Virus record (IMG/VR): IMGVR_UViG_3300045988_120991
Location: 96,001 to 160,000 of that record
DNA length: 64,000 nucleotides
Strand: one strand, 5' to 3'
From: a virus
In this document: piece after piece, positions 1 through 64,000 of the stretch
How the letters are laid out: each line of letters starts with the position of its first letter
Numbering within the stretch: the stretch's first letter is position 1
Notes under the pieces: generated by a model
Database searches by the model: none
The model's input: only the letters and a program-made list of their open reading frames with translations
What the model was told of the DNA's origin: nothing
Program-made: the position numbers and the translations under genes

Positions 1-1220
1 TTAATCAATTTATCTGAATTTTCATCAACTAAAATCTTAGGCGAAGTATAGCCGCCAGATGTCTTACCATGAGAATTTGACATAACTGTAGGTGCAATAC
101 CTTCTGCACTATATACTCTACCACTCTGGTCAAAACTAGAATCTAGCTGACCGACTTTGATAATACTAGGCTCAATAACACCAGTCATAGACTGATTGCC
201 AAAGCCCTTGTAATCTCTAGCCATAAGAGTATGTGCAACATCTGTTAGACCATCAAATGTCGTTGCCTGATCCTTTAGGTTGATACCACTAGCTTCGTTC
301 TGTCTTGCAATAAAGTTTGCAAGAATACTCTCTACTTTATCACCAGAGAGGTAGTATTTTTCATCTACGGTCTTCTCTAGAATATCTTTTAGACGAGTAG
401 TTAGAGGAATCTGCTCTGGGAACTTAAATTTGCCATTATCTACATCTTTACGAATTGATAGGGCAAAAATACGCTCTCTGTTCTGAGGAATACCAAAGTG
501 CTTAGAATTGAGAACCTGATAGTAAGTATTATAACCAATGCTATCTAGCCAACGAATCCAAGCATCGAATTGTGGCTTAAACTTCTTACCAACAAGATTC
601 TTGACATTCTCAAGAAGTAAATACTTTGGTAGTGTATTTTCCTTCTTTGATACTACGAGAAGTCTCTGTACTTGACCAAGCAAACCAGAACGAGTACTAG
701 ATTGTACCTTCGCCCCACAATTAGGACAAATCAAAGATTCGCTATCGTTACTAAAATCAATAGGCCAAGAGTATCCACAAGAACACTTGTTGACCATACC
801 TTCACCCTTGCCGGCGACTGACAAATCGGTGCATGGGAACGAATATGTAACCATATCTGCATATGGTAGTCTATCAACCTTAGAAATATCTCCAAGGTTA
901 TTGCTTAGTTTATCTGCAATATAATACTGCTTTAGTTTATTAATAGGAGTACGACTCGTAATCGTATGTTTGCCCTTCATAAAATCATAGCCAAACCCCT
1001 TATTCTGTAGTTCTTCAATCATCTTATCTTGTGTAGAAAATTGATATGTCTTCATAGCAGAATCAATGTCAAAACGCATTGCTGCATATGACAATACCGC
1101 GTCCTTATCACAGTCACATGTATTGATAATTTTATAAGGAATTTTCAGTTGTCTTAATGCTCTTTCTTGTGCCCCGATACCACTGAATAATTCTATCATA
1201 CTAAATGTCTTGTTCTCCAT
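1..1220 (-). CDS. DNA (cytosine-5)-methyltransferase; the 3' end of the gene runs off the window start
   Basis: My own translation from ATG 1220 (SD GGAGTGAA) gives MENKTFSMIELFSGIGAQERA (motif I), YSFPCTDLSVAG (PC motif IV), LLLENVKNL (ENV motif) and GIPQNRERIF (QxRxR motif). The frame is still open at position 1. This ORF is absent from the supplied track. Confidence 0.9.
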   Translation of the reverse strand, partial: MENKTFSMIELFSGIGAQERALRQLKIPYKIINTCDCDKDAVLSYAAMRFDIDSAMKTYQFSTQDKMIEELQNKGFGYDFMKGKHTITSRTPINKLKQYYIADKLSNNLGDISKVDRLPYADMVTYSFPCTDLSVAGKGEGMVNKCSCGYSWPIDFSNDSESLICPNCGAKVQSSTRSGLLGQVQRLLVVSKKENTLPKYLLLENVKNLVGKKFKPQFDAWIRWLDSIGYNTYYQVLNSKHFGIPQNRERIFALSIRKDVDNGKFKFPEQIPLTTRLKDILEKTVDEKYYLSGDKVESILANFIARQNEASGINLKDQATTFDGLTDVAHTLMARDYKGFGNQSMTGVIEPSIIKVGQLDSSFDQSGRVYSAEGIAPTVMSNSHGKTSGGYTSPKILVDENSDKLI

Positions 1221-1236
1221 CGGTTCACTCCTTATA

Positions 1237-1788
1237 TTAATTTTGTACTGTTTCTGCTTCAATAATATACTTTAGCACAGAATACGCCTTATCCTCGTTT
1301 AGATTACTAATAGCATAATCAAAACCACCATGTGCTTTCATCTGAATAAACTGTTTCATCTCCGCTCTATTTCTAGCAAAGAAATCTTCCACAGAATCTC
1401 CACGATACAATGCACGGTCTAGACGAACCTCTGTCGGTACATTGATGTAAATAGAACATAGGTCAACACCTGTTAGACCGAGGTCTTCTAGAGTGGTGAG
1501 ACCGATAGCATCAATAATATAAACATCATTCTCATACAACTGATCTGTAGTACTCCAATACTTATTGCCATTAATTTCTGTGAATGCTGCAATCTTATCA
1601 TCAGACTTCATTTGCTCATAAACAGAATCATCAACAAAGATATGGGTGTCACCTTCATTTGTGCGACGATGACGGGTAGTGTAGCTGATAATTGACTTCA
1701 TGCCAGTATCTTCACATAGTCTTTTTGTCAATGTGTCCTTGCCAGAAGCTGTTTCACCCATGATACAAAATAGCTTATGATTACTCAT
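1237..1788 (-). CDS. P-loop nucleoside-monophosphate kinase, guanylate-kinase-like
   Basis: I trimmed track ORF 1237..1929 to ATG 1788 (SD GAGGAGAA; ATGAGTAA overlap with the upstream stop). It has Walker A GETASGKDT and a guanylate-kinase-like SYTTRHRRTNEGDTHIFV motif. Confidence 0.65.
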   Translation of the reverse strand: MSNHKLFCIMGETASGKDTLTKRLCEDTGMKSIISYTTRHRRTNEGDTHIFVDDSVYEQMKSDDKIAAFTEINGNKYWSTTDQLYENDVYIIDAIGLTTLEDLGLTGVDLCSIYINVPTEVRLDRALYRGDSVEDFFARNRAEMKQFIQMKAHGGFDYAISNLNEDKAYSVLKYIIEAETVQN

Positions 1789-2101
1789 CTGTATTCTCCT
1801 CTTCGTCATTAAAACTTGGTGTTTCAACAGTATGGTTAATAGCAGTTTGGCAGAAATCACGCACCTTCTTAACAATTCTACGCATATCTGCCATAGAACG
1901 TTTGCCTGGTTTATTGATGTCTCCATCAATCATATTGGCAATAGTTACACACATAGAACGTGCGCCGAGCAATAGTGCCTGTGTACGAATCTGCTCGACA
2001 ACATTCTCCACCTTGGACTTAAACTCATTCTCTACACTATCGGTAGCAACTTCTTCGTTTGTAGTGTTCTCATTTACCACATTAATATTATTATCGGCCA
2101 T
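1781..2101 (-). CDS. hypothetical protein (106 aa)
   Basis: I trimmed the track ORF to ATG 2101, which is preceded by GAAGGAGGAAAAGTA. It is the first gene behind promoter 2118..2163. Confidence 0.6.
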   Translation of the reverse strand: MADNNINVVNENTTNEEVATDSVENEFKSKVENVVEQIRTQALLLGARSMCVTIANMIDGDINKPGKRSMADMRRIVKKVRDFCQTAINHTVETPSFNDEEENTDE

Positions 2102-2117
2102 TACTTTTCCTCCTTCA

Positions 2118-2163
2118 TTAATTTTGTACTGTAAGTATAACACCACTTGCAATATTTGTCAAG
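2118..2163 (-). promoter_or_regulatory. sigma-70-type promoter with conserved downstream box
   Basis: The minus strand reads CTTGACAAATATTGCAAGTGGTGTTATACTTACAGTACAAAATTAATGAAGGAGG, giving TTGACA, a 17-nt spacer, TATACT and then the box ACAGTACAAAATTAA. Confidence 0.75.
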
Positions 2164-2166
2164 AGG

Positions 2167-2646
2167 TTATTTACGCAATTTTCCACCTTGCATATATGCT
2201 TTATTTGAGTTGAACTCTTTTATCATCTGTTCAAAGGGTTTATATGCCGTGCAAGTCTTATCAGTAATGGTCAAATCACTTCTCTGTCTAGGAACATAAG
2301 TCCTATTTTCTTGTTTCTTATACAAATCAACAGAATGTCCTTGAATTTTCTGCATTCTACTCTTAAACTCTTTACCACTTTGACTTGTGATGTATTCATA
2401 CATCTCTTGCAGAAGTTCATTCTCTTCTTTTGCACAACGGCGCTTTAATCTAAGCTCACGAAGAGTCTTATACATTACATACCCCTTGTACATATCTTTT
2501 GGTGCAGAAAGCTCTATTTCATGGTTTATATCATTAAGTTCATCTTCTGTTTGTTTAATAACTTCAAGGTTGCGCTCATAATTTGTCACAACATCTTTGA
2601 AGATGTCAATAATAGCTGTTGAATAATCACCAACAATATTCGGCAT
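2167..2646 (-). CDS. hypothetical protein (159 aa)
   Basis: Track ORF in tight same-strand packing. I see no recognisable motif. Confidence 0.6.
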   Translation of the reverse strand: MPNIVGDYSTAIIDIFKDVVTNYERNLEVIKQTEDELNDINHEIELSAPKDMYKGYVMYKTLRELRLKRRCAKEENELLQEMYEYITSQSGKEFKSRMQKIQGHSVDLYKKQENRTYVPRQRSDLTITDKTCTAYKPFEQMIKEFNSNKAYMQGGKLRK

Positions 2647-2660
2647 TTAAGCACCTCCAA

Positions 2661-2930
2661 TCATTTTTCATATTCTACATATCCACTTTCAAGTTCTTGT
2701 AGCTCTTTTTGAATTGAATGTTCTTTTATTTTTACTTTTCCATAAGCACCACTAAGTTCAAAATCTCGAATTTCTTTTTGTTTTTCACGTACTTTTTGAT
2801 TCAATACATCAAGTTCGTTTATTAAAGTATTAAATTTTTTCAAGCCATCACATTCACAATAGTAATATTCATAATAATGATCTTTATAACCACGCTTAAG
2901 TTCTTTCCCGCAGAATTTACATTTTCTCAT
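2661..2930 (-). CDS. small zinc-ribbon/coiled-coil protein
   Basis: I trimmed the track ORF to ATG 2930 (GGAGAATGATT upstream). It contains CKFCGK...CECDG cysteine pairs. Confidence 0.55.
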   Translation of the reverse strand: MRKCKFCGKELKRGYKDHYYEYYYCECDGLKKFNTLINELDVLNQKVREKQKEIRDFELSGAYGKVKIKEHSIQKELQELESGYVEYEK

Positions 2931-2991
2931 AATCATTCTCCAATCATATTTATGAGATCTTGAATATAAATAGAAATAACAAAATGCATTG

Positions 2992-3222
2992 TCATCTTTC
3001 AATGCTACTTGATACATTTTTCATATCTGCTTCGCACTCGGAACACGGATATATGTTCCGATTGTGATTCCTTCCTGTATCCCAGTGAAATAATCTTTTC
3101 CCATATTTATAGCACATATGAAACCTTTCTTCTCCATGAAACCTCAATCGTTCTTGCTCGGCTTCTGTTATGCTAAGTTGTGGACAATTGTTGCAAGTAT
3201 ACGTAAACTTCATTTTTGTCAC
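2992..3222 (-). CDS. Cys-rich zinc-finger protein (76 aa)
   Basis: Track ORF with CNNCP...CYKYG...CSECE cysteine pairs. Confidence 0.55.
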   Translation of the reverse strand: MTKMKFTYTCNNCPQLSITEAEQERLRFHGEERFHMCYKYGKRLFHWDTGRNHNRNIYPCSECEADMKNVSSSIER

Positions 3223-3238
3223 CTCTTTGAGTATATTT

Positions 3239-3640
3239 TCAAATCCTCAATACTACAAATGCAATCCAGGTGATAAAGATTTGTACCAAATGACATAACT
3301 GGTCTTGTACCAAGTTAATCTTCCTCAAATTTGCTTTTGAATTATCAACAATCATATGAATAAACAAATTAATTAAAAAGAATAATGCAATCACTAAGGA
3401 CGCATTATTTGTATTTGTTGTGTTAATCAACGTGTACACAGATGGAACAACCATAATCATAAATGCCCAGCTAAAACTATGCATGAATAATGCCATAATA
3501 TAATCATGTTTGTATAGTTCGTCTGGTGCATTTTGTTCCCAGTAGTTTTTCTGTTTTGCCGATGCTAACCATCCTTGCAAATAATAATCATCTACAATGT
3601 GTAGAAAAATCATAACTAATAGTAATAAAATCTTATACAT
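3239..3640 (-). CDS. integral membrane protein, DUF3307-like
   Basis: It has hydrophobic segments, and the N-terminal HIVDDYYLQ resembles the HxxxDFxxQ signature of DUF3307 as I recall it. Confidence 0.5.
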   Translation of the reverse strand: MYKILLLLVMIFLHIVDDYYLQGWLASAKQKNYWEQNAPDELYKHDYIMALFMHSFSWAFMIMVVPSVYTLINTTNTNNASLVIALFFLINLFIHMIVDNSKANLRKINLVQDQLCHLVQIFITWIAFVVLRI

Positions 3641-3666
3641 AGATTCTCACCTTTTGAAATTCTATT

Positions 3667-3888
3667 TTAGCCATTAGAAACATAATAATCATCATGACCA
3701 AATCTTACACAAGATTCACATTTGTATTTTTTATCCTCCAAATGAAGACATCCATAGCAGCCTTTATGCTGTTCTTCCCATTCATTGATTGCATTGGTAG
3801 CCAACTGAATAACTTGCATTTCGTAAGGGTCAAAACAAAAATCTTGTTCATTGATAATATCTGTAAATTCTTTTGCTAACTTTCCCAT
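3667..3888 (-). CDS. hypothetical protein (73 aa)
   Basis: Track ORF with a CYGC...CESC motif. Confidence 0.55.
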   Translation of the reverse strand: MGKLAKEFTDIINEQDFCFDPYEMQVIQLATNAINEWEEQHKGCYGCLHLEDKKYKCESCVRFGHDDYYVSNG

Positions 3889-3900
3889 ATAATTACCTCA

Positions 3901-4209
3901 TTACAATTTCTCTCTCAATTCATTTACGGCATCTACCAACTCGTTGATTTTTGCAGTAAGTCCTATCTCTGAACAGGGATAATTATATTCAAAATGATCA
4001 ATCTTCTTAACTTCAGGTTTTGTAAAATCATGCTGGCCGATACGATTAAAAAATCCATTTTCTACACCAGTAATGCTATAATCTAATCCTATATAGTAAC
4101 CGTCTGATGGATAGGTGCCTCGCCACCACAATGCCCTATCATCACTTACATAGCCAGTCGCACCACCCTTTGTCTCAACATAGTCGCCTACATGAAATTC
4201 GTATTTCAT
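3901..4209 (-). CDS. hypothetical protein (102 aa)
   Basis: Track ORF whose start overlaps the upstream stop. Confidence 0.55.
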   Translation of the reverse strand: MKYEFHVGDYVETKGGATGYVSDDRALWWRGTYPSDGYYIGLDYSITGVENGFFNRIGQHDFTKPEVKKIDHFEYNYPCSEIGLTAKINELVDAVNELREKL

Positions 4210-4484
4210 AGAAATTCCTCCGTAAAATAACCACCGCAGTATTCACACCGTTCATCTATTTCTTTATGAGGTGCTCCACAGTTGGGACATTTAAGCACCT
4301 TGTTACCGTATTTTTTCTTTACAGTAGCTTCTGTACTAGCATATATCTTATCAAAATATGAACCATTGTACACATACAAACTATTTGTATCTGAACAGTA
4401 TACAATATCCCCTATTTTTATTGAATGTTTATCATGAATCATGTTAATATATGTAGATTCAAAATAGTAAGATGTGTTAATCAT
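4206..4484 (-). CDS. hypothetical protein with C-terminal zinc ribbon
   Basis: Track ORF with CPNCGAP...CEYCG. Confidence 0.55.
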   Translation of the reverse strand: MINTSYYFESTYINMIHDKHSIKIGDIVYCSDTNSLYVYNGSYFDKIYASTEATVKKKYGNKVLKCPNCGAPHKEIDERCEYCGGYFTEEFL

Positions 4485-4696
4485 ATTCCAATCGTTCCAT
4501 CAGTGCCCACGACTGGTTTGCTAATATAATCCTTGAAGCTAATGAAAAACGGACACTTATCCGTCCCATTACATACTACTTCCGGGCTTGCATATTTGCA
4601 TACATAACCATCGGGACACCACCATGTGGCACGTTCATGTACTAACCAAGGACAACCGTCTCTATCTTTAGGCATATCGTCAACTAAAATTTTCAT
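4481..4696 (-). CDS. hypothetical Cys-rich protein (71 aa)
   Basis: Track ORF with a 4-nt overlap to its neighbour. Confidence 0.5.
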   Translation of the reverse strand: MKILVDDMPKDRDGCPWLVHERATWWCPDGYVCKYASPEVVCNGTDKCPFFISFKDYISKPVVGTDGTIGI

Positions 4697-4698
4697 AT

Positions 4699-5154
4699 TT
4701 AATCATCCTCACATTGATATTTTGGAGATAGATTACACATATCTCTTCTGCCGTTACATTCACATTTGCTCTTATTTTTCTCATTGAAATGTTCTCTCAT
4801 AAGCTTAACCCAGTTTTCCAAATCTTTTCTAGTCATCCAATCAACATCAAAATCCTGTGGTAGTACAATTAGATTTGGATACTTCTTCGAAAGCTGGTTT
4901 GCAAAATTGCATACATCATATAAGGTGTACGCAGTTGTAAATCTAAATACTGGAGTTTTATCCTTCAAGAAATCAACCTTATTCTCAAGGTCTCTTCCGC
5001 ACCAAGGACAGTAACTAATGTATTCTTTTTGATATATCCAATCGTCATTATATGTGTCCCATTCCGAAGTCTGAATATCAAGAAAATACTCTTGTGTTAG
5101 AGGCTCAAAGAAAATTTCACACTCATTGGATGCCGAATCACAATACTTACACAT
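4699..5154 (-). CDS. hypothetical Cys-rich protein (151 aa)
   Basis: Track ORF with CKYC...CPWCG pairs. Confidence 0.55.
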   Translation of the reverse strand: MCKYCDSASNECEIFFEPLTQEYFLDIQTSEWDTYNDDWIYQKEYISYCPWCGRDLENKVDFLKDKTPVFRFTTAYTLYDVCNFANQLSKKYPNLIVLPQDFDVDWMTRKDLENWVKLMREHFNEKNKSKCECNGRRDMCNLSPKYQCEDD

Positions 5155-5155
5155 A

Positions 5156-5476
5156 TTAGTCCCTCATCTCACTAATTAGGAAATCATACACATCTCCCCA
5201 ATTTTCAATCTTTACACAATAACCACCAATCTCAATATCACCAAGCTCAAATTTATGTAGCCAATCACGCTCCCAGATAAAGTAGCCTAGCCAGTCATTC
5301 TCCTTGTCGTTGAAAATCTCACTCAGAACATCTGTCGTAATGTTAAAAGCGTCGCAAATATAAAAGCTACCAAAATCTTCACAAAGACCACGCATTGCTC
5401 TGTCTGCTACATCCATTCTGTTGCTCAAATCCTCAAGACGCGCGATAGTCTTGATAAAAGTTTCCTTAGAAATCAT
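5156..5476 (-). CDS. hypothetical protein (106 aa)
   Basis: Track ORF in tight packing. Confidence 0.55.
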   Translation of the reverse strand: MISKETFIKTIARLEDLSNRMDVADRAMRGLCEDFGSFYICDAFNITTDVLSEIFNDKENDWLGYFIWERDWLHKFELGDIEIGGYCVKIENWGDVYDFLISEMRD

Positions 5477-5480
5477 ATAA

Positions 5481-5822
5481 TCACTCCTTAATATTTAGCT
5501 TATAACCAAGCTCCTTTTCTAGCTGTTTCTTTGACATCTCTCGTTCAATCACTTCAAATGTTGCCCACTTGTCATCTACTGCAAAAATATCAAACTTGGT
5601 TATGACCCTCTGTTTATAGCCAAAATAATCATATTCCTCCTCCTCTTTTTCTTGCATAACTTTTGAGAAGGTTAGTCCGATCTTAGGGAAATGGACTTTA
5701 CATTTGCTACCATCTGTAGCATAAAAAGTACCAATATAATCAAGATAAGGTACGCCGTCTTCAATATAAATCTTTACATCGGTTGGGCGTACACCACTAC
5801 TAATAATTGGAGTGTATTTCAT
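5481..5822 (-). CDS. hypothetical protein (113 aa)
   Basis: Track ORF. Confidence 0.55.
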   Translation of the reverse strand: MKYTPIISSGVRPTDVKIYIEDGVPYLDYIGTFYATDGSKCKVHFPKIGLTFSKVMQEKEEEEYDYFGYKQRVITKFDIFAVDDKWATFEVIEREMSKKQLEKELGYKLNIKE

Positions 5823-6553
5823 TATTTAGCACCTTTCCTTTCGTTCAACCAATCACAATACTTCTGGCATTCTTCTTTAGATTTGAATCCAATTTTTTTC
5901 ATATATCCAAGTTGTTCCGTCTTCTCAATAACATCCTCACAAAACTTATCGTATACAAACTGGATCCCAAAGTCTTCGTATGAGTAATCGTTCCATCTAC
6001 TGTCACCAGTGTGTTGATAGCTTTTATCAAGTCGATAATATCTTTCGTATTGATAATTACTGTCTTTGACTATATATCTTATACAATTAATCCATGTTTC
6101 CTGTGGTTCATACCAATAATCTGGCTGAAAGCATGTGCATTTCTTACTTATAGTTGTACCATCAGGCCAAGTCAAAACCCAGTTTCTATTTTCATCACAT
6201 TTATCGCACTTAGGCTTTTCATGTGGTTTATTATCTGCAAACCAGAGCTGAGATTTTTCAAGCGCGTCCTTAAAGATATCGTCAATAGCAGTCTTATAAA
6301 ATTCTTTTTCTACTTCTCTGCGAAGATTTTGTGCTTTATATTCCAAGTCAATTTCTTTGCTCGATACTTCTCGTGCCTTGTCCTCAAGCTCTTTATTGCG
6401 CTTCTCAAGATATTCATTACGACTTTTAAGTGATTCCATGTCGTTCTTCAAAGAAGCTTTTGCTGCATCAACAAGTTTTGATTTCATTTCGTCAAAAAGT
6501 TCATCTGCTTCTGACGGCTCCCATATAGGTTCTTCATAATCCCAATAACTCAT
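5822..6553 (-). CDS. hypothetical coiled-coil protein with Cys cluster (243 aa)
   Basis: ATG 6553 follows AAAGAGGGATAAA. The protein has a central heptad-like region (SLKSRNEYLEKRNKELEDKAREV) and a CDKCDEN...CTC cluster. Confidence 0.6.
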   Translation of the reverse strand: MSYWDYEEPIWEPSEADELFDEMKSKLVDAAKASLKNDMESLKSRNEYLEKRNKELEDKAREVSSKEIDLEYKAQNLRREVEKEFYKTAIDDIFKDALEKSQLWFADNKPHEKPKCDKCDENRNWVLTWPDGTTISKKCTCFQPDYWYEPQETWINCIRYIVKDSNYQYERYYRLDKSYQHTGDSRWNDYSYEDFGIQFVYDKFCEDVIEKTEQLGYMKKIGFKSKEECQKYCDWLNERKGAK

Positions 6554-6659
6554 TTTATCCCTCTTTTCTTTGCAATTGTTCTCATTGCATATCTGGCTCC
6601 GTATTTGCCATACTTCTTTCTACAACTCCAATAAATCATCCAATATAAGTTAGAATGTT

Positions 6660-6932
6660 TCATACGCCACTAATCCTCTTATCGTGCAAAGGCTCCGTTG
6701 GAATAAAGTCTTTATAATTATTTGAATGTCTGCAATCCTTATGTTCACAATCTTGTTCACAACCATACGCATAATATGAATTGTTGCAATAATCACAAAC
6801 ATTTCCACAATTAAGCATAATCAAACATTTAATTCTATCTACTGGAGCCATATGAGATACTTCACACATTCTACATTCTTTAGAGCTTTTAAATTCCCGT
6901 CCACAAGTATCACATTTATAAATAGTAGTCAT
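6660..6932 (-). CDS. Cys/His-rich protein (90 aa)
   Basis: ATG 6932 follows GAGGTGACTT. Multiple CxxC pairs are present. Confidence 0.55.
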   Translation of the reverse strand: MTTIYKCDTCGREFKSSKECRMCEVSHMAPVDRIKCLIMLNCGNVCDYCNNSYYAYGCEQDCEHKDCRHSNNYKDFIPTEPLHDKRISGV

Positions 6933-6940
6933 AAGTCACC

Positions 6941-7774
6941 TCAAATTAGTTTCTCGACATAGTTTCTGTCTTGAGTAAAGATAGGAATTTCATTATCAAT
7001 TACCCACTTACTTCTCTTGATATAACCACAAATATTTCCTACTTCATCATACTCGGTAAGACTATCATCAGCCTTAATGCAGCAGCTACCACGCTTTAGA
7101 GTTGTAGAATAATCATTCCAGTTGATGCCCTTCTGTAGCATAAGCATATCCTGAATGTTGTTGCAAGACTTACCGTGAAGTTCCTTCTGACTGAAGTTTG
7201 CCTGACCTACAGACTGGATAGAGTTGCGAGTGGCATCTTGCTGTCGCCAGATTAGCGCATTGCAAACTTCCTCCTTGGGAATTGTAAAGACACGAGAATC
7301 AAACATAGCACCTTTATTTCTTGCGTTAATGAGAATTTTTGTATATTCGGTTAAATCCTTTGTAATACCACAATCGGCATCAAGATTGTTGTCAATATAC
7401 TTTACAATATTGTCGTTAAATGCTTTATTAAATGCTAGCGTTGCCATACTTGCAGATACACTACACATCTTCTGTAAATTGTTGCCGAACCAAGCGTCAG
7501 TTGTAAGCTCTGCATAGTCAGTAAGCACAAGAGAAATTTCGTCGCTCTGTGTATAGCCAAGGACACAACCTTGGATGTTCTCACAGAGATACTTCATAGT
7601 ATCTTGCATAGTCTTTACAAAAATATCATCAAAAGGTTTTTTCATGCCCTTAGTAAAAGTATGACCAGCTTTCATATCCATTCTAATAATAATCGGCATT
7701 CTACGAGTTAAATAATACCGACTGATATTCTCGTAGTTATTTTTCATACGGTCGCCCAGCGTAGTCTTATCCAT
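6941..7774 (-). CDS. Thg1-like protein (tRNA-His guanylyltransferase / 3'-5' polymerase family)
   Basis: The N-terminus LGDRMKNNYE, the segment RMD..GHTFTKGMKKPFD and the motif GYTQSDEISLV match the Thg1/TLP signature blocks (GDRMK.YE, R.DG..F, KP.D, SDE.S) as I recall them. Confidence 0.8.
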   Translation of the reverse strand: MDKTTLGDRMKNNYENISRYYLTRRMPIIIRMDMKAGHTFTKGMKKPFDDIFVKTMQDTMKYLCENIQGCVLGYTQSDEISLVLTDYAELTTDAWFGNNLQKMCSVSASMATLAFNKAFNDNIVKYIDNNLDADCGITKDLTEYTKILINARNKGAMFDSRVFTIPKEEVCNALIWRQQDATRNSIQSVGQANFSQKELHGKSCNNIQDMLMLQKGINWNDYSTTLKRGSCCIKADDSLTEYDEVGNICGYIKRSKWVIDNEIPIFTQDRNYVEKLI

Positions 7775-7776
7775 CT

Positions 7777-8076
7777 TTAATCCTCCTTAACGATTTCTTC
7801 TAGGCTATTGGTTTGTACATTATAAACGTATGGCATTCCGTTTGGTGCATAATAAGGAGACATATAACCGTAACCAGAATTTCCAGCACATTCATTAAAA
7901 AGTATATATACGATTTTTGTATTCGTATCATAATATAAATCTTGCATCATTGTAGGCTGTAGCCTACCATTGGTGCGTGTTGTATAACCTTTAGAACCAG
8001 CAAATGTGGCACTACACCCAGCTAGACAAAAAACAAGAAATACAGTTAGAATCAACGCAATAATTTTATTTCGCAT
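7777..8076 (-). CDS. lipoprotein (99 aa)
   Basis: I trimmed the track ORF to ATG 8076 (AAGGAG 8 nt upstream). The signal peptide ends in the lipobox LAGC. Confidence 0.65.
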   Translation of the reverse strand: MRNKIIALILTVFLVFCLAGCSATFAGSKGYTTRTNGRLQPTMMQDLYYDTNTKIVYILFNECAGNSGYGYMSPYYAPNGMPYVYNVQTNSLEEIVKED

Positions 8077-8614
8077 TAGTCTTGCTCCTTTCAATAATTT
8101 CATCAAGTGTTCTTGGCCAATATTCCATCCAAGGCATCATGCAACCAACATTGATAATATTGCCGCAGTTATCACTATTTGTTTGTTTGCTATCCTTTAG
8201 CTCCTTCGTCCACTTTTCAACAAAATCCTGCTCTCTTGTTACATGAGTGTGTCCATGCAGCATATAGCAGTTCGGATTATAAGATGCTTTATAACACATA
8301 ATTGGATAGTGACACATAATAACATGTCGCCCACAGTCTGTAATTTCTTTATAATCAACCGCTTCTACGATATATTTCTTAACGTCATATGGATAATCCT
8401 TCAAATCATGATTGCCTTTGATGATATGAATATTGCCGTTTAGCAGCTTTAGATACTTAATCCAATCATCCTTCTTTCCCCAGCAAAAATCTCCAAGATG
8501 ATACACATGGTCTGCATTACTTATAACTGAATTCCAGTTGTTGACTAGTGCTTCGTTCATCTCATCAATTGTTCCAAACGGTCTGTTATCAAATCTGATA
8601 ACATTTTTATGCAT
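8066..8614 (-). CDS. calcineurin-like metallophosphoesterase
   Basis: Motifs HLGDF, GNHD and GHTH occur in the canonical order. Confidence 0.75.
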   Translation of the reverse strand: MHKNVIRFDNRPFGTIDEMNEALVNNWNSVISNADHVYHLGDFCWGKKDDWIKYLKLLNGNIHIIKGNHDLKDYPYDVKKYIVEAVDYKEITDCGRHVIMCHYPIMCYKASYNPNCYMLHGHTHVTREQDFVEKWTKELKDSKQTNSDNCGNIINVGCMMPWMEYWPRTLDEIIERSKTNAK

Positions 8615-8671
8615 TAAGCGCCTTCAACTAATGAAGGTCAGAAATATAGAAAATCTGACTCATAGATAATA

Positions 8672-8902
8672 TCACGCTCCTTTCTTTGGTCTTCCACGCT
8701 TTTTCTTTTCTGGTTTATCTTCAATTTCTTCAACTTCAAATTTTGGAGCCTCTGGCATTTGCATCCAATATACAACTTGAAGGTATGTGTTAAACTTCGC
8801 ATTACCCATATGTAGGGCTGATTTTACGATGCCTTCGTTTGTACATATAATTACGTCCTGATACTTCTCAGGCCATTTATCATTGATATTAATCCAATCC
8901 AT
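8672..8902 (-). CDS. small DUF551-like protein with basic AT-hook-like tail
   Basis: The N-terminus is WININDKWPEK... and the C-terminus is KKKRGRPKKGA. The family assignment is from memory only. Confidence 0.5.
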   Translation of the reverse strand: MDWININDKWPEKYQDVIICTNEGIVKSALHMGNAKFNTYLQVVYWMQMPEAPKFEVEEIEDKPEKKKRGRPKKGA

Positions 8903-9827
8903 TTCTACCTCTCAAAAAGTTAAACATATCCTTGATGTCATCCATGATAGGATAACGGTCTACTGCACAAGAGTTACGAGCAAATTCACGTTTTACGAGG
9001 TCTACATACATACTTGCCGAAGTCATCTCACCATCCAAGCCATCATCTCCCATATACATCTCATCCCATGCTTCCTTAGACATAATACGCTGAGGATTGA
9101 GCTGCTTAATGGCAAGATTATCAAAGCTAACGACATCAAACCAACCATGTTCTACAATCTCAGGAAGATAGTTGTATAGGTCTTGTTTAAGACCATCAAT
9201 ATGCTCTCTTGCATCAGCATTCTCATAAAGCTTTTCACCACGGCGAAATTCCTTGTAACCAAGAATTAGAATCTTAAGTCCATAATAGCGAAGCTGCTCC
9301 AAATTCTGCATAGTTACAATACCATTGATGACATGAATAACTGCATTAGGAAATTCCTTCACGGCATCAATGAAGCCATCCTGCCAAGGATTAGAGAGGG
9401 AAATACCAAGACCATAAATAAGCCCCTCGTCACGAAGCTTACGAATAAAGTCAAGGTTCTGCATAAAGTGTTCCTGACGAATAGTAGTGTTGCAAATAAG
9501 CTTGAGATTCTTGCACTTAACAAGGAAGTCATAGAAATCAGGATGCTCAAGAACATTACCGCCACCGAGAGCCAGTTCAGTATAAGGATGGAGTTTATCA
9601 ATAAAGCTCTCAGACATAATGTCTCCATGAGCACCATCACACTTAGAGTCTTCGTGGCACATCGGACAATTCATATTGCAACGATTTGTGATCTTGATAT
9701 CCATAGACTCAGGGAAAGCAGCATCAAAAAAGTCTAGGTCATTCTCTCTGATTTTAGTTCCCGTGTCCAAATCAATGCTTACAGTATAATTACCATTTTG
9801 ATAACTTACCCAATTACTATTCATCAT
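8889..9827 (-). CDS. radical SAM enzyme
   Basis: It has the CxxxCxxC cluster ITNRCNMNCPMCHE and a GGGNVLEHPDF glycine-rich motif. The SD is AAAAGGAG. Confidence 0.8.
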   Translation of the reverse strand: MMNSNWVSYQNGNYTVSIDLDTGTKIRENDLDFFDAAFPESMDIKITNRCNMNCPMCHEDSKCDGAHGDIMSESFIDKLHPYTELALGGGNVLEHPDFYDFLVKCKNLKLICNTTIRQEHFMQNLDFIRKLRDEGLIYGLGISLSNPWQDGFIDAVKEFPNAVIHVINGIVTMQNLEQLRYYGLKILILGYKEFRRGEKLYENADAREHIDGLKQDLYNYLPEIVEHGWFDVVSFDNLAIKQLNPQRIMSKEAWDEMYMGDDGLDGEMTSASMYVDLVKREFARNSCAVDRYPIMDDIKDMFNFLRGRNGLD

Positions 9828-9990
9828 AATAGCTCCTTTTCGGTGTTAATATATCAATAATTTTTTCTTTCTGCTCATCTGTTAGGGTACAGTAGTCTAG
9901 TGTAAAATTTTCACATCCATGCTCAGGATATGCAAGACCATCGTCACAATCCCAAGAATAGCGACTTTTGCAATATTCGCAAAGGCTCAT
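9817..9990 (-). CDS. small Cys-rich protein (57 aa), not in track
   Basis: ATG 9990 follows a strong AAGGAGGATCT. The translation is MSLCEYCKSRYSWDCDDG...YDE and ends at TAG. It overlaps the radical-SAM start. Confidence 0.5.
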   Translation of the reverse strand: MSLCEYCKSRYSWDCDDGLAYPEHGCENFTLDYCTLTDEQKEKIIDILTPKRSYYDE

Positions 9991-9999
9991 AGATCCTCC

Positions 10000-10422
10000 T
10001 TAACCATCGTAGCCGTAATATCCAAAAGCAACAATCTTATCTCCACTATTAGTTGTGTAATACTCTGAGAATGTCTCTGTACCACTATTATGACGAACGA
10101 GCCACTCATTGTGTGTTAAGTACTCATCATGGCTCTTCTTCTTTTTATTTATTAGAACATACTCTGTAGTATAATCCTTTCGATCTTCTGCACTTAGTTC
10201 ATCCCAACTCTTGTAATATTTACCCTTGCTAGATTCGTACTTAGCCTTAGCCTCCTCATAATCATAAGAAGTTAGTTCTTCTGCTTCAAGAAAGTCTTTA
10301 TTCCAATCTCCAAACAAAATCCTACCATCACACCACTTTTCATAAGTTTCCTGTGGACAAATAGTAATTGAGTGAGTAGAAGAACTGTTTGTTTCAAATG
10401 TCATTCGTCTTACCTGTCTCAT
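10000..10422 (-). CDS. hypothetical protein, FETNSSSTHS-motif family (paralog A)
   Basis: I trimmed the track ORF to ATG 10422 (GGAAGGGGAA upstream). Its N-terminal motif MTFETNSSSTHSI is shared with the adjacent gene. Confidence 0.6.
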   Translation of the reverse strand: MRQVRRMTFETNSSSTHSITICPQETYEKWCDGRILFGDWNKDFLEAEELTSYDYEEAKAKYESSKGKYYKSWDELSAEDRKDYTTEYVLINKKKKSHDEYLTHNEWLVRHNSGTETFSEYYTTNSGDKIVAFGYYGYDG

Positions 10423-10424
10423 AG

Positions 10425-11000
10425 TTAATTCCCCTTCCAATACCAATCATAGTCATTGCGATCTGTCATATAATACGGATTTTTAATCTTAGATTCCGTT
10501 TTGGTTTGCCAGTTATAATCATCGAGATACTCCTGATCTCTTTCAATAAAACAACGCTCTTCGGCATCAGAATTGTCATTACCAGTAAATACTAGTCCTC
10601 TACTCAGAAAACGTACAAGTTTGTCTCCATCGTTTAGTAGCTCATTTACAAAATCCGTCAATTTACTGCCATGGTCAATATAACCATCATCAAGATATAG
10701 ATAATAGTTATTGCCATAAGAAGAAATGTGAGTTTTTACATCTTCAAAATAATATTCAATGTTATGAGAATCTAGAATATCCTTTAAGGTTTGAATCTTC
10801 TCTTCAACTTCGTTCTCTGTATTAGACGTTTCATAAATTGCCGTGTAAAAATAATCCGCTGGATCTACTTCTTCCCAGCCCCAACCAAAATCACCTACAT
10901 GAAATGAAATGAAATTAGTTGCTTTACAATTCTTTGGAATAGCAATACTGTGAGTGCTAGATGAGTTCGTCTCAAATACGTTACTTCGAATAGTCTTCAT
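10425..11000 (-). CDS. hypothetical protein, FETNSSSTHS-motif family (paralog B)
   Basis: The N-terminus reads SNVFETNSSSTHSIAIP. Confidence 0.6.
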   Translation of the reverse strand: MKTIRSNVFETNSSSTHSIAIPKNCKATNFISFHVGDFGWGWEEVDPADYFYTAIYETSNTENEVEEKIQTLKDILDSHNIEYYFEDVKTHISSYGNNYYLYLDDGYIDHGSKLTDFVNELLNDGDKLVRFLSRGLVFTGNDNSDAEERCFIERDQEYLDDYNWQTKTESKIKNPYYMTDRNDYDWYWKGN

Positions 11001-11002
11001 AT

Positions 11003-11299
11003 TTATTCTCCTTCATTATTCATAATTTCATATTCATGATTAATTGCCTCTCGCATTGTAGAAAACATCTTCTCATCAGAAGTCATATATTCTGCATGAA
11101 GAATCTGAATCCTCTTTGCAGCCTTATTGCGACTAGTTTCAGATGGATCAATAGGATATAGCTTTGTAACATTGGTTGTATACCAATTCTCTCCGTCATA
11201 ATATGTGGCAATAGAAGTAGTTCCATTTACTCCTACAGAAATGTTATATACGGAAACTACTTTATTATTTTTCTTTAGCTTCATCTGGATAGGGTACAT
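11003..11299 (-). CDS. hypothetical protein (98 aa)
   Basis: ATG 11299 follows AAAGGAGGAACAAAT. It is the first gene behind promoter 11323..11357. Confidence 0.55.
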   Translation of the reverse strand: MYPIQMKLKKNNKVVSVYNISVGVNGTTSIATYYDGENWYTTNVTKLYPIDPSETSRNKAAKRIQILHAEYMTSDEKMFSTMREAINHEYEIMNNEGE

Positions 11300-11322
11300 A
11301 TTTGTTCCTCCTTTAATTTTGT

Positions 11323-11357
11323 ACTGTAATTATATCATATACTACTCATTTGTCAAG
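11323..11357 (-). promoter_or_regulatory. sigma-70-type promoter with conserved downstream box
   Basis: The minus strand reads CTTGACAAATGAGTAGTATATGATATAATTACAGTACAAAATTAAAGGAGG. Confidence 0.75.
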
Positions 11358-11404
11358 TTGGCATATTGCACAAAAGGTACGGCAAAAATGCCGTACCTAA
11401 TTGG

Positions 11405-12280
11405 TTAATGTGCTGCAAGGTCTGCTTCGTGAAGCAAATCCACAGAATTTTTAAGATATGCTGGAAGATTTTTATAACACTTTTCATTTAGAAATGGTGC
11501 CATATGAGTGCTTACAAGCCAAGCAACATCTATTCTGATTTCATCTGCAACAAGACCATATATCATATATGCTCCAACGCATTGATGCTGATAGAAGTGT
11601 GCAGTATCGCTCGGTTCACCTTTTGCATTAACGAATGCTTTGACATATGGTTTACCAACATCGTGAAATGATGCTGCAAGTGCCATAATGTTATCACACA
11701 TATCGTTATTTACAATATACTTATATGCCGACTCACAATGATTGTAAATATCTAAAGTATGATGTGGGTTATCATGTAGAATTCGCATGGCCTCTGTAGA
11801 ATCATCTATGTATTTTTGCATATCAAATCCATCTGGAAAAATGACTCTAATTTTATCAATGCCTTCATCATAATAAGGAGCTTGAAAACGCTTAAGCATT
11901 CTGTCAATAACTTCTTTACCAACAGTACGTTCTCTTGCGGCATCACGTTCAATGCAAGTTTCAATAGGTGCCCAAATAATATGGCATTCAATTTGTGCAA
12001 ACCTTGGGCACTTTGTAATGATGCTAGCTCTATCTTTTCTTGTGATATTTGTAGCATCATAGATGACATCAAAACCATTATTCAATAACATAATTGCTCT
12101 ATCCTGCATCAATGCAAATACATCTGAAGGATTTCCCTGTATATTTTCATCTCCATATAGTTCTTTTCTGATAGCATCAGAAGACAGATGATATGTATAG
12201 CTATTTTTCATTTTTTCTGCATAAGTGGTTTTCCCAGAACCAGGAATTCCACAAAGAAGTATTAGTACAGGTCTAGTCAT
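11405..12280 (-). CDS. P-loop polynucleotide-kinase-like domain fused to an HD phosphohydrolase domain (RNA end-healing candidate)
   Basis: The N-terminus carries Walker A GIPGSGKTTYA. The C-terminus carries HD-domain elements (H...LAASFHDVGKP...H) resembling the HD domains of CCA-adding enzymes. Confidence 0.7.
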   Translation of the reverse strand: MTRPVLILLCGIPGSGKTTYAEKMKNSYTYHLSSDAIRKELYGDENIQGNPSDVFALMQDRAIMLLNNGFDVIYDATNITRKDRASIITKCPRFAQIECHIIWAPIETCIERDAARERTVGKEVIDRMLKRFQAPYYDEGIDKIRVIFPDGFDMQKYIDDSTEAMRILHDNPHHTLDIYNHCESAYKYIVNNDMCDNIMALAASFHDVGKPYVKAFVNAKGEPSDTAHFYQHQCVGAYMIYGLVADEIRIDVAWLVSTHMAPFLNEKCYKNLPAYLKNSVDLLHEADLAAH

Positions 12281-12527
12281 TCTTATTCTCCATTTCCATC
12301 ATAAAGTTCTTTTTAAGAACATTCACAAGTACATCATTCATAACCTTCTCTGCAACTTTATTTATAATTGGTTTGTGAGTATCCATATACTTCTGCTTAA
12401 CATCTTTTACAATTTCAACAATATTATCTGCAATTTCTACTGCTTCATCTTTGGAATAGATATACGAAGCCTTTACTTCAATTAAATCTTTAATTGCTCC
12501 AGCTACAGCTCCAACGTTATCTTTCAT
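12273..12527 (-). CDS. hypothetical protein (84 aa)
   Basis: I trimmed the track ORF to ATG 12527 (GAGGAGGAGAATTAAT upstream). Confidence 0.55.
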   Translation of the reverse strand: MKDNVGAVAGAIKDLIEVKASYIYSKDEAVEIADNIVEIVKDVKQKYMDTHKPIINKVAEKVMNDVLVNVLKKNFMMEMENKND

Positions 12528-12528
12528 A

Positions 12529-14007
12529 TTAATTCTCCTCCTCATTAATCTCTTCTTGTGCTTCTTCCATATCAGGAGTAGTTGCCTCAGCCTTTACTAG
12601 ACCCTCAAGACACTTAAATGCAAAGTTCTTATGTTTATATGCGCAGAATTTAGGCTTATTCACAATACGAACTACTACACCCTCGCGTACATGAATCTTG
12701 CCAATAGGATCGGGGCCATCATAATATTGCTCTGCAATATTTTTAATCCATTCACCAGGGGTCCCTTCACGACAGACTCTCCAAGTGCCATGCTCGCCAT
12801 AACAATCATAACCTTCTTCAAGACCCTCATCAGCGGGGATAAAACCTCTCCACAACATCGGGACACATTTACAACCCATTTGCTCACAACGATAACGCAT
12901 GAAGTCAGGAGAATACTCTACTACATCTCCGTCTTCATTTGTCATAGTCATACGATAAACATAAAAGTCAGACTGAGGAACTTCTCTTTCAGTGATACCA
13001 ATACCTTCTTTGCCGTCTGGATTACAGCCATAAGAGAAAGTCGTAGTCTTACCATACTGCTTCACAAATTCCTTATCATTGAGCTTCTTATTATCAGCGG
13101 TTGCCATAATAGGAGTGCTAGTATGGGTGAACCCAACTACCTCATAGTAGACCTCTTCACCCTTATGTAGTTTGCCCTCAAAGAACTTGGAGTGCTGTTC
13201 GCGGAACTCATTAGAGCCATAGTAGCCGCCATCAAAATTCTCAAGAACGGTACGACGAGTACCAGACACATAGCCCCAATTATAAATAGGAGTTGCAGAA
13301 GAAAGTCCAAGATTCGCGAACTTCTGAGTTATAGCACCAACTTTATCACCAGACATTACCGCATCGAGAGCAGCTTGATAGATACGGTTTGTACATCTGT
13401 AACCCTTAAATACAGGTAAATAGCCGGTGCGCTGAGAAGTACCATGCATCTTTAGAGTGATTTCAATCTGGTCTCCCGCCTGAAAAGCTCCAAGATTATA
13501 GGCTAGCTGTTCAGTATCAGCATGTTCAGTAAACAGAGGTGCGATAGGAACCTTCTTCTTACGAGTATGATTACCATTTGTAGCATGACCACTACGGGTA
13601 TTTCTGCGAGGAATGTACTTAGCGCAAATCTCATGTCCATTGAATGTAGTAATAACATCTCCAACTTTTAGATTGGATACGTCACCAAAAGATTCTAAGC
13701 AAGCCAATGGTAGAAATAGACCATCTGACTTTTCACCACGAAGCCTAATAGAAGTTACATTGCGCTTGTCTGGGTCCATATAACCGCCAATGTTATTACC
13801 ATCTACATCCTTCTTACGAAGCAAATTATTAGTATCTGCAAACTCAACAGAAAGTTGACCATCCGTAGGGAAATATACACCAATCTGACCGTCTGTATAT
13901 TCCATACTTACACAAACCGTATTGCCAAAACACTCACCAAGCTGTAATCTGTCTGCGTTAGGATGCTTACGCAGATTTTTAATTGTTGTTACATACGCAT
14001 TATACAT
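12529..14007 (-). CDS. RNA ligase (Rnl2-like nucleotidyltransferase) with N-terminal tRNA-binding OB domain
   Basis: The N-terminal LRKHPNADRLQLG matches the HPNAD[KR]L hallmark of Trbp111/EMAPII-type tRNA-binding domains. The ligase motifs are I ITLKMHGTS (KxHGT), IV REGVVVRI and V YKHKNFAF. Confidence 0.8.
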   Translation of the reverse strand: MYNAYVTTIKNLRKHPNADRLQLGECFGNTVCVSMEYTDGQIGVYFPTDGQLSVEFADTNNLLRKKDVDGNNIGGYMDPDKRNVTSIRLRGEKSDGLFLPLACLESFGDVSNLKVGDVITTFNGHEICAKYIPRRNTRSGHATNGNHTRKKKVPIAPLFTEHADTEQLAYNLGAFQAGDQIEITLKMHGTSQRTGYLPVFKGYRCTNRIYQAALDAVMSGDKVGAITQKFANLGLSSATPIYNWGYVSGTRRTVLENFDGGYYGSNEFREQHSKFFEGKLHKGEEVYYEVVGFTHTSTPIMATADNKKLNDKEFVKQYGKTTTFSYGCNPDGKEGIGITEREVPQSDFYVYRMTMTNEDGDVVEYSPDFMRYRCEQMGCKCVPMLWRGFIPADEGLEEGYDCYGEHGTWRVCREGTPGEWIKNIAEQYYDGPDPIGKIHVREGVVVRIVNKPKFCAYKHKNFAFKCLEGLVKAEATTPDMEEAQEEINEEEN

Positions 14008-14022
14008 TTTGTTCTCCTCTCA

Positions 14023-14037
14023 TTAATTTTGTATCGT
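14023..14037 (-). promoter_or_regulatory. conserved box copy (GATACAAAATTAA) without an obvious -35/-10
   Basis: The minus strand reads CTTAACGATACAAAATTAATGAGAGGAGAAC and lies just upstream of the ligase start. Confidence 0.5.
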
Positions 14038-14516
14038 TAAGAAAAATATTGTATATCAAATTCATACCCTTGTGAATCAACAAAATAATTATTCACAAAT
14101 TGATTAATGAACTTATAACTCTGCGGACTTCCTTGGATATGACTAATAGGATAATAATCTGGTATATTTTTATCATATAATTGAGAATATTTATTTTGCT
14201 CAATCTTCTCTGGCTTCTTCGCCCCAACAACACCACCATTGTGCTTTAGTACTCTGTCGTCAAACGCATCCCAATTGTACTCACAGCCATACTCATCATA
14301 AATACGGAATTCGCCCGTATCGTATGCGGCCTTATACTCTGCCACAGAACTAATTCCATCCTTGTGTGCTTGAAACAAAGGCAACCAGCCAACACTTGTC
14401 TTTGCAATATGAATTTTATAACCAAAGTGTGGCTCATCTGTAAGTTCATAAGAATATGGTGCATAGCGCTGTGCTTGTTCTTTATTCTTTGTAATCATAT
14501 AAAAATTTGCGCCCAT
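14037..14516 (-). CDS. hypothetical protein (159 aa)
   Basis: Track ORF. ATG 14516 follows GAGGGCTAAGAT. Confidence 0.55.
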   Translation of the reverse strand: MGANFYMITKNKEQAQRYAPYSYELTDEPHFGYKIHIAKTSVGWLPLFQAHKDGISSVAEYKAAYDTGEFRIYDEYGCEYNWDAFDDRVLKHNGGVVGAKKPEKIEQNKYSQLYDKNIPDYYPISHIQGSPQSYKFINQFVNNYFVDSQGYEFDIQYFS

Positions 14517-14519
14517 ATC

Positions 14520-14909
14520 TTAGCCCTCATAAAATCTGAATAGTTTACTTAGTGGCACCCCATTCGCCTTAGCAAGACCCATAGCATAATCGCACACGTC
14601 ATCATCGTCCGTCACACCAAGCTCATCACTCATGTAATCACTCAAGGTATCATAAGTATCATTATTGTTATTACTCCAGCCAATTAACATCTGCCCATTT
14701 ACTGTAAAAATATCACAAGGTGAACCACCAGCACCATTTGAGAATTTACACCAAGCACCTTCGAGGACCGAGTTACTCAATGCTTTTGCATCTCTCTTGT
14801 CAACTTCAATTACTTTATACTTTTCACCAGAATACGTCTTATTGAAAGTAATGTCGTTGTCCTTTAGAATCTTCTCAATATTGCCAGTCGTTAGCATTTC
14901 TACTTTCAT
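14520..14909 (-). CDS. hypothetical protein (129 aa)
   Basis: I trimmed the track ORF to ATG 14909 (AAGGAGGACAAG upstream). Confidence 0.55.
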   Translation of the reverse strand: MKVEMLTTGNIEKILKDNDITFNKTYSGEKYKVIEVDKRDAKALSNSVLEGAWCKFSNGAGGSPCDIFTVNGQMLIGWSNNNNDTYDTLSDYMSDELGVTDDDDVCDYAMGLAKANGVPLSKLFRFYEG

Positions 14910-14919
14910 CTTGTCCTCC

Positions 14920-15696
14920 TTATAGTTCATCGTCTTCTTCTGCAAGCTTCTTCTTAATAGCTTTAATTGCAACTTGTACATCTGGACGAGTAATGTTCTC
15001 CTCCATCCAGACCACATAATCGTCACCAGATTTGAATAGGTCAATCAGCTTCTCGCCCTTATGCTTACCAAATGTTAGCACATACTCTTCTGGCTTAGAT
15101 TCTACTCTAGGAGTTTCAATGTTCTCAAAATCCATAGTAAGAGTTTTGCGAGATGCAAGGTAGTCTGCAAGATGTACTAGCTCTTGATATGTGTCTTCTG
15201 GTTTCGGCAAACATTCTCCGGTTTTTCTATCCACATTCCATTGGCCCATATGCGATTCAATACAATGAGCAATTAGTTCAATCTCATCGTGATTTAGATA
15301 CTTGCCATCATAACTACGAATAACTGCTGCCATTTGTAGAGGGTGGTCGAATTTAGTATACTTACTTCTTTCATAATCTGATTGGGACCCACTCTTACGG
15401 CCATCATGAATCAGTCCTGCCACACGTAGCAAGTCTCTTTCTCTACTAGGAATTATTTTGTTGTATTGTTCAAGTTCAAGAAAGAAATTTAGGAATCTTA
15501 CAACTGCAATCTGATGACACATCAATCCAAGTTCTCCAAGTGAATAGGCCGGATGGTACTTTCCAGTAGACGATGCTCCAACATGCCATATATATTCTGG
15601 AAGGTTGTCTAATAACACAATTGCAAAATCTTTAATATCATCATTTTCAAATGTATTTAGTACTGGTTGTACTATATTTAGTCTTTCAGGCGTCAT
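14920..15696 (-). CDS. HD-domain phosphohydrolase with C-terminal DUF3820-like domain
   Basis: The HD elements are KYHPAYS...MCHQ...AGLIHDGRKSG. The C-terminal FGKHKGEKLIDL..DDYVVWM resembles DUF3820. Confidence 0.7.
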   Translation of the reverse strand: MTPERLNIVQPVLNTFENDDIKDFAIVLLDNLPEYIWHVGASSTGKYHPAYSLGELGLMCHQIAVVRFLNFFLELEQYNKIIPSRERDLLRVAGLIHDGRKSGSQSDYERSKYTKFDHPLQMAAVIRSYDGKYLNHDEIELIAHCIESHMGQWNVDRKTGECLPKPEDTYQELVHLADYLASRKTLTMDFENIETPRVESKPEEYVLTFGKHKGEKLIDLFKSGDDYVVWMEENITRPDVQVAIKAIKKKLAEEDDEL

Positions 15697-15697
15697 A

Positions 15698-15946
15698 TTA
15701 GTCCTCCGTAGTGTAATACTCTAGTTCATCAAACATATTCGATAGGGTGATGACAGCATCTCTGCTATGATTATGTACCGCATTAGTTGGGTTTTCATCT
15801 TCATAGTTCTCTACAAACCACATGATATTACTTAGTACAGTCTTTGCAAAATCAATAACCTCTACCACATCGTCTGCCTGGACATTCATAATACCGTTTT
15901 CTGAAATGTTATTACACACATTGAATAGGTCATTAAAAGTCTTCAT
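15698..15946 (-). CDS. hypothetical protein (82 aa)
   Basis: Track ORF with an ATGA overlap to the upstream small ORF. Confidence 0.5.
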   Translation of the reverse strand: MKTFNDLFNVCNNISENGIMNVQADDVVEVIDFAKTVLSNIMWFVENYEDENPTNAVHNHSRDAVITLSNMFDELEYYTTED

Positions 15947-16110
15947 TCGTCATCCTCCTTAATATCATCTACAAGCTTTTCAATCTTTCCACAACAGGCA
16001 CATGCTTCCATATAAGGTGTAAACACAATTCTGTCAATATTCTTCTTTGATAATTTGTGTTTCTTTAGGAAACATTTCCGGCAATAAATTCCATAATCAG
16101 TCTCGTTCAT
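15943..16110 (-). CDS. small Cys-rich protein (55 aa), not in track
   Basis: ATG 16110 follows AAGAAAGGATTAAAGAA. The translation is MNETDYGIYCRKCF...CACCGKIEKL... Confidence 0.5.
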   Translation of the reverse strand: MNETDYGIYCRKCFLKKHKLSKKNIDRIVFTPYMEACACCGKIEKLVDDIKEDDE

Positions 16111-16125
16111 TTCTTTAATCCTTTC

Positions 16126-16533
16126 TTAATCAAATGTCTCTTGAATATATCCATTATCCGTTGTATAGTTAATCTTTTTAATGCCAAGGCTCTTGATAAG
16201 TTTTTGACATCCAGGACATGGTTTGCTCAATGCTTTGGTGCCGTTTTTCCACTCTCTATATATGTAAATCTGTACATCTTTCCAGTTGATATCTTTTCGA
16301 TTCATAAGTGGTAAAAGAGCAGACGTTTCTGCGTGAAGAAAATGATTTGTATCTCCGTCAAAACGTTCTTTATTAAGTTCTTTTTGAAGGGGGTGGCTTT
16401 TTTTGATGTTACAAGCACTTGAAATAACTCTGTGCTTATATATCACGGCGCAACCTATATGATGCTTTTCAAAGTCGCTTAATTCAGAAACGGCTTTTGC
16501 CACATTAAAATATGTTCTATCCTTTTTTGTCAT
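16126..16533 (-). CDS. dCMP/CMP deaminase
   Basis: It has the zinc-binding motifs HAETSAL and PCPGCQKLI. Confidence 0.85.
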   Translation of the reverse strand: MTKKDRTYFNVAKAVSELSDFEKHHIGCAVIYKHRVISSACNIKKSHPLQKELNKERFDGDTNHFLHAETSALLPLMNRKDINWKDVQIYIYREWKNGTKALSKPCPGCQKLIKSLGIKKINYTTDNGYIQETFD

Positions 16534-16536
16534 AAA

Positions 16537-16551
16537 TTAATTTTGTACTGT
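16537..16551 (-). promoter_or_regulatory. conserved box copy filling the 17-nt gap before the deaminase start (no SD)
   Basis: The minus strand reads GGATTAACAGTACAAAATTAATTTATG. Confidence 0.5.
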
Positions 16552-17057
16552 TAATCCTTTTTAATAATTGCCCACACATCATTATACGTAACACTTTTAC
16601 TTAGTGCTTCATCGTGTGTCTTAACCAAAACATCAATATGATTGCCGTTTACGGCACCACCTCTATCTTGAGCCGTTCTATATCCAATTCCATCAATATA
16701 AACTTTTGTGCCATATGGGATTACACTTGGATCAACTGCAATTGTTGTTCCAACATCTGTAGGTACTCCAGATGCGGTTACTCCAGACCCTCCACAAATA
16801 TGATCTCTTCTTTCATCACAATAGTACGTAATTTTATATGATCCGAGATACATAAATTCAACACCAGGAGATTTCAGGTCCTCAATTTCTTGCTTCAATC
16901 GAGAATTTTCATCATCCTTTACAGAAATCACTTCGTTCAATCCATCAATAGAACTACTCATCATAGAGATTTCGTTATTTTTCAAATGGATTGTCATTAC
17001 AAGCAAAACAATCACCGTAGCCAAAATAAGATAAGATATGTATTTCTTTCTAATCAT
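16551..17057 (-). CDS. 3D-domain (MltA/RlpA-like) cell-wall-binding or lytic protein with N-terminal TM helix
   Basis: It has an N-terminal hydrophobic helix, a coiled segment, and a C-terminal region VAVDPSVIPYGTKVYIDGIGYRTAQDRGGAVNGNHIDV typical of 3D domains. Confidence 0.7.
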   Translation of the reverse strand: MIRKKYISYLILATVIVLLVMTIHLKNNEISMMSSSIDGLNEVISVKDDENSRLKQEIEDLKSPGVEFMYLGSYKITYYCDERRDHICGGSGVTASGVPTDVGTTIAVDPSVIPYGTKVYIDGIGYRTAQDRGGAVNGNHIDVLVKTHDEALSKSVTYNDVWAIIKKD

Positions 17058-17076
17058 TCTTAATGTCCTTCCTAAA

Positions 17077-17121
17077 TTAATTTTGTACTGTAATTATAAC
17101 AGATATTTTCTATTTGTCAAG
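17077..17121 (-). promoter_or_regulatory. sigma-70-type promoter with conserved downstream box
   Basis: The minus strand reads CTTGACAAATAGAAAATATCTGTTATAATTACAGTACAAAATTAATTTAGGAAGG. Confidence 0.75.
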
Positions 17122-18241
17122 ATGTTCTTAACCTTTCAATAAGTTTTTTTAGAATTTTAGCAATGTCAGAAATATCATGCTGATTCAATGTTTCGTCCAA
17201 TGTAATACGAATCGTGCTTAAAGCTTCTGCATCTGTAAGTCCAATAGCTTTTAACGTGCTACTTGGCACAGTCTCCCCACTACTACAAGCAGAACCCGCA
17301 GAGATATAAATCCCACACATACTTGCTAGAGTCACAAGGTCACTAGCTTTTACTCCATCAATACGAACAGAAATATTATTGCACAGACGATTAGTATCAA
17401 GTTCTGGACCATTTAGATGTACTCCAGGAATTTCAAGAATTTTCTTTGCAAGTTCATCCCTATTAAATCTAGTACAAATGTTTGTATAGTCGTGTAACGT
17501 TCCTCTATTAATCTCTAGTGCTTTACCCATAGCTGCTATTGCAGGAGTATTTTCAGTTCCTCCTCGTTTGTGTAATTCTTGACTTCCATAAATAATCGGT
17601 GATAAATCAATTGTATCTTTGCAGTATAAAAATCCTGCACCTCTTCCACCTCTAAACTTCTGTGCTGAAATACTCATCATATCTATTCTAAGCTTATCAA
17701 CATCAATTCTTGATTCAGGGAAATATTGAACGGCATCCACATGTAATATACAATTATATTTATGCGTAATATATGAAATAGATTTAATATCTTGGAGTGT
17801 TCCAATTTCAGAGTTTGCATACTGAATACTAACAATAGAATTATTATGTTCTTTTATTGTATCTTCTAAAATATTTGCATCAATATTTCCAAATTCATCT
17901 ACTGGAATATAATGTACATTAGTAAATTTATGATGATTTAAAATTTCACTAATAGATTTATGCTCTAATTGTGTCGTTATAATAGTGTCAAAATTTGTTC
18001 CACAAAGTGCTAAAGTGTTTGCCTCTACTCCACCACTTGTGAAAATTATTTCTTTAGGTTCACAATTAATGTCTGCTGCAATTTGATCTCTTACATTTTC
18101 AATTATATTTTTAGCATCTTGCCCCATCTCATGAGTCGAAGATGGGTTGCCATAATGATTATACATTACATCGGCAACCACATCTACAACTTCTTTGTAT
18201 GGTTGAGTAGTAGATGCGCAATCTAAAAAGTATTTCTTCAT
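17117..18241 (-). CDS. cysteine desulfurase (class V aminotransferase, NifS/IscS-like)
   Basis: The PLP-lysine region is SISAQKFRGGRGAGFLY and the active-site loop is SAGSACSSG. Confidence 0.85.
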   Translation of the reverse strand: MKKYFLDCASTTQPYKEVVDVVADVMYNHYGNPSSTHEMGQDAKNIIENVRDQIAADINCEPKEIIFTSGGVEANTLALCGTNFDTIITTQLEHKSISEILNHHKFTNVHYIPVDEFGNIDANILEDTIKEHNNSIVSIQYANSEIGTLQDIKSISYITHKYNCILHVDAVQYFPESRIDVDKLRIDMMSISAQKFRGGRGAGFLYCKDTIDLSPIIYGSQELHKRGGTENTPAIAAMGKALEINRGTLHDYTNICTRFNRDELAKKILEIPGVHLNGPELDTNRLCNNISVRIDGVKASDLVTLASMCGIYISAGSACSSGETVPSSTLKAIGLTDAEALSTIRITLDETLNQHDISDIAKILKKLIERLRTS

Positions 18242-18244
18242 TGT

Positions 18245-18673
18245 CTACTCCTCAAATTCAATTTTCTCCTGGTGCCCATTACGAACCTCTGTGTACAGAT
18301 ACTTACTAGCAGCATAATCATTGTGAAAGTGCGCCCACTTATAAGCATCAAACATTGAATCGAAATCTACATCGTATCCGTAATAAATTGTATAGAAAGA
18401 TGTGTCGTCTCTATATCTTCCAATCATTACAAGTACATTATCCTCGTTCTGCAAAACGTTTCCAAGATACTTATGTGGGATTTCATAGATATTGTTAAGA
18501 ACATCCTCCACAATATCATAATCTACTGTAGTAACATTCTTTGTGATAAGAACTGTATTATTGTTACATTTGCAAACTGCATGGTAATACTTTAACCCCT
18601 TTATCTTATTCTCTGTGAACTCAGCAGATACTACCTCAAGCATTGCCCCTGAAACATCATATAATGTGCTCAT
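18245..18673 (-). CDS. hypothetical protein (142 aa)
   Basis: I trimmed the track ORF to ATG 18673 (GAGGAGGTTAGAC upstream). Confidence 0.55.
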   Translation of the reverse strand: MSTLYDVSGAMLEVVSAEFTENKIKGLKYYHAVCKCNNNTVLITKNVTTVDYDIVEDVLNNIYEIPHKYLGNVLQNEDNVLVMIGRYRDDTSFYTIYYGYDVDFDSMFDAYKWAHFHNDYAASKYLYTEVRNGHQEKIEFEE

Positions 18674-18688
18674 GTCTAACCTCCTCAA

Positions 18689-18733
18689 TTAATTTTGTAT
18701 TATAATTATAACGCAAATTTCTCATTTGTCAAG
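18689..18733 (-). promoter_or_regulatory. sigma-70-type promoter with conserved downstream box
   Basis: The minus strand reads CTTGACAAATGAGAAATTTGCGTTATAATTATAATACAAAATTAATTGAGGAGG. Confidence 0.75.
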
Positions 18734-18777
18734 TGCATTTTAGAAAAATAGCCACCTTTTTACAGGCGGCTTATTTT

Positions 18778-20007
18778 TTACATATAAATTGGATGTAGTT
18801 CGCATAGTTGACGAGCTATATCGGAGATATATTTCTTATTGCCATCGAAGTCTTTGATGGCCAACGAAATAAGTCCCGCCACATTTCTTGCGTCAAACTT
18901 ATCAAAGCCACGTGTAGTAATTGCGGGAGTCCCAATACGAAGACCACTAGTTACAAATGTGGATAGAGGGTCGTTAGGAATTGAATTTTTATTCGTTGTA
19001 ATGTTTACACTATCGAGCTTCTCCTGTAATTCTTTGCCAGTAATTCCTGTGTCTCTAAGGTCTAGAATCATTAGATGATTATCTGTTCCACCAGAAATAA
19101 GCTTAATGCCGTTTGTTTTAAATACACTTGCCATAGCCTTTGCATTATTAATAACATTATTCTGATATTCTGCAAATTCTGTCTTCAGTGCTTCACCAAA
19201 ACATACTGCCTTTGCTGCAATTATATGTTCTAGTGGACCGCCCTGAGTACCAGGAAATACTGCCGAATCAATCTTCTTTGCAAGTTTACTCTTGCACAAA
19301 ATAACTGCACCACGAGGGCCTCTCATGGATTTATGAGTCGTAAATGTGCAAACATCAGCATAAGGGACAGGACTTGGATGTACACCTCCTGCTACAAGTC
19401 CAGCAATATGCGCCATGTCTACAAAGAGATAAGCGCCTACTTCATCTGCAATTTCACGGAACTTTGCAAAATCAATGATACGCGGATATGCAGAAGCTCC
19501 TGCCAAAATCATCTTAGGCTTGTTATTTAGTGCAAGGTCCCTCACATTATCATAGTCAATAAAGCCATTTTCGCCTACTCCATAACGAACTACGTTAAAG
19601 TACTTGCCAGAAATGTTGAATGGTGCTCCGTGACTGAGATGCCCACCAGCAGAAAGATCCATGGACAGAACGGTATCACCAGGGGATAATAGTGCATAAA
19701 ATACTGCCAAATTTGCGCTTGCTCCTGAATGCGGCTGCACGTTTGCATGTTCTGCTCCAAATAGCTTTTTACAACGTTCAATTGCAAGAAGTTCTACTTC
19801 ATCAATATACTGACATCCACCATAGTATCTCGCATGAGGCTTTCCTTCTGCGTATTTATTGGTTAGAACAGATGACATTGCGTCAAGAACTGCTGGAGAC
19901 ACAATGTTTTCTGATGCAATAAGTTCGATTGTACCACGCTGCCTGTTAAGTTCTTTCAAACAAATATCGTATACTTCTACATCTTGCTTTTTTAGGTTGT
20001 CTAGCAT
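18778..20007 (-). CDS. glyA: serine hydroxymethyltransferase
   Basis: It shows full-length SHMT similarity, including the PLP-lysine motif [12 protein letters not shown] moved the start to ATG 20007 (AAGGAG 8 nt upstream); the track start at 20016 is GTG. Confidence 0.95.
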
Positions 20008-20025
20008 TATATTCACTCCTTACTT

Positions 20026-20052
20026 AAAAATAGGGGAGACTTTCGTCTCCCC
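20026..20052 (-). terminator. rho-independent terminator closing the tRNA operon
   Basis: The minus strand reads GGGGAGAC-GAAA-GTCTCCCC followed by TATTTTT. Confidence 0.7.
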
Positions 20053-20055
20053 TTA

Positions 20056-20131
20056 TGGAGCACGTGACGAGGCTTGAACTCGCAACAGCCAGATTGGAAA
20101 TCTGGAACTCTACCAATTGAGCTACACGTGC
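20056..20131 (-). tRNA. tRNA-Gly(UCC)
   Basis: Acceptor GCACGTG/CACGTGC, anticodon loop TTTCCAA, T-arm GCGAG-TTCAAGC-CTCGT, CCA encoded. Confidence 0.9.
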
Positions 20132-20136
20132 ATTTG

Positions 20137-20213
20137 TGGTACACCTTGAAGGACTCAAACCTTCGACCTTCTGATCCGTAGTCAGACGTTCTATTCAACT
20201 GAACTAAAGGTGC
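20137..20213 (-). tRNA. tRNA-Arg(ACG)
   Basis: Acceptor GCACCTT/AAGGTGT, anticodon loop CTACGGA, T-arm GAAGG-TTTGAGT-CCTTC, CCA encoded. Confidence 0.9.
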
Positions 20214-20218
20214 ATATA

Positions 20219-20293
20219 TGGTGCCCGTGGAGAGATTCGAACTCTCGACTCACGGCTTAAAAGGCCGTTACTCTACCACTGAGTTACACGAGC
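20219..20293 (-). tRNA. tRNA-Lys(UUU)
   Basis: Acceptor GCTCGTG/CACGGGC, anticodon loop CTTTTAA, T-arm GAGAG-TTCGAAT-CTCTC, CCA encoded. Confidence 0.9.
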
Positions 20294-20296
20294 ATA

Positions 20297-20373
20297 TGGT
20301 CGGAGTGCAGGGGCTTGAACCCTGGGCCTCTAGATCCCAAATCTAGCGCTCTACCAAACTGAGCTACACCCCG
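20297..20373 (-). tRNA. tRNA-Pro(UGG)
   Basis: Acceptor CGGGGTG/CACTCCG, anticodon loop TTTGGGA, T-arm CAGGG-TTCAAGC-CCCTG, CCA encoded. Confidence 0.9.
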
Positions 20374-20378
20374 AAATG

Positions 20379-20455
20379 TGGCACCCCGTGTTGGACTCAA
20401 ACCAACGACACATGGCTTAGAAGGCCATTGCTCTGTTCAACTGAGCTAACGGGGC
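20379..20455 (-). tRNA. tRNA-Arg(UCU)
   Basis: Acceptor GCCCCGT/ACGGGGT, anticodon loop CTTCTAA, T-arm GTTGG-TTTGAGT-CCAAC, CCA encoded. Confidence 0.9.
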
Positions 20456-20460
20456 ATATA

Positions 20461-20555
20461 TGGCGCCGAGGGTGGGATTCGAACCCACGGGCCGAATATA
20501 AATCGGCACACAAGATTTCAAGTCTAGGCGCTTATGACCACTTGCGCACCTCGGC
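20461..20555 (-). tRNA. tRNA-Ser(UGA), type II
   Basis: Acceptor GCCGAGG/CCTCGGC, anticodon loop CTTGAAA, long variable arm GCCGA-TTTATAT-TCGGC, T-arm GTGGG-TTCGAAT-CCCAC, G73, CCA encoded. Confidence 0.85.
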
Positions 20556-20668
20556 ATATTAACTTTGTAATCCCAAACTCCTCCACACAGATTACTGGGC
20601 ACCCCTTACCTCGAATGCTAGTTAGTAGCAACAAACGTTTGTGCCGTTTCCACAAATAAAGATACACC

Positions 20669-20863
20669 TCACTGCGTATTAACCTCTGTATATTCAGTAC
20701 TAGATAAGGTAATCATTCTTTCGCATCCGTCCTGTGGACAAAAAATATTTGCAACCCCAAGATTATTTATTCCGTCAGACGGATTAAATGCAAATTCACA
20801 ACCACAATAAGGGCAGATTGCCTTATAGGTCTTAACTTTGCCTCCCTTGATAATATACTTCAT
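20669..20863 (-). CDS. small zinc-ribbon protein (64 aa) inside the tRNA operon
   Basis: ATG 20863 follows GAGGTGTTATT. It contains CPYCGC...CPQDGC. Confidence 0.55.
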   Translation of the reverse strand: MKYIIKGGKVKTYKAICPYCGCEFAFNPSDGINNLGVANIFCPQDGCERMITLSSTEYTEVNTQ

Positions 20864-20874
20864 AATAACACCTC

Positions 20875-20994
20875 TTAATTAAACTTGTTCAACTGCCGCT
20901 TAACTTTACGGATAAGGCCCTCGTTCATAGTCTCGCCTCGTGCCAAAAGCTTTGCTAGACGATTTTCATAATGTTCCTTAGTGCGAAAGTTCAT
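20875..20994 (-). CDS. small basic protein (39 aa), not in track
   Basis: ATG 20994 follows TTTAGGAGGTACATATT. The translation is MNFRTKEHYENRLAKLLARGETMNEGLIRKVKRQLNKFN. Confidence 0.45.
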   Translation of the reverse strand: MNFRTKEHYENRLAKLLARGETMNEGLIRKVKRQLNKFN

Positions 20995-21020
20995 AATATG
21001 TACCTCCTAAAATTTTTGTA

Positions 21021-21143
21021 TGGCAGGGGTAGTAGGGTTCGAACCTACGATGCGGGAGTCTGGTCAAGGTAGTTGGTACTGCCCCAACTAAATTCACTTG
21101 AATACCTTGAAAGTCCCGTGCCTTACCACTTGGCTATACCCCT
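21021..21143 (-). tRNA. tRNA-Gln(UUG) interrupted by a 49-nt insert in the anticodon loop
   Basis: The structure is AGGGGTA-TA-GCCAAGTGGTAAGGC-A-CGGGA-[CTTT|49 nt|GAC]-TCCCG-CATC-GTAGG-TTCGAAC-CCTAC-TACCCCT-G-CCA. The Gln-like D-arm, weak 1:72 pair and G73 support the Gln assignment. Confidence 0.7.
21061..21109 (-). other. 49-nt intervening sequence in tRNA-Gln
   Basis: The sequence is CAAGGTATTCAAGTGAATTTAGTTGGGGCAGTACCAACTACCTTGACCA. It forms the P1 helix TCAAGGTA/TACCTTGA, the hairpin GTTGG-GGCAGTA-CCAAC and an 11-nt tail ending GACCA. Confidence 0.65.
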
Positions 21144-21146
21144 ATA

Positions 21147-21221
21147 TGGTGGATCTGACGTGACTCGAACACGCAACTTCTTCCTTGCAAGGGAAGCTTT
21201 CTCCCATTGAAATACAGACCC
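21147..21221 (-). tRNA. tRNA-Ala(UGC)
   Basis: Acceptor GGGTCTG/CAGATCC with G3:U70, anticodon loop CTTGCAA, T-arm GCGTG-TTCGAGT-CACGT, CCA encoded. Confidence 0.9.
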
Positions 21222-21383
21222 AGATTTTATGAGATAGCTACACTATGTATACCTAATGTAGCTATTAGGTTTTCTAACTCCTCACCTCAAACCATTTTTA
21301 TCTGTCTCTCCTCTTAGCCAATCAGATTTGAGTGACTTGAACGGACCGCCGTCCTCACATTGATAAAATAGTAAAATCAACAA

Positions 21384-21474
21384 TGGCGCGATAGGAAGGC
21401 TTCGAACCTTCGCACGGCTTTCACCGCCTAGCAGATTAGCAATCTACCCTCTTCAACCACTTGAGTACTACCGC
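21384..21474 (-). tRNA. tRNA-Ser(GCU), type II
   Basis: Acceptor GCGGTAG/CTATCGC, anticodon loop TTGCTAA, long variable arm, T-arm GAAGG-TTCGAAG-CCTTC, G73, CCA encoded. Confidence 0.85.
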
Positions 21475-21477
21475 ATA

Positions 21478-21681
21478 TTAATCTAATGTTCTTCCAGTTG
21501 CTAATTCAAAAATTAAATTATCAACACAGGGAATGTGCATTGCCTCTATCTCATATTGAGTACGATGTTCAATGTCATTAATATAGATAGGACAATCTTT
21601 ACATTCTACATTTTCACAAAAACGAACAGCTTTTTCTACTATTTTAGAATTCGCAAATTTTATATATTCTTCCCAACGCAT
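21478..21681 (-). CDS. hypothetical Cys-containing protein (67 aa) inside the tRNA operon
   Basis: I trimmed the track ORF to ATG 21681 (GGAGGATTTT upstream). Confidence 0.5.
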   Translation of the reverse strand: MRWEEYIKFANSKIVEKAVRFCENVECKDCPIYINDIEHRTQYEIEAMHIPCVDNLIFELATGRTLD

Positions 21682-21701
21682 AAAATCCTCCATAAAACGA
21701 G

Positions 21702-21730
21702 CAGTTTATACAGTGATACTCAGCACTATC
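21702..21730 (-). repeat. 29-nt repeat copy 1 (CAGTTTATACAGTGATNNNCAGCACTNTC on the plus strand)
   Basis: It matches 22095..22123 at roughly 25 of 29 positions by eye. Both copies lie just 3' of a tRNA on the minus strand. Confidence 0.6.
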
Positions 21731-21753
21731 CCACGGTCCCAATCGAGCTTTTC

Positions 21754-21828
21754 TGGAGCTGATGGAGAATTTCGAAATCTCGACCTAGTGATTACAAATC
21801 ACTCGCTCTGCCTCTGAGCTACACCAGC
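21754..21828 (-). tRNA. tRNA-Thr(UGU)
   Basis: Acceptor GCTGGTG/CATCAGC, anticodon loop TTTGTAA, T-arm GAGAT-TTCGAAA-TTCTC (one mismatch), CCA encoded. Confidence 0.85.
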
Positions 21829-21935
21829 AGATCTCCTCGTCTTTCCGAGGTGTCAATCGCACTTTTACATTAATAATCTTAAATTATTCTTTAATAGGAA
21901 GATGACGCCAATCTTGTGTGATTACCTTTTATGTG

Positions 21936-22004
21936 AGGTCTTAATTGGAATCGAACCAACACCTGCCCCACCACGGGGCCGATCTACCATTGAACTATAA
22001 GACC
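21936..22004 (-). tRNA. atypical tRNA, probably His(GUG); short anticodon loop and no encoded CCA
   Basis: The structure is GGTCTTA-TA-GTTC-AATGGTA-GATC-G-GCCCC-GTGGT-GGGGC-AGGT-GTTGG-TTCGATT-CCAAT-TAAGACC-T. The GTG is central in a 5-nt loop (or a 7-nt loop if the closing pair opens). Positions -1 (A) and 73 (U) could pair. Confidence 0.5.
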
Positions 22005-22006
22005 TA

Positions 22007-22083
22007 TGGTGACGCTACCGGGGATCGAACCCGGACACTCCACGGTGAAAGCGTGGTAACTCTACCAATTCGTCCATAGCGCC
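22007..22083 (-). tRNA. tRNA-Glu(UUC)
   Basis: Acceptor GGCGCTA/TAGCGTC, anticodon arm CCACG-CTTTCAC-CGTGG, T-arm CCGGG-TTCGATC-CCCGG, CCA encoded. Confidence 0.85.
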
Positions 22084-22094
22084 ATATCTTTGGA

Positions 22095-22123
22095 CAGTTT
22101 ATACAGTGATGTCCAGCACTGTC
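22095..22123 (-). repeat. 29-nt repeat copy 2
   Basis: See 21702..21730. The minus strand can fold as ACAGTG-CTGGACAT-CACTGT. Confidence 0.6.
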
Positions 22124-22134
22124 ACTTTTGGGAG

Positions 22135-22219
22135 TGGTAGCGGTGGTGGGCTACGATCCCACACGTCATAAGACATTGGTTTTTGAGACCAACCTGTCTG
22201 CCTGTTCCAGCACACCGCC
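22135..22219 (-). tRNA. tRNA-Leu(CAA), type II
   Basis: Acceptor GGCGGTG/CACCGCT, Leu-type D-loop GGAACAGGCAGAC, anticodon arm TTGGT-CTCAAAA-ACCAA, T-arm GTGGG-ATCGTAG-CCCAC, A73, CCA encoded. Confidence 0.8.
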
Positions 22220-22426
22220 ATATTAAGCACAACCTACATAGAGCTAGCCTCGCTCACACTTGCTTTCCCGAACACTTCCCACCCTCGGTTATGCTTTGTT
22301 ATTGTTTATCCTATTTTCACAATAACATATGCCTCGTTCTCTTCTCGTTACTATGGGTTAGTAACTTAGTAGCTTTTCTCTTGTGGATAGCACTTATCAA
22401 TACACCGAGAACCCCAATAGGCGGCA

Positions 22427-22502
22427 TGGTTGCGAAGTTCTGGAATCGAACCAGATTCTGATAGCTTATGAGACTACCTGAGATTCCTACCTCCCACTCG
22501 CA
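22427..22502 (-). tRNA. tRNA-Met-like (CAU) with imperfect acceptor stem
   Basis: Anticodon arm GTAGT-CTCATAA-GCTAT, T-arm TCTGG-TTCGATT-CCAGA, 3' end CTTCGCA-A-CCA. The acceptor pairs only if one C is bulged or two pairs are mismatched. Confidence 0.5.
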
Positions 22503-22586
22503 TTATCTAGCAGACTACAATGCCGTCTGCTAGGGCATTAGAAAGAGGTGATGCCTATAACCAAGGCTCTGAACTTGTCATTCAGA

Positions 22587-22736
22587 TGGTCCCCCACCGG
22601 TGGATTGAACACCGAACCTCCCGATTATTTGTCACTACAGTAAGTCCTGCCCTTACATTACTGATTATCCTTCAGTGGTGTTGCTTTTACACTATGTAGT
22701 GAAGTCGGGTGCTCTAGCCAGTTGAGCTAGCAGGGG
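22587..22736 (-). tRNA. tRNA-Ile(UAU) interrupted by a 73-nt insert in the anticodon loop
   Basis: The structure is CCCCTGC-TA-GCTC-AACTGGCTA-GAGC-A-CCCGA-[CTT|73 nt|ATAA]-TCGGG-AGGTT-CGGTG-TTCAATC-CACCG-GTGGGGG-A-CCA. Confidence 0.65.
22629..22701 (-). other. 73-nt intervening sequence in tRNA-Ile
   Basis: The sequence is CACTACATAGTGTAAAAGCAACACCACTGAAGGATAATCAGTAATGTAAGGGCAGGACTTACTGTAGTGACAA. It forms the P1 helix TCACTACA/TGTAGTGA, the hairpin GTAAG-GGCAGGA-CTTAC and an 11-nt tail ending GACAA. Confidence 0.65.
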
Positions 22737-23034
22737 ACATATAATCCGGCTTTTACGGTACGCCCAATAAGATGGACACGCTTGAATTTCACAATTGCCA
22801 TCAAAGTGCCTGATGACTAACACCCAATATGAAGCCTTGATATCATTGCTTCTAAGTCGTTATTGGGAACAACAGATGGTAATGATAGCAAGCGAAGCCG
22901 CGCATGACTCCATTTCACAGTGCTTCATCAACTACTTTTGGCATTTCTAATTATTATCGGTGCAGGTAGCTAATCCTGTAACGGCTTATCCTCATTGATT
23001 ATCTCCTATGAAATTTGCACTACTTACTATCATT

Positions 23035-23119
23035 TGGTGGGCCAGGGTGGTGCCGACCCACCTACTCCCGAAGGAAACGGATTTACAGTCCGCCGCAGTT
23101 GCCGATTTGCTACTGACCC
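23035..23119 (-). tRNA. tRNA-Tyr(GUA), type II
   Basis: Acceptor GGGTCAG/CTGGCCC, anticodon arm GCGGA-CTGTAAA-TCCGT, variable arm TCC-TTCG-GGA, T-arm GGTGG-GTCGGCA-CCACC, CCA encoded. Confidence 0.8.
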
Positions 23120-23446
23120 ATATAGCTATACTTTTTAACTTGGGCAAGAAGTATAGTGAAACTTGCCAGACGATCAAACCTTCATCCACATGGGAGCCAC
23201 ACGCAGTTCGTCCGTAGTATGTGGTTTTAATGTTTGAGTTGGTTCGCTACACCAACTCCGACTGACTTGCAATCGCACTATTTTCTCTACAATTGGCCTT
23301 TGCACTACATTCGCACCCTAGTGCATTAACCTTCCTATATAGTGAACTTCCCTTTCATTTTCTGCTTCGAGAACCAATCGCTTGTTCTCTACTCCAAGAC
23401 TTTGGACGGGAGATGGGGCGGTAGTTTAATGACTTGCCAAGGTCGA

Positions 23447-23579
23447 TGGTGCGGGTAGCGAGACTTGAACTCGCACGGATATTTCACCGAGGGATTTTTG
23501 GTGAGTATTGTAGGTGCTGCCCCTACCAAAGCACTGGCTATACCCAAGTCCCTTGTGTCTGCCATTCCACCATACCCGC
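23447..23579 (-). tRNA. tRNA-Leu(UAA), type II, interrupted by a 47-nt insert in the anticodon loop
   Basis: The structure is GCGGGTA-TG-GTGGAATGGCAGACAC-A-AGGGA-[CTT|47 nt|AAAA]-TCCCT-CGGTGAAATATCCGT-GCGAG-TTCAAGT-CTCGC-TACCCGC-A-CCA. The Leu-type D-loop and A73 support the Leu assignment. Confidence 0.75.
23499..23545 (-). other. 47-nt intervening sequence in tRNA-Leu(UAA)
   Basis: The sequence is GGGTATAGCCAGTGCTTTGGTAGGGGCAGCACCTACAATACTCACCA. It forms the P1 helix TGGGTAT/ATACTCA (one G:U pair), the hairpin GTAGG-GGCAGCA-CCTAC and an 11-nt tail ending CACCA. Confidence 0.65.
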
Positions 23580-23627
23580 ATATCACAGGGCAGCTTTAAG
23601 GTGATGCCCAGCACCATACTTAACTCC

Positions 23628-25181
23628 TTAAGAGTTCTTCAATGCGGCTTCCACCGCATCATATCTATCACTCATAAGCGTCTCAACGAGGCACTCATAA
23701 GGATTGGTCTTACCACTCATAACCATCTTGCAGACATTAGTGGAGAATCCACTAACAAGAGCAACACCAAGGTCATTCTCCTTTATAGGAATAGTTCCAG
23801 TGCGAGAATTTACATTCCAGAAGACTAGTCTAGGCATCTGATACCCAGCATCCTCGAAACGCTTCTTGATTACCTTAAAAAGTTTTGCATTAGGTCTATT
23901 AAGACCATATCTAGCGGAACCGTCACAAGTTGCACAAGAGTCAAACTCCATATCTGAAATAATCAGTACGTTCTTAGGCATATCCTCTTGCTTCATATGA
24001 CCATTCACCGCAGTAGTAAGAATCAAATCAAACACCTTTTCAATGTTTGTATTTGAACACTCGTCATGACCATATGCAACACGTAACTTATCTCTCAGAG
24101 AATCGCACTGACTAAAATCAACCAACTGAGGTCTGCTAGAGAAAGTAATGTATTTATCCTTAAAGTCTCCAGAAGAATGTTCTGCAAAGTAAATCGCAAG
24201 TGCATTTGCAACTTCAAGTGCAGTAACACGGCTACTTCCACCAACGTTGCAACACATAGAACCAGAGCCATCTGCAACTACAATGGTGTTTCCACATTCA
24301 TTTACTGTGTTAGGCAAAGCTTTCCAAAGAGATTCAAGAGTTGCATCGTATTTGCCGATACCGCCGTACCATCCAGTTGCACTAGAATACTTATGCACAA
24401 TGTCGTGAGGGAACAAAGTTCCAGCATTAATCTTAGTTTCGCCCTTTTCAAGCTTACTCAGATACTCTCTGCGACGCTCCTCATCATTACGAAGGAAAGC
24501 TCCGTTATAAATGAGATTTGCACGAGAAGGAACTGTTTCGTACTTAATGTCTCCCCATTTCTTTGCAGACATCTTGCCCTCTACAATATCAATGTAAGAA
24601 CGCAGAGAAGAAAGTGTCTTACGATACTCACGCTCAGTCATACCAAGATTCTTGCAAATGTATCTTGCATCCATCTTAGTTTTTGCAGAAGAAGCATTCA
24701 CAGAAGGAAGCCACTTGGCAAGAAGAGATACGGGCTTATTATCAGCCATATTTGCAATATCATCAGTGAGCTGCTTTTTGATGATGTCAAAAATAATACC
24801 ATCTACGTCTGTACCAAACAGACACCACAGGTCATCATAACGACCATACTCACTCACCAGAGGAGCAAGATGCTTAACAATATCAACGTCATCCTTTGCC
24901 ATATTCTTAATAATCGCTCTGAACAAACGTCTTTCACCAAGACCACCACGAACATCTCTGGCGAAGAACAGCCAACGTAGAGCCATCATTTTATCTTCAA
25001 AATAAGCCTTAGTAAACTTATTATAGATATTCTCCTCACTCATACCACGCATAGAAGAAACTGCAAAGTTTAGGTCAACCAGTTCCTTACCAGAGGTACG
25101 ATACCCAAGAGCGCCATTCTCAGTTACTGAATAGTTGAAATCCTCGTTCAGAGTATTCTTTACTGCATTCATAAAAGACAT
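23628..25181 (-). CDS. DUF2828-like protein: helical N-domain plus C-terminal vWA domain with MIDAS motif (Ro60/TROVE-like architecture)
   Basis: I trimmed the track ORF to ATG 25181 (TGGAGGAAAGAAA upstream). The N-terminus reads NYSVTENGALGYRTSGKELVDLNF...RDVRGGLGER. The vWA MIDAS motif is VVADGSGSM. Confidence 0.6.
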   Translation of the reverse strand: MSFMNAVKNTLNEDFNYSVTENGALGYRTSGKELVDLNFAVSSMRGMSEENIYNKFTKAYFEDKMMALRWLFFARDVRGGLGERRLFRAIIKNMAKDDVDIVKHLAPLVSEYGRYDDLWCLFGTDVDGIIFDIIKKQLTDDIANMADNKPVSLLAKWLPSVNASSAKTKMDARYICKNLGMTEREYRKTLSSLRSYIDIVEGKMSAKKWGDIKYETVPSRANLIYNGAFLRNDEERRREYLSKLEKGETKINAGTLFPHDIVHKYSSATGWYGGIGKYDATLESLWKALPNTVNECGNTIVVADGSGSMCCNVGGSSRVTALEVANALAIYFAEHSSGDFKDKYITFSSRPQLVDFSQCDSLRDKLRVAYGHDECSNTNIEKVFDLILTTAVNGHMKQEDMPKNVLIISDMEFDSCATCDGSARYGLNRPNAKLFKVIKKRFEDAGYQMPRLVFWNVNSRTGTIPIKENDLGVALVSGFSTNVCKMVMSGKTNPYECLVETLMSDRYDAVEAALKNS

Positions 25182-25219
25182 TTTCTTTCCTCCATTTTTT
25201 TGATTTATTTCTAAATCCC

Positions 25220-25420
25220 AAGACACATTATTATGTACAATCTCCACATTAAAAATTTGCTGTTAGTGTCTTTGGAGTTTATTCAACGAGACGCCAAAAT
25301 AAAACCATTAGTAAAAATATCATTTTCATCTTTTTAAATTGCTGTAAGCGTCTCTATGTAAGGCAAGGCACCATCAATATAAATCCATATCATATTATGT
25401 AAAGTTGCTGTTAGTGCCTT
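25220..25420 (-). ncRNA. three tandem hairpin units in the 5' leader of the DUF2828-like gene
   Basis: There are three perfect 7-bp stems: AAGGCAC/GTGCCTT (25365..25420), GAGACGC/GCGTCTC (25288..25354) and AAGACAC/GTGTCTT (25220..25272). Each loop opens with T[AT]ACAGCAA-N-TTT. Confidence 0.55.
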
Positions 25421-25426
25421 TTTAAA

Positions 25427-25544
25427 GTCTCCTGACAGGACTTGAACCTGCGACCTCTGGTTTAACAGACCAATTAGAAACTTGCTGTTTAAGGCTTTTA
25501 CAAGTCTCGTTATTAAGCGCTCTATCCGACTGAGCTACAGGAGA
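25427..25544 (-). tRNA. tRNA-Asn(GUU)-like element with a 44-nt insertion between the D-arm and anticodon stem; no encoded CCA
   Basis: The structure is TCTCCTG-TA-GCTC-AGTCGGATA-GAGC-G-[44 nt, 25474..25517]-TTGGT-CTGTTAA-ACCAG-AGGTC-GCAGG-TTCAAGT-CCTGT-CAGGAGA-C. Confidence 0.55.
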
Positions 25545-25582
25545 CATATTTATGAGCAGTTTAACGAGGTGCTCGGCTCACT

Positions 25583-25628
25583 TTAATTTTGTACTGTGAT
25601 TATACCACAGATTACTTATTTTGTCAAG
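25583..25628 (-). promoter_or_regulatory. sigma-70-type promoter with conserved box; likely promoter of the tRNA / DUF2828 operon
   Basis: The minus strand reads CTTGACAAAATAAGTAATCTGTGGTATAATCACAGTACAAAATTAAAGTGAGCC. Confidence 0.75.
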
Positions 25629-25741
25629 TACTTTTTTACTTTTTATTCCAGAGAAGCCATCCACAAGCAACTCCGAACAAGAAACATACAATTTCCTTCA
25701 TCTTTACTTCTTCCTTATTATACCATATTCGGCATCATTTG

Positions 25742-26092
25742 TCAAGCATTTTCTCGATTTTTTCTTGTGCAATTTACTCGATTGCAGAACTCAAACATTG
25801 CTGCATTAAGATCCTCTGCAAACTCATCACACTTGGTATCCAGTGCTGCATAGTACCGATCCAGAAGCTTCGCCTTTGCCATCTTCATACCAATAGCAGG
25901 ATCATACTCATCATCAGGATGACACACGACAACCGCACGATAAGAACTACTCATCAGGTACTTACTAGGATCGAAGCACAGAGATTTGGTCTGTCCCATA
26001 ATCTTTGCAATCTTATGGATAGCATCATACTTCGTGTTCTCAAGAACCGCAATGGTCTTGTTCTGCTCCGGCACATGTACAAACTTAATCAT
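25742..26092 (-). CDS. hypothetical protein (116 aa)
   Basis: ATG 26092 follows AAGAAAGGATAACAAAA. A CHPDDEYDPAIGMKMAKAK motif is present, but I do not know its function. Confidence 0.55.
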   Translation of the reverse strand: MIKFVHVPEQNKTIAVLENTKYDAIHKIAKIMGQTKSLCFDPSKYLMSSSYRAVVVCHPDDEYDPAIGMKMAKAKLLDRYYAALDTKCDEFAEDLNAAMFEFCNRVNCTRKNRENA

Positions 26093-26112
26093 TTTTGTTA
26101 TCCTTTCTTGTT

Positions 26113-26158
26113 TTAATTTTGTATTGTGATTATAACATGCTTTCTTGAACTTGTCAAG
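26113..26158 (-). promoter_or_regulatory. sigma-70-type promoter with conserved downstream box
   Basis: The minus strand reads CTTGACAAGTTCAAGAAAGCATGTTATAATCACAATACAAAATTAAAACAAGAAAGGA. Confidence 0.75.
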
Positions 26159-26205
26159 CCCTTTTTAACCATCCCGGTAAAGGTTCTTGCCTCATTCATT
26201 GTTTG

Positions 26206-26236
26206 TATTATAGCGCATTAATTTTGTTTTGTCAAG
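26206..26236 (-). promoter_or_regulatory. second, tandem promoter with the box inside the spacer
   Basis: The minus strand reads CTTGACAAAACAAAATTAATGCGCTATAATACAAAC (TTGACA, 17-nt spacer, TATAAT). Confidence 0.6.
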
Positions 26237-27380
26237 TATCTTTTTTAAATAATTTTCTAGTTTCTTCATAAGACAGGTACTTAATATTAATGCCCGTCAA
26301 ATTCAGCAGTTTTTCATTTTTAAACTCGTTAACATGAGTTACTGCAAGAGATACCTCATAGGCAATATCCCCAATGTCTTCCTTAATTCTTTGCATAAGC
26401 TCACCAACATCAAGATGCCCATACCGAATGGACCCCTGATACTGGTTTGTAATATTGGTCTTGTCATCAATGTTAATGTTAATCTCCGACTTATCACATT
26501 CACATTCAAAGTCACCAGCACCATGCTTCGTCATATATGTTCTAGTAACATAGCACACTTCAACGTTTGCATTAGGTAAATACTTTTCAATGATTATATG
26601 AGGATTTGCAATGCCAGTATTGCTAGGAGTCGTATTATCATAATACTGAACATGACGCTGATCCAACAGCAATCCTTGCCCATTTTCAAATACGACATTA
26701 TCAAACTTTTGCAAAATCCTACTATAATCAAATACTACATGAGAATGCATAAACTGCGCATCGTCAATAAAGTTATAAATCAAATTGTCGGATGCCAAAA
26801 TATCTTCCCATTCCTGCAAAACTTCAGGACTAGCCTTTAGCAGCCTCTTAGACGTATATTCATCCCTGACACGCTTAAGAAATGCGACCTGCTCGTCCTT
26901 AGTCATATTATAGAACTGCTGGAAAGACGGGCTTGTAGTATTCCTATATCTAAGAACAGTTTCCCAAATACCCATACCACAAGAGCCATACCGATTTTTG
27001 CCACGACTATCCTCAAGGATTTGATTTGTAATCATATCATATGGAGTAGACCATCTGCAATTCCAATGACTATAAACACGAGGTGCATAGCCTAATGCCT
27101 TCAATTCCTCGTACTCTTTTCTAAAAGTCATAGGGTTTAGAATATACTCTTCCCCAAAATAAGTATCTGCTCCCGCAAAGGTTCCTGAACCAAAATGGTG
27201 GAACACATGTCTAATGCCATCTGGAGTAACTACAGTATGTCCTCTTTGTGCGCCGCCATTGCATAGAGCAACGATACAAGATTCATTCCGCTTACTTGCT
27301 TCGGCACAAAAGTAATCGGTCATCAGACCTTTTCCCTCGTCGCCAAAGTTGCTACCAATTACTACCTTAACATTAGACAT
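26232..27380 (-). CDS. adenylosuccinate synthetase family protein, divergent (PurA-like; PurZ candidate)
   Basis: I trimmed the track ORF to ATG 27380 (AAAGGATAAACAC upstream). It has the P-loop GSNFGDEGKG, then NGGAQRGHTVV (compare PurA GGHNAGHT), and the equivalent of the GTTGRGIG block reads YGSCGMGIWET. Confidence 0.75.
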   Translation of the reverse strand: MSNVKVVIGSNFGDEGKGLMTDYFCAEASKRNESCIVALCNGGAQRGHTVVTPDGIRHVFHHFGSGTFAGADTYFGEEYILNPMTFRKEYEELKALGYAPRVYSHWNCRWSTPYDMITNQILEDSRGKNRYGSCGMGIWETVLRYRNTTSPSFQQFYNMTKDEQVAFLKRVRDEYTSKRLLKASPEVLQEWEDILASDNLIYNFIDDAQFMHSHVVFDYSRILQKFDNVVFENGQGLLLDQRHVQYYDNTTPSNTGIANPHIIIEKYLPNANVEVCYVTRTYMTKHGAGDFECECDKSEININIDDKTNITNQYQGSIRYGHLDVGELMQRIKEDIGDIAYEVSLAVTHVNEFKNEKLLNLTGINIKYLSYEETRKLFKKDT

Positions 27381-27394
27381 GTGTTTATCCTTTC

Positions 27395-28249
27395 TTACCA
27401 AGAAATACCTTCACTAGATGTTGCTACATTGCCACCAGAAAACGCATTGGTGACAATATCAATGATGTCATCTGCAATCTTATCAATAGACGTATCCTTC
27501 AGATGGTTCTCGTCCAGAAGCAGCCCAAAAGTCCTATGAACGGCCTCATGATAACGACCATAACCATGCTTAACATACAGATGATAAATGTCAAACTTCT
27601 CAGACGCATTAGCGTAAAGCTGTGCCGTTTCAACATCGCTCTGTAGATTATCACCAGTTACTGCGGATAGAGCCTTCTTCGGCAGATATGGATTCATAGG
27701 CTCGTCACCCATAGTGATAATGACACCCTTCTGTCCACGATTCCAGCAATCTAGCTTCGTGTGATTAAGACCGAAATACCATGCGGCGCTATAAGACTCA
27801 TAATCATTGCCTCCACCACCGCCCTCAAAATAAATCTTATCAAGCTGTTCTGCGATGCGGATATCAGACTCAAACTGTGATGCCTGAATAGGAGCGCAAT
27901 CGTAAGCAAGATCCCCAATGCCCATAACCATGAACTCTACGTCTGCGATATTCTCGTATAGCTTAGTCATTACTACATTGATCTGCTTTGCAACTTCCAT
28001 AGCCGCCTTGCCCATGCTACCAGTTACATCGAGTGCCAGAATAACAGGCTTGGTATTAGGATGTTCCACAGAGTCAACACACTCACGCATTACATTCTTA
28101 GGATTAAGGTCTGCTACTAGCATTTTAGATTTAAAATTGTCCTGCACATTAGAGGACATTCCAGTGACTACACCATCCATTGATACGCTGTACCCCTTGG
28201 TAGTCGCATAAGTGGTAAAAGCATTTTTAGTCCAACTGCCACCGCCCAT
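27395..28249 (-). CDS. vWA-domain protein
   Basis: It has the MIDAS motif LALDVTGSMG and an alpha/beta pattern typical of vWA domains. Confidence 0.7.
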   Translation of the reverse strand: MGGGSWTKNAFTTYATTKGYSVSMDGVVTGMSSNVQDNFKSKMLVADLNPKNVMRECVDSVEHPNTKPVILALDVTGSMGKAAMEVAKQINVVMTKLYENIADVEFMVMGIGDLAYDCAPIQASQFESDIRIAEQLDKIYFEGGGGGNDYESYSAAWYFGLNHTKLDCWNRGQKGVIITMGDEPMNPYLPKKALSAVTGDNLQSDVETAQLYANASEKFDIYHLYVKHGYGRYHEAVHRTFGLLLDENHLKDTSIDKIADDIIDIVTNAFSGGNVATSSEGISW

Positions 28250-28251
28250 TT

Positions 28252-28827
28252 TTACTCAGCCTCACTTTCATCATCAATATCAAAATCAAACATGCCACTA
28301 AACATGTCGGATACATTGTTACCGTTCATAAGCATCATCATAGGAAGCATAGAACCCATACCATTGCTGGAAGTATTGCTACCCTTCATCATCTCGGACA
28401 TTACCATATAAGACATCATCTTATCCATACCCTTCTTGCCCTTCATAAAGTTGTTGCCGAACATGGAAACAATCTTGCCGTAGAAATAGGTATTGCCCAT
28501 AAAGACATGACGCTCAGGAAGAATGGTTTCTACAGTAGAATCCTCGTAGTTAATTACCGTGATGGTATCCTTGTCAGACTTAACAACACACTTGGGCTTA
28601 CCAGATACCAGAATGATGTCTCCAACCTCAACCTTGTTTGTAGGAATAACGAAGAAGAACTCCTCACCAATGTCGAAGACGAAGCTATCACAGTTCGTTA
28701 GACGACCATTCTTCACATTGTAGCTCTTATAGCCGGTAGTCGTCTTAACTGCAATGCCACCACTCATAGAAAGTCTGCACATACCAGGGGCAATCTTGCC
28801 GAACATACCATTGAATACATTTGTCAT
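28252..28827 (-). CDS. hypothetical protein with Met-rich, acidic C-terminal tail
   Basis: ATG 28827 follows AAAAAGGAGAAGTGTT. The C-terminus reads MMSYMVMSEMMKGSN...MLPMMMLMNGNN...DFDIDDESEAE. Confidence 0.6.
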   Translation of the reverse strand: MTNVFNGMFGKIAPGMCRLSMSGGIAVKTTTGYKSYNVKNGRLTNCDSFVFDIGEEFFFVIPTNKVEVGDIILVSGKPKCVVKSDKDTITVINYEDSTVETILPERHVFMGNTYFYGKIVSMFGNNFMKGKKGMDKMMSYMVMSEMMKGSNTSSNGMGSMLPMMMLMNGNNVSDMFSGMFDFDIDDESEAE

Positions 28828-28848
28828 AACACTTCTCCTTTTTGAACT

Positions 28849-28909
28849 TTAATTTTGTATTGTGTTTTTTGATAATTGAATAATACCACGCCATTTTCGT
28901 TTTGTCAAG
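28849..28909 (-). promoter_or_regulatory. sigma-70-type promoter; the conserved box lies about 20 nt downstream of the -10
   Basis: The minus strand reads CTTGACAAAACGAAAATGGCGTGGTATTATTCAATTATCAAAAAACACAATACAAAATTAAAGTTCAAAAAGGAG. Confidence 0.7.
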
Positions 28910-28970
28910 AGGTAATTCGGTGGCAGTATGCGTAAGTTTTTGACTGAATTACCTCTCAACTGTATTTTGG

Positions 28971-29000
28971 ATTATAGCACTATATATTTCATTTGTCAAG
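28971..29000 (-). promoter_or_regulatory. sigma-70-type promoter without the box
   Basis: The minus strand reads CTTGACAAATGAAATATATAGTGCTATAATCC. Confidence 0.65.
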
Positions 29001-29165
29001 TGCTTTTTCATATTTTTCGCAATCTAATTGTAGTCTTGCCTGAGAGTATATATCTTTGTTGTTGCTTATATGCCTCTGACAATTGATGTGAGTGCAGTCT
29101 TTGCCATCACATACGGTAAAGCACATAGGATTTGTGTGCTCATCATATTCAATAAAATAATTCAT
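28989..29165 (-). CDS. small Cys-rich protein (58 aa), not in track
   Basis: ATG 29165 follows AAGGTGATATT. The translation is MNYFIEYDEHTNPMCFTVCDGKDCTHINCQRH... Confidence 0.5.
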   Translation of the reverse strand: MNYFIEYDEHTNPMCFTVCDGKDCTHINCQRHISNNKDIYSQARLQLDCEKYEKALDK

Positions 29166-29174
29166 AATATCACC

Positions 29175-32100
29175 TTATATAATTATATTTACAAGATAAT
29201 TCGTCAACCAAGGTTCTTGCTCTGGGAGTTTAACCCATTGACCATTCTCGTCCTTACGGCTCTTATTTCTCATTTCAGAATGGAACTGTAATATACAATC
29301 TTTATTAAAAGGATTCTTCTCATAAGCCTTTTTCTGTACCTTATAGACTACAGTTTGCCCATCCCAAAGTTGATAAACCGTAATACGAGGACTCCAATTT
29401 GTATTCAAATCCATAACATAACCAATATTCTTTTTATCTGGAATTACCAATGAACAGAATCCAAAAAGGTCACATTGCCATTTTATTTTAGACTGAATAG
29501 GAACTTCTACTTGTGGAATCATAGAACATAATTCTTTAAGTAGTCCATCTGGATCGGTAATTCTATATTGTTTCTCTGTAGCCGTTGTGTATTTGTCAAG
29601 AAGTTCTTGTGGAAGTCTACATTTGTCCTTCTTCAAAATTTTCTTTCCAGCAAACTGGTCATATACTTCTACAAGGTGCAAAAGAGTTCCCGAAGGTCCA
29701 AAGTCAGAAAAATAGTCAATCTTAATCAATGTATCAATCTTTGCAGAGTTTAAACTAGGAATCTTTTTCATAGCAGTAAGTAACTCAATGAAACTATCAA
29801 ACTTCTGTTTCTGTGAAAGTTCATACAAATCATCCGCACAAGCTTGGCTTAGTCCTTTAATTGACAATAGAGACGGGTTAATTACATGCTTCTCCTTGTC
29901 TGCAACAAACTTTCTGTTATCAACACCAAATTTATACTCACCCTCTTTAATGCCAAAAGCTACTTGCATCTCCTGTTTAAGAGCTTGAACTTTATCCTTC
30001 TTGCCCTTATCAGAAAACACTTGTAGAAGGACTTCATAAAATTCATATTGATAATGAGCCTTTAACCATGCACAATACAGACTATCAAGAGCCATACAAT
30101 AAGCATGAGCACTATTGAAGCCATATCCGCAGGAATCATCAATAATCTGCCATACCTTTGCACTCATTTCTTCCGCTTCTGCATCTGGAATATGGTCATC
30201 CTCCATAATACGCTTCTTGAATCCTTCAATGAATCTAGATTTCAAAGGACGAACCTTTTCTGGATGCTTCTTTGCAATAGCTTTAATAATTCCATAGCAT
30301 TCATCAAGGGGGAATCCAGCATAGTTTAATGTATTCATACTCTGCTCTTGATAAAGAATATAAGAATATGGGAATTGTGGTGTTTGAAGAATCTTATCAA
30401 AAGCCTTAATTCCATACTCAAAATGCTCACGTGATTCAAACTTAGAATACATAGACTTAAAAGCAGGACGAATTGCAGCAATCCAAGCGGCTAACTCTGA
30501 AATATTCTGAGGCTTATACTTTTTGAGCTTTCTCATTGCAGATTCTTTCTCACACTGATTAACTCCAATAGTATATCCATTGGCATAAATATCCCATACT
30601 TTCTTGTCACCATCAACAAGGTCACTAATCTCGCTAGCCGTATGTACTGGAATACCAATACGCTTATAAATCATATCAATGAGCAAAACAACATCTACTT
30701 TAAGCAAGTCATTTTTAAGGAACTTGTACTTTTCTGCAATTGCTCCATCAATAACTGTAGTAATATATTCACGCTTTGTGCTTTCACTCTTGCACTTGAT
30801 AAGACCAATTTCTTCTCTGATGCTACCCTGGTACAATAAGTAGGCACAAGGGGCCTTGTTTTTGTGGTCAATTACTCCCCAATATTTCTTGCTCTTATCA
30901 ATATATGGTTTATACTGCTCATCAATAAAGTCATAAATATTAATATCATCCTTGTCGTCATCGTCGGCATATTTTACTGCTTCTTCATACTTATCAATCT
31001 GCTTAGAAATTTCATTTGCAATATCATAATCTAAGTTAGCTGCTCTTGCGTACAACTTGAATGCTGACTTCTTCTTTAGTGTACCAAAAGCAACCATAGG
31101 ATATGCATGATCTTCTCCAAGAATTTCTTTCTGAGCTTCTGCAAAAGGTTCTACCGTGCCAAGGTTCATATCCAAATCTGGTAATGACTTGGTTTCCAAA
31201 ATTCTCGTCTTACTAATAAAACGCTCTGGATACAGTTTAATTGGAGATGTAAATCTATCAACCTTAGAAAATCCACATAGGGTATTGGTAAAATAACCAA
31301 CGGCACTACCTCTGCCAGTAGTTGTGATAAGCCCACCCTTTTCAATGCCACGCTTAATAATAGCATAATCCATCAAAGGATAGTCCACCATACCAGTTTC
31401 TTTATATACTGATACTTCTTGTTTAACTCCATCAAAGTATTCTTTATATTTATCCTTTGGAACATGTTTCACATAGTCTTTAAAAAGCCTAGAAATAAGC
31501 TTACTATATATTTTATTTCGTTCCTCCTGTGTTTTATCTGGATACAATGTAGGTAACTTAATGTCTGTAGTAAATACTGGCACATTGTCATAATCATCAA
31601 AAGTTAGCAGAATATCAGTATTGTCCATAGCTTTTTGCACAGTTTCTGCATCAAACACACCTTGCTCTACAAATCTTTGACGAACAGTATCATCGTCTGG
31701 ATAATCCATATACCAACCAACTTCATTGTCATCAAACTGAATATTTCGCCCAGCTAGGATATCATCTCTTTCTACCGATTGCTCTGGATAAATATAATGG
31801 CTATCAAGTCCAACTATCATTGGAATGTTATACTTCTCAGACAATTCTTTAATATGCTTGTTTAGAATAATTTGTCTTGAAGTATTGTGATTTTGAATTT
31901 CTAACATGAAGTTGTCTTTAAAATAATCATGTAGATGTTTTACAATTTCGTCACTGTCTTCATATTTCCAAAAGGCAATACATGCAGTTGTGATAAAAAC
32001 ATCATCAGCAGGAAGTGAAAAAATTAAATCAAGGTCAATTCTTGGTTTATAATAATATCCTGTTTCGTTAGCATCAGATAGAATACGATTTATGGCACGT

Positions 32101-32441
32101 CTTCCGTTTTCGTTCTTAGCAAGAATAATTATATGATTGTTGGATTTATCTTTATTGGTACGAATTATTCCATCTTTATTCTTTTTAACTTCACCAGTTT
32201 CTTTATCGTATTCTTCATATTCTTTCTGGCGATCTTTAACCCAATATGCTTCCGTACCAAAAATGAACTTTAAATTATATTCTTTTGCCAACTCAAATGC
32301 TTTATGATAATAGCCTTGCCATCCATGTTCAACAGAGCTAATAACCTTATGCCCAAGTTCTACTGCTCTTTTTGCATATTCCTCTGGCATTGCTGCACTA
32401 TCACCTTCGCTATAGCTTGTATGACGATGGTAATTTTGCAT
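29175..32441 (-). CDS. dnaE: DNA polymerase III alpha subunit (DnaE-type, N-terminal PHP domain)
   Basis: The PHP motif is NYHRHTSYS...VEHG, and GRGSAVGYFTNTLCGFSKVD corresponds to DnaE GRGSAAGS. The protein is 1088 aa and the SD is GGAGGTGACATA. Confidence 0.9.
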   Translation of the reverse strand: MQNYHRHTSYSEGDSAAMPEEYAKRAVELGHKVISSVEHGWQGYYHKAFELAKEYNLKFIFGTEAYWVKDRQKEYEEYDKETGEVKKNKDGIIRTNKDKSNNHIIILAKNENGRRAINRILSDANETGYYYKPRIDLDLIFSLPADDVFITTACIAFWKYEDSDEIVKHLHDYFKDNFMLEIQNHNTSRQIILNKHIKELSEKYNIPMIVGLDSHYIYPEQSVERDDILAGRNIQFDDNEVGWYMDYPDDDTVRQRFVEQGVFDAETVQKAMDNTDILLTFDDYDNVPVFTTDIKLPTLYPDKTQEERNKIYSKLISRLFKDYVKHVPKDKYKEYFDGVKQEVSVYKETGMVDYPLMDYAIIKRGIEKGGLITTTGRGSAVGYFTNTLCGFSKVDRFTSPIKLYPERFISKTRILETKSLPDLDMNLGTVEPFAEAQKEILGEDHAYPMVAFGTLKKKSAFKLYARAANLDYDIANEISKQIDKYEEAVKYADDDDKDDINIYDFIDEQYKPYIDKSKKYWGVIDHKNKAPCAYLLYQGSIREEIGLIKCKSESTKREYITTVIDGAIAEKYKFLKNDLLKVDVVLLIDMIYKRIGIPVHTASEISDLVDGDKKVWDIYANGYTIGVNQCEKESAMRKLKKYKPQNISELAAWIAAIRPAFKSMYSKFESREHFEYGIKAFDKILQTPQFPYSYILYQEQSMNTLNYAGFPLDECYGIIKAIAKKHPEKVRPLKSRFIEGFKKRIMEDDHIPDAEAEEMSAKVWQIIDDSCGYGFNSAHAYCMALDSLYCAWLKAHYQYEFYEVLLQVFSDKGKKDKVQALKQEMQVAFGIKEGEYKFGVDNRKFVADKEKHVINPSLLSIKGLSQACADDLYELSQKQKFDSFIELLTAMKKIPSLNSAKIDTLIKIDYFSDFGPSGTLLHLVEVYDQFAGKKILKKDKCRLPQELLDKYTTATEKQYRITDPDGLLKELCSMIPQVEVPIQSKIKWQCDLFGFCSLVIPDKKNIGYVMDLNTNWSPRITVYQLWDGQTVVYKVQKKAYEKNPFNKDCILQFHSEMRNKSRKDENGQWVKLPEQEPWLTNYLVNIII

Positions 32442-32457
32442 TATGTCACCTCCTACT

Positions 32458-32500
32458 TTAATTTTGTACTGTTATATCATAATTCTTCTTCTTTGTCAAC
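32458..32500 (-). promoter_or_regulatory. sigma-70-type promoter with conserved downstream box
   Basis: The minus strand reads GTTGACAAAGAAGAAGAATTATGATATAACAGTACAAAATTAAAGTAGGAGG. Confidence 0.7.
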
Positions 32501-34213
32501 CACTTCATAATCATTAATAATCATTTGGGCAATTCTTTTTCCCCCATAATCATTAATGCTACATTCTCCAACAACATTAAGTTTAATATTTTCTCCTATT
32601 GCCTCATTTGCCAACTGTAGCAACTCATCATCTTGTGGAAGCTTGAACTTGCAATATTTTACACCATCGGCAAAAAACGATATGGAATTCTTGTCTTTGC
32701 CCATAATTGCAATTTCATCTGTAGAAACCTCAACCCCTTCTACTGCAACCAAAGGCTCAGAAACTCCATGTCCCCAAACCCATTGATTTTTATCAAGCGT
32801 CTGAAAGAAATCTGCGTCTAAATCATACGGGCTAAAAATAAAATCTACATATATAGTATCATCATATTCAATATGATTCAAAGCTTCATTAAGTGCTTTT
32901 TTTGCATCTTCAAGTTTATCCTTATCAATATCACAGCCAAATGCACCTGAATGACCTTGTGCGAAATTAAATAAACCAACAGAATTTACTAATTCCTTAA
33001 AATCTTTCACTGGGGAACCATCGTAATTTCTTGCAGAACCACCTAATGCACCGTCTTTATATTCTTGAAGAACAATAGTAGGTTTGCTTGCAAAGTCGCA
33101 TAGTTTCATACATGATAGACCTACAATGCCACTATCGGCACCATTCACTACAAGCACAACGACCTTATCGTCTGGATTAATTTCATCTTTAAGCTCATTA
33201 TATAAAGCATCTCTCATTTTGTCTTGCTTGGCTTTAATATTTTTACAGAGTCTTGCTGCTCTTGTATAAATATCTTCATCAACCTCGATATCACTTCCAC
33301 GTTTCTTATATGGAAATCTTTCATCAGTTTCAATAAATGCTCTAAATACAAGATCTCTATCTTCCATACTTCCAATACGTATCATACTATTTAAAATTGG
33401 GGTCCAATACCATGAAATTGTATGAATGTTTATAATCCCCTTTGTACTAAATTCTTGTGCTTTTGCTAGAGCTAGTAAGAATTTATTTTTGATGTTCTTA
33501 ATGCCTTCTTCAATATAATATCTTGTTTGTGAATTGCGTATATCCATAACATCGCTAATGTTTGCAAAGGCACATAGGTCTAAAAACTTATCAGCATAAT
33601 CACAAATGTAATAATCATCAAGCGCTCTAAGAAACTCCATTGCAATTCCTGCACCTGAAAAATCTTTATCTGTGTAATTTTTGCTCATTTGATTATTGAC
33701 AATAATAGCTTTATTTGATTTTGCTATATCTTCGGCTTCGTGATGGTCTAAAACAATACAATCAATACCACTATCAATAAGCTTATTAAATTGCTCTGCA
33801 TCATTTGTTCCTGCATCTGGTACTATAAATAATTTTGTACCATCTGGAATACAAAAATCTCCATCTTCCATCTTCACAAGACCATGTGTTTTGTTATTAT
33901 TATGTAAAATATATCTAACTGGATAATCCTCTTCTAGCATTTTGATATAACTATATAACATTGCCGCACTTGAAAATCCGTCAGGATCACTATCGACGAG
34001 AATGGAAATACAGTCATTGTTTTCAAAATGCTTCGCGAAGCAGTCAACAGCTTCTTCCATATTGTCAAGGTTATCATAGTCATTTATGCAACTCGAATCC
34101 AGAGAAAGGTATTCCTCTGGATTCTCAATGCCACGATTTAAAAGCACTGTTTCTATTAATTTGTCTTTATCATTTAAATTATTTTTAAAAAGTTTATAAT
34201 TCAAATAAATCAT
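32477..34213 (-). CDS. DHH-family phosphoesterase, RecJ-like ssDNA exonuclease
   Basis: The DHH motifs are DSDPDG, VLDHHE and GHSGAFG. I prefer the start at ATG 34213 over 34270, but it remains uncertain because the SD is weak. Confidence 0.75.
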   Translation of the reverse strand: MIYLNYKLFKNNLNDKDKLIETVLLNRGIENPEEYLSLDSSCINDYDNLDNMEEAVDCFAKHFENNDCISILVDSDPDGFSSAAMLYSYIKMLEEDYPVRYILHNNNKTHGLVKMEDGDFCIPDGTKLFIVPDAGTNDAEQFNKLIDSGIDCIVLDHHEAEDIAKSNKAIIVNNQMSKNYTDKDFSGAGIAMEFLRALDDYYICDYADKFLDLCAFANISDVMDIRNSQTRYYIEEGIKNIKNKFLLALAKAQEFSTKGIINIHTISWYWTPILNSMIRIGSMEDRDLVFRAFIETDERFPYKKRGSDIEVDEDIYTRAARLCKNIKAKQDKMRDALYNELKDEINPDDKVVVLVVNGADSGIVGLSCMKLCDFASKPTIVLQEYKDGALGGSARNYDGSPVKDFKELVNSVGLFNFAQGHSGAFGCDIDKDKLEDAKKALNEALNHIEYDDTIYVDFIFSPYDLDADFFQTLDKNQWVWGHGVSEPLVAVEGVEVSTDEIAIMGKDKNSISFFADGVKYCKFKLPQDDELLQLANEAIGENIKLNVVGECSINDYGGKRIAQMIINDYEVVDKEEEL

Positions 34214-34217
34214 TCCT

Positions 34218-35507
34218 TTATTCTGTTTTCCACCTAAATACAAACCCTTTTGTTTTTTCTTGTACACCATGACAGCATTCTAAAATTCTTGTTTTACTTG
34301 CATTCGTATTTTTTACGGCATCCGCAACATTTTTATATTCTGCTATAAAATTTCCATCTAAATCATACTGTAATACTGGAAGTCTAACTGGGCTTTTATG
34401 ATAATTTGTAGATTTAATTTTATCTAAATCATAATCTCCGTCGGCATATTTCCATACAAATCCACCAGCCATAGAGCCATCTTTAGCTAAACATCTCGAT
34501 ATGGTAGAATTGTTAATTCCAGTTATCCTTGATGCCTCAACAATACTTTCATAAGTTGCAATAATATTTCCATTTGTGTCTATTTGCACAACTTCTTTAT
34601 ATACTGGATTTTTATATACATATGTTTTTGACGGGTCATATTCTTCTTTGTATATCCAGATATATTCGCCAGCGTGGTTATAATTGCCTTTGCAGCACAT
34701 AGTTATACTTGAATCATAAATATTTGTGTTTATACTTGCGTCTTTTATAGTACTATATTCTGCTATAAAATTACCCAATTTATCCAATTGTACAACCGGC
34801 CTTAATGTATTATTATCATATGTTATATCATTATGAGGATCATAATCTTTTTTATAAACCCAAAGAAACTTTCCGCCAGATTTAGAATGTAATTTACCAA
34901 GGCAGCACTTGTTAATAGTTGTTTCATCAACACCAGTTATTTCACTGGCTTCTCTACCACTTTTAAATTCTGCTATATATTTTCCATCTAAGCCTAATTG
35001 AATAACTGGTACACTTTGTATTTTGCTTATAACATTTTTTGTTTCATCCGAATGATGTTTACCATAAAATGGGTTACATTCTCCAGAAAATTTCTTGCTC
35101 CACTTTTCTTTTAACTCGTCTGTCCATCTATTTCTTTGAGCTTCACTCATTTTGTTTTTAGTATCATCAGATACTATTAATCCACTTACTCCGCCTCCAC
35201 CATAACAAAGATTGTACCAATTTTTATCTTCTACAACATTAAGAAAAACACTTAAATCATATTCAGATTTATTTAATTCTTCTAATGAATCACAAAAACA
35301 TATAATATTTCTAGAAAAATTTTCTTTGCCATATTTTCTTACTGCACTTTTAAATGCACTACCGCTTCCTAAATAATTCTTCCATTTATAATTATCATCA
35401 AAAGATTTTTGTCCAAGGTATCTTTTGCCGTTAACCATATTTGTAGTAATATATATAAATCCATATGGTTCTTTAATTATTTTTTTTACTTCTTCCACAA
35501 CTCTCAA
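34218..35507 (-). CDS. GIY-YIG homing endonuclease with repeated C-terminal DNA-binding modules
   Basis: It has GFIYITTNMVNGKRYLGQ (GIY) and NYLGSG (YIG). These are followed by about five repeats of a roughly 55-aa module ending ...G.[FY].W.Y. The start is non-ATG (TTG) with no SD. Confidence 0.85.
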   Translation of the reverse strand: MRVVEEVKKIIKEPYGFIYITTNMVNGKRYLGQKSFDDNYKWKNYLGSGSAFKSAVRKYGKENFSRNIICFCDSLEELNKSEYDLSVFLNVVEDKNWYNLCYGGGGVSGLIVSDDTKNKMSEAQRNRWTDELKEKWSKKFSGECNPFYGKHHSDETKNVISKIQSVPVIQLGLDGKYIAEFKSGREASEITGVDETTINKCCLGKLHSKSGGKFLWVYKKDYDPHNDITYDNNTLRPVVQLDKLGNFIAEYSTIKDASINTNIYDSSITMCCKGNYNHAGEYIWIYKEEYDPSKTYVYKNPVYKEVVQIDTNGNIIATYESIVEASRITGINNSTISRCLAKDGSMAGGFVWKYADGDYDLDKIKSTNYHKSPVRLPVLQYDLDGNFIAEYKNVADAVKNTNASKTRILECCHGVQEKTKGFVFRWKTE

Positions 35508-35539
35508 TCATAAGAGTTTTTATCGCATCTTTTGTTCTC

Positions 35540-35713
35540 TTAATTACTCCTTTCTTGATTAATTTGCAATGCATCTACAATATCTAAATAATCATCAATA
35601 ATATCCAAAATCATTTCTCTGTCGTTATCATCCCTAAAAACGCACTCTCCACGACTTCTTGCTTCTTTTTGTCTCGCGATAAATTCTTCTTCTGTTTCGT
35701 AAGAATACTTCAT
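35540..35713 (-). CDS. small acidic protein (57 aa), not in track
   Basis: ATG 35713 follows GGTGATGTAA. The translation is MKYSYETEEEFIARQKEARSRGE... Confidence 0.45.
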   Translation of the reverse strand: MKYSYETEEEFIARQKEARSRGECVFRDDNDREMILDIIDDYLDIVDALQINQERSN

Positions 35714-35727
35714 TTACATCACCAACA

Positions 35728-36009
35728 TTAATTTTTCGCAGTTATTGTAATACATTTTGTGCCAACATAAGGAACAGTTTTTCGAGCATAGCATTTTCTA
35801 CACATATAATCCGTTCCTCCTGTGGACATTCCAATACATTCCCACTCATGGTCGGATTCTGATTGGCACGTTTTATTAGCGGCAGCATCATCAATAGGAT
35901 TACACTTTGCTCTTTGTCCACGCTCTGGTGTCTTTTTATCACACTTCTTATCCCACTTTGAGCACCATCCACAAGGGGTTTCATACACACAATTTATTGT
36001 TCCCATCAT
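35728..36009 (-). CDS. Cys-rich protein (93 aa)
   Basis: I trimmed the track ORF to ATG 36009 (GAGGTGAAAATT upstream). Confidence 0.55.
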   Translation of the reverse strand: MMGTINCVYETPCGWCSKWDKKCDKKTPERGQRAKCNPIDDAAANKTCQSESDHEWECIGMSTGGTDYMCRKCYARKTVPYVGTKCITITAKN

Positions 36010-36014
36010 AATTT

Positions 36015-36182
36015 TCACCTCATATTCACCGTAGCATAAATTTCATAATCCTTATGCTCTCCAATTCCGTACCCACTATATACTTTGCTAATTGAAACAA
36101 TCACCTGTTCTTCTTTAACATCAAACTCTTTTGCAATTAGCCGCTTAATATCTTTTGCATCTAATTCAATTGTTTGTTTCAT
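36015..36182 (-). CDS. small protein (55 aa), not in track
   Basis: ATG 36182 follows GAGGTGAAGC. The translation is MKQTIELDAKDIKRLIAKEF... Confidence 0.5.
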   Translation of the reverse strand: MKQTIELDAKDIKRLIAKEFDVKEEQVIVSISKVYSGYGIGEHKDYEIYATVNMR

Positions 36183-36190
36183 GCTTCACC

Positions 36191-36544
36191 TCAATAAACA
36201 ATATTCTGTCCCAAGGTGCAGAAACAAATGCCATCTCCACCATTCTTCGGGTTGCTAGGACAATTTTCACAGGCCTTCGCACCAAATGCAGTAATAGCAC
36301 TTGAAGTTGCTAGATTTGTACTATCCCAACCTGTTGATGTTCCATTCCAACTTAGTGGAATACTATCCTTATTAATAAGAGTATCTTTATTACCACCGAA
36401 CGGTACTCTGGTAATCTTCTCTGGCTTCCCTGTCCAGCTCCATCCGCAATTCCAACACACCTTACGAGGAATAGGTGGATATGTGCAAATCACTGTATTC
36501 TGTAAATCGTGCCCACACTTTGGGCAAGTTTCAATAACAATCAT
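36191..36544 (-). CDS. zinc-ribbon protein (117 aa)
   Basis: It contains CPKCGH...CWNCGW. Confidence 0.55.
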   Translation of the reverse strand: MIVIETCPKCGHDLQNTVICTYPPIPRKVCWNCGWSWTGKPEKITRVPFGGNKDTLINKDSIPLSWNGTSTGWDSTNLATSSAITAFGAKACENCPSNPKNGGDGICFCTLGQNIVY

Positions 36545-36738
36545 CTCTTATCCTCCTTAAACTTAACCTCATATTTCATACCATCATCAAAGTTAACAAA
36601 TAGCCGTCTATATTCTTCAGGACAATCATTATCGAATATATAATCAAAGCAGCTTGTGTCCCACCACTCATAAAAGTCTTCGTCATAACATCCATCTTTG
36701 TCATAAAAGGCAACTTGAAAATTTTCAATCTTCTTCAT
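36541..36738 (-). CDS. hypothetical protein (65 aa)
   Basis: Track ORF with 4-nt overlaps on both sides. Confidence 0.5.
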   Translation of the reverse strand: MKKIENFQVAFYDKDGCYDEDFYEWWDTSCFDYIFDNDCPEEYRRLFVNFDDGMKYEVKFKEDKR

Positions 36739-36973
36739 TATTCATTCTCCACCAATCTTTCATATCCCACCGATAACTTTCTTGAGCTTCCTTATGCATT
36801 CTCCTCAGCGAGTCCTTCAAGAATGCTTTAGTTTGTTCGTCCCAACCAATGCACTCTAACTGCATACGAGCATTATCATCACATTTACTTAGAGCATGGT
36901 CTAAATTCCCAAGAAAAGAGATTGCCTTATTATATGCTGGATAAAAATGTTTATTATAATCAGATGTAGTCAT
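36725..36973 (-). CDS. hypothetical protein (82 aa)
   Basis: Track ORF. Confidence 0.5.
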   Translation of the reverse strand: MTTSDYNKHFYPAYNKAISFLGNLDHALSKCDDNARMQLECIGWDEQTKAFLKDSLRRMHKEAQESYRWDMKDWWRMNNEED

Positions 36974-36982
36974 TCTACTACC

Positions 36983-37201
36983 TCACAATCCAAGATAATA
37001 TTCTGGCTCGTTACTGCCGCCATTATAAGCCTGAACTTCATATCCAAAGAGAATGTGAGTCATGTCATTATAAACAAGAATTTCCGATTGACAAAGCCTA
37101 AAGGCAGGATAATTCAAGAAAATCTTTTTAGGCTCTAAATTATCAAATTTAAGCATCATAATGGAACAATAAATACTATTCAAAAAATCTTCTTTATTCA
37201 T
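36983..37201 (-). CDS. hypothetical protein (72 aa)
   Basis: Track ORF. Confidence 0.5.
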   Translation of the reverse strand: MNKEDFLNSIYCSIMMLKFDNLEPKKIFLNYPAFRLCQSEILVYNDMTHILFGYEVQAYNGGSNEPEYYLGL

Positions 37202-37204
37202 AAT

Positions 37205-37363
37205 TCAATCCTCCTCTGAAATAGCTTCAATGGCATCAATAAGCTCCTGCCAAAAATCAAAAGCCTCTATATCGTCGGCTTTGTTCCTACTATACAGACC
37301 TATTGGGTAAGTTTCCTTCTGTCTATTTTCTAAAATTGAAATGACTGATTCCTTATAAATCAT
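37205..37363 (-). CDS. small protein (52 aa), not in track
   Basis: ATG 37363 follows TGGAGTAAATTACA and sits directly behind promoter 37378..37422. Confidence 0.5.
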   Translation of the reverse strand: MIYKESVISILENRQKETYPIGLYSRNKADDIEAFDFWQELIDAIEAISEED

Positions 37364-37377
37364 TGTAATTTACTCCA

Positions 37378-37422
37378 TTAATTTTGTACTGTCATTATAT
37401 CACATGATTTCTATTTGTTAAA
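37378..37422 (-). promoter_or_regulatory. sigma-70-type promoter (TTAACA -35) with conserved downstream box
   Basis: The minus strand reads TTTAACAAATAGAAATCATGTGATATAATGACAGTACAAAATTAATGGAG. Confidence 0.65.
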
Positions 37423-37603
37423 TAGAACTTCTTGGGTATTTAGTAGTATTAGAGATTATAATCAACGCTCTTACTGCCGTATTACAAATACAATCTCCAT
37501 CTTGCCACCACATACATTTCTCCTTTTCACACATCAATGTCCCTGGAGACAGTGCAGTATCAGCAAGGCAATAACACAGTGGACAAAATTTTCTATCTTC
37601 CAT
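37418..37603 (-). CDS. Cys-rich protein (61 aa)
   Basis: ATG 37603 follows AAGGAGGATTATT. Confidence 0.5.
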   Translation of the reverse strand: MEDRKFCPLCYCLADTALSPGTLMCEKEKCMWWQDGDCICNTAVRALIIISNTTKYPRSSI

Positions 37604-37614
37604 AATAATCCTCC

Positions 37615-38043
37615 TTAATAGCTATCATAAAAATACGCCGTGTCTTCTGGGTGTTTCTTCAACCAACACTTTAGCCTATATAGCCCAACAAGATTTCTTG
37701 CCTGATTGTGTCGAGTATATTTGTCCCAATCCCAGATGGTGTTTCCTTCATATACCCAAGTATCCTTGTGGAGAAAATGCTTGAATGCTTTAATGACATC
37801 ATCAATATTATCAAGCGTCACAGGATACTCATACTCATTTGTTACTGTCGGGTCTACCGCTCGTAAGATAGCATTCCTAATTCCCCAGCACTTCCTCCAG
37901 TAGCAAACGGAACATTCACCTGGTTCATACCACTCTTCGTGACTAAATAGTTTATATGCCTTTTTATAATTCTCTATATTCTTTACATGTAGGTCAATAC
38001 CATTATCAAGTCCCAAATCAATTACCTCCCAAAATACAGCCAA
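37615..38043 (-). CDS. hypothetical protein (142 aa)
   Basis: Track ORF. Confidence 0.55.
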   Translation of the reverse strand: MAVFWEVIDLGLDNGIDLHVKNIENYKKAYKLFSHEEWYEPGECSVCYWRKCWGIRNAILRAVDPTVTNEYEYPVTLDNIDDVIKAFKHFLHKDTWVYEGNTIWDWDKYTRHNQARNLVGLYRLKCWLKKHPEDTAYFYDSY

Positions 38044-38456
38044 AATCTATTTTTAGACAAGTTAATCTGATCCTCTTTTAGTTCCTTAATTTTATTGTTG
38101 TTATCTACATAAATCTCAAGCTGCTTTGTAGCAAGTTCATTGCTCTGTAGTTCAGGATATGCAGAAGCAAATAGAACTGCATTCTCAGGTTTCAAAGAGC
38201 TATATGTATCAGACTCGTGCTTATAATAATCTTTTACAAGTACATCAAGGCTCTGCTCAATCCTCAAATTCTCTTCTTCATACATTTCAATCTTGTCATC
38301 GAAAGTTCTCCCATGAATAAGAATACCAATATTGATAAAAATGCCTAATAAAGCTATTCCTATAATAATAACTCCGAATTCACCAAGGCCATCTTCTGTT
38401 GTATGTACATATAATATGATAAGAACAACTCCAATAAGAAAGAATAAAATAAACAT
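38022..38456 (-). CDS. membrane protein (144 aa)
   Basis: I trimmed the track ORF to ATG 38456 (GGAGGTAACT upstream). It has two N-terminal hydrophobic helices. Confidence 0.6.
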   Translation of the reverse strand: MFILFFLIGVVLIILYVHTTEDGLGEFGVIIIGIALLGIFINIGILIHGRTFDDKIEMYEEENLRIEQSLDVLVKDYYKHESDTYSSLKPENAVLFASAYPELQSNELATKQLEIYVDNNNKIKELKEDQINLSKNRFWLYFGR

Positions 38457-38458
38457 AG

Positions 38459-38860
38459 TTACCTCCAAAACTTCTTCATATTAAGCCCACGAAATTGTTC
38501 TTGTCCCTTATAAATCTCTCCTTTATACGGAGCTGATTTCCATGTATGACCTTCTGAGTATTTTTTGATGTAATAATTACTCTCACCTTCATGATATAGC
38601 TTCTCAGCTTCTCTATCTGTCATATAAACCTGAGAGAACACACTGACTCCGTTGCAATAAAGAATATAACCATTTAAGTTGTTCTTGCACCACGCAAAAT
38701 AAAGCTCCTTATAACACCAACCGATAATGTTCAAGATAAAAACAGGTACACAAAGAACGAAAACAAAGACATCATCGTTCTCACCACTTGCCTCATAAAT
38801 AATAATACCAATAATCTGCCACACTAGAATCCCGATAAGCCCAGCGATAATATAATTCAT
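38459..38860 (-). CDS. membrane protein (133 aa)
   Basis: It has two hydrophobic helices in the N-terminal half. Confidence 0.6.
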   Translation of the reverse strand: MNYIIAGLIGILVWQIIGIIIYEASGENDDVFVFVLCVPVFILNIIGWCYKELYFAWCKNNLNGYILYCNGVSVFSQVYMTDREAEKLYHEGESNYYIKKYSEGHTWKSAPYKGEIYKGQEQFRGLNMKKFWR

Positions 38861-39051
38861 CTGCTACCACCCCTTCTTTCAAAGTCAATCAGTGCAGTAA
38901 TATCTGCAATACTTAGCCCATAATCTTCTGCTACTTGCTTGATTTTATCAATACTAATCTCAAAGTCGTCTTTACACGACCATGCCGTGCATCCATCAAA
39001 GGAATCGTAGCATTTACAACAATAACATTTCATGTTTTTAATATCACTCAT
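38857..39051 (-). CDS. hypothetical Cys-rich protein (64 aa)
   Basis: Track ORF. Confidence 0.5.
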   Translation of the reverse strand: MSDIKNMKCYCCKCYDSFDGCTAWSCKDDFEISIDKIKQVAEDYGLSIADITALIDFERRGGSR

Positions 39052-39392
39052 TATTTTTCTCCTTTTGCAAACGGATCATATTCTGACGGGTCTGCTTTAT
39101 TTGCCCACTCAACCCATCGTACCGCCTTATCTCTCAGTTCATCATCGAGTAGAAATGGCTCTTGCACAAGAATAAGACTTGGATTCTTCTTCATAATATC
39201 AGCGTTATCTACGATTTCCTCATAATCAATTGGGAATTGTAACATTTTCGAGTAAACTCGGTCTCCGCGTGAACTAATTCTACGAGTAAATGTCTCTTCT
39301 CTGAACTTAAACTTCTCTGTTAAGTGTGGATTAAGTGTTAAATCATATTTTACGATATAGCCAATTTTCATTAAATTTTCCTCCCTAGACAA
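39051..39392 (-). CDS. hypothetical protein (113 aa)
   Basis: Track ORF. Confidence 0.55.
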   Translation of the reverse strand: MSREENLMKIGYIVKYDLTLNPHLTEKFKFREETFTRRISSRGDRVYSKMLQFPIDYEEIVDNADIMKKNPSLILVQEPFLLDDELRDKAVRWVEWANKADPSEYDPFAKGEK

Positions 39393-39640
39393 TCAACTTC
39401 AATAATGTCGTTGTCAAGTACATCTGTTTCGTAAAGCATCTTTTCCAATGCATGAAGTTCATTGAAATAACGCTCAAGTTCTTTCTTGAGATTCTTTACT
39501 GCTTCTTCTTTTGTCTCTCCATATCCACGGATGTTTGTTATATCAAATTCATGATAATCATCAGCATCATTAAATAAATAACAGGTATGTGATTCCCGTT
39601 TTTCTTTACCATCATTGTGGTGTGCAATCTTCATTAACAT
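39371..39640 (-). CDS. hypothetical protein (89 aa)
   Basis: Track ORF. Confidence 0.5.
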   Translation of the reverse strand: MLMKIAHHNDGKEKRESHTCYLFNDADDYHEFDITNIRGYGETKEEAVKNLKKELERYFNELHALEKMLYETDVLDNDIIEVDCLGRKI

Positions 39641-39661
39641 AATTCATTCTCCTTGGCGATA

Positions 39662-39925
39662 TTATCTATAATACCCTCCATCCGACGCATCTCTCTTATA
39701 ACGCTTACAACCTACTGGGTTGCCATGGCATCCAACTTCGTATACACACTTGCTGCAATCTCTTGTGAATGGAACTTTGTCTCCAAGTGCAACGTCTTTA
39801 ACGTCCACAAATTGCTCTGCATGTTTACACGTGGCTTTTTCTATAACTTCTGGATGTTCGTGTATATATTCATCAAACTTCTTAACGGCATCTACAAATG
39901 CCTGATATTGTTCTGGTGTCAGCAT
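39662..39925 (-). CDS. hypothetical protein (87 aa)
   Basis: Track ORF. Confidence 0.5.
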   Translation of the reverse strand: MLTPEQYQAFVDAVKKFDEYIHEHPEVIEKATCKHAEQFVDVKDVALGDKVPFTRDCSKCVYEVGCHGNPVGCKRYKRDASDGGYYR

Positions 39926-39929
39926 AATT

Positions 39930-40088
39930 ACTACACTACCCTCTTTCTAAACAAGTCAAATTTTCGGAAGAACTTTCCCCATGGTAAGCAACACCAATAT
40001 GTTACTCTATACCTACCATTTGAAGTAGTCTCGTAATAATGCCAAAAGCCGAAAAACGAATAAATCTTTTGCCATAGTGTCTTTTTCA
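39930..40088 (-). CDS. small aromatic/basic protein (52 aa), not in track
   Basis: ATG 40088 follows GAGGAGTAAATAAG. The translation is MKKTLWQKIYSFFGFWHYYE... Confidence 0.4.
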
Positions 40089-40094
40089 TCTTAT

Positions 40095-40340
40095 TTACTC
40101 CTCGCCTTCCTCATCTTCCTTTGCTGGTTTTCCATGAATCCCAAATAGCTTACCATCCCACAGACAATCTCGTGCTTGATTAGCCATTTCAACCAATTCA
40201 GCAACAAGATTTTTCAAATCCTCAACAGAACGACACCCATCATAATCACAACCAATTGCCCAAATATCAAATAACAACTCGTCCACACAGTCTGGAGAAC
40301 ACATCTTACAATTAGTTTGTTTATCAATCCAATACTTCAA
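40095..40340 (-). CDS. hypothetical protein (81 aa)
   Basis: Track ORF. Confidence 0.5.
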   Translation of the reverse strand: MKYWIDKQTNCKMCSPDCVDELLFDIWAIGCDYDGCRSVEDLKNLVAELVEMANQARDCLWDGKLFGIHGKPAKEDEEGEE

Positions 40341-40518
40341 AATTTATTCTCCTTTTATCACAAATAATAAAATTCGGCTTAGCTTTGGGAGTATAATGAA
40401 ATGCTAACTGTGCCAGACTCAAATCTAACTCACAAAATGTACCTTGCCAATGAGGACAATCTGTATCAGGAGCAGTACAGTATCCATGTCCGTGGTCACA
40501 AAAAGGAATATTAATCAA
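40324..40518 (-). CDS. hypothetical protein (64 aa)
   Basis: Track ORF. Confidence 0.45.
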   Translation of the reverse strand: MINIPFCDHGHGYCTAPDTDCPHWQGTFCELDLSLAQLAFHYTPKAKPNFIICDKRRINFEVLD

Positions 40519-40721
40519 AATACCGCCTCCTCATAATTCATACACCAAAAGTCCTCACAATAGCTACATCCTCTCACTAATTGTGTGTGCTCTTTATCCA
40601 AGTGTAATTTACAAAAAATAGGGCTACCTATAACTTTACCACTTTCAAATTCAATCACTTCATGAACTACATAGTTACAATAATCGCAACAAGGGATACA
40701 TTCTTCACTACATTTCCTCAT
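40515..40721 (-). CDS. Cys-rich protein (68 aa)
   Basis: Track ORF with multiple CxxC pairs. Confidence 0.5.
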   Translation of the reverse strand: MRKCSEECIPCCDYCNYVVHEVIEFESGKVIGSPIFCKLHLDKEHTQLVRGCSYCEDFWCMNYEEAVF

Positions 40722-41209
40722 AGTCTCCTCCCAATTTCATTCGTAATTCTTTCGGCCTCTCTAATTTCTTTCTCTGCTTGCTTACGGATACTGTCGATGT
40801 CCTTCTGAACAAGTTCAAGCATCCCTCTCATATCTTCGTTGTGCTTATACTTCTTCTTTACCTTTTGTTTATGTTTATCCCAATAATAAAATCTGATATA
40901 TGAGAATAATTTAAATTTGATTTTATATTTGTTTCTAAACTGTACACCATATTGACAATACATATTATATTCATTATATTCTTCTTTAATATTTAAAGAA
41001 CATGGTTCTCCATTATTGTATTCTATTTCATATCTGTCTGGATTTAAATTATAAAAATCTATAAAATCTTTGAAGGATAAAAATATTTCACTTTTGCCAT
41101 CGCCATAACCACTCTGATTGAAATAGTTTTGCTTTATAACAAGCATCAATACAAAAATAGCAATACCAATAATTGTGAAAAATATTAAACAAAAAATAGG
41201 AAATGTCAT
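40718..41209 (-). CDS. membrane-anchored protein (163 aa)
   Basis: It has an N-terminal TM helix and a basic, coiled C-terminus. Confidence 0.55.
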   Translation of the reverse strand: MTFPIFCLIFFTIIGIAIFVLMLVIKQNYFNQSGYGDGKSEIFLSFKDFIDFYNLNPDRYEIEYNNGEPCSLNIKEEYNEYNMYCQYGVQFRNKYKIKFKLFSYIRFYYWDKHKQKVKKKYKHNEDMRGMLELVQKDIDSIRKQAEKEIREAERITNEIGRRL

Positions 41210-41823
41210 AACTCCTCCTCTAACTCCGTTTCGTTTTTTATGTTTTCTGCTAATATATTTTCAAAAACCTCCTTGCCCTCGTCAGAGGGATTTATATTAT
41301 ATTTTTCAAAAAGATGGAGCTGAGGAGCAAACTCTCCGTAGTATTTTGCTTCTGCTTTAAGACGAGTAATAATTGCATCCTCTTTATTTATGAAACACCC
41401 CAATTGAACCTGATTTTTATTAATTGAAATGTATACGCGCCAATAGTTTTGCTTCTTGTCATAACAGACACCAACAACACCAGAATTATTTCTATTTGTT
41501 TTCTTTCTATTTTGACTTTGTTGCTCTTGTGTAGCTTTTCTTAAATTGCTTTTTCTATTATTCATAGGGTCCCTATCCTTATGGTCGTATTCTTTCCCCA
41601 CAATTAACCAATGCATCCATATCATTTGTTCTAAATTAGAATCCCATGCTCTTAATTCATGATAACCATTTCTCCATCTATCACTCCATGTATAATCTTT
41701 TATTTTATCATAATCCTCTGGATCAAAATAAAACGGATTTCCAGTATTTCTACAATATCCTACACCTGGAATATTTTCGTCATATTTATTTCCTTGTTTT
41801 TTCTTTATTTGTTTATCTTCCAT
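41206..41823 (-). CDS. HNH homing endonuclease with AP2 DNA-binding domain
   Basis: The HNH motif is YDHKDRDPMNNRKSNLR. The AP2-like domain is SGVVGVCYDKKQNYWRVYISINKNQVQLGCFINKEDAIITRLKAEAKYYGEFA. Confidence 0.8.
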   Translation of the reverse strand: MEDKQIKKKQGNKYDENIPGVGYCRNTGNPFYFDPEDYDKIKDYTWSDRWRNGYHELRAWDSNLEQMIWMHWLIVGKEYDHKDRDPMNNRKSNLRKATQEQQSQNRKKTNRNNSGVVGVCYDKKQNYWRVYISINKNQVQLGCFINKEDAIITRLKAEAKYYGEFAPQLHLFEKYNINPSDEGKEVFENILAENIKNETELEEEL

Positions 41824-41885
41824 AATCCATTATTGAGTAAGAATTCTTTTATGGTATTTTTTAATTTCCTACATTCTCCTTTTCA

Positions 41886-42938
41886 TTAAATTTCATCTTC
41901 TGCTAATTCTTCCTCTAATTCGTTGATATCTTGAATTTCATTATTTAATATATAATAAAAATTATCTTTTCCTCCGTCTGTTGGAGATTCCTTTTCACCT
42001 ATTGACAAAGAATTCCTCCAGTCAAACCAAGTAATTTTAAATTTCCTCATAGTTGCTAACGATTTTAATGTTTGTGCATTTTTATATGTAATTTCTGGAT
42101 CAAGTCCTTCATCGAGCATAAAACAATACTCTTTTGCATTTAAACTTAATAATTCTTTAGCTTGGTTTTCGCTTAATATGTTGCCCATAATACTTACAGC
42201 ATTTTGATAACCATAAGAATCTGCTGCAATTACACTTTTTTCTGCTTCAAATATAAATATTTTATCTGAACCATATAGCCAAGGATAGTTCTGATAAGCA
42301 CCATAAAGTATTAAGCTTTTTTGACATGGATATTCAAAAATATATTTTGGATCATCTTCATTATCCGTATCATAATTTCTCCTGCACTTTGTCCCACACA
42401 AATCACCAAATGTATTCCTAATAGGTATGACTATTCTATCTGTTTCAACATTATACATAATTTCAAAACGACGTTGACTTTCTAACGATAAATGGTCTTT
42501 TAGAAATCTTGTGTTGCCTACTTTTAGATAATTATTTAAAATTGATTCGTTATACACTTTTGGTTGAGGTTTTGTCTTATTAATTATTCTAGAGAATACA
42601 CCTCCAAATATTTCTCTTTTATTACTTTGTGGCCTCCAATCGTCTGACAAATGAAGAATCTTCTTGATAGCTGTAAGTACAGTTCTAAAGTCTGTATGCT
42701 TTTCTTTAATAATATATGAAACAATATCACAATGCTCAGACCTTGCGTAGTCTGTTACATTGAGATAGTCATTATTCTCAAGCCTTATACGAATGTTCTG
42801 TCCGCCTTCACTGTTTCTAGCAAAGCGAATTTCATTTCTTTTAAGTGTGATATGCTCAAACTCGAACTCTTCAAGGAGGGCGTGAATGCTTTCTGGATTT
42901 TCTAATAGTTGTTTTTTTAGTTCTTGAATCACATTCAC
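41886..42938 (-). CDS. TOPRIM-domain DNA primase-like protein
   Basis: The TOPRIM acidic motifs are IFIFEAEKSV and CFMLDEGLD. It lies directly downstream (minus strand) of the helicase gene, behind promoter 42952..42996, and starts with GTG. Confidence 0.55.
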   Translation of the reverse strand: MNVIQELKKQLLENPESIHALLEEFEFEHITLKRNEIRFARNSEGGQNIRIRLENNDYLNVTDYARSEHCDIVSYIIKEKHTDFRTVLTAIKKILHLSDDWRPQSNKREIFGGVFSRIINKTKPQPKVYNESILNNYLKVGNTRFLKDHLSLESQRRFEIMYNVETDRIVIPIRNTFGDLCGTKCRRNYDTDNEDDPKYIFEYPCQKSLILYGAYQNYPWLYGSDKIFIFEAEKSVIAADSYGYQNAVSIMGNILSENQAKELLSLNAKEYCFMLDEGLDPEITYKNAQTLKSLATMRKFKITWFDWRNSLSIGEKESPTDGGKDNFYYILNNEIQDINELEEELAEDEI

Positions 42939-42951
42939 ACCACTCCTTTCG

Positions 42952-42996
42952 TTAATTTTGTATTGTAATTATATCATAAAATTTGGATTTGTCAAG
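42952..42996 (-). promoter_or_regulatory. sigma-70-type promoter with conserved downstream box
   Basis: The minus strand reads CTTGACAAATCCAAATTTTATGATATAATTACAATACAAAATTAACGAAAGGAG. Confidence 0.75.
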
Positions 42997-43037
42997 AGGA
43001 AGATGCTTATTTATATTTTATTTATTCACTAGGTCTA

Positions 43038-44606
43038 TTAATTTGAGCCAATAAACCCATGCTTCGGTTTGCCCCAGCAACATTCACTAAATGTAGCATA
43101 TCTACCGTTAAACCTAAACATCAATGCAGAACCAGAAGATGTAGAGTTTTCTGAATTTCTACTTTTTGCCAAGAAGCAGAATTTCCATGGATACTTTGGG
43201 TCGCACAAATAATCTTTTGTTACAGAATTTCCGTTTTCGTCTCTTACAATTTGATATGGATGACAAAAATATTTTGAAGATTGGTCAAGCTCATCCTTAT
43301 ATACATCTCTAATACAGAGTAATGTATCAAGTTGTTCTACCATTCCTTTTGCGCCTGATAACATATTAGAGTCTAGGAATAAGGCTCCCTTTTGGCTTTG
43401 TGCTAACTGGACAGAAGCGCACATAATCAGGTTAAATTTCTTTGCCAGGATGTCAAGATCGCGGCTATACTGTACAAGTTCTTCCCATGCTGCTAAATTA
43501 CCATCTCTCTTATTGCTATCAGAAATCTTTAGTGTGTCGAAAATAACCATAGAATACCCATACTGCAATGCATAGAATCTGATCTTTGACTTTACTACGT
43601 CAAATGAATTTTCAGAGAGTTGAATAAAATGCATTCTTCCTTTATAATGCTCGTTGAAATAATCCTTTGCCTTTTGAAGCATCCTTTTATTTTCGTCTGT
43701 TAATTTACCAGCCATAAGACTCGACTTTGTGATACCATACTCTTTAAAATGTTTGTATAGAATGAACAGTATCATGTTGATCTTCCAAACTTTTGATGAT
43801 TGCTCATTACACAAAATCAATATCTTTTCTTGAAGTGCCATAGACATGGCAATTGAACACCACATTGCAGTTTTACCACTTGACGAAAACCCAGCAATAT
43901 AGTGTGACGCTTGTCGAGTGAATCCCAATGTCAAAGAGGAAAGATAAGGAAAGACGTTCATGTTGTCCCCATTTATATCTTTTCCTGCGTATGCGTATGG
44001 AGTTCCGTACTCTTCTGCATTTTCCAACGACTCTAGAAATTCATCCGTAATTTCAATATCTACATCTTCAAGCAACTTTACATCGTAACCGCCAACATAC
44101 ATTTTGTTAAGCTGCGTTTCATACCACTCCACAAGTTCTGTTGATGTAAGATTTTTAGAAAATTCGAGTGGTGTCATTTCTTTTTTACCAATTTGAATCT
44201 TCTTTGTAAGATTAAATCCAGCATCATATAGGCGTAAAATTGTATTATATCTATAAAGTTCATCTAGAATGCTATCTTTATTCTTCAATGAAACAACGCT
44301 TGCCATATTATCAATTGCCTTATACCCTCCACGTTCATTGAACTTTTCTAGTGCTTCTTCAGATAAATTACTAATTACTGCAACTTCATCAAACTCGTTC
44401 AAATTTTTCGAACGAAGATGTTTTTCTACACCGAAATAAAAGCGCCCATCTTTACTGAAAAAGTCTGCCGATGATAATGAAATTTCATCTAGAATAAGTG
44501 GGTCTTGCCACAGGACACCAATTACAGATGCTTCTGCATTGATACGTCCTTCTAGTAGTTCTTTTGGATATTTGTCTTCTACACCTCTTAACCAAACATC
44601 ATTCAT
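43038..44606 (-). CDS. dnaB: DnaB-like replicative DNA helicase
   Basis: It has Walker A AGFSSSGKTAMW, a DnaB-like N-terminal domain (EASVIGVLWQDPLILDEI) and Walker B VIFDTL. Confidence 0.8.
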   Translation of the reverse strand: MNDVWLRGVEDKYPKELLEGRINAEASVIGVLWQDPLILDEISLSSADFFSKDGRFYFGVEKHLRSKNLNEFDEVAVISNLSEEALEKFNERGGYKAIDNMASVVSLKNKDSILDELYRYNTILRLYDAGFNLTKKIQIGKKEMTPLEFSKNLTSTELVEWYETQLNKMYVGGYDVKLLEDVDIEITDEFLESLENAEEYGTPYAYAGKDINGDNMNVFPYLSSLTLGFTRQASHYIAGFSSSGKTAMWCSIAMSMALQEKILILCNEQSSKVWKINMILFILYKHFKEYGITKSSLMAGKLTDENKRMLQKAKDYFNEHYKGRMHFIQLSENSFDVVKSKIRFYALQYGYSMVIFDTLKISDSNKRDGNLAAWEELVQYSRDLDILAKKFNLIMCASVQLAQSQKGALFLDSNMLSGAKGMVEQLDTLLCIRDVYKDELDQSSKYFCHPYQIVRDENGNSVTKDYLCDPKYPWKFCFLAKSRNSENSTSSGSALMFRFNGRYATFSECCWGKPKHGFIGSN

Positions 44607-45163
44607 AGATCATCCTCCAATTCCGCAAATGATTTTCGTACCTTTTTATTCTCCCTTACTGGCTCGAATAATACAAAAGAAGATTCCTTTGGTATAGCAT
44701 TGTCAACAACTGGAGGCTGTCCTCTATAATCATGTAGCTTCGATGACACAATAACACTATAATAGCGCACACGATTAAAGTCATTTGAAAATTCCTTTCG
44801 TGCTAATATGGAAGATAAGAAATCTTCATTCTCTTTGAGATAGCTTAAAATCTTCTTTCTGTCCGCAAGCTTCTCCCAATTCTTTACTTCTCTTTTCAGT
44901 ATTCCATAGCCTTGAAACTCATACCCGAAGATAGTTTTTGTTTCTTCAAAAATTTCATCGTACTCTGCCTTTTCTTTCACATATTCTTCCCTCTCTTGCT
45001 TATTTGCAAGTCTCTCAATCTCTTTCACTTTCTTTTCTGCGTTTGCTTTGTCATAGCATTCTTGATTACAATAATATGTATTATATTTCTCTCCTGGAAT
45101 TTGAAGAGCATCTTTCTTTTCTATTTTAGACTTACAGTATCTGCAAGTTACTCTCATTCCCAT
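44603..45163 (-). CDS. hypothetical protein with N-terminal zinc ribbon (186 aa)
   Basis: ATG 45163 follows GGAGGTAGACT. It contains CRYCKS...YYCNQEC. Confidence 0.6.
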   Translation of the reverse strand: MGMRVTCRYCKSKIEKKDALQIPGEKYNTYYCNQECYDKANAEKKVKEIERLANKQEREEYVKEKAEYDEIFEETKTIFGYEFQGYGILKREVKNWEKLADRKKILSYLKENEDFLSSILARKEFSNDFNRVRYYSVIVSSKLHDYRGQPPVVDNAIPKESSFVLFEPVRENKKVRKSFAELEDDL

Positions 45164-45173
45164 AGTCTACCTC

Positions 45174-45204
45174 CAAAAAAATAAGGGGAAGGTTGCCCTC
45201 CCCC
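45174..45204 (-). terminator. rho-independent terminator
   Basis: The minus strand reads GGGGAGGG-CAA-CCTTCCCC followed by TTATTTTTTT. Confidence 0.7.
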
Positions 45205-45210
45205 TGTTTG

Positions 45211-46413
45211 TTAAGCTAGGGCTTCTAGAATTGCCTTTAGAGTCTTCTCATCATGTACGTCTGCAAGCTTTGCACCATTTAGAATTCCCTTAATAATCTT
45301 CTTGGTTTCTGCATCTGCTACCTTGAATGCAGGTCTGATAGTTGCTTTGGCTGCGTCCTCATCAAAAGTCTCTGTATCGCCTTCGTTATCTTCATCGAAA
45401 AGATCCGTGTCATCATCGTCCCAAGGAGCAGCTTCTGCTTCATCTGACTGAACTGGAGTAGCATCAATCTCTTCGTCTTCCTCAACGACAGGCTCCTCAA
45501 CCTTTGCCTTCTTGGTAATCTTCTTAGCAGTCTTCTTGACTAAAACCTCTACATCACCAGAAGAAGCGTTGCAAGTCTTACTCTTTTCCATACCATCCTC
45601 GATAACCTTGATAAAATCCTTTGCCATATTTGGCTTGTCAAATACTAGATACTCAGGCACTGCACCAAAAGCAAATCTGCCACCAGCATCAATTTCAGGG
45701 GTGCCGCGGAAATAAAGCTTACGAATAGAATCAGTTGCATATCTCTTAGCATCGCTTCCCTCTCCAACAGTCTCAATATTACGGTCAATCATACCAGTAA
45801 CAACGACATCAAAGATGTCGCCTAGAGCCGCTTCATATGCGGCAGATAGATTGCTTGTTAGCTGCATATAGCCCTCGCTGTCTACATTTGCCTTATCCTT
45901 AATATTCTTATACTTCGAATGGCCTAGAACCCAAACCTGAATACCCGCCTTGCGAATCTTATCAAAATAGTTCTTCATAAGAGTGGCGGAATACTGTTCT
46001 CCTGCAGTATAGCCCCCCATAGCCGCCTTCACAGATTTTACCGTCTTCTGAGGATTCTCAATATTGTGCTGACGGATAGTTTCCTTATCAAACAGGGGAA
46101 CAAGTTCATCGGCAACATCGAAACCAACAATTTCAATGTGATGCTCAGTTCCCTTGCCCTCAATCAGCCACTTTTGGAACTCAATAAGATCCTTGTAAGT
46201 ATCTAGATGAAGAGTGTTTAGGTTATCTAGCAGCTCATCACCGTGCTCCATGCCAATTTCTGCAAGGCATCCATAGGTTGGGTCTCCATACTTCTCCATA
46301 ATTACGTCTCTAAATAGAGTGGACTTTCCGAATTTCTTTACTGAACGAATATAAATACTTACATTCTTTAGATCTGGTTTAATAGTCTTTACAGTAGGTT
46401 TTACAAATGCCAT
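45211..46413 (-). CDS. putative P-loop ATPase (AAA_24/Sak4-like) with acidic C-terminal region
   Basis: I trimmed the track ORF to ATG 46413 (AAGGAG 9 nt upstream). It has a Walker-A-like KKFGKST and a Walker-B-like IVGFDVADE. The family assignment is tentative. Confidence 0.45.
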   Translation of the reverse strand: MAFVKPTVKTIKPDLKNVSIYIRSVKKFGKSTLFRDVIMEKYGDPTYGCLAEIGMEHGDELLDNLNTLHLDTYKDLIEFQKWLIEGKGTEHHIEIVGFDVADELVPLFDKETIRQHNIENPQKTVKSVKAAMGGYTAGEQYSATLMKNYFDKIRKAGIQVWVLGHSKYKNIKDKANVDSEGYMQLTSNLSAAYEAALGDIFDVVVTGMIDRNIETVGEGSDAKRYATDSIRKLYFRGTPEIDAGGRFAFGAVPEYLVFDKPNMAKDFIKVIEDGMEKSKTCNASSGDVEVLVKKTAKKITKKAKVEEPVVEEDEEIDATPVQSDEAEAAPWDDDDTDLFDEDNEGDTETFDEDAAKATIRPAFKVADAETKKIIKGILNGAKLADVHDEKTLKAILEALA

Positions 46414-46414
46414 A

Positions 46415-46792
46415 TTAATTATCTCCTTCATTAATTAAAATTTTTTCATAATTTTCTTTATACATGAAAATATATCCATGAGAATATTTATGACGACCAG
46501 AACAACATTCACCAATACTAGATTTAGAAAATCCAGTTTGATTTGAAGCTTCTGATATGCTTGAATACTCCTTAATATATTTATTATCTTTTGTTAATTG
46601 CACAACTAATCTTTCTCTATGTGATTTATATTTATATACAATAGATGGATCGTATTCGTCTTCGTATAACCACATAAAACCACCGGATGATATTTTTATA
46701 TGTCTCACACAGGCACTAATTTGCTGATATCTAACTCCGGTACACTTTTCTGCTTCTTTTAATGAATTATATGTTTGTAAATATTCTCCATT
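46415..46792 (-). pseudogene. homing-endonuclease remnant: two DNA-binding modules, no nuclease domain, no ATG
   Basis: The frame is open from the twin TAA TAA at 46793..46798. It encodes GEYLQTYNSLKEAEKCTGVRYQQISACVRHIKISSGGFMWLYEDEYD and then a second module, both matching the repeats of ORF 34218..35507. Confidence 0.55.
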
Positions 46793-46816
46793 TTATTATC
46801 TCTAAATTCACCTCCA

Positions 46817-46853
46817 TTAATTTTGTATTATAAAGGGAGAAATTAATCTCCCT
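46817..46853 (-). promoter_or_regulatory. terminator-like hairpin followed by a TATAAT-like element and a box copy
   Basis: The minus strand reads AGGGAGA-TTAATT-TCTCCCT-TTATAATACAAAATTAATGGAGG. Confidence 0.5.
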
Positions 46854-48028
46854 TATAGATCATCATCAAACAAATCCACATCTTCTGTATCTTCTTTGAC
46901 ATCGGCTCTAGCAGGATGCATATCGTCTGTAGTATAACTTGTATCTTCAACATTCTTTTTTCTTGCATTTAGACCCTTGAAACGAATCTCGGAAATTCTT
47001 TCTCCTGCCTTTTGTCCACCCATTGCTGCCGCTAACTCTTCTACTGTCACTAGCCCACAGTCCACATCCTCTTTATCTTCATCACTCAAATCTTCATAAG
47101 TAATTGCAGACATACTCGCACCTTGAATTACTTCTCCTACAAGACCAATGTTCTTAATTTCATCGTCATCTGCAACGAGCTTCTTCTTCATCACTTTTAG
47201 CTTCTTTTCATCACGAACAACAAATGTAATAGGTGTAAAGCCGTTTTTCTTCATCATACCATCCCAATATGTGGTATACCCATTGATAAATCCCTTGCCA
47301 GTTTCATCAAAGTCTGAATCATCTACTGCGTTAGCTCCAAAATAAAAATCTACAGAAAGATCTGTGGCTTCATCAATACCATCTTTTGCAATATCAACAC
47401 GGTTCACATGATAATTTACATAGAAACGACCCTTTTCTGCATTATACTGCACCTCCTGATAGCCAGAAATACGGAACACAGTATCCTTAATTTTAGGGGA
47501 AGAAACTACCTTAGTCATAAACTCGGCAAAATCCCACTCACTCAAGAACACATGGCGTCTCTTGTTACTCTTATCAAGAGCTTCCTTTACCTCTTCAAGA
47601 TTATTACATCCTGTCTTGGCAATTAATTCATCAGTAATCTCATCATTTTCAAATGCCTTTACTGCATCTTGTAGTGCATAACGCATCTGAGCATCCCCAA
47701 GATCTACAACAAATTTACGATAGCCCGCAACTTTTTCGATTTCCTTTTCATCAAATCTCTTTGACCAGGGAATGTCAATCTTTTCTCCCTTGGTAACAGA
47801 ACCGTCCTCATTAGTTACAGTTTTTGCAATTGTCTTTACAACATTTTTTTTGTCATCATTCCATTTTCCACCTTGTGCTACACACATCACACGATTAGTT
47901 CTAGAAATGCAGTTAAATCTAACTGTAGTCATAGACCAGCCTGAATCAAAAGTCTTTTTCTCTACTGGATGAAATGAGTTCGAATCCTTAATGCTTTGAA
48001 TTTTCCCGATAAATGTAAATTGATTCAT
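46853..48028 (-). CDS. putative ssDNA-binding protein (acidic C-terminal tip)
   Basis: It is 391 aa. The C-terminus DVDLFDDDL resembles SSB tails and the gene lies in the replication module. I see no firm motif. Confidence 0.4.
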   Translation of the reverse strand: MNQFTFIGKIQSIKDSNSFHPVEKKTFDSGWSMTTVRFNCISRTNRVMCVAQGGKWNDDKKNVVKTIAKTVTNEDGSVTKGEKIDIPWSKRFDEKEIEKVAGYRKFVVDLGDAQMRYALQDAVKAFENDEITDELIAKTGCNNLEEVKEALDKSNKRRHVFLSEWDFAEFMTKVVSSPKIKDTVFRISGYQEVQYNAEKGRFYVNYHVNRVDIAKDGIDEATDLSVDFYFGANAVDDSDFDETGKGFINGYTTYWDGMMKKNGFTPITFVVRDEKKLKVMKKKLVADDDEIKNIGLVGEVIQGASMSAITYEDLSDEDKEDVDCGLVTVEELAAAMGGQKAGERISEIRFKGLNARKKNVEDTSYTTDDMHPARADVKEDTEDVDLFDDDL

Positions 48029-48049
48029 TATTATATTTCCTTTCTTTCA

Positions 48050-48064
48050 TTAATTTTGTACTGT
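48050..48064 (-). promoter_or_regulatory. conserved box copy with a weak -10 (TATTAA)
   Basis: The minus strand reads TTATATTAATACAGTACAAAATTAATGAAAGAAAGGA. Confidence 0.5.
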
Positions 48065-48065
48065 A

Positions 48066-48269
48066 TTAATATAAAAAATATCTTGGATCGTTATTTATAT
48101 CCCAATATAAATACTTATCATCCAAGTTGTCGCCTATCCATAACTGTAATGTTTCGTCTTCACATTCTTCACAAAACATTTCATAATATAGTTCTTCTGT
48201 CTTATATGGATATTTTATGTAATGCACTGCACCACAACTGCAGCATTGGTAGTATCCTCCTACTTTCAT
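48066..48269 (-). CDS. zinc-ribbon protein (67 aa)
   Basis: It contains CCSCG...CEECE. Confidence 0.5.
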   Translation of the reverse strand: MKVGGYYQCCSCGAVHYIKYPYKTEELYYEMFCEECEDETLQLWIGDNLDDKYLYWDINNDPRYFLY

Positions 48270-48348
48270 ACACTCGCCCTAATGTCAACCCGACATTTTG
48301 CTGCCTCCTTTCCTCATGTGGTATAACCACTTTTCTACTTATGTTGTG

Positions 48349-48378
48349 ATTATACCACATAATGTAAGTTTTGTCAAT
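48349..48378 (-). promoter_or_regulatory. sigma-70-type promoter without the box
   Basis: The minus strand reads ATTGACAAAACTTACATTATGTGGTATAATCACAAC. Confidence 0.65.
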
Positions 48379-48625
48379 AGTTTAAAATAATTTTTATTGT
48401 CATCCTATTTCCGTTGATTACGATCCTTCCATCATCAACCTCATACGAAACAACATCATCTTTATCAATACATATTGCCTGTCCATACACACGGAACCCC
48501 CATCCCGCTTCTGTCTCTGGTACAAACTTCATCTGAATATGTTGCTTGTCAAAGAGCTTATGCTCAGTATAAATATCTACATTTTTCCCCTTTATTTCTT
48601 TTAATGCATCAATTAATTGTCTCAT
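48374..48625 (-). CDS. hypothetical protein (83 aa)
   Basis: Track ORF. The SD is AAAAGGGGAGAAAAAC. Confidence 0.55.
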   Translation of the reverse strand: MRQLIDALKEIKGKNVDIYTEHKLFDKQHIQMKFVPETEAGWGFRVYGQAICIDKDDVVSYEVDDGRIVINGNRMTIKIILNY

Positions 48626-48661
48626 GTTTTTCTCCCCTTTTCGTCTAAAGTTTGTACGGAT

Positions 48662-48691
48662 ATTTTAGCATATTTGACCATAAATTACAAG
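48662..48691 (-). promoter_or_regulatory. promoter with extended -10
   Basis: The minus strand reads CTTGTAATTTATGGTCAAATATGCTAAAATATCC (TTGTAA, 17-nt spacer, TGCTAAAAT). Confidence 0.55.
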
Positions 48692-48721
48692 AACAAATGT
48701 TCTCCTTCTATAAATTACTAA

Positions 48722-48736
48722 TTAATTTTGTGCTGT
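48722..48736 (-). promoter_or_regulatory. conserved box variant (ACAGCACAAAATTAA)
   Basis: The minus strand reads CTGCTTACAGCACAAAATTAATTAG. Confidence 0.45.
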
Positions 48737-48761
48737 AAGCAGTATATAATAAGCAATATGC

Positions 48762-49667
48762 TTATACATACTGCTCGTATTTCTGACAAATGTTGTCTAC
48801 ATAATAATCACCAAACCCATATTGCTTTGCCAATATTTCTCCCTTGTTTGTCTTCAAGAACTCTCTAAGGTCCAATCCCGTTTCCTTCATACCATGTTGA
48901 AGATAATGCCATAAACCAGACGCTGCAATATTCTTCATTGTTAGACCAGGTATATCTAAATAGTCCCTAAATATTTGAATTTTACGATAAAAGTAGCGAA
49001 AATGCACATCATCAGAGTCTACGCCTCTTGTATTTGGTCTTTCTTTATAAATACGCCCTCTACCGATTACTTGTGAGATCCTCATTGTGTTTCCATATGC
49101 CATAGATTCTGTTTCAGAAAACGCTTTCGGTAAAAATTCTTTTAGTCTTCTTGTCATAGTAAACTCTTTACCGTTTACACATAACTTATCTCCTTGCACA
49201 CAGTCTTCTGTAACTGAATATATATCATTCATATTCTTACCAGCGACACCTTCCCAAAGCAATTCTACGATTGCCTTGTCTACCCAGTTAAGAAGCTGCA
49301 CTTCAACATCATCAAGTTCCTCCCTTGTAAGCAAGATATTTGCATCTTTGTCTACCATATCGGCAACATCTGCTTTTCCAATTGACTCATACGCATTTGT
49401 ACCAACTTCTCCGAATACGAATCTAGAATAATGCTTTAAAACTATGGTGTAATTCAACAAAGAGTTGATTGACTTTGCCTTAAATTTTGCAAGCATATCT
49501 AGAATCTCATCCCTAGTAAACTTTGACACATCCTTATTAAGTTTCTCTTCAAAATCCTCTGTCTTTTTAAAAACTGCATAAAGGCTAGTTTCTGCAACCA
49601 CCTTACTCCTCAAGTACTTTTTTATAAACGTCTCTTTTTGCGCTTCGTTAAACATCTCCTTCTTCAC
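48762..49667 (-). CDS. hypothetical protein (about 300 aa), possibly recombinase-associated
   Basis: Track ORF. The start is uncertain (GTG 49667 or ATG 49655), and I found no catalytic R-H-R-Y set. Confidence 0.5.
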   Translation of the reverse strand: MKKEMFNEAQKETFIKKYLRSKVVAETSLYAVFKKTEDFEEKLNKDVSKFTRDEILDMLAKFKAKSINSLLNYTIVLKHYSRFVFGEVGTNAYESIGKADVADMVDKDANILLTREELDDVEVQLLNWVDKAIVELLWEGVAGKNMNDIYSVTEDCVQGDKLCVNGKEFTMTRRLKEFLPKAFSETESMAYGNTMRISQVIGRGRIYKERPNTRGVDSDDVHFRYFYRKIQIFRDYLDIPGLTMKNIAASGLWHYLQHGMKETGLDLREFLKTNKGEILAKQYGFGDYYVDNICQKYEQYV

Positions 49668-49680
49668 TCCTTATAACTGT

Positions 49681-49709
49681 ATTATACAGTACAATATTAA
49701 TTTTGTCAA
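49681..49709 (-). promoter_or_regulatory. sigma-70-type promoter with the box inverted and placed in the spacer
   Basis: The minus strand reads CTTGACAAAATTAATATTGTACTGTATAATACAG. The plus strand 49685..49700 reads TACAGTACAATATTAA. Confidence 0.65.
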
Positions 49710-49712
49710 GTT

Positions 49713-50690
49713 TTAAATAATGCTATCAAGAATATTAACAGCTTCCTGCTTCTGCTTATCGAGTGCAGCGACATATCTCATAGTCGTATTGACATTATTA
49801 TGCCCCAAAATTTCCTTTATTACTTGCACTGGTACATCGTGTGCTCCCATTTGTGTTGCTGCAGTTGCTCTAAGCTTATGAGGTGTAATATGCTTATCTG
49901 TAACACCCTCAATATATTTCTTCAATAGCAATTCTATATTCTTTGGTGACATTCTATTATTCCATTGTGATACAAACAAAGGACCTCTTTCATCTACATC
50001 AAAATAATCCCTTCTGTCCTGAAGCCAATTTAATAACAATTGTTTCATATTTTCACCAAATCCAATAGTTCTTTCTTTTCTTCCCTTTTCAATAACTGTG
50101 ATTGTATTTGTCTTGAAATTCACATCTTCTACATTTATTTGCACCAATGCAGACTTTCTTAATCCGGTAGAAATGAAAAGTGAGAAGATACACAAATCTC
50201 TATTAAACAATCTTTCTGTAGACTTTTCTTTTATGTTTGCAAACAGCTTACTAATCTCGTCCTCCTCCAAGAATGTTACTTCACTTTTTGCTTTTACTTT
50301 TGGTCTCTTTGCCCCTTCTACCGGATTATTATCTGTAAAACCAAGATCATTCAAGAATACGAATAATTTTTTAATTGCCGACCATTTTGTTGCAAGAATA
50401 CTATCGCCCGTTCTTACAATCTCTCCTTCTTTTTCCTTTGTTCTCTGAGAAGAAATAAACTGCCTTACATTGGATTGAGTTACATTCTTATAATACTCAT
50501 CGTCCTTTTTTCCTCCTGTAATATATTCCATGAATTCAACATTATAATCAATATAATGCTCTATCGTATTATAAGATCTATCATCTTCTTCCATATAACT
50601 ATAAAATTCTGTAAAGATAGGCGGAAGCTTTTTCAATTTTGCCTTAATAACTTTTTGCTTATTCAATTCAGATTCCAAACGTCCGTTCAT
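49713..50690 (-). CDS. tyrosine recombinase / integrase (XerC/D-like)
   Basis: The C-terminal catalytic region reads TGLRKSAL...HKLRATAATQM...LGHNNVNTTMRYV. The SD is AAGGAGGATATTATT. Confidence 0.85.
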   Translation of the reverse strand: MNGRLESELNKQKVIKAKLKKLPPIFTEFYSYMEEDDRSYNTIEHYIDYNVEFMEYITGGKKDDEYYKNVTQSNVRQFISSQRTKEKEGEIVRTGDSILATKWSAIKKLFVFLNDLGFTDNNPVEGAKRPKVKAKSEVTFLEEDEISKLFANIKEKSTERLFNRDLCIFSLFISTGLRKSALVQINVEDVNFKTNTITVIEKGRKERTIGFGENMKQLLLNWLQDRRDYFDVDERGPLFVSQWNNRMSPKNIELLLKKYIEGVTDKHITPHKLRATAATQMGAHDVPVQVIKEILGHNNVNTTMRYVAALDKQKQEAVNILDSII

Positions 50691-50704
50691 AATAATATCC
50701 TCCT

Positions 50705-51148
50705 TTAATTATACTTTGAAGATTTCCAAATAAGATAGAATATTGTTGCACCAATCCAACCGATAATTCTATCATTAAAGATTGTCAGAAGCAACATGAC
50801 GACTACATACAACAAAGTTCCGTTGAATGTGTCTACTGATTGCTTCTTATTTTTACCATCAAGATATAATGGTCCACTCTTTTTCCATTTTTCTGGCTCA
50901 CTAGCATAATACACTTCTTGAAGAATATTCAGAATGTCACGACGAGCTGCAACAACACCCATTTCGTTTTCGTCAATACAGTTATAAATTTCATTCCCGT
51001 GACTGTCGTACAAATAATAATCTCCTTTAATATAATGCATTTGATTGTCTACCATACATTTTATATACCCCTCTAAACGCAGTTTTGTCTTATACTTGCC
51101 TTTTCTTTGCATATCGTTTAGCCACTTATCAAATCCCGGTTTTGCCAT
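50705..51148 (-). CDS. membrane-anchored protein (147 aa)
   Basis: I trimmed the track ORF to ATG 51148 (GAAGGTGGATTA upstream, TAATG overlap). It has C-terminal hydrophobic helices. Confidence 0.55.
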   Translation of the reverse strand: MAKPGFDKWLNDMQRKGKYKTKLRLEGYIKCMVDNQMHYIKGDYYLYDSHGNEIYNCIDENEMGVVAARRDILNILQEVYYASEPEKWKKSGPLYLDGKNKKQSVDTFNGTLLYVVVMLLLTIFNDRIIGWIGATIFYLIWKSSKYN

Positions 51149-51573
51149 TAATCCACCTTCTTTCCAACATACTCCCAATAATTGCCCACAACTCCATCCG
51201 TACAATCCCAAATGTCATACCAGCTATGGTCACACAGATAGCTCATATGGTGAGTACCCACATGAGCAAGACATCTTCCGTTATAAATCTTTGCAAACTC
51301 ATAACCTCTATATTTCTGTCTATTGCTCTTCACAGGTTGCTTCATTTTCTTCCAACCATTCTCCTCAAAATACAAGGTATAATTTTCTACTGCCGTTACC
51401 ATATATCCAGTTCTAATTGAATATTCTACGAGTTTTCTTAAAACATCTTCCCATGTTTTTCCTTCTGCCGCTGCAATTGCACGAATTACACAATCATCAG
51501 TTCTTTTACCTTTAGGATTTGCGTTGTAATAAACATATGCAGGTTCCCCATTGTACTTTGTCTTCTTAAACAT
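51148..51573 (-). CDS. hypothetical protein (141 aa)
   Basis: I trimmed the track ORF to ATG 51573 (GTGGAGGTATTGAAA upstream). Confidence 0.55.
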   Translation of the reverse strand: MFKKTKYNGEPAYVYYNANPKGKRTDDCVIRAIAAAEGKTWEDVLRKLVEYSIRTGYMVTAVENYTLYFEENGWKKMKQPVKSNRQKYRGYEFAKIYNGRCLAHVGTHHMSYLCDHSWYDIWDCTDGVVGNYWEYVGKKVD

Positions 51574-51799
51574 TTTCAATACCTCCACAAAGTCTTTCTT
51601 TTCTTTCAATTCTCTTTCGTTTTGCTGCAGCTCTTTGTTGCCACCAATTATGGGTTTCATTCTTCTCTAGGTGCCAACATTGCTTTTGCAAGCAATTCTT
51701 TTGTCTGATTTGTTTTACCGTTAAATAACAAGAATGATGATGACAATAGGCGGCGCAGTTCTTAGATTCACACCTATTCAATGTTTTCATCAACATCAA
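51566..51799 (-). CDS. Cys/His-rich protein (77 aa)
   Basis: Track ORF. Confidence 0.45.
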   Translation of the reverse strand: MMLMKTLNRCESKNCAAYCHHHSCYLTVKQIRQKNCLQKQCWHLEKNETHNWWQQRAAAKRKRIERKERLCGGIENV

Positions 51800-51861
51800 C
51801 CTTCCTTTCTTTTATAATAACGCCTTAATTTCGTATTGTCAATAATTTTGAGAATATTTTG

Positions 51862-52383
51862 TCAACTTGCCATCCTCTTTTCAAACGCTGTTTTGTATCT
51901 TGCGTAAGCTGCAACTTCATCATATCCATTTTTCTTCAAAATCTCCCGCCTTTCCTTTTCGTCCAACACCCTCATAACACGAATTGCACTTGTAATAATC
52001 CACGTTCCACGAGAACCTTCCTTAAACCAGTAGAATCCATTCTCTGGGACTTTGTCTTTCATACACTTTCCTGGGAGCTTCAATACCTCCTCTCTATAAT
52101 CATTTGTTGCATCGTATTCACACAAGCACCATACTCGTTTCCATCCTTTATTCCTTCCCTTATAAGGTCCAAGGTCAGAACCGTCATATCCACGAAGCCA
52201 AGGAGCATCAGGGATATCCATACCAAGGTGCCATCCTGGTCTGAGCGAAAACCCCTTTGTCGGCAAATTCTCTGCAGGAATCCATTCTCCAATCTTAGTT
52301 TCCTTATTTTTGCCAATAAAAAGAGGATACAACTTGCCAGTAGTATCCATTTCAAACAGTTTGTAACCATATCCAGTTTTCAT
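51862..52383 (-). CDS. hypothetical protein (173 aa)
   Basis: I trimmed the track ORF to ATG 52383 (GAAAGGAGATTTTAAA upstream). Confidence 0.55.
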   Translation of the reverse strand: MKTGYGYKLFEMDTTGKLYPLFIGKNKETKIGEWIPAENLPTKGFSLRPGWHLGMDIPDAPWLRGYDGSDLGPYKGRNKGWKRVWCLCEYDATNDYREEVLKLPGKCMKDKVPENGFYWFKEGSRGTWIITSAIRVMRVLDEKERREILKKNGYDEVAAYARYKTAFEKRMAS

Positions 52384-52397
52384 TTTAAAATCTCCTT

Positions 52398-52643
52398 TCA
52401 AACATTACAAGCAACGACTTCCGTCATAATAATATGACCTCCAGTACAATGAAAGTCATATCTGTGATATAATGCACCGGGCATCACATCATACTCCTCT
52501 CTTACACCAAACAAATCACACTTCTCTTCAAAACTCATCTCCTCAAAATCCAAAACTTCTTCATCATTCTCAAGCTCGTACACATAAACACGGTCTGCCG
52601 ATTCGTCCCAACCACAAAGAGGTGAAGTATAAATGTGTTTCAT
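52398..52643 (-). CDS. hypothetical protein (81 aa)
   Basis: Track ORF. Confidence 0.5.
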   Translation of the reverse strand: MKHIYTSPLCGWDESADRVYVYELENDEEVLDFEEMSFEEKCDLFGVREEYDVMPGALYHRYDFHCTGGHIIMTEVVACNV

Positions 52644-52656
52644 AATTAATTTCCTT

Positions 52657-53013
52657 TCAATATTCCATAGTTGTTACTTTACCGACAACATTACAGTGAC
52701 TAACATATAGCCACAAACACTTTCCGTTTTCTATATTTTCCATTAGGTCTTTTACTTCGTTTTCCTTGTACTTTGACCCGTGTACGTTTTTATAGTTTCT
52801 ACTTTTAACTGCGACTCTTATCGCTCCATAGGCATTATTACTGGCTTCGGCTCGGTAATTCCCATCATCATCCTTATAAATCTCATAAATGAAATTGCAA
52901 ACTCCATCTGGCATTCGTCTACTTCCAATAAATCCTGTATAATACGGTTCCCAATCAATTTTTTCGTGCGTCCGACAAGGCTGCGTATAATGAATAGGTC
53001 TATTAATTTTCAT
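52657..53013 (-). CDS. hypothetical protein (118 aa)
   Basis: Track ORF. Confidence 0.55.
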   Translation of the reverse strand: MKINRPIHYTQPCRTHEKIDWEPYYTGFIGSRRMPDGVCNFIYEIYKDDDGNYRAEASNNAYGAIRVAVKSRNYKNVHGSKYKENEVKDLMENIENGKCLWLYVSHCNVVGKVTTMEY

Positions 53014-53025
53014 AATTAATCTCCT

Positions 53026-53298
53026 TTACATTTTCAAGATTTCCTCCAACAGAGCTTCTGCTTTTTTATCTTCTGTGTCATGATATAGAGTACCATCATA
53101 ATAAAGATACCTTCTATCAAGATAACCAAGATCAAAAAGTTTTTCGGCACATCTCCAATCTATCTCAAATTCGCTTACCCATGAATTAAATATATTAACT
53201 ATGTTATCCAGAGTCTCCAATAATTCATTTCCATCAAATTTCACTCCATCTACAATATAATACGTAGTTGGAATCATCTTAGTAATTTTAGTAATCAT
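53026..53298 (-). CDS. hypothetical protein (90 aa)
   Basis: I trimmed the track ORF to ATG 53298 (GGAGGATTAAA upstream). Confidence 0.5.
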   Translation of the reverse strand: MITKITKMIPTTYYIVDGVKFDGNELLETLDNIVNIFNSWVSEFEIDWRCAEKLFDLGYLDRRYLYYDGTLYHDTEDKKAEALLEEILKM

Positions 53299-53299
53299 T

Positions 53300-54016
53300 T
53301 TAATCCTCCAAGAAGTTATCTTCCAACACAAGTACATTTACCTTGTGTGTCCAAGCAGTGCAGGCATCCAAACCAATGCATCCATCGTGCTCAATAATAT
53401 CAAAGCAAGCATCTTCATCGAACTCACTACCAATTCCCTTTCTGTGCCAACCGTAGCTATTATGAAAATGTCCATGTACAATCGTCTTGCCAGTTTTATT
53501 TCCAATTACTGACGCAATATCAAAAGGATTGCCCCAAAACGCCTTGTTCCATTTGCTTTGTGAAGCATATCTCCAGTCTTTGCCGCCAGGAATCCAGCTA
53601 TGTACAAAAACATAGTGTTCTGTCTCAAAGTAATTCACCAACAAGCTCATATACTTTTGATATTCTGGATCATCTCTCAGTTCTCCAAGAATCTGAGCGT
53701 GGCTCATGAGCCCAGCATTTTCCTTTGTGCAAAAATCATATGCAGTATTTGCTGTACCATTATGGAAATCATGCATTAGAAAACATCTTCTTTGAATTGC
53801 GTCTTGCATGAGTTGTTCATGATTTCCTTTAACCAATACTTTATTTGGTAGTCCATTGAGAAACTCAATTACTTCCCTAGGTTGTTTGCCTCTATCCATT
53901 GCATCTCCGCAACTTATAAATAAATCTGTTTCAGGATTAAAGTTTACTTTATCCAATGCATCCATTAATTTATCGTAAAATCCGTGAATATCACTGCAAA
54001 CTACAAGTCTCTGCAT
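53300..54016 (-). CDS. PPP-family Ser/Thr (lambda-like) protein phosphatase
   Basis: The motifs are CSDIHG, CGDAMDRG, GNHE and HGH. Confidence 0.85.
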   Translation of the reverse strand: MQRLVVCSDIHGFYDKLMDALDKVNFNPETDLFISCGDAMDRGKQPREVIEFLNGLPNKVLVKGNHEQLMQDAIQRRCFLMHDFHNGTANTAYDFCTKENAGLMSHAQILGELRDDPEYQKYMSLLVNYFETEHYVFVHSWIPGGKDWRYASQSKWNKAFWGNPFDIASVIGNKTGKTIVHGHFHNSYGWHRKGIGSEFDEDACFDIIEHDGCIGLDACTAWTHKVNVLVLEDNFLED

Positions 54017-54030
54017 CTTTTATTCCTCCA

Positions 54031-54450
54031 TTACAGGTTATTTCCTTGGTCAAAACTTGATACTCTATCTTCTTTAGCAAACCTAAACATATCCATACAA
54101 GAAATTCTCTTAGCCGCTTCTTCTTTCTCTTCTTCTGTGCCAATGTACACTTCATAAAGTGTATCCTCTCTGCCAACAATATCTCTTACAAATTTCACTT
54201 TTCTTTGATGCTTCTCATAGTAGTCAATGATTTTGTCTACATATTTTACTGTATCATCATCATCCATATCTCCGTAGAAGTATGTGATTAACTTGTCGTA
54301 TACAAGAACATTTGTATCAAACAACTCCCAAACATCACCAAATTCATCAATAATTACATTGTACTCTGTTGTGATTTGCCCAATTGTATATTCGTGTCCT
54401 CCATCAGAAGTGTAAATCAACGCTCCGTATTTCTTTTCTAATTTACTCAT
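54031..54450 (-). CDS. hypothetical protein (139 aa)
   Basis: Track ORF. Confidence 0.55.
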   Translation of the reverse strand: MSKLEKKYGALIYTSDGGHEYTIGQITTEYNVIIDEFGDVWELFDTNVLVYDKLITYFYGDMDDDDTVKYVDKIIDYYEKHQRKVKFVRDIVGREDTLYEVYIGTEEEKEEAAKRISCMDMFRFAKEDRVSSFDQGNNL

Positions 54451-54463
54451 TTTTTATTCCTCC

Positions 54464-54691
54464 TTAAATCTTCTTGCGACGAAAAGTTTTATTATCAATC
54501 AGGACAATGTGTCCTTTCTCAATTTTTCGCATGAAGCTATTAAACTTTTTCTCATCAGTTTCTGTTGTGTTGATTCCAATGTCACCAATGTATTCAGTAC
54601 GAATTATCTTATAGCACTTATTTTTGAGTTCTACCATCATTTCCTTTCTTGTTACTGGTTTGCCGTTTACATAATATTGATATTTGTTCAT
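54464..54691 (-). CDS. hypothetical protein (75 aa)
   Basis: Track ORF. Confidence 0.5.
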   Translation of the reverse strand: MNKYQYYVNGKPVTRKEMMVELKNKCYKIIRTEYIGDIGINTTETDEKKFNSFMRKIEKGHIVLIDNKTFRRKKI

Positions 54692-54703
54692 TAATATTCC
54701 TCC

Positions 54704-55318
54704 TTAATTAAACCATTTAATTTTCGGTTCTCCATTGAACCCTTTTTGCCAGATATACCAGCAATAAGCAACTGCTGAATCAGCCTTCAGATTTCCATTT
54801 TTATCCTTCTTAAATTCACCGTTCTTTGCACAACCAATACGAGAAGTAGAAACATAAACCGTCTTAGGTGGATACTTTTTAAACAATTCTCTTCTGCTTT
54901 GCCCCTCAAGAAATGTCAACTTAAGAAACATTGCAACCTTATGCCCGTCTGTTACAACTTCCATTGCATGTTCTACAAATTCTTTTGCCATACTATAGGG
55001 AGGATTTGTAACAATATCTACATCCATTGGTTTGTTCATGCAGAAAAAGTCTACTCCTCCAATACCATACCCTCTGTCAATAAGATCTGTTGCCAAAACC
55101 CTATGCCCATGAGCTTTAAGAACCTCCGCAATATGTCCCTCTCCACAAGCCGGTTCCATAATTATTTCGCTGAAACCCTCAAGCCCAAGCAACATCTCTA
55201 CTGCACTAGGAGGAGTCGCATAATAATCATTTGCTTCTCGTTCAGTATCACTGTGATTACTTGCTCCGTGACAAGAATAAATTGCCTTACTATTACCGGT
55301 CCAATCACTAGTTGTCAT
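54704..55318 (-). CDS. DNA methyltransferase, NPPY type (N6-adenine or N4-cytosine)
   Basis: The SAM motif is EPACGEGHI and the catalytic motif is IVTNPPYS. Confidence 0.8.
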   Translation of the reverse strand: MTTSDWTGNSKAIYSCHGASNHSDTEREANDYYATPPSAVEMLLGLEGFSEIIMEPACGEGHIAEVLKAHGHRVLATDLIDRGYGIGGVDFFCMNKPMDVDIVTNPPYSMAKEFVEHAMEVVTDGHKVAMFLKLTFLEGQSRRELFKKYPPKTVYVSTSRIGCAKNGEFKKDKNGNLKADSAVAYCWYIWQKGFNGEPKIKWFN

Positions 55319-55336
55319 TATGTCATTTCCTTTCTG

Positions 55337-55510
55337 TTATTCATTAACCAAAACTACAGTTTCGCCGTCTTCAAATTCTTTTCCACATATATCACAATAA
55401 CGTCCATGTGGGTCGTCGAAATCTTCTGTTGCATCAAACCATTGCCAGTAATCAAACTCAGCTTCTTTGTATGTTTCATCTCCTTTAAAGCATTGTTTGC
55501 AAATAATCAT
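55337..55510 (-). CDS. small zinc-ribbon protein (57 aa)
   Basis: I trimmed the track ORF to ATG 55510 (CAAGGAGGTGATTTA upstream). It contains CKQC...CDICG. Confidence 0.5.
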   Translation of the reverse strand: MIICKQCFKGDETYKEAEFDYWQWFDATEDFDDPHGRYCDICGKEFEDGETVVLVNE

Positions 55511-55527
55511 TAAATCACCTCCTTGCG

Positions 55528-55542
55528 TTAATTTTGTATTGT
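55528..55542 (-). promoter_or_regulatory. conserved box copy next to TTGACC
   Basis: The minus strand reads TTGACCAACATTAACAATACAAAATTAACGCAAGGAGG. Confidence 0.5.
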
Positions 55543-56237
55543 TAATGTTGGTCAAATTTAATAGATTGGATTTTCTTATTGAAGCACTTCCTACAAATAC
55601 TACAAGTGATTGTTTTATCCTTTTGGTTAGGACAACCAGTCGTTCCATTCGGAAACTCAGGATTCAAAGTTTTGTCTTTAAAGTCTACATAGGCAATAGG
55701 TAAGCTGTGAGGATTTTCTACCTTCCAACCAATATGCCATGCAGAGAATCTTACTGTGAAGTTATCTGGCAAATCTCCATTCTTATCAATCCATTCGTTA
55801 ACAATCCAATATTTCTTTGTGTATGCAAGGAACTTAATGTCGGGAAATGTGTTTGCCAAGTCTACCATACCAACAAAGAAATCTGCATCTGGAATGTCGC
55901 CGCTATCAGTCCAACGAAACAAAGGATAGGGACGGTGTTTAATCTTAAATTTCACTTGCTCCCAGAAGTCTACAGGATTTGTATTATACAATCTCAAGTT
56001 TCTTGCATATGCAGCCTGTACAACTGCTAATTGCTGTCTGCCCTTGTTGCAATAACAGCCTCCCTCTCTGCACGGTGCATCCTCACGGCATGTACAAATA
56101 GGAAATGCTAGGTCATTACACAAGGGTCCAGTCTTACTATTTCTGTCGCTGATATGCACCTCATTACTTTGTGCTGCGAGATAATTAATATAGTCTTCTC
56201 TTTCCATCCATACTTTGCTTTCATTTTTCTTTTTCAT
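55542..56237 (-). CDS. Cys-rich protein (231 aa), function unknown
   Basis: I trimmed the track ORF to ATG 56237 (GGAGGTACAAATT upstream). It has the clusters CTCREDAPCREGGCYC and CSICRKC. Confidence 0.55.
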   Translation of the reverse strand: MKKKNESKVWMEREDYINYLAAQSNEVHISDRNSKTGPLCNDLAFPICTCREDAPCREGGCYCNKGRQQLAVVQAAYARNLRLYNTNPVDFWEQVKFKIKHRPYPLFRWTDSGDIPDADFFVGMVDLANTFPDIKFLAYTKKYWIVNEWIDKNGDLPDNFTVRFSAWHIGWKVENPHSLPIAYVDFKDKTLNPEFPNGTTGCPNQKDKTITCSICRKCFNKKIQSIKFDQH

Positions 56238-56250
56238 AATTTGTACCTCC

Positions 56251-56280
56251 ATTATACATTAATTTTGTATCCTTGTCAAG
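56251..56280 (-). promoter_or_regulatory. sigma-70-type promoter with the box inside the spacer
   Basis: The minus strand reads CTTGACAAGGATACAAAATTAATGTATAATGGAGG. Confidence 0.7.
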
Positions 56281-56281
56281 T

Positions 56282-56302
56282 AAAAAGGAGCCTTTCGGCT
56301 CC
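56282..56302 (-). terminator. rho-independent terminator
   Basis: The minus strand reads GGAGCC-GAAA-GGCTCC followed by TTTTT. Confidence 0.75.
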
Positions 56303-56464
56303 TTACATTTCCCAAAATCCAACTTTATTCCCGTTAATGTCTATAATTGCGCCGTGGTCATATCCTCGCCTTACCTTATGCACAATTTCCTCAAGGATAC
56401 GAGCTACCTCAGTACCACCATATTCATCAAAAGCCGCATTACTTGTATTGAATTCAATTTTCAT
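56303..56464 (-). CDS. small protein (53 aa), not in track
   Basis: ATG 56464 follows GGGAGAATTAAAA. The translation is MKIEFNTSNAAFDEYGGTEVARILEEI... Confidence 0.5.
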   Translation of the reverse strand: MKIEFNTSNAAFDEYGGTEVARILEEIVHKVRRGYDHGAIIDINGNKVGFWEM

Positions 56465-56477
56465 TTTTAATTCTCCC

Positions 56478-56858
56478 TTAAAACTTCAAAGTGTTTTTTG
56501 CAATCTCCGAAAGCATATGCGTAAAGTCTTCAACAACTTTACTTAACAGATATACATCTGCCCAATCGCCATCAGATGTTGTTGTCATATACCATCCGTT
56601 GCCTGAGTACTCTTCAATTCCGTAAATGTCGCTATAGTTATACTTTAGATATGTCATAAACATATTGAACTCATTTTCTGAAGTAATTTTGTAAGCGACG
56701 TGAGTATAAAGGCCGTCGTCTCCATAAGGAATTTGTACGTCAAACTTCTGCAAATTGACATCTTTAAATGCATTTGCTTCATACTCCACGCAATCGCTAC
56801 GGCTCACAAATTCCTTTCCATCAAATGCCTTGTAAACTGTGCTTGTAATTTCTTTCAT
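56478..56858 (-). CDS. hypothetical protein (126 aa)
   Basis: I trimmed the track ORF to ATG 56858 (GGGGAGGAATATTAAA upstream). Confidence 0.55.
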   Translation of the reverse strand: MKEITSTVYKAFDGKEFVSRSDCVEYEANAFKDVNLQKFDVQIPYGDDGLYTHVAYKITSENEFNMFMTYLKYNYSDIYGIEEYSGNGWYMTTTSDGDWADVYLLSKVVEDFTHMLSEIAKNTLKF

Positions 56859-56859
56859 T

Positions 56860-57084
56860 TTAATATTCCTCCCCATCAATCTGATTTCCATTGTACCATT
56901 CACGAAGATAATCTTCGTCAAAGCAATCGACTTCCCAAGAACCATCCATAAATGTCCCATCATCTGGAATAGGAATAACACCTGCATCATCTTTTGCAAT
57001 TTCAATTGCTTCTGCAAGAGTATTTGCTTCAACCTTTACAGTTCCCATCATTGCCCAACACACAGGAATTTTCCAAGTTTTCAT
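56860..57084 (-). CDS. hypothetical protein (74 aa)
   Basis: Track ORF. Confidence 0.5.
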   Translation of the reverse strand: MKTWKIPVCWAMMGTVKVEANTLAEAIEIAKDDAGVIPIPDDGTFMDGSWEVDCFDEDYLREWYNGNQIDGEEY

Positions 57085-57231
57085 TTAATTTTCCTTCCTT
57101 TCATAAATCATAGAATGAATCGCATCATTTACAACATCAAGGTCTTCCCAATATTCTTCTGGGATATTAAGAAGCCTTAATTCTTCTTCATCAAGTGTAA
57201 CATATGTTTGAACATACTTATTATTTTCCAT
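57085..57231 (-). CDS. small acidic protein (48 aa), not in track
   Basis: ATG 57231 follows GAGGAGGAAGGCTAA. Confidence 0.45.
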   Translation of the reverse strand: MENNKYVQTYVTLDEEELRLLNIPEEYWEDLDVVNDAIHSMIYERKEN

Positions 57232-57702
57232 TTAGCCTTCCTCCTCCAAAATCCAATCATATCCGAACCATTTAATTTCGTCATCCGAAAATCCTATGGC
57301 GTCCAAATCTCTTCGTACAATCGCAAGCTCTACGTTTCCGTTATTTGTACAACATTTAATTGCATTGTCAAGCAATTCAAGTGCCCTTCTGTATGTAATA
57401 TATCCAGAATTATGTGTCTTGTCTGGTGAAATTTCATTTCCATTTTCGTCTTCGTCGCCTTCAACCCACCAAGATGACCACATATTGTAAGTTTCACTTA
57501 ACCTTTCTACCATAAACTCTTCGCAACAAGAATCTTCGACATATGCTCTATAATCAGGATCTTCAATTTCTTCTGTGCTATGCCATTCAGAATAATATTC
57601 GTCAAGCATATCAAGAATTTCCCTTTCAAGATGTTTGTACGCATCATCCCATTCGATACATAATTCTCTTTCAAAACAATTTACCCAATATTTTGTTATC
57701 AT
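57232..57702 (-). CDS. hypothetical acidic protein (156 aa)
   Basis: Track ORF. Confidence 0.55.
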   Translation of the reverse strand: MITKYWVNCFERELCIEWDDAYKHLEREILDMLDEYYSEWHSTEEIEDPDYRAYVEDSCCEEFMVERLSETYNMWSSWWVEGDEDENGNEISPDKTHNSGYITYRRALELLDNAIKCCTNNGNVELAIVRRDLDAIGFSDDEIKWFGYDWILEEEG

Positions 57703-57969
57703 TTATTCCTCCTCCTCATGAATATTAATTTTAAATTCATTGGTATAGTCTTCATTGTTTGCATCTGCATATACTAAAACATTAATTCCTTTGTCTTGTA
57801 TAATTTCATAATCCTCATTATAATGATACTTTTGTCCCACTACTGCAATGTCTTGTAGCCACACTCCATTTTTATCTTCAAGAGAAACAATCACTTCTCT
57901 ATAATCCTTGTCTGCTCCTCTTTCAGCAACTAATGTTGCAAATCCAAGGTCGATTTTAATTTTATCCAT
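57703..57969 (-). CDS. hypothetical protein (88 aa)
   Basis: Track ORF. Confidence 0.5.
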   Translation of the reverse strand: MDKIKIDLGFATLVAERGADKDYREVIVSLEDKNGVWLQDIAVVGQKYHYNEDYEIIQDKGINVLVYADANNEDYTNEFKINIHEEEE

Positions 57970-58191
57970 TTACATTTCCTCCTCATCAATCTCTATATTA
58001 AACTCAATATGGATACTCTTTCTTTTCTCATCATAGAAAATATCCATACCTCCAATTTCGTAATCCTCCCACTCAGAATGCCTCAGATCTTCTTCTGAAA
58101 TATCAAATGCTCTTTCGCTATTACAATCAAATATCGAAAATTCTACACCATCAATAGTACAGCAAGTATTAATAAAATCATAAATTGTCAT
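57970..58191 (-). CDS. hypothetical protein (73 aa)
   Basis: Track ORF. Confidence 0.5.
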   Translation of the reverse strand: MTIYDFINTCCTIDGVEFSIFDCNSERAFDISEEDLRHSEWEDYEIGGMDIFYDEKRKSIHIEFNIEIDEEEM

Positions 58192-58310
58192 TTACTCGTC
58201 CTCCTATTCTCTTCATAGTACCCGCCGATGTAATAAGCAATGCAGTCTGCCTCAATTTCGTTCCACACAGTTTCGTAAGGAATCCCCTTTGAATCGTACA
58301 CAGTATACAT
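58188..58310 (-). CDS. small protein (40 aa), not in track
   Basis: ATG 58310 follows GGAAGGAAATTAAA, and its stop overlaps the next start as ATGA. Confidence 0.4.
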   Translation of the reverse strand: MYTVYDSKGIPYETVWNEIEADCIAYYIGGYYEENRRTSK

Positions 58311-58347
58311 TTTAATTTCCTTCCTTTCCATATAGCTAGCCTTATTT

Positions 58348-58734
58348 TTACCAGCTACTTACATAATAGACCATTTCCTTTTCAAAGTCCGTTGTTTCAA
58401 GCACTCGTGTCAGAATATCAATCGTATCCTCAACACCTCTCATATACCAATTGTCATACTCAGTTCCTCCAAAGAAGAATCCTCCCTGAGTAGGAAGAAG
58501 TGCTGCAATTTCATCGGCATTTACAACGACCTCTCCGTCCTCATAACAATTCTTCCACTTTCCGTTTATAAGTGTCTGTCCATTTATAACCTTTCCTGGT
58601 TTCAATACTGCAATCTGCTTCACTTTCTCACAAGTATCAAGCAATTCCTCAAGAATTTCCTTTGTACACTCATTGTGGTAACGGCAGTCGTCAATTCCAT
58701 CCTGAACATGGTCAACAAACCATTGATGAATCAT
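58348..58734 (-). CDS. hypothetical protein (128 aa)
   Basis: Track ORF. Confidence 0.55.
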   Translation of the reverse strand: MIHQWFVDHVQDGIDDCRYHNECTKEILEELLDTCEKVKQIAVLKPGKVINGQTLINGKWKNCYEDGEVVVNADEIAALLPTQGGFFFGGTEYDNWYMRGVEDTIDILTRVLETTDFEKEMVYYVSSW

Positions 58735-58746
58735 ATTCTCTTTTCG

Positions 58747-59028
58747 TCAGTAACCAACCTGTTTCATAATGGAATTATGTCCATAGTTGTGCTCAGTATC
58801 CCAAGCACAATACTTTGTGTTATAGAATTGCTTATAATAACTAATGATGTCATTATCAAGCAATATATTTTCATCTGCTCCACAATACTCTTGCCATGTA
58901 CAATTTGCATACTCACTCCCTTCCTTTTTTGCTTTCTGCCAATCAAGATAGCCCTCAACTGCGTTTATTACACTTGCGGTAGCCTTCTTGTAACGAGGCA
59001 TTCTGTAAAGCATCATATCAAGTCCCAT
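58747..59028 (-). CDS. hypothetical protein (93 aa)
   Basis: Track ORF. Confidence 0.5.
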   Translation of the reverse strand: MGLDMMLYRMPRYKKATASVINAVEGYLDWQKAKKEGSEYANCTWQEYCGADENILLDNDIISYYKQFYNTKYCAWDTEHNYGHNSIMKQVGY

Positions 59029-59029
59029 A

Positions 59030-59458
59030 TTAAAATCCTCCTTTATTAATCATCTCTTTAATTTTATTTGCACCAAGCTGTTCTCTTGTTGGCTGTGCAT
59101 CATCAATGTCGCAAAGCATTCCATACAAGTCGTAATTATACTGCTCGTTTTCATTAAAATATTCTCTGTCTACAATGTCCCACCCGTCAATGATATAAGT
59201 TCCGTTATCGTAGTTATCATAGTCAAGATGACTACACGTATCAATCCCAATAGAAAGTCCCCCGCCAAAGAAGTTTCCAATCACCTGGCAGAGTCTTGCC
59301 CACCCATAATTATCACTTGTCGGCTCTCTATATCCTTTCATTTTGCAATAGGTTAAGAATGCTTGTACACTATCTCGGCCTCCGTTCCAGTGTAGGTATA
59401 CACCTACTCCATCGTTATTAAAGTTCTCCCTCGTAGTGATTACAGCTCTGTTACCCAT
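59030..59458 (-). CDS. hypothetical protein (142 aa)
   Basis: Track ORF. Confidence 0.55.
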   Translation of the reverse strand: MGNRAVITTRENFNNDGVGVYLHWNGGRDSVQAFLTYCKMKGYREPTSDNYGWARLCQVIGNFFGGGLSIGIDTCSHLDYDNYDNGTYIIDGWDIVDREYFNENEQYNYDLYGMLCDIDDAQPTREQLGANKIKEMINKGGF

Positions 59459-59472
59459 TTTTAAATCCTCCT

Positions 59473-59682
59473 TTAATATTTTGTTTCTCTTTCATTCATC
59501 AGCCAGCCAACGCCTTTGCTGTGGTTTTCATCAAACCAATGCCAAATCTCCTCTCTGTGAGTTCCTTTGCTCCAACCTTTCCAATCAACATCAAGGCATT
59601 CATTTTCGTCAATAGGTACATCTTCAAGCTCGTCCCACATAGATTCAAGAAGTTCATCATCGTATTTCTGATAAACACTCAT
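59473..59682 (-). CDS. hypothetical protein (69 aa)
   Basis: Track ORF. Confidence 0.5.
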   Translation of the reverse strand: MSVYQKYDDELLESMWDELEDVPIDENECLDVDWKGWSKGTHREEIWHWFDENHSKGVGWLMNERETKY

Positions 59683-60336
59683 TTACATTTCCTCCTCGTC
59701 GTCTTCTGTAATATACTCTACTCTAATCGCAACAATTTTCCCTTCCTCATTATGCGCAGTCCAACAACAATAACTGCCATCTCCATATCCAGAAGAAGAA
59801 GCAAAGCCAAGACCATCAATAGTATTTCCATCATTAATTTGAATCGTTTGCCAACTTACCTTTGTGTTGTTGCTCCATTCTCTGTACTTTTTTAACTGTT
59901 CAGCCATATCTTCTGCATTATAATCAAAAACGAATGCTACATAATTTGGATTTTTCTTAGTCGTTGTTGTAAGTTCACATACCCTCCAATACCAATCGTC
60001 ATTTACGTGTTCGGTTTCATTATCATCACTATGATATTTCTTATAATATTCATAATCAAAAATACCAGCCTGACCACTATCAACGCCGACCACGAAGCTT
60101 TCCTTACTGTATTCAAGGAACTTATTCATATAATCTGCATGTACAACCTGAATTGCGGAAACTCGTCTACCCCATGCGTCTTCATCAGAAGTTTCCACCG
60201 TACACTTATAGTTGCCTTTGAGCACATTATTAATCGCGCCTTGACACCAAGTATTCATTCCATAACATGGATCGGAAACCATCACCTTATCATCAAGAGT
60301 TATAAAACCCTTATCATTAATTTCAATATTATTCAT
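59683..60336 (-). CDS. DUF4241-like protein (217 aa)
   Basis: The motifs VSDPCY and SSGYGDGSY resemble DUF4241 as I recall it. Confidence 0.5.
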   Translation of the reverse strand: MNNIEINDKGFITLDDKVMVSDPCYGMNTWCQGAINNVLKGNYKCTVETSDEDAWGRRVSAIQVVHADYMNKFLEYSKESFVVGVDSGQAGIFDYEYYKKYHSDDNETEHVNDDWYWRVCELTTTTKKNPNYVAFVFDYNAEDMAEQLKKYREWSNNTKVSWQTIQINDGNTIDGLGFASSSGYGDGSYCCWTAHNEEGKIVAIRVEYITEDDEEEM

Positions 60337-60547
60337 TCCTCATCTTCCTTTCATATTCATCAATTTGTTCCATACTCAACCATACAGGCTTCTCTTCAAG
60401 TTCATTCCAAATTCGTCTCATGGCTTCAATGTGTTTTTCAACACTCTTTCCCCATAGATATTTTGTACTTCTGTTTCCAAAATCAAGATAATAGTCGCAA
60501 TCTGACCTCATACGGTCAAGCATTTTGTATTGAAATTCACTATTCAT
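60329..60547 (-). CDS. hypothetical protein (72 aa)
   Basis: I trimmed the track ORF to ATG 60547, just after the upstream TAA. Confidence 0.5.
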   Translation of the reverse strand: MNSEFQYKMLDRMRSDCDYYLDFGNRSTKYLWGKSVEKHIEAMRRIWNELEEKPVWLSMEQIDEYERKMRNE

Positions 60548-60548
60548 A

Positions 60549-60773
60549 TTAATCATCAACCTCACATTCAAAGAAGTTCTCATCACATTCTGAACATACA
60601 TAATCGTATTGTTCTAAATCACTTAGAAGAAGCGGTCTTCCACAATGTGGACATCTCTTTTCTGTAATGAGCATATCAATCAACGCCTTTACCTTAAAAA
60701 TTGTGTACGTATCAAGCTCAATATTTTTCAATTCTTTTCTAATGGTTAGTCTTTTCTCGTAGTTCTTAGACAT
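60549..60773 (-). CDS. zinc-ribbon protein (74 aa)
   Basis: It contains CPHCG...CSECD. Confidence 0.5.
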   Translation of the reverse strand: MSKNYEKRLTIRKELKNIELDTYTIFKVKALIDMLITEKRCPHCGRPLLLSDLEQYDYVCSECDENFFECEVDD

Positions 60774-60787
60774 TTAATTATCCTCCT

Positions 60788-61099
60788 TTAATTTTCTTCG
60801 GAACAAATATCCATGATTGTATCAACCAAATTCTGCAAAGAATCCACTCCATACCCATGTAGCGGAATCATTAACTCTCCAGTTTCCTTATCTCTCAGTT
60901 CGCAATAATGTGTCCATCCATCTTCCTCAAGATAATCGAAAGAAATGTCAAGTTCGTTTCCGTTAATAGAATTAATGTCATAAGTCACAATCCTTGTGTC
61001 AAAAGATTTCGGTCTTCTTCCTTCCCCATTCCAATTAGTAGGATTCATTTTCTCCAAAAAATCATCTGCAATTTTTTCTGCCTTTTCTCTGTTGAACAT
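60788..61099 (-). CDS. hypothetical protein (103 aa)
   Basis: Track ORF. The SD AGGAGG follows box 61114..61128. Confidence 0.55.
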   Translation of the reverse strand: MFNREKAEKIADDFLEKMNPTNWNGEGRRPKSFDTRIVTYDINSINGNELDISFDYLEEDGWTHYCELRDKETGELMIPLHGYGVDSLQNLVDTIMDICSEEN

Positions 61100-61113
61100 A
61101 ATTAAATCCTCCT

Positions 61114-61128
61114 TTAATTTTGTATCGT
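61114..61128 (-). promoter_or_regulatory. conserved box copy (GATACAAAATTAA) without an obvious -35/-10
   Basis: The minus strand reads TTTAAGACGATACAAAATTAAAGGAGGATT. Confidence 0.5.
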
Positions 61129-61129
61129 C

Positions 61130-61492
61130 TTAAATGCATCCACCGCAACATCCCCATGGAACGTTGTCATTAAATACTCTATCAATCTCTGCTGCATATT
61201 TTCGGAATTCTTCAGGAATCTCATCTGCGTCGATTTCCCATTCGCCTTGATATACATCAAAGTTCCAGTCTTCATCTGCCCGAATATTTCCTCCGCTATG
61301 CCAGAACGGTTCGCAGTTATGATCTCTAAATTTATTTGTATTAAAATCATAACTTCCAACTTCATGCCCAAAGCCATATGCGAGTCCATCAATTCTCAAC
61401 ACGAGAACGCCACTACAAAGATTTGGATATCTGCCACTATAAGAAACAAACTCGACATGATTAGTTTCATTGTTGTTATGATTAATCAACAT
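61130..61492 (-). CDS. hypothetical protein (120 aa)
   Basis: Track ORF. The overlapping ORF 61114..61392 is rejected as an alternative frame. Confidence 0.55.
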   Translation of the reverse strand: MLINHNNNETNHVEFVSYSGRYPNLCSGVLVLRIDGLAYGFGHEVGSYDFNTNKFRDHNCEPFWHSGGNIRADEDWNFDVYQGEWEIDADEIPEEFRKYAAEIDRVFNDNVPWGCCGGCI

Positions 61493-61493
61493 T

Positions 61494-61676
61494 TTATTCT
61501 CCTTTCAACATCTGCTCAATCAGTTCCATTGCCTTATCGCCTTCCAGATAGAAGCCATCACTTCCAATCTGTGTTTGAAGATTACATACCAACTGCATAA
61601 ATCTCCAATCGGGAAACATGTGCCAGTATGCCTTGAGCATCTCACAAAATTTATCAATTCTCTTGGGGTCTCTCAT
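61494..61676 (-). CDS. hypothetical protein (60 aa)
   Basis: ATG follows AAAGGAGATTCAAAA. Confidence 0.5.
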   Translation of the reverse strand: MRDPKRIDKFCEMLKAYWHMFPDWRFMQLVCNLQTQIGSDGFYLEGDKAMELIEQMLKGE

Positions 61677-61743
61677 TTTTGAATCTCCTTTAAATCAAAT
61701 TCCATATCCAGCATGTTGTATGACATTTATTCTTCCTCCTTAT

Positions 61744-62079
61744 TTACTGCAAATGACCAGTTCTTCTTTCATCTTCATATGTCCACATAAAATTAGAAGT
61801 AACGAGTGGTTTATCTGCATCGTAAGTGAACAAATGGGCATCAATGGTAGCTGTAGCAAAACGAATGAAATGTTTTGTATCGTGCGAAAGAAACGTGTAT
61901 TGGACAGAAAAACTATCAGATTTCACTTCAAAAATTTCTGCCTCATCAGCATACTTTTGAATATAGTCAAAAGCATCTCCAAATGTTTGAAACATTCTTT
62001 TACGGCTTCTGATATAATCCACAATAGTAACAGTAAACAAACAAAACTGACCTGCGGGAATTGTACGTCTAAATTCCAT
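61744..62079 (-). CDS. hypothetical protein (111 aa)
   Basis: I trimmed the track ORF to ATG 62079 (GAAAGGAGATATAAC upstream). Confidence 0.55.
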   Translation of the reverse strand: MEFRRTIPAGQFCLFTVTIVDYIRSRKRMFQTFGDAFDYIQKYADEAEIFEVKSDSFSVQYTFLSHDTKHFIRFATATIDAHLFTYDADKPLVTSNFMWTYEDERRTGHLQ

Positions 62080-62092
62080 GTTATATCTCCTT

Positions 62093-63652
62093 TCAAGCCA
62101 AACAAAAACAATGACTAATTCTACCATTCTCTGTGATGGGTTTACCACAGTTGGCGCAGATTCCAGAATGCCCAATGCTAATTACATTGTCACGGCTCTC
62201 GCTTCTTTCTCTTGGATAAGAAACGTTACAATCTTCAAAAGTTGTATAGTCACGATAGTGTACTCCGTAGGAATCTACATTATTGATTACATCACCATTT
62301 TCTTTCTTTTTCCAGACAGTATCCGTAAGACCAAGAATAGTGGCGAGTACATTTTGTACATAGTTGCGGAATACTTTATACAAATCCGTTCTACCATCAT
62401 TCCCCTGTGGATACACTCTGCCCTGTACAAGAATGTTATTTCCATAATGAAACATACACCTATAAATCTTTCCGTCCTCCCAATTGGTCGGAACATGATT
62501 ATGCACAAAGGTAACAATCGAAGTGCTATCCAGCATATAACTCACAGTCCCTCCGCAGTACATACCAGAATAGGCGTTATCCATACCTCTACGGTTCTCT
62601 TTGTCAATTGTATGGCAAGAAGCCCAGTTTACACCGAAGCTCATAGTTAAATAATCAATAGGATTGACGCTAATAAAGAACTTTAGCTTTCTCTTGAGTC
62701 CACTTACCATGTCGGCATACTTTGCAAATAGCTTATTATACTTAGGTAATTTATCTATTCCATAGAATCCGCACACTCGATTGAAAGCACGGCTGGTTTT
62801 CATGCCTTCCCTTACTTTATATTTTGCATCCATGCTTTCAGAAAATTCTTTATCAATAGTAGAAAGTCTGAACATCTTAAATTTACGCATTGCGCTATAG
62901 CACTCATTTTCGATTGCATGAGAAGCAAGCGTTGCTTTATCATCTGCAAACTTATTGCGTGCATCTGTTACATTTTTTAACTTTGCAACCACTTCTGGCT
63001 TCATCAAATCTTTTGCCGTAATGCACTCTACTCCAGTTCTGATGTAATCATCAATTTTCTTACCATACTCATCTTCGTACTTCAGAATCAACCTGCTTGC
63101 GTCAACATTATTATAGAAGTTTTCGCAAAATGAATAAATATCATCTGCATTATTTTCTCTTTCGAGTTCAATGTCAATCATGATTCGCATGTCGCCCATG
63201 TAATAAGCAGACTTTTGAAACAGTTCAATCAAATCCTTTTTGTTGGTGAAATATTCATTCAGCATCGTACATACGCCGTGCTCAGTATTTCTATGCCCAT
63301 ATTTGGTAAGCAGAGCCATCACATCATCGACGAGCTTGTCCGTGTCACAATACTGACCCCACGCTTCCTTGATATCTGCCTTTGTAAGAATGGTGCTTGG
63401 CTGTGCTGTAGGAACCGTCCCATCCTCAAAACCAGCAAAGTCAGCGCTGCCCCAAGAAAATTTCCCATCATCTTCTTCGAGGAAGTATTCAGTATCTTCT
63501 TCGATACCGTTATGTTCAACAACTCTTTCGATTGTTACAGCACGTCCATTAAAACGCTCCATTCCCCATCCGTACCCATAACGATAATTTCTACTAATGA
63601 CACCAAGATTTTCCCTTACAACAACACGATCCCCAACATTGTAGAGTGCCAT
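62093..63652 (-). CDS. large hypothetical protein (519 aa)
   Basis: I trimmed the track ORF to ATG 63652 (GAAAGGAGATATAATT upstream). I see no recognisable motif. Confidence 0.65.
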   Translation of the reverse strand: MALYNVGDRVVVRENLGVISRNYRYGYGWGMERFNGRAVTIERVVEHNGIEEDTEYFLEEDDGKFSWGSADFAGFEDGTVPTAQPSTILTKADIKEAWGQYCDTDKLVDDVMALLTKYGHRNTEHGVCTMLNEYFTNKKDLIELFQKSAYYMGDMRIMIDIELERENNADDIYSFCENFYNNVDASRLILKYEDEYGKKIDDYIRTGVECITAKDLMKPEVVAKLKNVTDARNKFADDKATLASHAIENECYSAMRKFKMFRLSTIDKEFSESMDAKYKVREGMKTSRAFNRVCGFYGIDKLPKYNKLFAKYADMVSGLKRKLKFFISVNPIDYLTMSFGVNWASCHTIDKENRRGMDNAYSGMYCGGTVSYMLDSTSIVTFVHNHVPTNWEDGKIYRCMFHYGNNILVQGRVYPQGNDGRTDLYKVFRNYVQNVLATILGLTDTVWKKKENGDVINNVDSYGVHYRDYTTFEDCNVSYPRERSESRDNVISIGHSGICANCGKPITENGRISHCFCLA

Positions 63653-63666
63653 AATTATATCTCCTT

Positions 63667-64000
63667 TCAATTATACAGGCTTGCAATTTTTTCCTTAATG
63701 CTTTTAAGGGTTTTGTCAGGAATGGATTCGGAACTATTGTATTCATTATACCAGCAACCATTAATAAGAAACAGCTTGTTGTACTTTTTAGAATACACAA
63801 CATCAAACGACTGACTTCTGTAACAAATTACAAAACGGTCAACAATGTTTAACTTGTTGACTATTGCAGTAATATGATTCTTCCCTTTCAGTTTATAGTA
63901 GGTAACGCCACTGTGTTTATATTCAATCTTTTCTGTGAACCCGTTTTCAAGAATTCTATCCACAGTAATTATGTCATCAAATAGGCCAGGATAATTTGTA
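63667..64000 (-). CDS. hypothetical protein; the 5' end may lie beyond the window
   Basis: The track ORF starts at GTG 63963, but the same frame stays open to position 64000. Confidence 0.45.
   Translation of the reverse strand, partial: TNYPGLFDDIITVDRILENGFTEKIEYKHSGVTYYKLKGKNHITAIVNKLNIVDRFVICYRSQSFDVVYSKKYNKLFLINGCWYNEYNSSESIPDKTLKSIKEKIASLYN

Follow-up and report, generated by a model that had tools for sequence, protein, structure and literature searches.

With which RNA, and to what effect, does a Ro60-like protein act when its gene lies among phage tRNA genes? The question is raised by a 64,000-nucleotide stretch of virus DNA (positions 96,001 to 160,000 of IMG/VR record IMGVR_UViG_3300045988_120991; here referred to as the window), in which the gene for such a protein is followed by a tRNA array. 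Ro60 and its Y RNAs constitute a classic ribonucleoprotein (RNP) with poorly understood roles in bacteria and viruses, and in Deinococcus and Salmonella the Rsr-Y RNA-PNPase machine is referred to as "RYPER". The label "Ro-like RNA-binding protein" is attached to a gene in thousands of phage genomes, with no partner RNA known and a single anti-defence phenotype so far. We report that the gene in the window is accompanied by hairpins carrying an ACAGCAA motif, and we consider it probable, at roughly 55%, that protein and hairpins form a divergent particle of the Ro60/Y-RNA type, which would be released from transcripts of the tRNA operon. The ACAGCAA hairpins beside the gene are previously unreported and new here, while the Ro60-like idea and the position upstream of tRNA genes are not.

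The predicted transcription unit and its protein product

All features of the unit are on the minus strand. A sigma-70-type promoter (TTGACA-17-TATAAT, 12/12, extended TG; 25599..25627), identified by pattern scanning, is the likely start of the unit and is followed by a tRNA-Asn(GUU)-like gene (25427..25544), predicted on the basis of its fold and an Rfam tRNA score of 42.3 bits, in which an insert of ≈45 nt is located at the junction of the D-arm and the anticodon stem (57 nt replace 13 Rfam model positions). Three hairpin modules and the coding sequence (CDS; 23628..25181) come next, and after a gap of 48 nt the first gene beyond the CDS is a tRNA-Leu(UAA) with a 47-nt insertion in its anticodon (23450..23579; Rfam). 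The array (20056..23119) comprises 14 tRNAs predicted by ARAGORN and, within it, an interrupted tRNA-Gln (21024..21143; Rfam) together with two possible small genes from the ORF list (64 and 71 aa; 20669..20863 and 21478..21693), and the unit would end at an intrinsic-terminator-like hairpin with a T-rich tail (ATTTTTAAGT; 20032..20053; pattern scan). A preliminary description of this locus had counted 17 tRNAs downstream of the CDS; of those found here (14 from ARAGORN and three tRNA-like genes with inserts from Rfam), 16 are downstream and one is upstream. It had also described the CDS as the only large ORF of the unit and had seen no terminator until 20026..20052, and both observations hold: the other minus-strand ORFs within the unit are all ≤71 aa, and the site at 20053..20032 is the sole minus-strand terminator-like site found by the pattern scan in 19500..29500. 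Weaker promoter-like sites are present within the unit at 23686..23658 and 25403..25376. From these scans for promoter and terminator patterns we infer that the CDS is co-transcribed with the tRNA array.

The CDS starts with an ATG at 25181, 7 nt downstream of a ribosome-binding site (GGAGG, 25189..25193), and encodes 517 aa. A GTG-initiated reading of 539 aa was rejected, since it would start within the third hairpin and homologues begin at MSFMNA, and the 517-aa call is therefore right. In Pfam searches the N-terminal part matches DUF2828 (PF11443; E 2.3e-33) and the C-terminal vWA domain matches DUF7788 (PF25043; E 8.9e-46), with a weak match to the generic VWA_2 model (E 0.083). The match to phrog_850 ("RNA-binding protein"; E 1e-139, residues 4-508) identifies the product as a member of PHROG 850; homologues are present in 710 phage records, and DUF2828/DUF7788 proteins are found in phages infecting Gram-positive, Gram-negative and actinobacterial hosts as well as in giant viruses. 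This large family is already annotated as "Ro-like RNA-binding protein". The PADLOC anti-phage defence models and the NCBIfam named families gave no match for the window protein. The motifs TENGALGY, DLNF, RDVRGGLGER and DGSGSM, pointed out in the preliminary description, are all found in the 517-aa product. Its reading of a DUF2828-like N-terminus followed by a vWA domain with a MIDAS agrees with the Pfam matches and with the complete and conserved MIDAS, in which D304-x-S306-x-S308, T378 and D410 are invariant in an alignment of 16 sequences with identities down to 33%.

The predicted structure of the product is of moderate confidence (pLDDT 74.6, pTM 0.63; residues 200-260 poor). When it was compared with 350,542 PDB chains using Foldseek, the top three matches were Ro60/TROVE structures and these were the only full-length matches, all others covering the vWA domain only. 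Specifically, the phage phiLo Ro60 entries 9kop and 9l5y matched with E 3.5e-8 and 1.2e-7 (TM 0.50/0.54) and Xenopus Ro60 with RNAs (1yvp) with E 1.4e-5. TM climbs from ≈0.25 for vWA-only matches to 0.5 for full Ro60, and the helical domain accounts for this rise. At pLDDT 74.6 and a TM to Ro60 of ≈0.5, a Ro60-type ring closure in the model is therefore not established. Using hhalign, the family profile aligned with phiLo Ro60 in the vWA region (95.8% probability, E 8e-9) and with the TROVE protein of phage Alone3 (93.7%, E 2e-7; query 175-404, template 251-469), the latter alignment taking in the C-terminal TROVE segment as well as the vWA domain. Among PDB sequences, a diverse family profile found only phiLo Ro60 entries, at a marginal E of 0.03 and in the MIDAS region, and phmmer and a profile of close relatives gave no sequence link to Ro60. 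Neither the window protein nor any of the 16 family members matches Pfam TROVE (PF05731) at E≤10, while the reference phage Ro60s (phiLo, Alone3) do; by sequence, the protein is outside the Pfam TROVE family and belongs to a separate family, DUF2828/DUF7788.

Could the similarity result from convergence or from a structure model of modest quality, such that the function of a helical-repeat and vWA protein is unrelated to that of Ro60, with the ACAGCAA hairpins being a small mobile repeat? The Ro60 alignments (531-591 columns) have TM values of 0.40-0.54 and rmsd values of 9-13 Å with a predicted model of moderate confidence, and these values, the missing Pfam TROVE match and the ease with which helical repeats match one another would fit such an origin. 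We nevertheless consider it very improbable, given that full-length matches were confined to the three Ro60 structures, that a BFVD structure search returned a TROVE-domain phage protein (E 6e-8) and that hhalign reaches into the TROVE region. The predicted structure supports a Ro60-like gene product, in which a helical TROVE-like domain would be closed by the MIDAS-bearing vWA domain. The two-domain Ro60-like layout that had been proposed for the protein is borne out by the three top Foldseek matches, all full length, and by hhalign, though not as membership in Pfam TROVE.

Conserved hairpin modules beside the gene

Each module has a 7-bp covarying helix, 2 nt, an invariant ACAGCAA, an AU-rich loop and the 3' strand of the helix, followed by a G. 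The ACAGCAA sits at the 5' side of the AU-rich internal loop, and an inner hairpin or a permuted tRNA-like core is often present. The modules were aligned from a loop-trimmed seed with Infernal realignment, giving the model R1; plain MAFFT failed to register the 3' strands. All modules of the window are in the 5' leader of the CDS: module 1 (25363..25422; helix AAGGCAC/GTGCCTT, then G; R1 34.4 bits, E 2e-7) is abutted by the 3' end of the tRNA-Asn-like gene, module 2 (25286..25356; helix GAGACGC/GCGTCTC, then G) has a 44-nt loop and scores 25.8 bits (E 4e-5) over 25353..25289, and module 3 (25218..25274; helix AAGACAC/GTGTCTT, then G) scores 36.7 bits (E 5e-8). What had appeared as a single "tRNA-like/hairpin RNA" at 25220..25544 thus resolves into the interrupted tRNA-Asn-like gene and three hairpin modules in tandem. 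A fourth ACAGCAA copy (25488), in the insert of the tRNA-Asn-like gene, was not accepted as a module; it scores 14.7 bits with R1, there are mismatches in its helix, and the T-arm would have to serve as the 3' strand. With filters off, R1 found no modules in the spacers of the window's tRNA array, and the structured spacers described previously are other elements. A canonical YrlA in the window was likewise dismissed, the best Rfam matches reaching only 21-23 bits and overlapping real tRNAs, and Rfam YrlA (RF02553) gave no match to the window modules at E≤10.

Homologous genes have the module next to them, on their own strand, in 12 of the 15 phage lineages; Aeh1, CBB and SE_PL have the gene and no nearby module. 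Across the 15 lineages, 31 ACAGCAA sites share the strand of the gene and are no more than 1.2 kb away from it; 28 of these form a perfect 7-bp helix with the 2-nt spacing, and in 27 a G follows. The corresponding numbers are 6/29 and 5/29 for sites elsewhere and 1/16 and 0/16 for the opposite strand, while 14% and 3.3%, respectively, would be expected at random. These helix counts refer to a fixed-geometry test, a looser test being uninformative with too high a null rate. R1 matches in the 15 lineages are on the gene strand in 35 of 36 cases, and of those with E<0.01 (24 in total) 20 are ≤1.2 kb from the gene and the other four are inside tRNA arrays. Moreover, all 58 R1 matches in 41 IMG/VR relatives are beside the gene and on its strand, and so oriented are also all 58 matches in 60 independent genome loci, where they are spread over 28 loci; the other 32 loci have no module within 4 kb of the gene. 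In 47 non-seed instances 99.7% of the helix positions are paired, 7/7 pairs are changed on both sides, and the covariation score is 0.79 vs 0.25 for shuffled and ≈0.1 for slid alignments. The seed helices were picked by complementarity; evaluating non-seed instances and anchoring the count on the motif reduce this bias but do not fully remove it.

So far the RNA module has been found in phage, prophage and MAG loci only, and the control loci, i.e. TROVE-type Ro loci and the 25-tRNA region of T5, have no ACAGCAA modules. The modules are strictly strand- and position-specific and lack the terminal repeats and target duplications typical of mobile elements, which argues against the small mobile repeat considered above. 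The hairpins accompany the gene over a host range that extends from Actinobacteria to Campylobacter, without exception on the gene strand, and they are absent from gene-less tRNA arrays; they are therefore hard to account for without a functional link to the gene. This bears on the suggestion that the protein works mainly through vWA/MIDAS protein-protein contacts, serving for instance as decoy for, or inhibitor of, an ATPase/nuclease of host defence (e.g. Ppl), with RNA binding being incidental and the hairpins being unrelated regulatory or repeat elements that travel along. Protein ligands are typical of MIDAS sites (PMC12135203), conservation is highest in the vWA/MIDAS part, which alone has direct sequence-level similarity to other families, the sole phenotype of the family is anti-defence (PMC11482910), and the N-terminal part of the structure model is less confident. 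However, the helical domain equals the vWA domain in size, is nearly as conserved with invariant Arg/Lys-rich motifs (RDxRGGxGER and AKWxP), and is the part that doubles TM in the comparison with Ro60. Taken together with the distribution of the hairpins, this makes a mainly protein-directed role unlikely.

Another possibility is that the hairpins are cis elements of the gene's transcript, i.e. autoregulatory operators or RNase processing/stability signals, and that the true substrates are the phage tRNAs and their precursors, the interrupted ones included. The part concerning the substrates corresponds to the tRNA chaperone and quality-control model of the preliminary description. In the window, Thrax1, List-36, EFDG1, F367 and 4_4572 all modules come after the promoter and ahead of the start codon, within the 5' leader, which would also fit cis elements. 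In S-CoN_Ph4, CicholasNage, Mycolicibacterium sphagni, Sf17/Bas63, LPCS28 and RSP15, they are downstream of the gene or between tRNAs, and therefore cannot be 5'-UTR operators there. Furthermore, there are modules that enclose a whole YrlA-like tRNA mimic, which is typical of free Y RNAs; Rfam YrlA scores 44.9 and 34.2 bits with the EFDG1 modules, under the gathering score of 69 and with the tRNA-like core alone being aligned. With respect to the substrates, 8 of the 15 lineages have a same-strand tRNA at no more than 1 kb from the gene, and genes for tRNA repair and maturation (RtcB, RNA ligases, CCA-adding enzyme) adjoin it in several lineages; these neighbourhoods support a link of the gene with tRNA arrays and with RNA-repair genes. 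Interrupted tRNAs border the gene in the window as well as in LPCS28. Ro60 is also known to bind misfolded structured RNAs (PMC12135203). The tRNAs beside the same gene in close relatives are on the other hand uninterrupted, and therefore the inserts are not a conserved substrate. The only experimental phenotype of the family, which concerns the Ppl defence (PMC11482910), is likewise of another kind than tRNA quality control. On balance we regard this explanation as possible but rather doubtful.

A putative particle from tRNA-operon transcripts

The reading that we favour, the Ro60/Y-RNA-type particle, assigns to the adjacent hairpin RNAs the part that YrlA and YrlB play for Ro60/Rsr, and they would be the most likely cognate ligands. 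The idea of a phage RNP, put forward in the preliminary description, appears strengthened by these conserved neighbouring hairpins, some of which have a YrlA-like core. One strong promoter would give a transcript with the tRNA-like gene, the three modules, the protein gene, the 16 tRNAs and the terminator. Given a single promoter for the whole unit, the tRNA-processing enzymes would therefore cut hairpin RNAs and tRNAs from the same precursor, with RNase P and RNase Z/E excising them while the protein is translated. The particle would then act early in infection on host RNA-decay or defence nucleases, and phage RNAs, including the tRNAs, would be protected thereby. Here we infer that the protein binds RNA, that the precursor is processed and what the particle targets, and the role against host nucleases is suggested by analogy with the attenuation of PNPase by phiLo Ro60/Yrl and the countering of Ppl by Bas63 gp130. 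In a wider perspective we tentatively suggest, with somewhat less than even odds, that DUF2828-type proteins and ACAGCAA hairpins represent a second, virus-centred Ro60/Y-RNA lineage in which the RNAs are by-products of tRNA-operon processing and which disarms nucleases or defence systems (Ppl, PNPase).

A covarying module that tracks the gene across distant phages provides a concrete candidate ligand, with which binding and function of the protein become testable in Bas63 and E. coli. It also suggests that spacers of phage tRNA arrays, usually ignored or called tiny ORFs, may encode functional small RNAs.

Comparison with known Ro60 systems

A family member with an experimental phenotype is gp130 of Bas63 (JohannRWettstein), which is 37% identical to the window protein over its full length (E 2e-94). 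Deletion of gp130 sensitises Bas63 to Ppl, as reported in one preprint for one phage (PMC11482910). Its position upstream of tRNAs was already noted there and the authors guessed that some of the annotated tRNAs are Y RNAs, while the ACAGCAA hairpins are not described (PMC11482910). As in the window, the gene is directly upstream of a tRNA array and ACAGCAA modules are present, but in Bas63 they are downstream in unannotated inter-tRNA spacers (one at 82237..82298 of MZ501086) and in the window they are in the leader. Complete E. coli genomes have no copy of the gp130 gene. For LeBron gp53, overexpression is toxic (PMC13148394).

The Ro60 of the Thermus phage phiLo, which binds the upstream-encoded Yrl1/Yrl2 and attenuates PNPase (PMC12135203), is the best structural match and the sole PDB sequence match of the family profile. 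It is likewise a phage protein with candidate partner RNAs just upstream and a proposed role in neutralising a host nuclease. It differs in being a TROVE-domain protein, 16% identical to the window protein, in a locus that lacks ACAGCAA modules, where the Yrl RNAs are defined by a CGAA motif and no tRNA genes are listed in the surrounding 6 kb. Alone3 gp37, a TROVE-type "Ro-like RNA binding protein" of a Streptomyces phage and a remote homologue at the profile level (93.7%), is also encoded in a same-strand tRNA array with a Y-like RNA nearby, but has a Pfam TROVE match, a YrlA-type partner RNA and no ACAGCAA modules.

Compared with Ro60/Rsr and the Y RNAs (YrlA, YrlB and Yrn1) in general, the system described here has in common a predicted helical domain, which may form a ring, with a C-terminal MIDAS-bearing vWA domain, predicted small structured RNAs adjoining the gene on the same strand, a permuted tRNA-like core in some of these RNAs that the Rfam YrlA model recognises below threshold, and RtcB and ligases as neighbours in several lineages. 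It differs in that the protein family, DUF2828/DUF7788, is without a Pfam TROVE match and in that the RNAs have, as their conserved protein-proximal element, a 7-bp helix with ACAGCAA and a 3' G instead of the bulged Y-RNA helix or the YrlA stem, are arranged in tandem (2-8 copies), most of them lacking a tRNA-like core, and are embedded together with the gene in phage tRNA operons. Ro-type systems may come as at least two different protein/RNA pairs, each with recognition elements of its own.

Ro60-like protein and its predicted transcription unit

The 517-aa Ro60-like CDS (25181..23628, minus), found by ORF scanning, is preceded by a GGAGG site 7 nt 5' of the ATG; an upstream GTG start (25247) was rejected since it falls within a conserved RNA hairpin and the homologues begin with MSFMNA. 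All genes in this region are on the minus strand. Pattern scans predicted a perfect consensus promoter (25627..25599, minus) and a terminator-like site (20053..20032, minus), the sole one on this strand, and between them are located, in order, a tRNA-like gene, the ORF and 16 tRNA genes (14 predicted by ARAGORN and two interrupted ones by Rfam), together with a few minus-strand ORFs of ≤71 aa, where those of 64 and 71 aa are possible small genes. The ORF noted in the preliminary description is thus real and the lone large ORF of a unit flanked by a promoter and a single terminator-like site, and from these scans we infer that the gene and the tRNAs are co-transcribed. In addition, a 3.4-kb stretch (25599..28999, minus) holds five perfect 12/12 TTGACA-17-TATAAT promoters, of which four have the extended TG, suggesting that the host sigma-70/sigma-A holoenzyme transcribes from here very strongly at the early stage.

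The protein matched DUF2828 (2.3e-33) and DUF7788 (8.9e-46) in Pfam, the generic VWA_2 model only at E 0.083, and phrog_850 'RNA-binding protein' in PHROGs (1e-139). Down to 33% identity, the aligned sequences show no variation at the MIDAS residues D304-x-S306-x-S308, T378 and D410. TROVE gave no match at E≤10 for this protein or 15 relatives, and no match was found in the PDB using phmmer or a close profile. For an AlphaFold2 model (pLDDT 74.6, pTM 0.63) the sole three significant PDB structure matches were Ro60 entries, each with >530 aligned columns: two of the Thermus phage phiLo Ro60 (E 3.5e-8 and 1.2e-7; TM 0.50/0.54) and RNA-bound Xenopus Ro60 (E 1.4e-5), and all lower-ranked matches were vWA-only (TMq ≤0.26). 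A diverse family profile recovered phiLo Ro60 alone among PDB sequences (E 0.03, MIDAS strand), and hhalign gave 95.8% probability against this protein (vWA region) and 93.7% against the TROVE protein of Streptomyces phage Alone3, where the alignment also takes in the C-terminal ~110 residues of the helical domain. The best matches in a viral structure library were DUF2828/DUF7788 proteins from phages and giant viruses (TM 0.6-0.7), with a TROVE-domain phage protein also among the matches (E 6e-8). Hence, the proposed likeness to Ro60 is upheld by fold and profile comparison but not by plain sequence search and, judged from the predicted structure and the profiles, the protein appears to represent a separate sister family with Ro60 architecture, outside the TROVE family.

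This family comprises 710 phage records, 6,880 clusters at 50% identity and ~100 genome contigs, among them chromosomes of Clostridiales, spirochaetes, cyanobacteria and mycobacteria, and carries database labels such as 'RNA-binding protein' and 'Ro-like RNA binding protein'. In the PhageMaP preprint, Bas63 gp130 is reported to resemble Ro60, to be encoded directly upstream of tRNAs and to be required against the Ppl defence (PMC11482910); gp130 (MZ501086) is a full-length homologue of the window protein (37% identity, E 2e-94). Overexpression of another family member, LeBron gp53, is toxic (PMC13148394). The window protein is a new member of a known, already annotated family, the tRNA link of which was noted earlier. 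A 65% identical homologue is present together with an ACAGCAA module (see below) in the complete chromosome of Clostridiales bacterium CCNA10 (AP018533.1 1009962..1019494), which probably is a prophage locus and points to Clostridia/Oscillospiraceae as hosts of the window phage group.

Two genes upstream of the window's Ro60-like gene, a second protein with a MIDAS-like motif (LDVTGSMG; 27395..28249, minus) belongs to phrog_2971 (unknown function), with no match in Pfam, NCBIfam or PADLOC. An adenylosuccinate-synthetase homologue (26232..27401, minus; phrog_1211 '2-aminooxy adenylosuccinate synthetase') scored far under the NCBIfam PurA cut-offs and matched a PurZ model weakly (32.8 bits); it could be a sign of modified-purine (Z-type) DNA metabolism. 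Going by translation alone, the 412-aa and 374-aa products encoded just downstream of the terminator (17117..20016, minus) resemble a serine hydroxymethyltransferase and a NifS-like cysteine desulfurase, respectively.

tRNA neighbourhood and interrupted tRNAs

Comparing the window with 14 isolates of different families (15 lineages, not fully independent), a same-strand tRNA was found ≤1 kb from the gene in eight and ≤5.2 kb in 13, with the gene positioned upstream, downstream or inside the tRNA array. RNA-repair or tRNA-maturation genes often adjoin the homologues, e.g. RtcB and an RNA ligase in List-36, an RNA ligase and a CCA-adding enzyme in CBB and SE_PL, Rnl2 in 4_4572 and a CCA-adding enzyme in LPCS28. 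The argument from tRNA arrays and RNA-repair genes in the preliminary description is supported by these contexts. The tRNA regions adjoining the homologous gene in Enterococcus phage EFDG1 (L081 1..266, 6110..6460) and Listeria phage List-36 (L084 8471..9022) also have ROOL RNA matches just under threshold (88 and 91.5 bits vs 99.1) and a tmRNA. Moreover, the tRNAs of close relatives of the window phage include some with the anticodon CUA (amber-suppressor type) and one whose anticodon loop (UUUU) has 8 nt (L005 12173..12249; L023 518..611; L043 98..191; L002 14926..15002), a hint of recoding at stop codons or by frameshifting in these phages.

The interrupted tRNA genes are tRNA-Leu(UAA) (23450..23579, minus), with 47 nt inserted after U34, and tRNA-Gln(UUG) (21024..21143, minus), with 49 nt after U35. 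Both insertions are precise and inside the anticodon, with uninterrupted orthologues in near-identical phages (L004, L006), and share a hairpin with the loop GGGGCAG(C/U)A and ACCA at the end; their length is far below that of group I introns. The tRNA-Asn(GUU)-like gene (25427..25544, minus) is unusual in the position of its ~45-nt insertion, which separates the D-arm from the anticodon stem and holds an ACAGCAA copy; this gene may represent either an interrupted tRNA or a partner RNA of a third form. In LPCS28 (L091 11889..12009, 12019..12131), Aeh1 (L088 14187..14308) and 4_4572 (L092 1490..1606, 7500..7616), which have the Ro60-like gene, 113-122-nt tRNA-like genes carry long inserts replacing the anticodon arm; those in LPCS28 immediately follow the gene and have the motif ACGCAAACTGAYAAGTTTGTATTCAGCA in common.

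ACAGCAA module

Three tandem hairpins (25363..25422, 25286..25356 and 25218..25274, minus) lie within the 400-nt leader between promoter and start codon. In each, the 5' strand of a 7-bp helix is followed by a 2-nt spacer, ACAGCAA, an AU-rich loop of 30-44 nt, the helix 3' strand and then G, and the helices differ in a compensatory manner (AAGGCAC/GTGCCTT, GAGACGC/GCGTCTC, AAGACAC/GTGTCTT). In 47 instances outside the covariance-model seed, 99.7% of the cells are paired, each of the seven pairs varies on both sides with a covariation score of 0.79 (vs 0.25 shuffled and ~0.1 for slid registers), and ACAGCAA and the 3' G are conserved to 94-100% and 98%, respectively.

In 78 IMG/VR relatives the motif density is 5.1 per kb in the 500 nt upstream of the gene vs 0.26 elsewhere (20-fold). 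With fixed geometry, 28 of 31 ACAGCAA sites on the gene strand ≤1.2 kb from the gene have a perfect 7-bp helix, followed by G in 27; the corresponding numbers are 6 and 5 of 29 elsewhere on this strand, 1 and 0 of 16 on the opposite strand, and 14% and 3.3% for random positions. The covariance model (seed: 22 modules, nine lineages) gave 36 matches at E≤1 in the window and 14 isolate loci (361 kb), 35 on the gene strand; of the 24 with E<0.01, 20 are ≤1.2 kb from the gene and four within tRNA arrays. All 58 matches at E≤0.001 in 41 IMG/VR relatives, and all 58 at E≤0.01 in 60 independent genome loci (535 kb; 28 loci with matches), are on the gene strand and beside or flanking the gene, respectively. 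As controls, the remainder of the 64-kb window, including its tRNA spacers, the TROVE-type Ro loci of phiLo and Alone3 and a 42-kb T5 region with 25 tRNAs were free of modules. Among the lineages that have the gene, Aeh1, CBB and SE_PL lack a module near it. The T5 array (L181 10285..13084, 13878..13950, 20849..21567) has eight annotated 'stable RNAs of unknown function', some tRNA-like, none matching the model; the spacers of phage tRNA arrays may harbour structured RNAs quite generally, a feature that has received little study.

Beside the homologous genes of unrelated phages, the module is upstream of the gene in Thrax1, List-36, EFDG1, F367 and 4_4572, downstream in S-CoN_Ph4, CicholasNage, LPCS28 and RSP15, and between tRNAs in Sf17 and Bas63. 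That the tRNAs or their precursors are the substrates, as first proposed, with the hairpins being cis-regulatory, fits the arrangement in the window but not the lineages with modules downstream or between tRNAs, and we consider this main alternative less likely. Rfam 15 has no family for the module and no description was found in the open-access literature; as far as can be told, it is an undescribed, conserved partner-RNA candidate, which makes the function of the Ro60-like protein directly testable.

Proposed RNP and relation to Y RNAs

We favour, at a probability of roughly 0.55, a Ro60-like RNP with hairpin partner RNAs derived from the tRNA-operon transcript and acting on host nucleases or defence. 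The whole unit, from the tRNA-like gene through the three hairpins and the protein gene to the tRNAs, would be driven by a single promoter. Since the first module (25422) begins just past the 3' end of the tRNA-like gene (25427), and Ounavirinae modules are 8-14 nt from flanking tRNAs, the hairpins would be freed by tRNA-processing enzymes. The helix/ACAGCAA element would be bound by the protein, as Y RNA is by Ro60, and the RNP would act on host nucleases or defence proteins. The phiLo Ro60, which attenuates the PNPase of its host and binds two Y-like RNAs encoded upstream (PMC12135203), and the Ppl counter-defence of Bas63 gp130 provide precedents for such targets. Fold similarity, conservation and linkage of the RNA, and homology to gp130 were observed; RNA binding, transcript processing and the target are predictions of this reading.

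In some modules of EFDG1, Sf17, LPCS28 and RSP15, ACAGCAA is followed by a T-arm, a closed acceptor-like hairpin and a D-arm before the 3' strand is reached, which together make up the circularly permuted tRNA mimic by which YrlA is defined. Over its entire length, the Rfam YrlA model matched two EFDG1 modules at scores under the Rfam threshold (44.9 bits, E 9.5e-7, and 34.2 bits), where the tRNA-like core alone aligns whereas the closing helix does not. Conversely, the Alone3 TROVE-type Ro gene has a YrlA-like match nearby without the ACAGCAA module. Because of these likenesses and differences, the DUF2828/DUF7788 and TROVE families each appear to recognise RNA through distinct elements built on a common Y-RNA plan; the short modules would correspond to YrlB-like and the long modules to YrlA-like RNAs.

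What the first reader, a model, noticed from the sequence alone, without database searches (positions are those of the whole stretch)
25220..25628. tRNA-Asn-like element with a 44-nt internal insertion, followed by three tandem hairpins sharing a TAACAGCAA loop motif
**Layout.** A strong promoter (25583..25628) drives this RNA. It first forms a nearly complete tRNA-Asn(GUU) cloverleaf (25427..25544) with acceptor, D-arm, anticodon arm TTGGT-CTGTTAA-ACCAG and T-arm GCAGG-TTCAAGT-CCTGT. The cloverleaf carries 44 extra nt (25474..25517) between position 26 and the anticodon stem, and it has no encoded CCA.

**Hairpins.** Three hairpins with perfect 7-bp stems follow it: AAGGCAC/GTGCCTT, GAGACGC/GCGTCTC and AAGACAC/GTGTCTT. 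Their 39-53 nt AT-rich loops all open with T[AT]ACAGCAA-N-TTT. A fourth copy of the motif (TTAAACAGCAAGTTT) lies inside the tRNA insertion.

**Possible alternative fold.** The AACGAGAC in the insertion is complementary to GTCTCGTT at the 3' arm of the middle hairpin, so alternative long-range pairing is possible.

**Context.** The array ends about 40 nt before the SD of the Ro60-like gene. No other Asn tRNA is present in the window.
Basis: seen in the sequence. Interest (0 to 1): 0.8.

Follow-up and report, generated by a model that had tools for sequence, protein, structure and literature searches.

The report
Y-RNA-like RNAs for phage Ro60-like protein
Just upstream of a phage gene for a Ro60-like ring protein lies a promoter-driven cluster of four small structured RNAs (one built into a tRNA-shaped scaffold, three stand-alone), and the same RNA module sits beside this gene family in phages of many bacterial phyla, pointing to a widespread RNA-protein partnership, related to Ro60/Y-RNA particles, that I could not find described.

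Summary
A perfect sigma-70 promoter (25627-25599) precedes a tRNA-Asn-shaped element (25544-25428; Rfam tRNA 42.3 bits) with an extra arm in its anticodon stem, then three hairpins. All four units share one module: a covarying 7-bp helix, two spacer bases, an invariant ACAGCAA bulge, then a second helix.

- **Distribution.** The module recurs on the gene strand next to homologues of the downstream gene (DUF2828+DUF7788) in 80 metagenomic phages. It also occurs in 11 of 13 distant cultured phages sampled, including Enterococcus, Listeria, Staphylococcus, Mycobacterium, E. coli and Campylobacter phages.
- **Protein.** An AlphaFold model's best structural matches are all Ro60 proteins, although no sequence similarity is detectable.
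- **Link to YrlA.** In Enterococcus and Mycobacterium phages the same tRNA-like element occurs circularly permuted, giving the architecture of YrlA, the tRNA-like bacterial Y RNA, with sub-threshold Rfam YrlA hits.

I read the locus as an array of Y-RNA-like partners of a divergent Ro60-like protein. It is a new variant of a known kind, with a different motif, protein family and topology. Binding and function are inferred, not shown.

In passing I found tRNA-shaped inserts nested inside three tRNA anticodons, with insert-free alleles in sister phages.

The parts
25599..25627 (-). Sigma-70-type promoter of the RNA array: TTGACA, 17-nt spacer with TG, TATAAT. The transcription start is expected near 25592.
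   Evidence: Scores 12/12. Equivalent strong promoters stand upstream of the array in relatives and in Enterococcus phage EA1.
25553..25580 (-). H-type pseudoknot in the leader. S1 is TGAG/CTCG, the loop is CCGAGCAC, and loop bases GAGC pair with the downstream GCTC.
   Evidence: In a 15-sequence alignment, 86.6% of cells are paired against at most 43% when the partners are slid, and 8 of 10 pairs show compensatory changes. The sequences were hand-picked, so the evidence is moderate.
25428..25544 (-). tRNA-Asn(GUU)-shaped Y-RNA-like element. It has acceptor, D arm, split anticodon stem, anticodon loop CTGTTAA and T arm, and carries the module as an extra arm between positions 28 and 29.
   Evidence: Rfam tRNA scores 42.3 bits. 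Across 19 homologues 95% of cells are paired and 19 of 28 pairs covary. It is a circular permutation of the YrlA-like RNA of phage EA1, with 86/118 identical.
25472..25515 (-). Embedded module: linker TAATAAC, hairpin GAGACTT-GTAA-AAGCCTT (6 of 7 pairs), AA, ACAGCAA (25488..25482), linker GTTTCTAATT.
   Evidence: Alignment A4 and pair counts. RNAfold prefers an alternative 9-bp hairpin that covers GCAA, so this copy is atypical.
25364..25420 (-). Stand-alone module 1: AAGGCAC, TA, ACAGCAA (25411..25405), 33-nt interior, GTGCCTT, G.
   Evidence: My covariance model (R1) gives 48.7 bits, E = 4.5e-10 (this copy was in the training set). Fold z-score is -3.4. Conserved in L017-L031.
25287..25354 (-). 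Stand-alone module 2: GAGACGC, TT, ACAGCAA (25345..25339), 44-nt interior, GCGTCTC, G.
   Evidence: My covariance model (R1) gives 48.9 bits, E = 4e-10 (in the training set). L031 (L013/L015 in the first fetch) has a deletion that fuses this module's 5' arm to module 3's 3' arm while keeping the pairing.
25219..25272 (-). Stand-alone module 3: AAGACAC, TA, ACAGCAA (25263..25257), 30-nt interior, GTGTCTT, G. It ends 26 nt before the Shine-Dalgarno sequence (ribosome-binding site).
   Evidence: My covariance model (R1) gives 45.7 bits (in the training set). The orthologous module in L029/L030 has a Lys(UUU)-like anticodon-stem-loop tip, TAAGA-CTTTTAA-TCTTA.
23628..25181 (-). Gene for the predicted protein partner: 517 aa, Pfam DUF2828 + DUF7788, PHROG 850 'RNA-binding protein', Ro60-like predicted fold. 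The Shine-Dalgarno sequence GGAGG is at 25193..25189.
   Evidence: Pfam and PHROGs. AlphaFold2 model with pLDDT 69. Foldseek top six hits are all Ro60, E = 1e-7 to 2e-5. 710 phage records carry homologues.

Best explanation
**What it is.** The locus is an array of four Y-RNA-like non-coding RNAs, expressed from its own strong promoter. I predict they are the RNA partners of the Ro60-like ring protein (DUF2828/DUF7788 family) encoded immediately downstream.

**The shared module.** Each unit carries the same stem-bulge-stem module:
- a 7-bp helix, free in sequence except for a conserved G-C pair at position 3 and a mostly C-G pair at position 5;
- one or two spacer bases;
- an invariant single-stranded AC-N-GCAA, almost always ACAGCAA;
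- a second, U/A-rich helix, with a conserved G after the 3' strand of the first helix.

This is the same design as the Ro60-binding site of known Y RNAs: a helix, then an internal loop with a conserved 5'-strand motif (GNCGAA or CGAA), then another helix. I take it to be the docking site for the protein.

**What the module is attached to.**
- In the first unit it is grafted as a side arm into the anticodon stem of an otherwise complete tRNA-Asn-shaped RNA. The open acceptor end should let RNase P and 3'-processing enzymes cut it out of the precursor.
- In the other three units the module closes a short hairpin. In many relatives this hairpin is tipped by an anticodon-stem-loop look-alike or by a whole tRNA-like body.

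**How it probably works.** By analogy with Ro60/Y RNA particles, the RNA would tether the ring protein to tRNA-binding host or phage factors, gate its cavity, or both. This would serve phage tRNA and RNA-repair biology or counter-defence.

**Shown versus inferred.**
- Shown: the structures, their conservation and covariation, their strand-specific linkage to the gene family, the Ro60-like predicted fold, and the permutation relationship to YrlA-like RNAs.
- Inferred: RNA-protein binding, processing, and biological role.
For: **Linkage to the gene.**
- ACAGCAA occurs 478 times on the gene strand and 22 times on the opposite strand in 85 loci.
- My covariance model (R1) gives 116 hits at E <= 0.01 in 46 loci, all on the gene strand.
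- In the 64-kb window the only hits are the three modules next to the gene.
- In the complete 89-kb genome of Staphylococcus phage S-CoN_Ph3, which was not in the training set and has only one tRNA, there are exactly three hits. They start 17 nt after the homologous gene's stop.
- Modules lie within 4 kb on the same strand in 11 of 13 distant phages sampled: Enterococcus, Bacillus, Listeria, Mycobacterium, E. coli, Staphylococcus, Aeromonas, Ralstonia, Campylobacter and Fusobacterium phages, and weakly a Synechococcus phage.
- Of exact-pattern matches in IMG/VR, 12 of 30 with the partner strand have the gene in the fetched stretch, against 2 of 53 chance-like matches.

**RNA-level structure.**
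- All 7 helix pairs covary, with 112 compensatory cells and G-U pairs.
- In register, 26% of motifs have a perfect partner, against 1.5-2.4% at control offsets.
- The cloverleaf plus embedded hairpin covaries.
- Folds give helix, 5' bulge, helix.

**Protein.** The top six Foldseek PDB hits are all Ro60: Thermus phage phiLo, D. radiodurans, Xenopus and human. Mycobacteriophage homologues are annotated 'Ro-like RNA binding protein'.

**Link to known Y RNAs.**
- Permuted versions in Enterococcus phage EA1 and mycobacteriophage Lumos hit Rfam YrlA at 47.8 and 39.3 bits, E = 8e-8 and 2e-5.
- They align end-to-end with the permuted window and L029 elements.
- Known Y RNAs have a 5'-3' stem flanking a bulge with a CGAA motif (PMC12135203; PMC4201824).

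**Trans-acting RNA.** In EA1 the array has its own promoter and an intrinsic terminator before the gene. In Lumos, SUSP1 and the Staphylococcus phage the modules lie downstream of the gene.

**tRNA mimicry.**
- 47 of 117 module interiors have an anticodon-stem-loop-like hairpin, against 3.3 in shuffles.
- Close relatives keep a canonical tRNA-Asn as well.

**Context.** The window encodes an RNA ligase, a PNK-like kinase with an HD domain, and a Thg1-like enzyme.
Against: - No binding or expression data exist. The partnership rests on co-location and analogy.
- The protein has no detectable sequence similarity to TROVE/Ro60.
- The structural model is only moderate: pLDDT 69, TM-score 0.35-0.50.
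- The window gives no Rfam YrlA or Y_RNA hit even at E <= 10.
- The conserved motif differs from GNCGAA, and the motif sits inside the closing helix rather than at the same place as in YrlA.
- The embedded copy in the window has a mismatched helix and a competing 9-bp hairpin.
- The window's three stand-alone copies lack the anticodon-loop-like tips seen in relatives.
- 18 of 30 bona fide modules found by pattern had no homologous gene in the (often short) fetched stretch.
- Vibrio phage nt-1 and an Erwinia jumbo phage have the gene but no module within 4 kb.
- In the window no terminator separates the array from the gene, so a cis role cannot be excluded.
Confidence: 0.7

Rival explanations
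1. Cis-regulatory leader. The modules are binding sites in the 5' untranslated region through which the protein (or another factor) controls translation or stability of its own mRNA. They would not be free-standing RNAs.
For: In the window, and in most close relatives, the array runs up to 26 nt from the Shine-Dalgarno sequence (ribosome-binding site) with no terminator in between. The array and the gene share a strand everywhere.
Against: - In Enterococcus phage EA1 a terminator and a second promoter separate the array from the gene.
- In mycobacteriophage Lumos, E. coli phage SUSP1 and Staphylococcus phage S-CoN_Ph3 the modules lie downstream of the gene.
- In Bacillus phage PJN02 they are scattered over 2.5 kb among tRNAs.
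- The tRNA-shaped member has processable ends.
Confidence: 0.1
2. Ordinary tRNA-Asn gene interrupted by a removable intron. The three hairpins would be spacer or processing structures of a tRNA operon.
For: - The cloverleaf is nearly perfect and the anticodon loop CTGTTAA is kept.
- No other tRNA-Asn is in the window.
- Three other tRNAs in the same window do carry true intervening sequences, with insert-free alleles in relatives.
Against: - The insertion is in the anticodon stem (positions 28/29), not the loop.
- It is the same module as in the stand-alone hairpins.
- It has nothing in common with the tRNA-shaped inserts of the other three tRNAs.
- No insert-free allele was seen in 80 loci.
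- 11 of 16 close relatives carry a canonical tRNA-Asn as well.
- The discriminator base varies (C, G, A).
- Permuted versions with a closed acceptor stem exist.
Confidence: 0.07
3. Protein-independent decoys. The RNAs act alone as anticodon-stem-loop or tRNA mimics that soak up host tRNA-cleaving defence nucleases. Their position next to the DUF2828 gene would reflect only a shared tRNA-related gene neighbourhood.
For: - Anticodon-stem-loop-like tips are strongly enriched, 47 of 117 against 3.3 in shuffles. Lys(UUU) is the commonest, and it is the classical target of anticodon nucleases (my own knowledge of PrrC).
- tRNA arrays and RNA-repair genes are nearby.
Against: - This does not explain the invariant ACAGCAA bulge and helix, which are the conserved core, while the tips vary or are absent, as in the window.
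- In a phage with a single tRNA the modules still abut the gene.
Confidence: 0.08
4. DNA-level repeats: operators, iterons or ends of a small mobile element, rather than RNA.
For: Inverted repeats with a fixed adjacent motif, in tandem copies. One deletion occurred between copies (L031; L013/L015 in the first fetch).
Against: - Extreme strand bias, 478 to 22.
- Helix sequences differ between copies while keeping pairing, including G-U pairs that do not work in DNA.
- The array is placed behind consensus promoters.
Confidence: 0.02

Closest known systems
YrlA, the tRNA-like bacterial Y RNA (Rfam RF02553; Chen et al. 2014, PMC4201824)
   Same: - Encoded next to, and on the same strand as, a Ro60-type gene.
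- Modular: a stem/internal-loop module with a short conserved 5'-strand motif, joined at the anticodon-stem position to a tRNA-like body with authentic D and T arms.
- Often accompanied by shorter Y RNAs (YrlB).
- Permuted relatives of this element in Enterococcus and Mycobacterium phages score 36-48 bits on the YrlA model.
   Different: - The motif is AC-N-GCAA, not GNCGAAN0-1G.
- The motif lies inside a closing 7-bp helix.
- The window's element is not permuted: order D arm then T arm, open acceptor end, module closed by a loop.
- It retains an anticodon loop.
- The protein is DUF2828/DUF7788, not TROVE.
- No YrlA hit in the window at E <= 10.
Thermus phage phiLo Ro60 with Yrl1/Yrl2 (PMC12135203; PDB 9L5Y)
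   Same: - A phage-encoded Ro60-type ring protein with two Y-RNA-like genes directly upstream.
- The RNAs are stem-bulge-stem with a short conserved motif in the bulge.
- It is the best structural match of the window protein's model (E = 1e-7).
   Different: - phiLo Ro60 is recognisable as Ro60, whereas the window protein shows no sequence match to it.
- The motif is CGAA rather than ACAGCAA.
- No tRNA-shaped member is described there.
Metazoan and Deinococcus Y RNAs with Ro60
   Same: Ring protein plus small RNAs in which a bulged helix formed by the 5' and 3' ends is the protein-binding site and the rest of the RNA recruits other factors (for example PNPase), as summarised in PMC4201824 and PMC12135203.
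   Different: Different sequences, different protein family at sequence level, and a phage context. A tethering partner is unknown here.
Canonical tRNA-Asn (Rfam RF00005)
   Same: Acceptor, D arm, anticodon loop CUGUUAA, variable loop AGGUC and T arm. Scores above the Rfam gathering threshold.
   Different: - A 44-nt structured arm interrupts the anticodon stem.
- ARAGORN rejects it.
- Canonical tRNA-Asn genes coexist with it in relatives.
- It is therefore probably a mimic, not a decoder.
Bas63 gp130 (Felixounavirus; PhageMaP preprint PMC11482910)
   Same: Described there as structurally Ro60-like, directly upstream of the tRNA block, and needed to counter the Ppl defence system. The authors guessed that some 'tRNAs' might be Y RNAs. 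Felix O1-type phages are among the homologue hits here, and SUSP1 carries modules among its tRNAs.
   Different: I did not verify directly that gp130 is homologous to the window protein. No RNA partner was identified in that work.

Membership tests
YrlA / bacterial Y RNA (RF02553) | Encoded within about 4 kb of a Ro60 gene, on the same strand | tested here: met
   The array ends 38 nt before the start codon of the gene on the same strand. The same linkage holds in 46 of 46 loci searched. The gene is Ro60-like only by predicted fold.
YrlA / bacterial Y RNA (RF02553) | GNCGAAN0-1G motif near the 5' end (PMC4201824) | tested here: not met
   The invariant motif is ACAGCAA (family form AC-N-GCAA). 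No GNCGAA is present in the modules.
YrlA / bacterial Y RNA (RF02553) | Permuted tRNA-like domain: T arm, closed acceptor-like stem-loop, then D arm | tested here: not met
   The window element has the normal order with an open acceptor. The feature is met in relatives EA1 and Lumos, which are circular permutations of it.
YrlA / bacterial Y RNA (RF02553) | Score at or above the Rfam gathering threshold (69 bits) | tested here: not met
   No hit in 25150-25700 at E <= 10. Relatives score 28-48 bits.
YrlA / bacterial Y RNA (RF02553) | Bound by the Ro60 protein in vivo | not testable with these tools
   Needs immunoprecipitation or EMSA.
tRNA (RF00005) | Cloverleaf scoring above the gathering threshold | tested here: met
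   42.3 bits against 29. Covariation in the acceptor, anticodon and T stems.
tRNA (RF00005) | Uninterrupted 5-bp anticodon stem and a length compatible with decoding; called by a tRNA finder | tested here: not met
   A 44-nt arm lies between positions 28 and 29. ARAGORN does not call it.
tRNA (RF00005) | Aminoacylation and use in translation | not testable with these tools
   The discriminator varies among homologues (C, G, A). Canonical tRNA-Asn genes coexist with it in relatives.
Ro60 / TROVE protein family (for the neighbouring gene) | TROVE domain detectable by sequence | tested here: not met
   Pfam gives only DUF2828 and DUF7788. No Ro60 is found in PDB sequence or profile searches.
Ro60 / TROVE protein family (for the neighbouring gene) | Alpha-helical repeat ring plus a vWA domain (fold) | tested here: met
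   The six best Foldseek PDB hits are full-length Ro60 structures (E = 1e-7 to 2e-5), followed only by vWA domains. The model is of moderate quality, pLDDT 69.
Known tRNA introns (group I; archaeal bulge-helix-bulge) | Insert in or next to the anticodon loop with ribozyme core or bulge-helix-bulge motif; insert-free alleles | tested here: not met
   The insert is in the stem. There is no Rfam ribozyme or intron hit. No insert-free allele was found in 80 loci.

The most novel reading that the evidence does not exclude
The Ro60-like protein and these RNAs form a phage counter-defence particle. The invariant ACAGCAA module would anchor the protein, while the variable tips (anticodon-stem-loop look-alikes, most often Lys-UUU, or whole tRNA bodies such as the window's Asn-shaped one) act as bait for host tRNA-targeting nucleases or other tRNA-binding defence proteins. 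The bait could trap them, sense them, or hand damaged tRNA to the phage's own ligase, kinase and Thg1-like repair enzymes.

The unpermuted tRNA-shaped member would then be the ancestral form from which permuted YrlA-type Y RNAs arose, by tandem duplication and trimming.
Probability: 0.2. Interest if true: 0.9.

Novelty: new variant of a known kind. Interest (0 to 1): 0.72.

Why it matters
**Scale.** Homologues of the protein occur in at least 710 sequenced phages, including well-studied groups: Felix O1-like coliphages and Salmonella phages, Listeria P100/A511-type phages, Staphylococcus, Enterococcus and Bacillus phages, cluster L mycobacteriophages and Campylobacter phages.

**Annotation.** The RNA modules beside the gene are unannotated. 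Some are mis-annotated as tiny ORFs or as 'tRNA-Undet'.

**A tractable system.**
- Recognising them as a Y-RNA-like family gives these 'RNA-binding' or 'vWA' proteins a concrete RNA ligand with a simple testable core: a helix plus ACAGCAA.
- It extends the Ro60/Y RNA principle to a protein family that sequence methods do not link to Ro60.
- It offers genetically tractable phage systems, one with a reported anti-defence phenotype, for the long-open question of what the tRNA-like domains of bacterial Y RNAs do.

**Origin of YrlA.** The circular-permutation relationship suggests how YrlA-type RNAs arose from tRNA genes.

**Side observation.** The tRNA-shaped inserts nested in tRNA anticodons may be a separate new class of intervening sequence.

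Tried and rejected
- **Nucleotide search of 23600-25700 against GenBank phages:** no match. Relatives had to be found through the protein.
- **PDB sequence and profile searches with the protein:** nothing relevant. Only the fold comparison was informative.
- **Rfam at permissive thresholds on the region:** only tRNA was hit. There was no YrlA, Y_RNA, ribozyme or riboswitch.
present but not conserved in L029/L030, so rejected as a functional alternative fold.
- **The 41-codon ORF 25547..25422 that spans the tRNA-like element:** it has no Shine-Dalgarno sequence, and a 1-nt indel in L018 and others shifts the frame. Rejected as coding.
- **Terminator or attenuator reading of the hairpins:** no U-tracts, and the scan finds none on this strand.
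- **First impression that the embedded helix is degenerate in the window:** the alignment shows 6 of 7 pairs, so that impression was wrong.
- **DNA-level repeat reading:** rejected on strand bias and G-U covariation.
- **Literature searches** for DUF2828, Ro-like phage proteins, phage Y RNAs and phage tRNA introns found no description of this RNA family.
- **Supplementary phage list of Chen et al. 2014** is not held. I could not check whether any DUF2828-type phages were already counted there as YrlA hosts.
- **Two review look-ups failed**.
- **Bas63 accession** was not found, so homology of gp130 to the window protein was not verified.
Full report
**1. What is in the sequence.**

On the minus strand, a perfect sigma-70 promoter (TTGACA, 17 nt with TG, TATAAT; 25627..25599) is followed by a roughly 48-nt leader.

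Next comes a 117-nt element that the Rfam tRNA model accepts at 42.3 bits (gathering score 29), but only by skipping 57 nt inside the anticodon arm. ARAGORN does not call it.

Three hairpins follow, with perfect 7-bp stems. In each, the enclosed sequence begins NN-ACAGCAA. A fourth ACAGCAA lies inside the tRNA-like element.

The array ends 26 nt before the Shine-Dalgarno sequence (ribosome-binding site) of a 517-aa gene (23628..25181).

**2. The neighbouring protein.**

- Pfam gives DUF2828 + DUF7788, not TROVE. PHROGs gives family 850, 'RNA-binding protein'.
- Sequence and profile searches of the PDB find no Ro60.
- An AlphaFold2 model built on 18 homologues (pLDDT 69) has as its six best PDB matches only Ro60 structures: Thermus phage phiLo, Deinococcus Rsr, Xenopus and human. 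These are aligned over their full length (E = 1e-7 to 2e-5). The next hits are isolated vWA domains.
- tblastn finds homologues (33-41% identity) in 710 phage records from many host phyla. Cluster L mycobacteriophages annotate theirs as 'Ro-like RNA binding protein'.

So 'Ro60-like' is supported as a remote, fold-level relationship only.

**3. Conservation of the RNA.**

Two scans of IMG/VR gave 80 distinct loci with the protein at 59-98% identity. All close relatives keep the tRNA-like element and the hairpins. More distant ones show the same parts in changing numbers and arrangements.

The common denominator is a module made of:
- a 7-bp helix, in which a G-C pair at position 3 and a mostly C-G pair at position 5 are conserved and the rest is free;
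- one or two spacer bases;
- AC-N-GCAA (almost always ACAGCAA);
- a U-rich stretch that pairs with an A-rich stretch just before the 3' strand of the helix;
- a conserved G after the helix.

Folding gives helix, then a 10-12-nt bulge on the 5' strand, then a second helix and an apical hairpin.

**4. Is it more than chance, and is it RNA?**

- ACAGCAA occurs 478 times on the gene strand and 22 times on the other strand in 85 loci (550 kb).
- 26% of motifs have a perfect Watson-Crick 7-mer partner in register, against 1.5-2.4% for control registers.
- In 61 non-redundant modules all seven helix pairs show two-sided changes, with 112 compensatory cells including G-U pairs. The set was selected for pairing, so only the covariation counts as evidence, not the percentage paired.
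- My covariance model (R1), built from that set, finds in the 64-kb window only the three known modules (these were in the training set).
- It finds 116 hits at E <= 0.01 in 46 loci, every one on the gene strand.
- It finds exactly three hits in the whole 89-kb genome of Staphylococcus phage S-CoN_Ph3. This phage was not in the training set and has a single tRNA. The hits start 17 nt after the stop of the homologous gene and are annotated there as tiny ORFs.

**5. Breadth.**

Modules lie within 4 kb on the same strand as the gene in these phages:

| Phage | Modules and position |
|---|---|
| Enterococcus EA1 | 3, upstream |
| Bacillus PJN02 | at least 4, among tRNAs |
| Listeria List-36 | 3, upstream |
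| Mycobacterium Lumos | 3, downstream |
| E. coli SUSP1 | 3-4, among tRNAs |
| Staphylococcus S-CoN_Ph3 | 3, downstream |
| Aeromonas LAh_9 | at least 3, upstream |
| Ralstonia RSP15 | 2 |
| Campylobacter F358 | 2, upstream |
| Fusobacterium Fnu1 | 1, upstream |
| Synechococcus B23 | weak signal |
| Vibrio nt-1 | none |
| Erwinia jumbo phage | none |

In EA1 the array has its own promoter and an intrinsic terminator, and the gene has a separate promoter. This argues for trans-acting RNAs.

A blind pattern scan of IMG/VR found 30 bona fide modules, 12 with the gene in the fetched stretch. Of 53 chance-like matches, only 2 had it.

**6. The tRNA-shaped member.**

Nineteen homologues align well.
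- The cloverleaf plus an embedded hairpin is 95% paired, and 19 of 28 pairs covary.
- The two base pairs below the insertion (27:43, 28:42) and the three above it (29-31:39-41) covary separately. This places the extra arm between positions 28 and 29.
- In the window the embedded helix is GAGACTT/AAGCCTT (6 of 7 pairs). RNAfold prefers a competing 9-bp hairpin, so this copy is somewhat atypical.
- Eleven of 16 close relatives also encode a canonical tRNA-Asn(GUU), and the discriminator base varies. An arm inside the anticodon stem is unlikely to be compatible with decoding; this last point is my inference from general knowledge of tRNA-ribosome contacts.

**7. Relation to YrlA, the tRNA-like bacterial Y RNA.**

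In EA1, Lumos, PJN02 and SUSP1 some modules enclose, in this order: T arm, acceptor 3' strand, a short loop, acceptor 5' strand, D arm. That is the YrlA architecture described by Chen et al. (PMC4201824).

Rfam YrlA hits these below threshold but significantly: 47.8, 39.3 and 35.8 bits, with E-values down to 8e-8.

If the L029 or window element is cut in the loop of its embedded helix and its acceptor ends are joined, it aligns end-to-end with the EA1 RNA: 92/120 and 86/118 identical. Unpermuted, only half-length alignments result.

The window's element is therefore the unpermuted topological isomer of a YrlA-like RNA. A tandem duplication followed by trimming would convert one form into the other (inference).

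**8. tRNA mimicry in the short members.**

Of 117 distinct module interiors, 47 contain a 5-bp stem with a 7-nt Y-U-NNN-R-N loop, against 3.3 in shuffles. The 'anticodons' are UUU (15), UGA (7), GCU, UGG and CAU (4 each), GUU (3) and others. Some interiors hold whole or partial tRNAs. The window's three short modules lack such tips. The orthologue of module 3 in L029/L030 has a Lys-like one.

**9. Interpretation.**

Known Y RNAs are described as a 5'-3' stem flanking a bulge with a short conserved motif that Ro60 contacts (GNCGAA or CGAA; GGUCCGA in vertebrates). A second module recruits other factors (PMC4201824, PMC12135203).

The present family has the same logic, with a different motif, a different (remote) protein family and variable topology. 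I therefore read the locus as an array of Y-RNA-like partners of the Ro60-like protein.

Binding is inferred from strict co-location and analogy. The role is unknown. Three points of context bear on it:
- The window encodes an RNA ligase (PHROG 968, E = 4e-62), a PNK-like kinase with an HD domain, a phosphoesterase, a Thg1-like enzyme (E = 2e-90) and a cysteine-desulfurase-like protein, downstream of a block of at least 17 tRNA genes.
- RtcB lies near the gene in the Listeria phage.
- A preprint reports that the Ro60-like gp130 of coliphage Bas63, upstream of its tRNAs, counters the Ppl defence system (PMC11482910). I did not verify that gp130 is a homologue.

**10. Rivals.**

- A cis-acting leader is possible in the window but contradicted by other arrangements.
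- An intron-bearing tRNA-Asn is contradicted by the stem position, the shared module, the lack of insert-free alleles and the coexisting canonical tRNA-Asn.
- Protein-independent decoys do not explain the invariant core.
- DNA repeats are excluded by strand bias and G-U covariation.

**11. Side findings.**

*Nested inserts in tRNA anticodons.* Three tRNAs in the window are split inside the anticodon by inserts of 47, 49 and 73 nt. Sister phages have insert-free alleles that match the in-silico spliced genes:

| tRNA | Split between | Match to insert-free allele |
|---|---|---|
| Leu-UAA | 34/35 | 84/86 |
| Gln-UUG | 35/36 | 67/71 |
| Ile-UAU | 34/35 | insert-free Ile(UAU) genes present in relatives (L023-L027, L031); not aligned |

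- Each insert has a 7-bp terminal helix that covaries between alleles.
- Each has a contiguous 5-bp hairpin with loop GGCAGNA and an NCCA-like tail.
- The 73-nt insert folds as a full cloverleaf.
- These inserts are unrelated to the ACAGCAA module.

*Pseudoknot.* A small covarying pseudoknot sits in the array's leader and again after the gene.

**12. Verdict.**

I class the finding as a new variant of a known kind (Ro60/Y RNA). It is widespread, and I found no description of it in the literature I could search.

Noticed in passing
window 23579-23447 (-), insert 23545-23499; 21143-21024 (-), insert 21109-21061; 22736-22587 (-), insert 22701-22629: Three tRNA genes are interrupted inside the anticodon by inserts of 47, 49 and 73 nt: Leu-UAA and Ile-UAU between positions 34/35, Gln-UUG between 35/36.
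- Closely related phages (L020, L021, L023-L027) carry insert-free alleles; for Leu and Gln these match the in-silico spliced genes (84/86, 67/71 identical).
- Each insert looks like a tRNA or a tRNA top half. It has a 7-bp terminal helix that covaries between alleles, a contiguous 5-bp hairpin with 7-nt loop GGCAGNA, and a tail ACCA, GCCA or ACAA.
- The 73-nt insert folds as a full cloverleaf.
- There is no Rfam hit, and the inserts are far too small for group I introns.
- This is a possible new class of intervening sequence, a tRNA nested in a tRNA. I speculate that it is excised by RNase P-type cleavage and sealed by the phage RNA ligase.
   Followed up: partly
window 25580-25553 (-) and 23615-23588 (-): A small H-type pseudoknot: a 3-4-bp stem with an 8-nt loop whose bases pair with 4-6 nt after an A-rich spacer. 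It stands in the leader of the RNA array and again between the Ro60-like gene and the next tRNA. In a hand-picked 15-sequence alignment 86.6% of cells are paired against at most 43% when slid, and 8 of 10 pairs are compensatory. Function unknown.
   Followed up: partly
L019, L021-L027, L029, L030, L045, L049, L071, L082, L094 (about 150-250 nt upstream of the Asn-like element): Relatives carry a second tRNA-like gene with a Gln-type D arm (AGTCAAGTGGTAAGAC) whose entire anticodon loop is replaced by the ACAGCAA module, ending ...CCAA before the 3' strand of the anticodon stem. It is absent from the window.
   Followed up: partly
window 12529-14007, 11405-12280, 8066-8614, 6941-7774, 17117-18241, 18778-20016 (all -): A cluster of RNA-repair and tRNA-related genes:
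- RNA ligase (PHROG 968, E = 4e-62)
- AAA_33 polynucleotide-kinase-like domain plus HD domain
- phosphoesterase
- Thg1-like tRNA-His guanylyltransferase (E = 2e-90)
- class-V aminotransferase (cysteine-desulfurase-like)
- serine hydroxymethyltransferase

   Followed up: partly
window 26232-27401 (-): A PurA-like protein that matches PHROG 1211, '2-aminooxy adenylosuccinate synthetase' (PurZ-like, E = 2e-62). It hints that this phage may replace adenine by 2-aminoadenine in its DNA. The neighbouring ORFs are uncharacterised, and a DnaE-type polymerase follows.
   Followed up: no
window 25745-25717 (promoter) and 25689-25637 (-): A second perfect 12/12 promoter drives a 17-codon ORF (MKEIVCFLFGVACGWLLWNKK, hydrophobic) immediately upstream of the RNA array. 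It is conserved with substitutions in relatives.
   Followed up: no
L230 8872-8961 and 9091-9219; L226 5869-5978: Public annotations cover the modules with spurious features: two tiny 'hypothetical protein' CDSs in Staphylococcus phage S-CoN_Ph3, and a 110-nt 'tRNA-Undet' in Synechococcus phage B23 that contains ACTGCAA.
   Followed up: partly
L099 1471-2022: Listeria phage List-36 has a near-threshold ROOL RNA match (91.5 bits against a gathering score of 99.1, E = 2e-17) about 1 kb upstream of its DUF2828 gene, and an RtcB ligase gene 1.3 kb downstream of it.
   Followed up: no
L021, L022 (downstream tRNA block): ARAGORN calls a tRNA with anticodon CUA ('Pyl(cta)', an amber-suppressor type) in two close relatives. 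No counterpart was called in the window.
   Followed up: no
L158 about 5130-5000 (-): A free-standing tRNA-like gene with a Lys(UUU) anticodon arm (CCAAA-CTTTTAA-TTTGG), the same unusual T-loop GGCAGTA as the nested inserts, and a CACCA end.
   Followed up: no
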